Assembly: GCA_048941285.1 (NCBI GenBank)
Contig: JBHLNS010000066.1
Coordinates: 1-15,369, forward strand
DNA: 15,369 nucleotides
Source: Promethearchaeota archaeon
GTDB lineage: Archaea > Asgardarchaeota > Lokiarchaeia > Sigyniarchaeales > SOKP01
Direction: 5' to 3'
In this document: positions 1 to 15,369 of the stretch, piece after piece
Layout: every line of letters begins with the position of its first letter
Numbering within the stretch: position 1 is the stretch's first letter
Position numbers and translations under genes: made by a program
The notes under the pieces: generated by a model
The model's database searches: none
What the model saw: the letters and a program-made list of their open reading frames with translations, nothing else
What the model was told of the DNA's origin: nothing

Positions 1-52
1 AACCTTCTTCATCAATTTGATTTATATATTCTCTAAATCCCATTAATTTCAT
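1..52 (-). CDS. 5' end of a probable UbiD-family (prFMN-dependent) decarboxylase, likely trans-anhydromevalonate 5-phosphate decarboxylase; runs off the left edge
   Basis: Not in the ORF track. The reverse complement reads ATG AAA TTA ATG GGA TTT AGA GAA TAT ATA AAT CAA ATT GAT GAA GAA GGT = MKLMGFREYINQIDEEG (ATG at 52, or in-frame ATG at 43). This resembles the typical UbiD N-terminus (M-x-[FL]-R-E-[FY]-I-x-x-[LI]-x-x-x-G). It is co-oriented with HMG-CoA reductase and close to ubiX. Only 17 codons are visible. Confidence 0.6.
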   Translation of the reverse strand, partial: MKLMGFREYINQIDEEG

Positions 53-123
53 TCATCTCAAAAAGTTCTTTCCCATAATCTATTTAACAATTATTTTGAG
101 TTAAAGAAACAAATTTTATAAAA

Positions 124-1413
124 CTAAAGGTTTTCATTATTAGCTATTCTTTTTAAAATTTCTTTCGCATAGTCAACTCTAATTTTCTTATCTTCAACTA
201 ATTTCTTTGCTACTTTTTCTATCAACTCTTCAGGTACTCCTGCAAGTTTTGCAATATTCCTTGAGTGTAAAACCATATGACCTTCTTGGATTCCTTCTGA
301 AGCTAAGGCTCTTAAAGCAGCCACATTTTGAGCCAATCCAAGCGCTGCTGCTACTTGAGAAAGCTCATTGGCAGTTTTAACATTTAAAATTTTTAAAGCT
401 ATTCTAGCCATAGGATGTATTTTAGTCATCCCTCCAATAATTCCTAAAGCTAGAGGGACTTTTATTTCTCCTATTAAATTTCCATTAGAATCAATTTGAA
501 ATTTGGTTAATGGAGAATATTGTCCACTCATTGCAGCATATGCATGGGCTCCAGCTTCAATAGCGCGTGTGTCATTTCCTGTAGCCACTGTTAAAGCTAC
601 AATTCCATTCATTATTCCTTTATTGTGAGTTGTAGCTCTATAGGGATCAGCTAGCGCAAACTCATATGCATCTAAGATCCCTTCTACAACCTCTTCTCCA
701 CCCAATAATTTCTTATCAAAAGTCGCCATACTTTTAGCTATCCGATGAATCGCTAAATTGGATACAATTCTAAGATATACTTTCCCTCCAGATATTTCTT
801 CTATATATGGACTAATAGCTTCAGCCATGGTATTTACTACATTCGCTCCCATTGCATCTAAAACATCAACTAATAAATGAACAATCAACATTACTCCTTT
901 TCTCGTTGATAATTCTCGAATTTCAAAATCAAAAGCACCTCCACCTAATTCAACTAAGATTGGATCTTTCTCATTTGCGTATTTTAAAATAATCTCCTTA
1001 TTTTCTTCTAATTTCCTTTTAGTAAATTCAATATCTCTTACATTAGTTATTTGAATCTGAGATATCATTATTGATTTAACATCTTCAGAATGAAAACCTC
1101 CATGTTTTCTAGCCATTTTTGCAGCATTTGAGGCCGCTGCTACAACAGAAGGTTCTTCAATAACCATAGGGATTAAATAATCCTTATTGTTTACTTTAAA
1201 ATTACAAGCTAACCCAATTGGTAATTGAAAAGAACCAATTACATTCTCTATAAATGTGTCAATTTGAGTCTCTGAGAAGTATCCTAAATTATCTAGAAAT
1301 TTTATATCATTTTCGTTAAAATCAATAAGCTTAGATAATAGTTCTCTGCGCTTTTTTATTGATAAATTATAGAAACCAGAAATTTCAGAATTATATCCAC
1401 TCATGACGAACAA
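124..1413 (-). CDS. mvaA: 3-hydroxy-3-methylglutaryl-CoA reductase, class II (MvaA-like)
   Basis: Class II motifs ENVIG, PMVIEEPSVVAAASNAAK, DAMGANVVN, RATTHNKGIMNG, GNDTRAIEAG and GIQEGHMVLH (catalytic His). The ORF starts at TTG 1413; ATG at 1404 is a plausible true start. Confidence 0.96.
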   Translation of the reverse strand: MFVMSGYNSEISGFYNLSIKKRRELLSKLIDFNENDIKFLDNLGYFSETQIDTFIENVIGSFQLPIGLACNFKVNNKDYLIPMVIEEPSVVAAASNAAKMARKHGGFHSEDVKSIMISQIQITNVRDIEFTKRKLEENKEIILKYANEKDPILVELGGGAFDFEIRELSTRKGVMLIVHLLVDVLDAMGANVVNTMAEAISPYIEEISGGKVYLRIVSNLAIHRIAKSMATFDKKLLGGEEVVEGILDAYEFALADPYRATTHNKGIMNGIVALTVATGNDTRAIEAGAHAYAAMSGQYSPLTKFQIDSNGNLIGEIKVPLALGIIGGMTKIHPMARIALKILNVKTANELSQVAAALGLAQNVAALRALASEGIQEGHMVLHSRNIAKLAGVPEELIEKVAKKLVEDKKIRVDYAKEILKRIANNENL

Positions 1414-1540
1414 CCGATTTTATCCTAGAAAAGAATTATTTATTATAGAATTTTACATATAATGCAAAAAATAATTATTATTCCTTATTAATTAATACTT
1501 AAAAGAAATTTAATTTTACAATTAATTATTTGTCAGAAAT
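1414..1540. promoter_or_regulatory. Divergent promoter region between HMG-CoA reductase and ubiX
   Basis: 127-bp AT-rich gap between head-to-head genes; exact elements not assignable. Confidence 0.45.
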
Positions 1541-2089
1541 ATGTTTCTCATTGCCATAACCGGTGCCTCAGGTATTTCAATTGCAGTTAAATTATTAAAA
1601 GTCTTAAAAGAAAAAAATATTAAAACAGAATTAATTATATCTAAAGCAGCAGAAAAAGTCCTTTTAAGTGAATCAAGAATAAAAATTGCTGATCTGCAAC
1701 AATCAGCTACTATTTATTATGATGTTGATGATTTAACTGCCCCACCTGCTAGTGGATCATATAAAACTGATGGAATGATTATTGTTCCATGCACTATGAA
1801 AACTTTAGCAGCTATAGCTAACGGTTATTCTAAGAATTTAATTACGAGAGCTGCGGATATTACAATAAAAGAAAATCGTAAACTTATTCTTATTGTAAGA
1901 GAAAGTCCATTAAGTCCTATACATTTAGAGAATATGCTTAAATTAGCTCGATTAGGTGTTGTAATTGCCCCACCAGTTGCCTCTTATTATATTAACCCTG
2001 AATCAGTTGATGATCTTCTCAATCATACTGTAGGGAGAATTCTTGACCAAATTGGTATTGAAAGTGATATTAAAAGGTGGGGAGATTAA
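1541..2089 (+). CDS. ubiX: UbiX-family flavin prenyltransferase
   Basis: ITGASG, APPASGS, IVPCTMKTLAAIANG, ITRAAD and RESPLSPIHLENM motifs; 182 aa, typical UbiX length. Confidence 0.95.
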   Translation: MFLIAITGASGISIAVKLLKVLKEKNIKTELIISKAAEKVLLSESRIKIADLQQSATIYYDVDDLTAPPASGSYKTDGMIIVPCTMKTLAAIANGYSKNLITRAADITIKENRKLILIVRESPLSPIHLENMLKLARLGVVIAPPVASYYINPESVDDLLNHTVGRILDQIGIESDIKRWGD

Positions 2090-2165
2090 TAGGGGGAATA
2101 TATTAATTTCATAAGTTCAAGCACTTGTTTTTAAGTTTGAATATATATTATATAATTGTTTTTGT

Positions 2166-3080
2166 TTATGAAGTAAGACTATCTAGTATTTCTTCTATAT
2201 GATTAATCGCAGTGGATAAGTGAGCTTCGTTTGGATAAAACTTACCAATACAATTAGGAATGGCTTCACATACTAATCTTCCCATTCTAACAGGAACACT
2301 AGTATCTAACTCGCCATGCCATAGAAATACTTTTATACTTGATGGGATATCTTTCAAGTTAAATCCCCAATCTGAGCTTAATAATTTTATATCATGAGTG
2401 ACTCCATTGACTCCCTGACGAAAGGGTTCTGCCATTAATTCAACATATAATGGAATTCTATTAGGATCTATCATAATTTGTTTATCTGGTTCAGGTAAGT
2501 TTTTAGATCTTTTTTGAAAAGATTTTTCGAGTTCTTCCAGAGTTTTATCATTCATTTTCAAGATTTGCTTTTGAATAATCTTGTAAAACTTTGTTAAAAG
2601 ACCAGGTTTACTTCTTGCTAATTTAAGTTCCTTCTGCTTTCCTTTGTCCATCCCCTCTAAACCTAAAGTAAATGGACCAAGTCCAGAAACGATACCACAA
2701 TAAGTTAAGTGTTCAGGGATCTTTAGTGCACATGCTAACGCATATGCACATCCACCAGATCCTCCCAAAACAGCAAATTTTTGAATATTTAGATTGTTAG
2801 CTAACTCAGCAACATCATTAGGCCAATCTAAAATTGTTCTATTCTCTTTAAAATCTGATAAGCCTCTTCCAGGACGATCTATAGATATGAGCCGGATATT
2901 AAATTTTTTATCCTCAAAACCATACATTTTAGGTTCAAGCCGAGAAGAGCCATGACCGTGAAAATAAAATATTGGTTTCCCCTCAGGGATTCCGAATTCT
3001 GCATAACCTAGTTTGCGGCCATCCTTTAAAGTAATAATTTGGGAGTATTTTTCATTCTTTTGCATATTCTCACTTTCCAC
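2166..3080 (-). CDS. Alpha/beta-fold hydrolase
   Basis: LKDGRKLGYAEFG N-terminus, FHGHG oxyanion region, DRPGRGLSD, nucleophile elbow GGSGG, acid WHGELD and catalytic His in EAHLS. Start is GTG 3080 or ATG 3065. Confidence 0.92.
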   Translation of the reverse strand: MESENMQKNEKYSQIITLKDGRKLGYAEFGIPEGKPIFYFHGHGSSRLEPKMYGFEDKKFNIRLISIDRPGRGLSDFKENRTILDWPNDVAELANNLNIQKFAVLGGSGGCAYALACALKIPEHLTYCGIVSGLGPFTLGLEGMDKGKQKELKLARSKPGLLTKFYKIIQKQILKMNDKTLEELEKSFQKRSKNLPEPDKQIMIDPNRIPLYVELMAEPFRQGVNGVTHDIKLLSSDWGFNLKDIPSSIKVFLWHGELDTSVPVRMGRLVCEAIPNCIGKFYPNEAHLSTAINHIEEILDSLTS

Positions 3081-3199
3081 GAATATTAATTATTTTTTAC
3101 TTTTAGGATGAATTTCTCTCGCATTTATAAAATATAAAATTATTCTTTAATATATTATATCTTATTTTAGAGTATGTTTTCTCAATTTCGTTATTCTTG

Positions 3200-4876
3200 T
3201 TATAAAACAGGAGTGAATATGTCTGGGGATTGAGAATTTCTTTTTAATAAATATTTTTCTGGTATTGGTAAATAGATGGGACTCCAATTCAATAATCCTT
3301 TTGCATTTATATTTTCCTCATTTTCATTCTCAACTCTTCTGATTTCATACTCTAAAGCACTACCTATTTTTACATTACTAGCTACTCTTACTAAGCCTTC
3401 TTTTAGATATTTAAGATCGTTAGAATCAGTTTGAACTATAGGATCACTATCCAACTTCGCAAAGAGAGGGAAAAAACGTTTATGATATCCTGAATGTCCT
3501 TTAGGACAATGATCTAAACCTTTTATATTTGGGATAAGGCAACCCTCATCGCAAAAATGAAGTGTAAATCCTCTATTATTATTTTGCTCATGTTCAATAA
3601 TGTGCCCTAATAATATTTTTGGTTTTGAAGCTCCATTCTTTATTAATTCGTACTCTTTAACACTCTTTCTCTTTTTCAAATTTATAAAATCATTTATATG
3701 AGGGCCTTTTTCGACAATTTCACTAAATTCTTCTTGAACTTTTAATAGCCCAGAAATACAGGTTGCTCCCGAACCATAAGACCCAAAATAAATTGTATCA
3801 TTAACACGAGCTTGATTTTCAAGAAGATAAATAATCTGAGCCCATAAACTGGCATTATACATATTTCCAAAATGCATTGGAACGTTTAATTGAGGGAGCA
3901 TTCTTTCTTTTACATTAGTATTCACCCAATATGAAAATTTCTCCAAGGTTGGGGACGCAAATCCTCTTTCTTTTAGCTTCAAATAAAGATATTCTGGTAA
4001 TACGGTAACATCATGTAAAAAGTAATCAAGTTTCTTAAGTATGGAGGATCTAATATTTTTTCGATCAATTTTAGGCAGTTCATTTATATGTTTTACCCAA
4101 CGTTTAAGAATTATTTGTTGGAAACATTTCAATGGTAATTTAGAATATGGAGCATGAAATGTATAAAAATCAGCATGAAAATCTCCAATATTATTAATTA
4201 AATCATCATATGCTTCAAGCTGAAATTTGATATAGGCGTCTTGAGAGTAGTTACCAAAAGCTCTAGCATTCTTGTCATTAGGGGGTCTAAAAAAATCATT
4301 TACATTTCCCGAAACTTTTCCGAACTTTTTACTAAACGTAGCTATTCTAGGATTTTTCGAAATAACAAGGGCAATAGCCCCTGATCCTTGTGTAGGCTCT
4401 CCTGGAGATCCAATGTGATATGATGAGATGTCAGTACTTATAATAAGTGCTTTATTTATTATTTCTTTTTCAATCAAGGCAATTGCATTGAGAATTGCCA
4501 ATGTTCCACCGGCACAAGCATTATAGATATCCTGTGTGAGACTATTTGGCGATATTTCAAGCATTTCAGCGAAAATATTCGAAACAGATTTTGCAGCATA
4601 TACTTCTGTTTCAGTACCAACAAAAAGGGCATTTATACTTTTATGAGAGATACCTCCTCTTAATAAAGCATTATATCCAGCTTTTAATCCAAGAGAAATG
4701 ATATCTTCATCAATATCAGCTACTCGCATTTCTTTTGAGATTAAGCCCTTTTTATATTTCTCTGGATCAACTTGTCTCTTTCGGGCAAGCTCTTCTAATT
4801 TGACATAATGTCTTGGAGCATGAAAGCCAATAGAGTCAATTCCAATGTTCGAAAATAGATAATCGTTAGAAAGCAT
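3200..4876 (-). CDS. mvaS: Hydroxymethylglutaryl-CoA synthase with C-terminal DUF35-like (Zn-ribbon/OB-fold) extension
   Basis: Catalytic E89 (VGTETE), C121 (NACAGGT) and H241 (FHAPYSK), plus GEPTQGSGA, DFFRP, GNMYNAS and SYGSGA. About 140 extra C-terminal aa contain C442-x3-C446-x10-C457-x3-H461. Confidence 0.92.
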   Translation of the reverse strand: MLSNDYLFSNIGIDSIGFHAPRHYVKLEELARKRQVDPEKYKKGLISKEMRVADIDEDIISLGLKAGYNALLRGGISHKSINALFVGTETEVYAAKSVSNIFAEMLEISPNSLTQDIYNACAGGTLAILNAIALIEKEIINKALIISTDISSYHIGSPGEPTQGSGAIALVISKNPRIATFSKKFGKVSGNVNDFFRPPNDKNARAFGNYSQDAYIKFQLEAYDDLINNIGDFHADFYTFHAPYSKLPLKCFQQIILKRWVKHINELPKIDRKNIRSSILKKLDYFLHDVTVLPEYLYLKLKERGFASPTLEKFSYWVNTNVKERMLPQLNVPMHFGNMYNASLWAQIIYLLENQARVNDTIYFGSYGSGATCISGLLKVQEEFSEIVEKGPHINDFINLKKRKSVKEYELIKNGASKPKILLGHIIEHEQNNNRGFTLHFCDEGCLIPNIKGLDHCPKGHSGYHKRFFPLFAKLDSDPIVQTDSNDLKYLKEGLVRVASNVKIGSALEYEIRRVENENEENINAKGLLNWSPIYLPIPEKYLLKRNSQSPDIFTPVL

Positions 4877-5283
4877 TAACCAGGTCCCGTGAAATGTTAA
4901 ATTTCCTTTTTTCCAATGAAAAACTAAATAATTTAATGTAATATTTATTTGTTCAAAAACTTATCTAAATAAATATTAATCTTATTAAAAGAAATGCTTA
5001 TTTAAAAATTCTCAGTGGTCTAATATTCGTAATAGTTCAAATTCTTATAAGTGGTATATATTATGAATAATATTACTAATTGTTTAAAAACAATAAAAAC
5101 GTGAAATATATAATTGGATTTTCCATATAGGGAAAAAACCACAGAGGGTTAATTATAAATAAGCAAATTTCGTTAGATATGGGGGTAAATCATAATCAAT
5201 CATAAAAAAAATTTTTAGATAAAATTAATAATTCTAGTATTTAATATTAATATTGAAAATAATACAACTTTATAATAGTGTAG
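4877..5283. promoter_or_regulatory. Divergent promoter region between HMG-CoA synthase and uppS
   Basis: 407-bp very AT-rich non-coding gap between divergent starts. Several TATA-like words are present, but none can be assigned uniquely. Confidence 0.5.
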
Positions 5284-6021
5284 ATGGCAACTCAATTAGA
5301 AGAATTAAAACTGAAAGCAAGAGATAAGCTTCCTAAACATGTAGGTTTAATTGTTGATGGAAATAGAAGATGGGCTTCAAAGAGAAATCTTGATGTTAAT
5401 TTTGGGCATTTAGTCGGATATGAAAACCTAAAAAAAAGATTATTTGATTTTTTTGATGTCGGGATCCATTATTTAAGCCTGTATATATTGTCCCTTGAAA
5501 ATGTGAAGAAACGAAGTGATGAAGAGCTTGAATATATTTATAAAATTATGGTTAAAGCTGTTGATACAGTTATTAATGAATCAATTGTAAAAGAAGAAAA
5601 AGTAAAGTTTAATGTTATAGGCAGAATTTCAATGCTACCTCCGAAAGCAAGAGCAAAAATTCAAGAGTTGATTGATTTTACTAAAAATCACAATCAAAAT
5701 TTCATAAATCTATGCATAATGTATGATGGTCATGAGGAAATTGTTGATGCAGTGAAATCAATAATCAAAGATGCTGTAGATCCAGAAGATGTCGATGTTG
5801 ATTTAATTAAGAAATATCTCTATACCAAAAATTTCCCTCCCTTAGACTATATTATCAGAACTGGAATGGATGACGGAGCTAGACTTTCAGGATTTTTATT
5901 ATGGGATTCTTCTTACGCTGAATTTAAATTTCGGGAAGATTTATGGCCTGATTATAATATGGAGATGGTAATTGAAGATTTACAAGACTATGTAAGGAGA
6001 AATCGAAGAATGGGAAAATAA
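5284..6021 (+). CDS. uppS: Cis-prenyltransferase (polyprenyl/undecaprenyl diphosphate synthase)
   Basis: PKHVGLIVDGNRRWA P-loop, GH..GY, LSLEN, DYIIRTG...RLSGFLLWDSSYAEF and C-terminal RxG (RRMGK). Confidence 0.95.
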   Translation: MATQLEELKLKARDKLPKHVGLIVDGNRRWASKRNLDVNFGHLVGYENLKKRLFDFFDVGIHYLSLYILSLENVKKRSDEELEYIYKIMVKAVDTVINESIVKEEKVKFNVIGRISMLPPKARAKIQELIDFTKNHNQNFINLCIMYDGHEEIVDAVKSIIKDAVDPEDVDVDLIKKYLYTKNFPPLDYIIRTGMDDGARLSGFLLWDSSYAEFKFREDLWPDYNMEMVIEDLQDYVRRNRRMGK

Positions 6022-6142
6022 ACTTCATTCCTTTTTACTACGTAAAACTAAATAGTTAATCCATTATTAATTATTAAACCTAAAAATTAATGAGAAATTT
6101 TGATTTAGTAATTAATAAAGTGAACTAAAAAATCTTTAAATT

Positions 6143-7996
6143 ATGTTAAATGCAGACAAAATCATCTCTTTAAATATAACAAAATTCCCGCAAAATCTAC
6201 TGATTAGTGGTATAGACAACGAGGTTGTTCTTCAAGCAGTTAATACCTCAAACAAAAAGGAAACATTTAAATTCGATTTTGAGGGAGAAAGTTTAAATAT
6301 TCTTGTACAACCTGAAATATTTAACAATAATATAGAATTTGGTCCAGGAGAGACAAAAGAGATAATATTAAAGTTAGAGCCAATTAGTGATGGTTTTGGT
6401 AAACTAATTATTATTATAAATTGGCTAAAAATTACTGAATATAAGGTGAAAGTACAAAAAGTTAGAGATGTCGTTCCAGTTAGTAAAATGAACGCAATTC
6501 TAAAAACCTATGTTTTTACAAGTACAGAAGACTTTGAAATTTTTAATCCGGAAGATTATATCGTCAATATGGATCAAAATGCTATAAAAAAGACAGTGCA
6601 GCAAATAGAAAATTTTAAAGAAGAACTTAATTCAGCACAATCTATCGGCTCACCAACTTCTCAACTTCTTGAAAAAATTGATACTTATATAAAACAAATA
6701 GCAAAAGGTTATCTCTCAATTAATAATCCTGATAAAGCTCTAGAGTATGCTTTAATGCTATTTAACAAAACTGATCAAAATGATTTGTATATAAATCTAA
6801 TCAGAGCATATGCTTCAAAAGATTTTAATCAAACAGTCCAAATAGTTCGAAATTTACAAGATTTAGAGCTTCAAGAAAAGATTTTAAAATTTTTGACTTT
6901 AGATCAAGTTTCTATTAATCCTGAACAAGCAATTAGAATAGGATCCTTACTTCAAAATAATTCTATCAAAGAAGATCTTTTTATCAATATATTTATTAAA
7001 GTTATTGAATCTGATCCATTATTAGCTCTAAAATTAGCAAACCTAATTGATAATGGTTTTTTAAAGACAAGAATTTTGTTCAATATCGCAAAACGGTTAT
7101 ATGGTCAAGAGGGCCGATCTGAAGTTATTAATGTTTTTAATATGATCATCCAAACAAGTCTTAACTCTTATATTAATAATATAAATGATAAAAAACTAAG
7201 AAAAAAATCTTATGAGTATGTAAAAGATGGTATTCATGCTCTTGCTGAATACAATAGCCCTACCGCAGCTCATTCTATTATTGAAAGTATGAATAATCAA
7301 GAGCTTAAAGAGAAATTGACAAAAAACTTGTTTGATATTATCTATGAAATAGGAGATGAAATTCAAACTAAAATAGACGCTACCCCCATTTTTTCTCAGT
7401 ATTTTTTATTGAATACGTATATTTCACTAATTAATAGGGAAATTACAAATTTTTGTTTAAATGGTGGAAATATAAGCAATAATATTCTCGTAAATGATTA
7501 CAATTTTACAATAGCATTCTTATCCTTATTTAGTTTTGACTTTAGCATTTTTCCAATATTAGATCGTGTATATCACGATTTAAAGCATTCAATAAATAAA
7601 TCAATTGCATACTATGTTTTTCCATCAAAGGAGAAATATAATCAAAATGAATTGAACACACTTAAGCTTTCGTTAAAACAATTTTTTAAAAATCTCAACA
7701 GTGCCCCAAACCAAATATTAATTTTTAATTTGGATTTCATCCCATATTTAGGAAAACCAACGATAATAATTTCCTCTGAAGATGATTTAGGAGATAATTT
7801 TTATTCAAAAATTAAAAAAGTTGGAGAAGCTATTAATTTGATAATTGACGAATCTGTTTTTAAAGGAGGGAAAATCACTGATGAACTTGCGCAGATATTT
7901 CCAACACCTAAATTTAAAATTATCAATTTGGTCTTATCTTATGAATTTATCAACGATTATAATGTTTTTAAAACTTTCATCCAATCTTTACTTTAA
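6143..7996 (+). CDS. Hypothetical protein: N-terminal Ig-like beta-sandwich, central 32-aa alpha-helical repeats, C-terminal alpha/beta region
   Basis: 617-aa ORF. The N-terminal beta-strand pattern includes 'V.N...KETF.F...IEFGPGETKEIILKLEP..DGFGKL'. Four exact-period 32-aa helical repeats start at residue 195. No catalytic motif recognised. Confidence 0.8.
   Translation: MLNADKIISLNITKFPQNLLISGIDNEVVLQAVNTSNKKETFKFDFEGESLNILVQPEIFNNNIEFGPGETKEIILKLEPISDGFGKLIIIINWLKITEYKVKVQKVRDVVPVSKMNAILKTYVFTSTEDFEIFNPEDYIVNMDQNAIKKTVQQIENFKEELNSAQSIGSPTSQLLEKIDTYIKQIAKGYLSINNPDKALEYALMLFNKTDQNDLYINLIRAYASKDFNQTVQIVRNLQDLELQEKILKFLTLDQVSINPEQAIRIGSLLQNNSIKEDLFINIFIKVIESDPLLALKLANLIDNGFLKTRILFNIAKRLYGQEGRSEVINVFNMIIQTSLNSYINNINDKKLRKKSYEYVKDGIHALAEYNSPTAAHSIIESMNNQELKEKLTKNLFDIIYEIGDEIQTKIDATPIFSQYFLLNTYISLINREITNFCLNGGNISNNILVNDYNFTIAFLSLFSFDFSIFPILDRVYHDLKHSINKSIAYYVFPSKEKYNQNELNTLKLSLKQFFKNLNSAPNQILIFNLDFIPYLGKPTIIISSEDDLGDNFYSKIKKVGEAINLIIDESVFKGGKITDELAQIFPTPKFKIINLVLSYEFINDYNVFKTFIQSLL
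6725..7108 (+). repeat. Four tandem 32-aa helical (alpha-solenoid/TPR-like) protein repeats
   Basis: NPDKALEYALMLFNKTDQNDLYINLIRAYASK / DFNQTVQIVRNLQDLELQEKILKFLTLDQVSI / NPEQAIRIGSLLQNNSIKEDLFINIFIKVIES / DPLLALKLANLIDNGFLKTRILFNIAKRLYGQ. Each unit is 32 aa with an aligned [ND]-P-x-x-A start (degenerate in unit 2) and aligned hydrophobic positions. Confidence 0.7.
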
Positions 7997-8111
7997 ACAA
8001 AAGAAAATTATCCAAAATTATAAAATCAAAATTTTTTATATATATTTTAAAAATAAGAATATATCTTTAAATTAGAAAATAGTGTAAAGCAAATCAAAAG
8101 GGACAGCTTTT

Positions 8112-9782
8112 ATGGCAAAAGATAAAAAAAAGAAGCAAAAGAAAGAGAAAAAGAAGAAGCAAAAATCTGGGCAGAGCGCAGATATGTTTTCTCAGCTATA
8201 CGCTAAAAAAGGTAAAGGAACAGCACCTAGTGTTTCATTTGGAAACAGTATTGATAGGTCTGGCGATAAATTATTTCTAGGGTCAGATTATCGAGAAGTA
8301 TACATTCCAGAAAGATCATGGGCAGAAATGCTTGCTGATACTGAACATTGGACCGCCTTACCATTCACACATGGTATTGAAATGGAATTAATAATAGCAG
8401 ATGATAATGGAGATTATCCTCCTGGAGAAGAAATGGTCTTTAGAATGAAAGAAATTGTAAAAGATGCCATTAAAATCATGGATGAGGTATTATTTGAAGG
8501 AAGAAGTGATTTTCTTCCTGTGCCAGATTATATCAGGCAAAAAGTATTGGCTCGACCTTGGGGAAGAGATGATCTTGAAAAGGGATATGCAATGAATATT
8601 CGCTATGCTCTTGGCGATGGATCTGTAGATATTGATACATTTGCGAGAGATGGAAATGTTACAGCAATAACATATATTTTAGAGCTCGTTACTCCACCAT
8701 GTATATATATTGAAGAGCTAGCATTCTGGGCAAGTACATTGTTCTTGTTAGCAAAAGCTACATTACCAAAAGATTTACATATCATTGCTTCTGCTATAAA
8801 TCCGGCCACTAGTGAATATATGAGGGGCGTTTCACAAGCGGACCACAGTCACATAGGTACTTTCGAATCAGAGTTAGAAAAAATTCAAGCTTATTGTATG
8901 ATTCGTAATTTTATACCACATATAATTGCTCTTACATGCAATTCACCAATTCTAAACAATAAACCTACAGACGTTGTAAAAATTATAAATAATAGAATCA
9001 CAGCACCTAATTGTGTAAGATCATTACGACTAAAATATAATACAACCATGTTAAGTAATAACGATCCTACTCATTTCATTCCATATTTAACTTCATCAGA
9101 TCAAAATTCACAAAACTACTTTCTCCAAATCGTGCAAAAAGCTAGTTTAGAGGATGGCCGTTTTCAAGATGTATTTCCTTTTACAGATTGGGGTACAATA
9201 GAAGTGCGGATAAGTGATGCACAAATTTCTATTTGTCGCCGAATAGGTATTGCCCTTTTAATACAAGCTATGTGTTATAAAGCCAGGAAATTACTTAAAC
9301 ATGGTGTTTGGGTTCCTGATGCAGGAAGCAATACCATTGCGCCTAATCGTCAAAGTGCTATAGATCGTGGTTTAATTTCTTTGTTTCGCCCCGCTTCAGA
9401 TCTCACTCGAGAAAAGTTAGCTCAGTATGATTCTGAATTTGCTAAACAGTATCTGGGTCCAAAAGATCAACCAGTACGCTACATGATGCAAGCAGTTCAA
9501 AGAATGTTTTTCTATTTAAAAGATGAATTAAAAGAACTAGGATTTTTATATTCTCCATTTATGAAACCTATATTGCAATCTGTTTTTGGGAGTGTAAGTT
9601 ATGCTGAGCCACCTATAACAGAAGCTGAATATCAACTTTCGCTTTATGACTATAAATTGAAAAATGGAGAAAATCCAAGCATTTTATATGATTTAATATA
9701 TTTTACAATTCAATATTGTCAAGATCCTTTGAATAATCCACTAACAGGAGTTTTAACACTTCCAAAAGAAATGAGAGATTAG
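8112..9782 (+). CDS. Glutamate--cysteine ligase family 2 (GCS2/YbdK-like) carboxylate-amine ligase
   Basis: GS-fold ligase motifs FTHGIEMELIIAD (ExE), LELVTPP, HSHIG (HxH), IIALTCNSP, RSLR and DVFPFTDWGTIEVRISDAQ (cf. YbdK WDIRP..FGTVEVRVMD). AGGGA lies 8 nt upstream of the ATG. Confidence 0.85.
   Translation: MAKDKKKKQKKEKKKKQKSGQSADMFSQLYAKKGKGTAPSVSFGNSIDRSGDKLFLGSDYREVYIPERSWAEMLADTEHWTALPFTHGIEMELIIADDNGDYPPGEEMVFRMKEIVKDAIKIMDEVLFEGRSDFLPVPDYIRQKVLARPWGRDDLEKGYAMNIRYALGDGSVDIDTFARDGNVTAITYILELVTPPCIYIEELAFWASTLFLLAKATLPKDLHIIASAINPATSEYMRGVSQADHSHIGTFESELEKIQAYCMIRNFIPHIIALTCNSPILNNKPTDVVKIINNRITAPNCVRSLRLKYNTTMLSNNDPTHFIPYLTSSDQNSQNYFLQIVQKASLEDGRFQDVFPFTDWGTIEVRISDAQISICRRIGIALLIQAMCYKARKLLKHGVWVPDAGSNTIAPNRQSAIDRGLISLFRPASDLTREKLAQYDSEFAKQYLGPKDQPVRYMMQAVQRMFFYLKDELKELGFLYSPFMKPILQSVFGSVSYAEPPITEAEYQLSLYDYKLKNGENPSILYDLIYFTIQYCQDPLNNPLTGVLTLPKEMRD
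8118..8165 (+). repeat. Imperfect 24-bp tandem duplication encoding K[D/E]KKKKQK x2
   Basis: aaagataaaaaaaagaagcaaaag (8118-8141) and aaagagaaaaagaagaagcaaaaa (8142-8165). Confidence 0.65.
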
Positions 9783-9813
9783 TTACCATTAAAAAAAACA
9801 AGGGGATAAGTTA

Positions 9814-11361
9814 ATGTTAACATGTACTATAGAGCAAGACGGAAAAGAGAGAATAGAACATCTACTTGTAATTGATGCTCATTCCCATCTTGGCCAAGAC
9901 GTAGATGGGGCAACTATGATGAATCCTTTGGCTCCAGGAGTAGGAACATTTGATTTCTGGGGTAATGTACAAGGTAGAATAAAAGCTGAATGGGAGAAAA
10001 CTGGAGAACAGTCTTTTACAACAACTATGGATGGAAAATTCACTAAAATTTCTTGGTCGTTTACTCCTTTTCCTTTCACAAACCATCTTTATAGCGAATT
10101 AGAAAAATTGGGGAAAAAATTCTCTGATTTAAAAGAAAAATCAAAGTTTTATTCTTTCATAGATATGGGGGTATGTTTCCCTTTCCAAGATGTTTTTAGA
10201 GATAAGATGTCAGAAGCTTTATATAGAGCAAGCAATATTAATGTTTCCCGTTTTACAACTCGATTTCCATTTTCTATGAAATTAATAGGGTATGGCCGTT
10301 GCGATCCAATGGAAGGCTCAAAAGCTGTAAATGAAGTGAAATATATAAGAGAGACACTGGGACTTCGAGGTTTAAAATTGCATCCAAGGTCAGAAGGATA
10401 TATTGATAAAATGACCTCTGAAAAGGTGATAAATGTTCTGGTTGAAGCCGCGAGTTATTCATTGCCTGTTATTTTTGATACACGAGGTCGGGGATCAATC
10501 TTGGAAATTGGGAAACTAATAAGAGCTGCTCGAAATATAATCCAATCAAATTTTTCAGATTTATTATCTCATTTTAAAGTGATAATTGCCCATTTTGCTC
10601 AAGGTAACATTGATGATTATGAAGTATATAGTACAGTCGTCCAACCAAACACATATGGCGATCTTTCAATGTTACATGGTGCGGGTGCAGGGAATTTTTT
10701 TGAAAGTTTTAGAAAATGGTTTCAATCTAATAACAAAAAGAGTGTGGATAATCGAGATTGGTCAGAATACCTTCTTTTTGCGACAGATTACCCCTATTTT
10801 GGTGATGCCCATGCTCAGAAATTGATGAAATATATTATTAATAAACAATTCTTCGATTCTGGGGGTACAGTTGCAGATATTAGAAATATAATTGGATTAA
10901 ATCAGTTAAGAATTTTACCTGAGTATAATACACCTCAAAATCAGAAAGAAAGTAAATCTGTACCCAGTATAATAGTTTCAAATCCCAATTTTCATCAGAA
11001 TAAGGTAAGTGCTTATGATACATCTATAATGGCTTTAGCAAGGTTAATCGTAGAAAATAAAATCGATATTAAAAAGTTATGTATACAATTTAAGGATACA
11101 TGGGATTTTTTGAGTGAAAATGTGTTATTGACTATCTTATCAAATAATACAAAAGAAGAAAGAAATCTGCTATTAATGAACTTAGTGAAAGATAAAGTGG
11201 CTCTTTTTGCTCCATTACATTCAGCCATCGATTGGAAAAGATTTGGATATAGTTACTTTAATCCTGAAGATCGCGCTTTTTTTGCTTCAGTTTTTAAGCA
11301 GAATTATTTAGTCACTGATATTAAAAAGACAGTAGATACTTTTTCGCATGTATATACTTAA
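9814..11361 (+). CDS. Amidohydrolase-superfamily (Amidohydro_2-like TIM barrel) metallohydrolase with C-terminal extension
   Basis: IDAHSHLG (HxH), GLRGLKLHP, IIAHF and LLFATDYPY motifs. Starts 31 nt after the ligase stop, with AGGGGA upstream. Confidence 0.88.
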   Translation: MLTCTIEQDGKERIEHLLVIDAHSHLGQDVDGATMMNPLAPGVGTFDFWGNVQGRIKAEWEKTGEQSFTTTMDGKFTKISWSFTPFPFTNHLYSELEKLGKKFSDLKEKSKFYSFIDMGVCFPFQDVFRDKMSEALYRASNINVSRFTTRFPFSMKLIGYGRCDPMEGSKAVNEVKYIRETLGLRGLKLHPRSEGYIDKMTSEKVINVLVEAASYSLPVIFDTRGRGSILEIGKLIRAARNIIQSNFSDLLSHFKVIIAHFAQGNIDDYEVYSTVVQPNTYGDLSMLHGAGAGNFFESFRKWFQSNNKKSVDNRDWSEYLLFATDYPYFGDAHAQKLMKYIINKQFFDSGGTVADIRNIIGLNQLRILPEYNTPQNQKESKSVPSIIVSNPNFHQNKVSAYDTSIMALARLIVENKIDIKKLCIQFKDTWDFLSENVLLTILSNNTKEERNLLLMNLVKDKVALFAPLHSAIDWKRFGYSYFNPEDRAFFASVFKQNYLVTDIKKTVDTFSHVYT

Positions 11362-11405
11362 ATTATAAATGGTTATAATCTAATTAATATTAGAGCAAAT
11401 AATAT

Positions 11406-11439
11406 AATTGTGTAGCGCCTACATAATTTATTTCTTTTT
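11406..11439 (+). terminator. Stem-loop followed by T-tract; putative terminator or palindromic operator
   Basis: AATTGTGTAG-CGC-CTACATAATT (10-bp stem, one G.U pair) at 11406-11428, then TATTTCTTTTT at 11429-11439, lying 45 nt after the amidohydrolase stop. Confidence 0.45.
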
Positions 11440-11450
11440 AGGGATAAAAC

Positions 11451-12497
11451 TTGAAAGGAATTGTAATTTTAAATCTGGATAAAAAATCAGATTTAATTAA
11501 GGATATTGAATACCCGCAGGATATCTGTGAAAAATTAGGAGTAACAGAATCAATGCTTGCGACTGTCTTCGAAGAACATAAGAGAGTTAGGACAGGTCCT
11601 AATTATCTAGAAATGCAGATAAAGCGTGATATTAGTGTAGCTAGTTTTTTTACTGGGCATTCTTCCAAACATTTTATTGGGAAGGGAGATCATGTAATTA
11701 CAGTGTTCCTTTCTGATGAAGATATACTTCCAAATAATTTTGAGGGTCAAGTAAGAAGATTCGCTTTTGAATTATTACCTAAAAGAATGGAAAAAAAATT
11801 TAATGAACTATTTTCAAAATCTTACGAGTTGTTAGAGAAAGGAGAACTTGATGCCTATTGGCAGGAAAGACAAGAATTTGAACAAGAAATTGTAGAAAAA
11901 AAGGACAAGATTGAGGATCTAGCTCATAAAGTATCTTTGTTAGTTTCTGATAGAACCGAACATTTAAAGAACGTAGAAGCCTTAAAGGATGAAGTATCTG
12001 GTTTGTATTTAAAATTAGAAAATTGGAGTAGCCAAATGGCAGATATAAATGAACATAACGCCTCATTAACATCAAAAAATAGAGAATTAACTAGATTATT
12101 AAATGTACAAACATTGGCATTAAACCAAAAAGACGAACGAATTAATAATTTAAAAGCAAAATTAGGTGATACAGATGAAATTGAAAAAGGTGCTGAAAAA
12201 TTACTTATTGAAATTAAAAAAATTAAGATGGAAAATGATAACTTGAATAAACAAATTGAAAATTTAAATGAAATTAATAAGAAATTAAAATTTGAGGCAT
12301 TAAAAGCAAAAAGGGAAAGTGATTCAGTTCCAGATTTAGAAAGCGAAATTAAAAAATTGAATAATAAAATTCTAGGTTTAAATAATGAAAAAGAAAATAT
12401 AGCACGTGAATTAAAAGATTTGAAGGAAGAAATAAATCTTCTCCGGCAAGAACGAGATAAATATTACAGAATTATAAAAGAAAAGAATCTTATTTAA
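11451..12497 (+). CDS. Hypothetical protein: N-terminal longin/uDENN-like alpha/beta domain plus about 200-aa coiled coil
   Basis: TTG start with AGGGA 6 nt upstream. The N-terminus follows a beta-beta-alpha-beta-beta-beta-alpha pattern (GIVILNLDKKSD-LIKDIEYP...ISVASFFTG...HVITVFLSDED...FEGQVRRFAFELL). Residues ~140-345 are heptad-rich in E/K/L/N. The CDS itself is secure; the fold call is an inference. Confidence 0.7.
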   Translation: MKGIVILNLDKKSDLIKDIEYPQDICEKLGVTESMLATVFEEHKRVRTGPNYLEMQIKRDISVASFFTGHSSKHFIGKGDHVITVFLSDEDILPNNFEGQVRRFAFELLPKRMEKKFNELFSKSYELLEKGELDAYWQERQEFEQEIVEKKDKIEDLAHKVSLLVSDRTEHLKNVEALKDEVSGLYLKLENWSSQMADINEHNASLTSKNRELTRLLNVQTLALNQKDERINNLKAKLGDTDEIEKGAEKLLIEIKKIKMENDNLNKQIENLNEINKKLKFEALKAKRESDSVPDLESEIKKLNNKILGLNNEKENIARELKDLKEEINLLRQERDKYYRIIKEKNLI

Positions 12498-12524
12498 CTA
12501 GATTTATGGAATAGAAGTAAAAAT

Positions 12525-13367
12525 TCAAGAATTATCGATATAATACTTTTTTATAAAGTTCATATTCATCAGAACTGCCTCTCGAGTTGATAATTCTCCA
12601 TGTCCTGGTACATAAGTCTCAATATCTTTTTCCACAATTGAATTCAAAATTTCATATAATTTAAGTGGATCGAGTGCATTAAACCTAGCAGTTTCAGTTG
12701 GTGCCCAACTCTCGTCCAAATCAGCAAAGAGTAAATCTCCCATAAAGCAGATTTTCTCATTTGGAAAATAAGCGATAATATCAGATTCTGTATGACCACC
12801 TCCAAAAGGAATCAAATGAACACGCTTTTTAGTTCCATTTATTAGCAACTTTTCTTTAATCAAAAAATCTGGCAATCTTATTTTAAAATTTGGATCTTTA
12901 ACATATTTATAAAATTCCAAATCATTACAAATTTCAACTTCACCCCATGGACCATCGTTAGATTTTAACATTTCCTCACGCCTTAGTATTTCTTGATCTG
13001 CAATTTCCCTTTGATGCTCCAGCTGATCAAATCCTGTTTCTCTAATCTTTTCCAATGTAAGATGATTGCTTATGATGGGGATGTTCTCTGGGAAAATACA
13101 ATTTCCGAATATGTGATCAGTATGGTAATGGCTATTAATAATAAATGAGGGATCCTTATCATAAAATTTTTTGATTGCCTTATATAAATCACGAGCAGCA
13201 CCTGGATGTAAATAAGTATCAAAAACGATTATATGATTTCCTAAATCGAAGAATCCGGCACTTTCACTCACTCCCGAATCATTTCTGGACATTGCAGCAT
13301 AAATTCCTTCTGTTAGTTCAAAAAGATTAAAATAAGTTGATTCAAAGTCAATTTTTTTATGATTCAT
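12525..13367 (-). CDS. MBL-fold metallo-hydrolase (cyclase-like group)
   Basis: VFDT, SHYHTDH (HxHxDH), GGHTESD, FMGDLLF and VPGHG motifs. Confidence 0.93.
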   Translation of the reverse strand: MNHKKIDFESTYFNLFELTEGIYAAMSRNDSGVSESAGFFDLGNHIIVFDTYLHPGAARDLYKAIKKFYDKDPSFIINSHYHTDHIFGNCIFPENIPIISNHLTLEKIRETGFDQLEHQREIADQEILRREEMLKSNDGPWGEVEICNDLEFYKYVKDPNFKIRLPDFLIKEKLLINGTKKRVHLIPFGGGHTESDIIAYFPNEKICFMGDLLFADLDESWAPTETARFNALDPLKLYEILNSIVEKDIETYVPGHGELSTREAVLMNMNFIKKYYIDNS

Positions 13368-13544
13368 TTTTTATTTCATTACCAGATATTAAAATAGGTT
13401 GACTAAATGATAAAATGTAATAAATTTATTTATAGATTAATTTAATAAACTTCATATGAACTTTTCATTGGATTTGAACTATTTAATTCTGATTTAGAAA
13501 ATGAATGAAAAAACGCAACGTTTACTAAAAAAATTAAAGCATAA

Positions 13545-14492
13545 TTATGATTTTTTTAATAACTCGGCAAGGAAATTAAGATTCCATTCTAAAATTGGAC
13601 TATCAAAGGATTGCAACTCTTCTGAAAAATCCTCTCTTTTTAGTTGGGTCGGATCTTCTCCCGCTTCAATACGGTTCTTGACTAGTTCAAGAATTTCTTT
13701 AATATATTTATTTTCTAAGGAAAATTGTTCTTTTGATGCTAATCTACCGTGTCCTGGTACCACAACTTTAAAGTCAAATGACATGATTTCCTCATTCACT
13801 GAAAGCCATCCTCTAGGATCTCCTGATCCCAACCAAGGATCGATCCGGGCAAATAAGAGATCTCCAGCAAATAATACTTTTTCTTCTGGGATAAATATAG
13901 TTACGTCTCCATCGGTATGAGCTTTTTTAAAAGTGCGTAATTGAACCGATTCTCCTTTTCCATATATGACACATCCTTCTTTAAAGGTAAGTTTGGGTTC
14001 TCGTATAAAAAATCCGTCTGAACGAACAGTTCTAAGAAATTTAAGATCATTTTCAATATCTTTCTTCTTTATTTCATCTGTTTCCCTTTCAAGTGATTGT
14101 TCCATTTCTGTTAAATCAATCTTCTTAAATTCTTCAATTCTTTTCCTATTCTCTATTTGAATATTTTTAAGAGTGCGATCAGATGTCATCATTTGAATGG
14201 ATTTGTCGAATAAAGATGTACCCATAAGATGATCCATATGATAATGAGTAATCACGATAAAATTAGGATTTTTTTGTGTGTATTGAATAGCTGCTTCTTT
14301 TAAATCTTTAGCAGCGTCCGCATCACCAGTAGTGTCGATTATTATCAAATAATCCTCAATGTCAATAAAACCTGCATTTCCCCCCATACCTGAATTTTCT
14401 TTACCAATCGCCCCATAAGCACTTTGTGAGAGTTTATACAGATCAAAGAATTCTGATTCAAAATCTAACTTTTTTACTAAATCAAATGACAT
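13545..14492 (-). CDS. MBL-fold metallo-hydrolase (cyclase-like group), paralog of 12525..13367
   Basis: GGNAGFID, IIDT, THYHMDH, AHTDGD, FAGDLLF and VPGHG motifs. Confidence 0.93.
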   Translation of the reverse strand: MSFDLVKKLDFESEFFDLYKLSQSAYGAIGKENSGMGGNAGFIDIEDYLIIIDTTGDADAAKDLKEAAIQYTQKNPNFIVITHYHMDHLMGTSLFDKSIQMMTSDRTLKNIQIENRKRIEEFKKIDLTEMEQSLERETDEIKKKDIENDLKFLRTVRSDGFFIREPKLTFKEGCVIYGKGESVQLRTFKKAHTDGDVTIFIPEEKVLFAGDLLFARIDPWLGSGDPRGWLSVNEEIMSFDFKVVVPGHGRLASKEQFSLENKYIKEILELVKNRIEAGEDPTQLKREDFSEELQSFDSPILEWNLNFLAELLKKS

Positions 14493-14668
14493 AAACTTTT
14501 TTGGTAAATACCATTGAAAAACTTTTGTGATTTTTCTTGTTTAAATCTTCAAATCGTAGCTAGATTTCTGATATTAATGTTATAAATAATCAAGATGATA
14601 ATGTATTATATTTAAATATTTGAATGGCGATAAATAAGTTAAAATCTTTCATAAAAAGGGAAAATCTA

Positions 14669-15369
14669 ATGATAAATAGGAAAAATCAAAAATTAATGAC
14701 AATTTTTACCTCAATTGTTATATGTTCTTTTATGAGTATGATGATAAGCACTAATCTTAATGTATCAAATGGGAAATTTGAACTCAGTAATAATTATGAT
14801 ACAGGTTTGCTAAAAATGGCTACTTTGTATCAAGATCTCATAATCGATGATAATGGTGCACAAGATTGGGAATGGGCAAAAATCAGTGGAATTTGTACTG
14901 GAATGGGTACCGTTGTAAATCCATATAGAATATTAAATGGTGTTTTTGAATATCAATCATACCCAGATGGACATTGTTTACAGATATTAAATTCACGTAA
15001 ATACTTCATTCTTAGAAATTGTACTTTTAGAGATGCCGACATGTTGGGGGCTGGATTATATATGAATAACGTTACTAATGGTCTAATTGATGATTGTTTT
15101 GTAGTTAGTGATCTCTATCTTGACTGTACAGGAATTTACATGGAAAATGTAAATAATACCCAGATAAGAAATACATATATTCACGATAATGGTAATGATG
15201 GAATTTATATGTTAGATTCTCATTTTAATACAATTAGATATAATAACATATCAGCAAATGAAGATCGTGGAATATATCTTACTCAAAGCACTTTTAATAC
15301 CATTTCTAATAATGAGATAAATGACAATCAAAACGCTGATGGGATTTTAATGGATACAAATAGTGATGA
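14669..15369 (+). CDS. Secreted/surface right-handed parallel beta-helix (NosD/CASH-like) protein, 3' truncated by the window edge
   Basis: Not in the ORF track because there is no stop. Open from ATG 14669: MINRKNQKLMTIFTSIVICSFMSMMIS (signal-peptide-like), then ICTGMGTVVNPYRI, CLQILNSRKYFILRNCTF and repeats GIYMENVNNTQIRNTYIHDN / GIYMLDSHFNTIRYNNISAN / GIYLTQSTFNTISNNEINDN. AGGGA lies 7 nt upstream. Confidence 0.88.
   Translation, partial: MINRKNQKLMTIFTSIVICSFMSMMISTNLNVSNGKFELSNNYDTGLLKMATLYQDLIIDDNGAQDWEWAKISGICTGMGTVVNPYRILNGVFEYQSYPDGHCLQILNSRKYFILRNCTFRDADMLGAGLYMNNVTNGLIDDCFVVSDLYLDCTGIYMENVNNTQIRNTYIHDNGNDGIYMLDSHFNTIRYNNISANEDRGIYLTQSTFNTISNNEINDNQNADGILMDTNSD

Follow-up and report, generated by a model that had tools for sequence, protein, structure and literature searches.

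Archaeal membrane lipids depend on the mevalonate pathway, in which the endergonic thiolase reaction is normally drawn forward by its complex with HMG-CoA synthase (HMGCS), held together by DUF35. Canonical DUF35 proteins combine a rubredoxin-like zinc ribbon, built on four cysteines in two CxxC pairs, with a C-terminal OB-fold barrel. C-terminal HMGCS–DUF35 fusion is already known in bacteria: a DUF35 homologue is fused to the HMGCS C-terminus in Streptomyces albus DSM 41398 (PMC11522927, citing Vogeli 2018). An inactive HMGS–DUF35 fusion has been documented in Pseudomonas (PMC12960953). In addition, the polyketide HMGS VirC carries a C-terminal subdomain of mixed alpha/beta structure, about 20–47 residues long and free of a metal site, that is said to prevent complex formation (PMC11522927).

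The window analysed here, 15,369 nucleotides of a Promethearchaeota archaeon (GCA_048941285.1, contig JBHLNS010000066.1, positions 1 to 15,369, forward strand), encodes a 558-aa HMG-CoA synthase with a C-terminal tail (3200..4876 from the ORF list and its translation, with the stop codon at 3200–3202; minus strand, as for all features given below). The protein resembles the archaeal thiolase/HMGCS/DUF35 complex (PDB: 6esq) in serving the same pathway step and in placing a probable metal knuckle before a predicted beta-barrel; its tail follows the motif order of the 6esq DUF35 up to the C-terminal x-P and has 6esq as its top structural match. Unlike the DUF35 of that complex, however, the module in the window is fused to the synthase, is invisible to Pfam and carries Cx3C...Cx3H ligands rather than four cysteines, and unlike the synthase of that complex its core is long and MvaS-like instead of short and archaeal in type, while a separate canonical DUF35 is still present in the genome. 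With the S. albus protein, compared by description only, it shares the domain order of synthase followed by a DUF35-like module and the mevalonate context, but that fusion is bacterial, whereas the window protein is archaeal and its tail is too diverged for family models. The initial annotation had seen in this locus a different architecture for the pathway, which is overstated because the C-terminal fusion is reported for Streptomyces albus (PMC11522927). PfACAT/HMGS-DUF35 from Pseudomonas fluorescens and related “minimal” loci (PMC12960953) likewise joins an HMGS-fold domain to DUF35; in contrast to it, the window protein keeps its catalytic tetrad, has a diverged tail and lies next to no thiolase. 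VirC, also set beside the tail by description only, has its add-on to the HMGS fold at the place where DUF35 binds, yet the window tail is longer and has a probable metal site.

The synthase identity of the gene is clear from Pfam, where PF01154 (77.1 bits, cut-off 25) and PF08540 (45.4 bits, cut-off 25.1) both exceed their gathering scores. TIGR01835, 1tvz and Foldseek matches delimit an MvaS-like catalytic core at residues 10–412 (3641..4849), and the core end at about residue 412 in the TIGR01835 and phmmer alignments agrees with the earlier estimate of about 415. TIGR01835 is the best HMGCS model, aligning residues 11–412 with 222.8 bits, yet it stays under its equivalog cut-off of 360.35. 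The canonical archaeal HMGCS models also score under their cut-offs (NF003274, 179.8 bits against 244; TIGR00748, 142.5 bits against 353.35) and align only the N-terminal half of the protein; the canonical chain has about 350 aa. The closest likeness is to bacterial MvaS (S. aureus 1TVZ/1XPL, E. faecalis 1X9E), the core's best match in sequence and fold, with identical catalytic residues: phmmer gives 1tvz, S. aureus MvaS, as the best PDB sequence match (7.2e-44), and Foldseek with the full-length model gives 1xpl_A (6.2e-31). That Foldseek search returned synthase-fold chains only and no solved chain spanning core and tail. MvaS ends at about residue 388 without a tail; the window protein differs from it in the tail and in a helical insert at residues 257–333 (3878..4108), seen as a gap in the 1tvz alignment and as helices in the AF2 model (pLDDT below 50 at residues 270–284), which is about 55 aa longer than the matching MvaS stretch.

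The phmmer alignment to 1tvz, from which the MvaS numbering is derived, pairs Glu89 (4610..4612), Cys121 (4514..4516) and His241 (4154..4156) with Glu79, Cys111 and His233, which we take to be the catalytic residues of S. aureus MvaS; the three codons were checked, and the report of an intact E89/C121/H241 set is borne out. Asn338 (3863..3865) lies in a GNMYNAS motif aligned to GNIYTGS of MvaS and provides the fourth member of the Glu-Cys-His-Asn tetrad named for HMGS in PMC12960953. All four residues are invariant across 33 aligned homologues, and elsewhere in the genome TIGR00748 matches just one ORF, a FabH-like one with 35.6 bits. On these sequence grounds the window gene is the genome's only real HMGCS, and its product is very probably a catalytically active synthase.

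The tail is not peculiar to this genome. Of 41 genomes sampled from the window's order, 37 carry it, and none of 123 genomes from 25 other Asgard families does. Canonical HMGCS passes its cut-off in 101 of 151 genomes, and no tail-bearing family is represented among these; the other Asgard families score about 1e-160 with the canonical archaeal model and keep the canonical HMGCS–thiolase–DUF35 operon, the trio being contiguous in 15 of 20 canonical loci. A long MvaS-like synthase of bacterial or eukaryotic style would thus appear to have displaced the short archaeal synthase of this operon in one Lokiarchaeial order. Two members of the order without a tail match, G029 and G039 (98–99% complete), contain only a catalytically dead HMGS–DUF35 fusion; a tail-less active synthase was considered for them and dropped for this reason, and their active gene is probably unassembled, since nothing but the dead fusion is seen. 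A 480-aa ORF at locus L147 of the order is of this inactive HMGS–DUF35 type, with a thiolase downstream. The initial annotation placed inactive fusions in haloarchaea, where we found none; those we can place are in Pseudomonas (PMC12960953) and in the window's own order.

The C-terminal tail, delimited by homologues and AF2, spans residues 416–558 (3203..3631), with its conserved part at about 420–540; the span 3200–3571 singled out previously corresponds to residues 436–558 plus the stop codon. The sequence strings quoted at that time are exact, both FTLHF-C442-DEG-C446-(10 residues)-C457-PKG-H461 and NVKIGSALEYEIRRVENENEENINAKGLLNWSPIYLP at residues 501–537. At E<=1e-3, 239 proteins match the tail. 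Conservation of its Cys/His residues in orthologs, on which the earlier proposal depended, was confirmed: C442, C446, C457 and H461 are invariant in 111/111 full-length homologues among the 120 matches listed, and among 10 divergent representatives (tail identity 24–52%) the three cysteines are kept in 10 and the histidine in 9. In two divergent homologues the first knuckle reads CxxC. These invariant ligands, together with the hhalign alignment described below, make C442-x3-C446-x10-C457-x3-H461 (3494..3553) a probable Cys3His metal site. It is followed by a beta-barrel-like (OB-like) part at residues 465–537 (3266..3484), ending in G-L-L-N-W-x-P-x-Y. AF2 of the tail alone gives nine beta strands at a mean pLDDT of 82.9; in the full-length model (pTM 0.88) the tail blocks reach 80–94 and the tail is predicted to pack against the synthase core. 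A tail-only word-indexed search for free-standing relatives among proteins of 78–251 aa found 18, including P0132 (154 aa, 4 contigs), all apparent pieces of the fused gene. We consider it very likely, from the pattern of conservation, that the tail is a conserved, metal-binding structural domain. It has no name in current family libraries, and a literature search, whose coverage left out most subscription journals, found no description of it.

Whether this domain is a DUF35 domain was approached by several routes. Foldseek, profile–profile comparison and the nearest language-model cluster all hint at the DUF35 kinship proposed in the initial annotation, while Pfam and HMMER do not. Pfam found no family in the tail at E<=10 and no DUF35 at E<=1 in 17 divergent relatives of it; PF12172 and PF01796 scans of the whole genome matched other contigs and not the window gene; and an HMMER search of 1.84 billion proteins with a tail profile gave 32 matches, all fused forms or fragments, with no DUF35 among them. 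On the structural side, the best 10 PDB matches in Foldseek are all DUF35 chains (6esq, 6ok1, 7pyt, 7pxp, 6htj; best E 7.5e-3), and a second look with VIA gave DUF35 for 8/8 entries shown, with Z values to DUF35 chains of 2.3–2.9. The AF2 tail consists of beta structure throughout, six of its strands lying beyond the metal site, and its nearest ESM-Atlas cluster is PF01796/PF12172 (0.77). In hhalign, comparison with 16 canonical Asgard DUF35s yields P=6.4e-4 over 91 co-linear columns that cover the ligand positions as well as the final OB strands and run through the C-terminal x-P motif, where C446, C457 and H461 fall at or next to zinc cysteines two, three and four of canonical DUF35; the tool's own runs against canonical Asgard DUF35s give P=0.0084 and P=0.019. 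Among 129 profiles with shuffled columns 1 reaches the observed score, and among 129 with shuffled blocks 2 do. When the tail HMM is run over the 258 ORFs of 20 canonical loci, DUF35 proteins occupy ranks 1–6, compared with 0–3 DUF35s in the top 6 for 20 shuffled tail HMMs. Against the genome's own five DUF35 proteins, hhalign gives a probability of 0.1–0.35% with and without close homologues, and the tail HMM ranks the genome's own DUF35 proteins 374–1484 of 2150 scored ORFs.

Taking these lines together, we regard the tail as probably a true, very diverged DUF35 homologue of the zinc-ribbon/OB type. A rather unlikely alternative is that it is a new, lineage-specific Cys3His beta domain whose echo of DUF35 arose by convergence. 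Each single similarity score lies under the usual thresholds, the best Z in an unbiased structure search belongs to an unrelated phage fibre, shuffled controls reach the profile score once or twice in 129, and the ligands differ from DUF35 in type and spacing (Cx3C...Cx3H in place of the four-Cys CxxC...CxxC), all of which would fit convergence. Nevertheless, four methods of different kinds agree on DUF35, co-linearity of the alignment extends from the metal ligands as far as the C-terminal x-P motif, and DUF35 is a known partner of HMGCS that is also known as its C-terminal fusion (PMC11522927). Convergence concerns the origin of the tail and would be compatible with its acting only in cis or binding a partner other than thiolase.

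The genome retains the other components of the archaeal system. It has six stand-alone DUF35-like genes, five of which adjoin thiolase-fold genes, which does not support reading the fusion as a replacement for a missing stand-alone DUF35. One pair, on contig C64, is conserved and orthologous to the canonical thiolase–DUF35 pair of the mevalonate pathway, with 6esq chains as best PDB matches for both thiolase (1.1e-73) and DUF35 (6.9e-13). Of the order's 41 genomes, 39 have the C64-type thiolase, and its Cys92, H316-D-C-F319 motif and H366 are invariant in 25 sequences; the archaeal complex needs HDxF to produce HMG-CoA (PMC12960953). The genome also encodes three classical thiolases whose cysteines are intact (C30, C90b and C64b). 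Next to the synthase, the usual neighbour is a class II HMG-CoA reductase (in the window at 124..1413; TIGR00532, 456.9 bits, over cut-off), which 76 of 80 related loci carry at a distance of no more than 8 kb and which is also present at 14 of 20 loci from the order's other families. Genes for thiolase or DUF35 are absent from the ±8 kb around the tail-type synthase in all 80 close loci; a thiolase adjoins it in 1 of the 20 loci from the order's other families, where a contig end cuts one further locus, and in 1 of 100 loci overall. In one complete genome the tail-type synthase is divergent to a thiolase–DUF35 pair 423 bp away.

We propose that this gene provides the organism with its working HMG-CoA synthase, with a long MvaS-like core and, packed on it at the C-terminus, a domain of about 125 residues in which a Cys3His knuckle precedes a small beta-barrel, most likely a very diverged DUF35-type zinc-ribbon/OB module. 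The tail would serve as a built-in scaffold joining the synthase to the retained canonical-type acetoacetyl-CoA thiolase, which we infer to be that of C64. Formation of HMG-CoA and the endergonic thiolase reaction would remain coupled in this way, as they are in the Methanothermococcus complex. We put the probability of this overall explanation at roughly 40%; the coupling of thiolase through the tail is itself tentative, at somewhat short of even odds. Counting against a scaffold, thiolase and DUF35 genes are rarely found near the synthase, the C64 thiolase has its own conserved stand-alone DUF35, which leaves no obvious need for another module of this kind, and the three classical thiolases could supply acetoacetyl-CoA without a complex. 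Prediction of a complex between tail and C64 thiolase, in runs without controls, gave scores of 0.00 and 0.00 (mark, 0.32) and is weighed on neither side. It seems improbable, though conceivable, that displacement was possible only through a re-invented DUF35-type adaptor plugging the foreign synthase into the ancestral thiolase–DUF35 module, so that each protomer of the resulting channelling complex would hold two DUF35-type elements.

The tail, DUF35-derived or not, might instead act in cis only, capping, stabilising or shaping the oligomer on the surface where a free DUF35 binds, in which case the protein would be a free-standing MvaS-like synthase outside any thiolase complex. This rather doubtful possibility draws on the full-length pTM of 0.88 and the tail's higher predicted confidence in full-length context than alone, on the lack of thiolase linkage in 99 of 100 loci and on the classical thiolases. 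However, a purely structural cap is rarely near-invariant over about 120 residues across an order, the three genes do stand together in one genome, and the retained canonical-type thiolase keeps the HDxF motif, which is tied to the shared CoA site (PMC12960953). More unlikely still is that the tail binds something other than thiolase, be it an acyl-CoA or CoA ligand, a regulator, nucleic acid or, in one variant, HMG-CoA reductase for hand-over of HMG-CoA. The frequent proximity of the reductase gene would suit that variant, but neighbouring pathway genes need not bind one another, and we know of no HMGCS–HMGR complex mediated by a DUF35-like domain. For the remaining partners, acyl-CoA binding has been proposed for DUF35 members (SSO2064; PMC2954200), and the DUF35 member Trf (6htj), among the tail's structural matches, acts in translation recovery (PMC6996347).

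Taken together, the scaffold reading and its alternatives bear on how an Asgard order changed its synthase and kept the thiolase–DUF35 pair. If the tail acts only in cis, these archaea would have given up channelling, and what drives acetoacetyl-CoA formation would be a question again. If the tail is an adaptor, it would exemplify the replacement of a single enzyme within an obligate channelling complex, and would offer a compact, self-scaffolded synthase for pathway engineering. Should displacement indeed have proceeded through such an adaptor, it would reveal an evolutionary route by which a metabolic complex that is obligate can swap one of its enzymes, here among the cultured relatives of the ancestor of eukaryotes.

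The HMG-CoA synthase of the window is encoded by a single ORF of 558 aa on the minus strand (3200–4876). Pfam places PF01154 at residues 10–174 and PF08540 at residues 208–403, with no match past residue 403. The best-fitting NCBIfam model is bacterial MvaS (TIGR01835; 222.8 bits over residues 11–412, below its cut-off), and both archaeal HMGCS models score lower and align with the first half of the protein only. By sequence, the nearest solved structure is that of S. aureus MvaS (1tvz, 7.2e-44), compared with 7.5e-33 for the Methanothermococcus enzyme in the 6ESQ complex. The 1tvz alignment pairs E89/C121/H241 with Glu79/Cys111/His233 of MvaS, and these residues, together with N338, are unvaried across 33 homologues with identities down to 35%, which bears out the initial annotation's view of an intact active site. 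The core differs from MvaS in an extra helical insert of ~55 residues (257–333), partly modelled at low confidence. A genome-wide scan revealed no second real HMG-CoA synthase, the sole other match to the archaeal HMGCS model being a FabH-like ORF on contig C17 (35.6 bits). Because its catalytic residues are conserved and the scan contains no second real synthase, the window enzyme is, judged by sequence, catalytically intact and the sole synthase visible in this 94%-complete genome.

Beyond the core, residues 416–558 match no Pfam family, even with the threshold relaxed to E ≤ 10. The tail strings quoted in the initial annotation are present exactly, and the coordinates it gives span residues 436–558. 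A search with residues 400–558 alone retrieved 239 proteins at E ≤ 1e-3; the 120 matches listed are all either fused proteins of this length class or pieces of such proteins, and C442, C446, C457 and H461, like many other tail positions, are unvaried in the 111 full-length homologues among them. Likewise, a HMMER tail profile run against 1.84 billion representatives matched only 32 proteins, each of them a fused form or a fragment. Across ten divergent full-length homologues, tail identity is 24–52% (core 36–62%), the three cysteines are kept in 10/10 and the histidine in 9/10, and a classical CxxC occurs at the first pair in two. This conserved tail has a probable metal site. AlphaFold2 models the tail alone confidently as an all-beta domain of nine strands (pLDDT 82.9), and since the tail scores 80–94 in the full-length model (pTM 0.88), the modelling suggests that it is packed onto the core, not tethered.

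Is this domain DUF35, as the initial annotation proposed? Judged by the tests that define the family, it cannot be counted as a member. Pfam finds no DUF35 match in the tail or in the 17 scanned of the 32 HMMER representatives, those 32 include no DUF35 protein, hhalign of the tail against the genome's own DUF35 proteins is null, and Foldseek returns no PDB match at E ≤ 0.001. Structure and profile comparisons point the other way. The Foldseek top ten are all DUF35 chains, led by 6esq_F (E=7.5e-3) and followed by 6ok1, 7pyt, 7pxp and 6htj, with MCM zinc/OB domains ranking behind them; a second structure comparison gave DUF35 for 8/8 entries shown, and a wide structure search for 6/18 rows. The closest ESM-Atlas cluster is PF01796/PF12172, at a score of 0.77 that counts as a lead only. 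When a 25-sequence tail alignment was compared by hhalign with a profile of 16 DUF35 proteins (this genome's protein on contig C64 and 15 encoded in the canonical mevalonate operons of Asgard families other than its own), the match reached P=6.4e-4 over 91 columns; with alignments A3 and A2, P was 0.0084 and 0.019. The alignment is co-linear, with C446, C457 and H461 at, or next to, the positions of zinc cysteines two, three and four, NVKIGSALEYEIRR opposite DIKIGMRVEMAFRK, and GLLNWSPIYLP opposite AFIRYGYKFRP, so that the sequence echo originally claimed for the C-terminus is recovered. The observed score was reached by 1/129 column-shuffled and 2/129 block-shuffled DUF35 profiles (empirical P ~0.01–0.02), and a reversed profile scored 16.6 versus 31.4 observed. 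Applied to 258 ORFs from 20 canonical loci, the tail HMM ranked DUF35 proteins 1–6 (best E 0.019), in effect one comparison because these proteins are orthologues; 20 shuffled tail HMMs placed 0–3 DUF35s among the top six. We consider the tail probably a remote DUF35 homologue, and it is too diverged for family libraries. That it is unrelated to DUF35, whatever its function, is the less likely reading.

A thiolase/synthase complex held by DUF35 is established (6ESQ/6ET9; PMC11522927, PMC12960953), and fusions are on record: a DUF35 homologue is C-terminally fused to HMGCS in Streptomyces albus (PMC11522927, citing Vogeli 2018), and inactive HMGS-DUF35 fusions of Pseudomonas have been assayed (PMC12960953). 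The latter "dead HMGS-DUF35 plus thiolase" type is the arrangement at locus L147, where a 480-aa HMGS-like protein without the catalytic Glu or Cys continues into a canonical CxxC...CxxC DUF35 in one fused chain (1495–2937, plus strand), with a Cys-bearing thiolase downstream (2952–3584, plus strand). The type occurs in many genomes of the order; none was found in the window's genome at E ≤ 1e-30. In two other Asgard families the canonical archaeal HMGCS is itself extended to 506 aa (L128:4959–6479, plus strand; L138:4992–6512, minus strand), the extension being a recognisable DUF35 in the former (tblastn E=4e-16) and matched by a custom DUF35 HMM in the latter. Full-text literature searches returned no description of the tail, and synthase architecture is not discussed in a survey of mevalonate genes in archaea published in 2024 (PMC11052028). 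The tail-type synthase is a real, clade-wide variation on the known fusions of synthase and DUF35-type module, with a putatively active MvaS-like core.

Altogether, 106 species-representative genomes have the tail. Almost all are labelled Promethearchaeota or Promethearchaeia, and some bear submitter labels of Hermod-, Hod-, Thor- or Odinarchaeota. A contig titled "Candidatus Nanopelagicaceae bacterium" (L069) carries it at 66% identity; mis-binning or mislabelling of an Asgard contig is the probable cause. Among 151 sampled genomes of the phylum it was found in 26, including 23/25 of its own family and 2/2 of a second, and in none of 123 genomes from 25 other families; within the order it is present in 37/41, with all four families represented. 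Two tail-negative genomes of the order show only the dead HMGS-DUF35 fusion adjoining a thiolase, and since they are 98–99% complete, their active synthase is probably unassembled. The canonical archaeal synthase exceeds its cut-off in 101/151 genomes and in none of the tail-bearing families of that sample; the gene order HMGCS-thiolase-DUF35 holds in 15/20 loci of other families.

Asgard genomes often contain thiolase/DUF35 pairs, with a mean of 3.8 per genome (preprint 10.1101/2024.07.05.601840). The possibility raised at the outset, that this genome lacks a stand-alone DUF35 beside a thiolase, did not hold: six DUF35 genes were found, five of them adjoining thiolase-fold genes. Pfam models recover five stand-alone genes (one on C64, three on C58, one on C92) and the custom HMM a sixth on C1; the C92 gene adjoins a 558-aa gene taken, on inspection of its sequence, to be methylmalonyl-CoA-mutase-like. 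Among archaeal-type thiolases only that on C64 keeps the nucleophile cysteine, which is lost in three on C58, in C90a and on C1; three classical thiolases (C30, C90b, C64b) have it intact. Both C64 proteins find their best PDB match in 6ESQ (thiolase, 1.1e-73; DUF35, 6.9e-13). The C64-type thiolase is present in 39/41 sampled genomes of the order, and Cys92, H316-D-C-F319 and H366 are unvaried in 25 sequences; the archaeal complex reportedly cannot form HMG-CoA without the HDxF motif (PMC12960953). The C58 cluster (4709–8131 and 16986–19107) comprises three DUF35 and three thiolase-fold genes, all the latter lacking the nucleophile, and lies beside a small ORF and a gene resembling acyl-CoA dehydrogenases; instead of thiolases, it may encode a module of aldolase or acyltransferase type. 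At C90:1330–3939, an archaeal-type thiolase-fold gene with Pro replacing the nucleophile, without a DUF35 neighbour, directly adjoins a classical thiolase; many genomes of the order contain homologues that share ~40% identity with the C64 thiolase.

Neighbouring genes were surveyed within ±8 kb of the synthase in 80 closely related loci, some of which end at contig ends. The synthase is accompanied by HMG-CoA reductase in 76, by cis-prenyltransferase in 61 (window 5284–6021, plus) and by UbiX-type flavin prenyltransferase in 35 (1541–2089, plus), the last presumably acting for the UbiD-type decarboxylase in the archaeal version of the mevalonate pathway. The reductase (124–1413, minus) is a class II "NAD/degradative" enzyme (TIGR00532, 456.9 bits), whose homologues adjoin the tail-type synthase across the order at 43–62% identity; at L135, from a different Asgard family, the gene directly after the canonical HMGCS-thiolase-DUF35 trio is a homologue with 54% identity. 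Three plus-strand ORFs without a solid Pfam family follow, of 617 aa (6143–7996; 54/80 loci), 556 aa (8112–9782; 47/80, with a sub-threshold GCS2 match) and 515 aa (9814–11361; 30/80), as do minus-strand tandem metallo-beta-lactamase-fold paralogues of 280 and 315 aa (12525–13367, 13545–14492). No thiolase or DUF35 lies near the synthase in any of the 80 loci (tblastn E ≤ 1e-10, with the genome's nine thiolase-fold and four DUF35 proteins as queries). Twenty more loci, taken from the order's other families, include one in which DUF35 and thiolase are divergent from a synthase-with-tail across 423 bp; one more locus of that genus ends at a contig end. The linked copy lies in a complete genome (G032) with two tail-type paralogues, the other sitting with reductase and other mevalonate genes; G016 and G038 also have two. 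Loci L148 (8297–9919), L149 (6434–8137) and L165 belong to this set of paralogue-bearing genomes.

What the tail does can be read in several ways. It may act purely in cis, as has been described for the C-terminal subdomain of VirC, which occupies the DUF35 site (PMC11522927); the predicted packing onto the core is compatible with this main rival, the thiolase-linked locus less so, and we hold it to be somewhat improbable. Service to another partner, for instance the reductase found in 76 of 80 loci, or to a ligand, appears more doubtful still. We favour, tentatively (probability about 0.4), a diverged DUF35 module that would couple the new synthase to the retained canonical-type thiolase. In the genomes sampled, the tail is confined to the order, the canonical synthase exceeds its cut-off in none of the tail-bearing families and the C64-type pair is kept; therefore, the tail-type enzyme has taken the place of the canonical synthase in this order, while the thiolase-DUF35 pair survives at another site in the genome, and the diverged tail may be what keeps the new synthase coupled to the C64-type thiolase.
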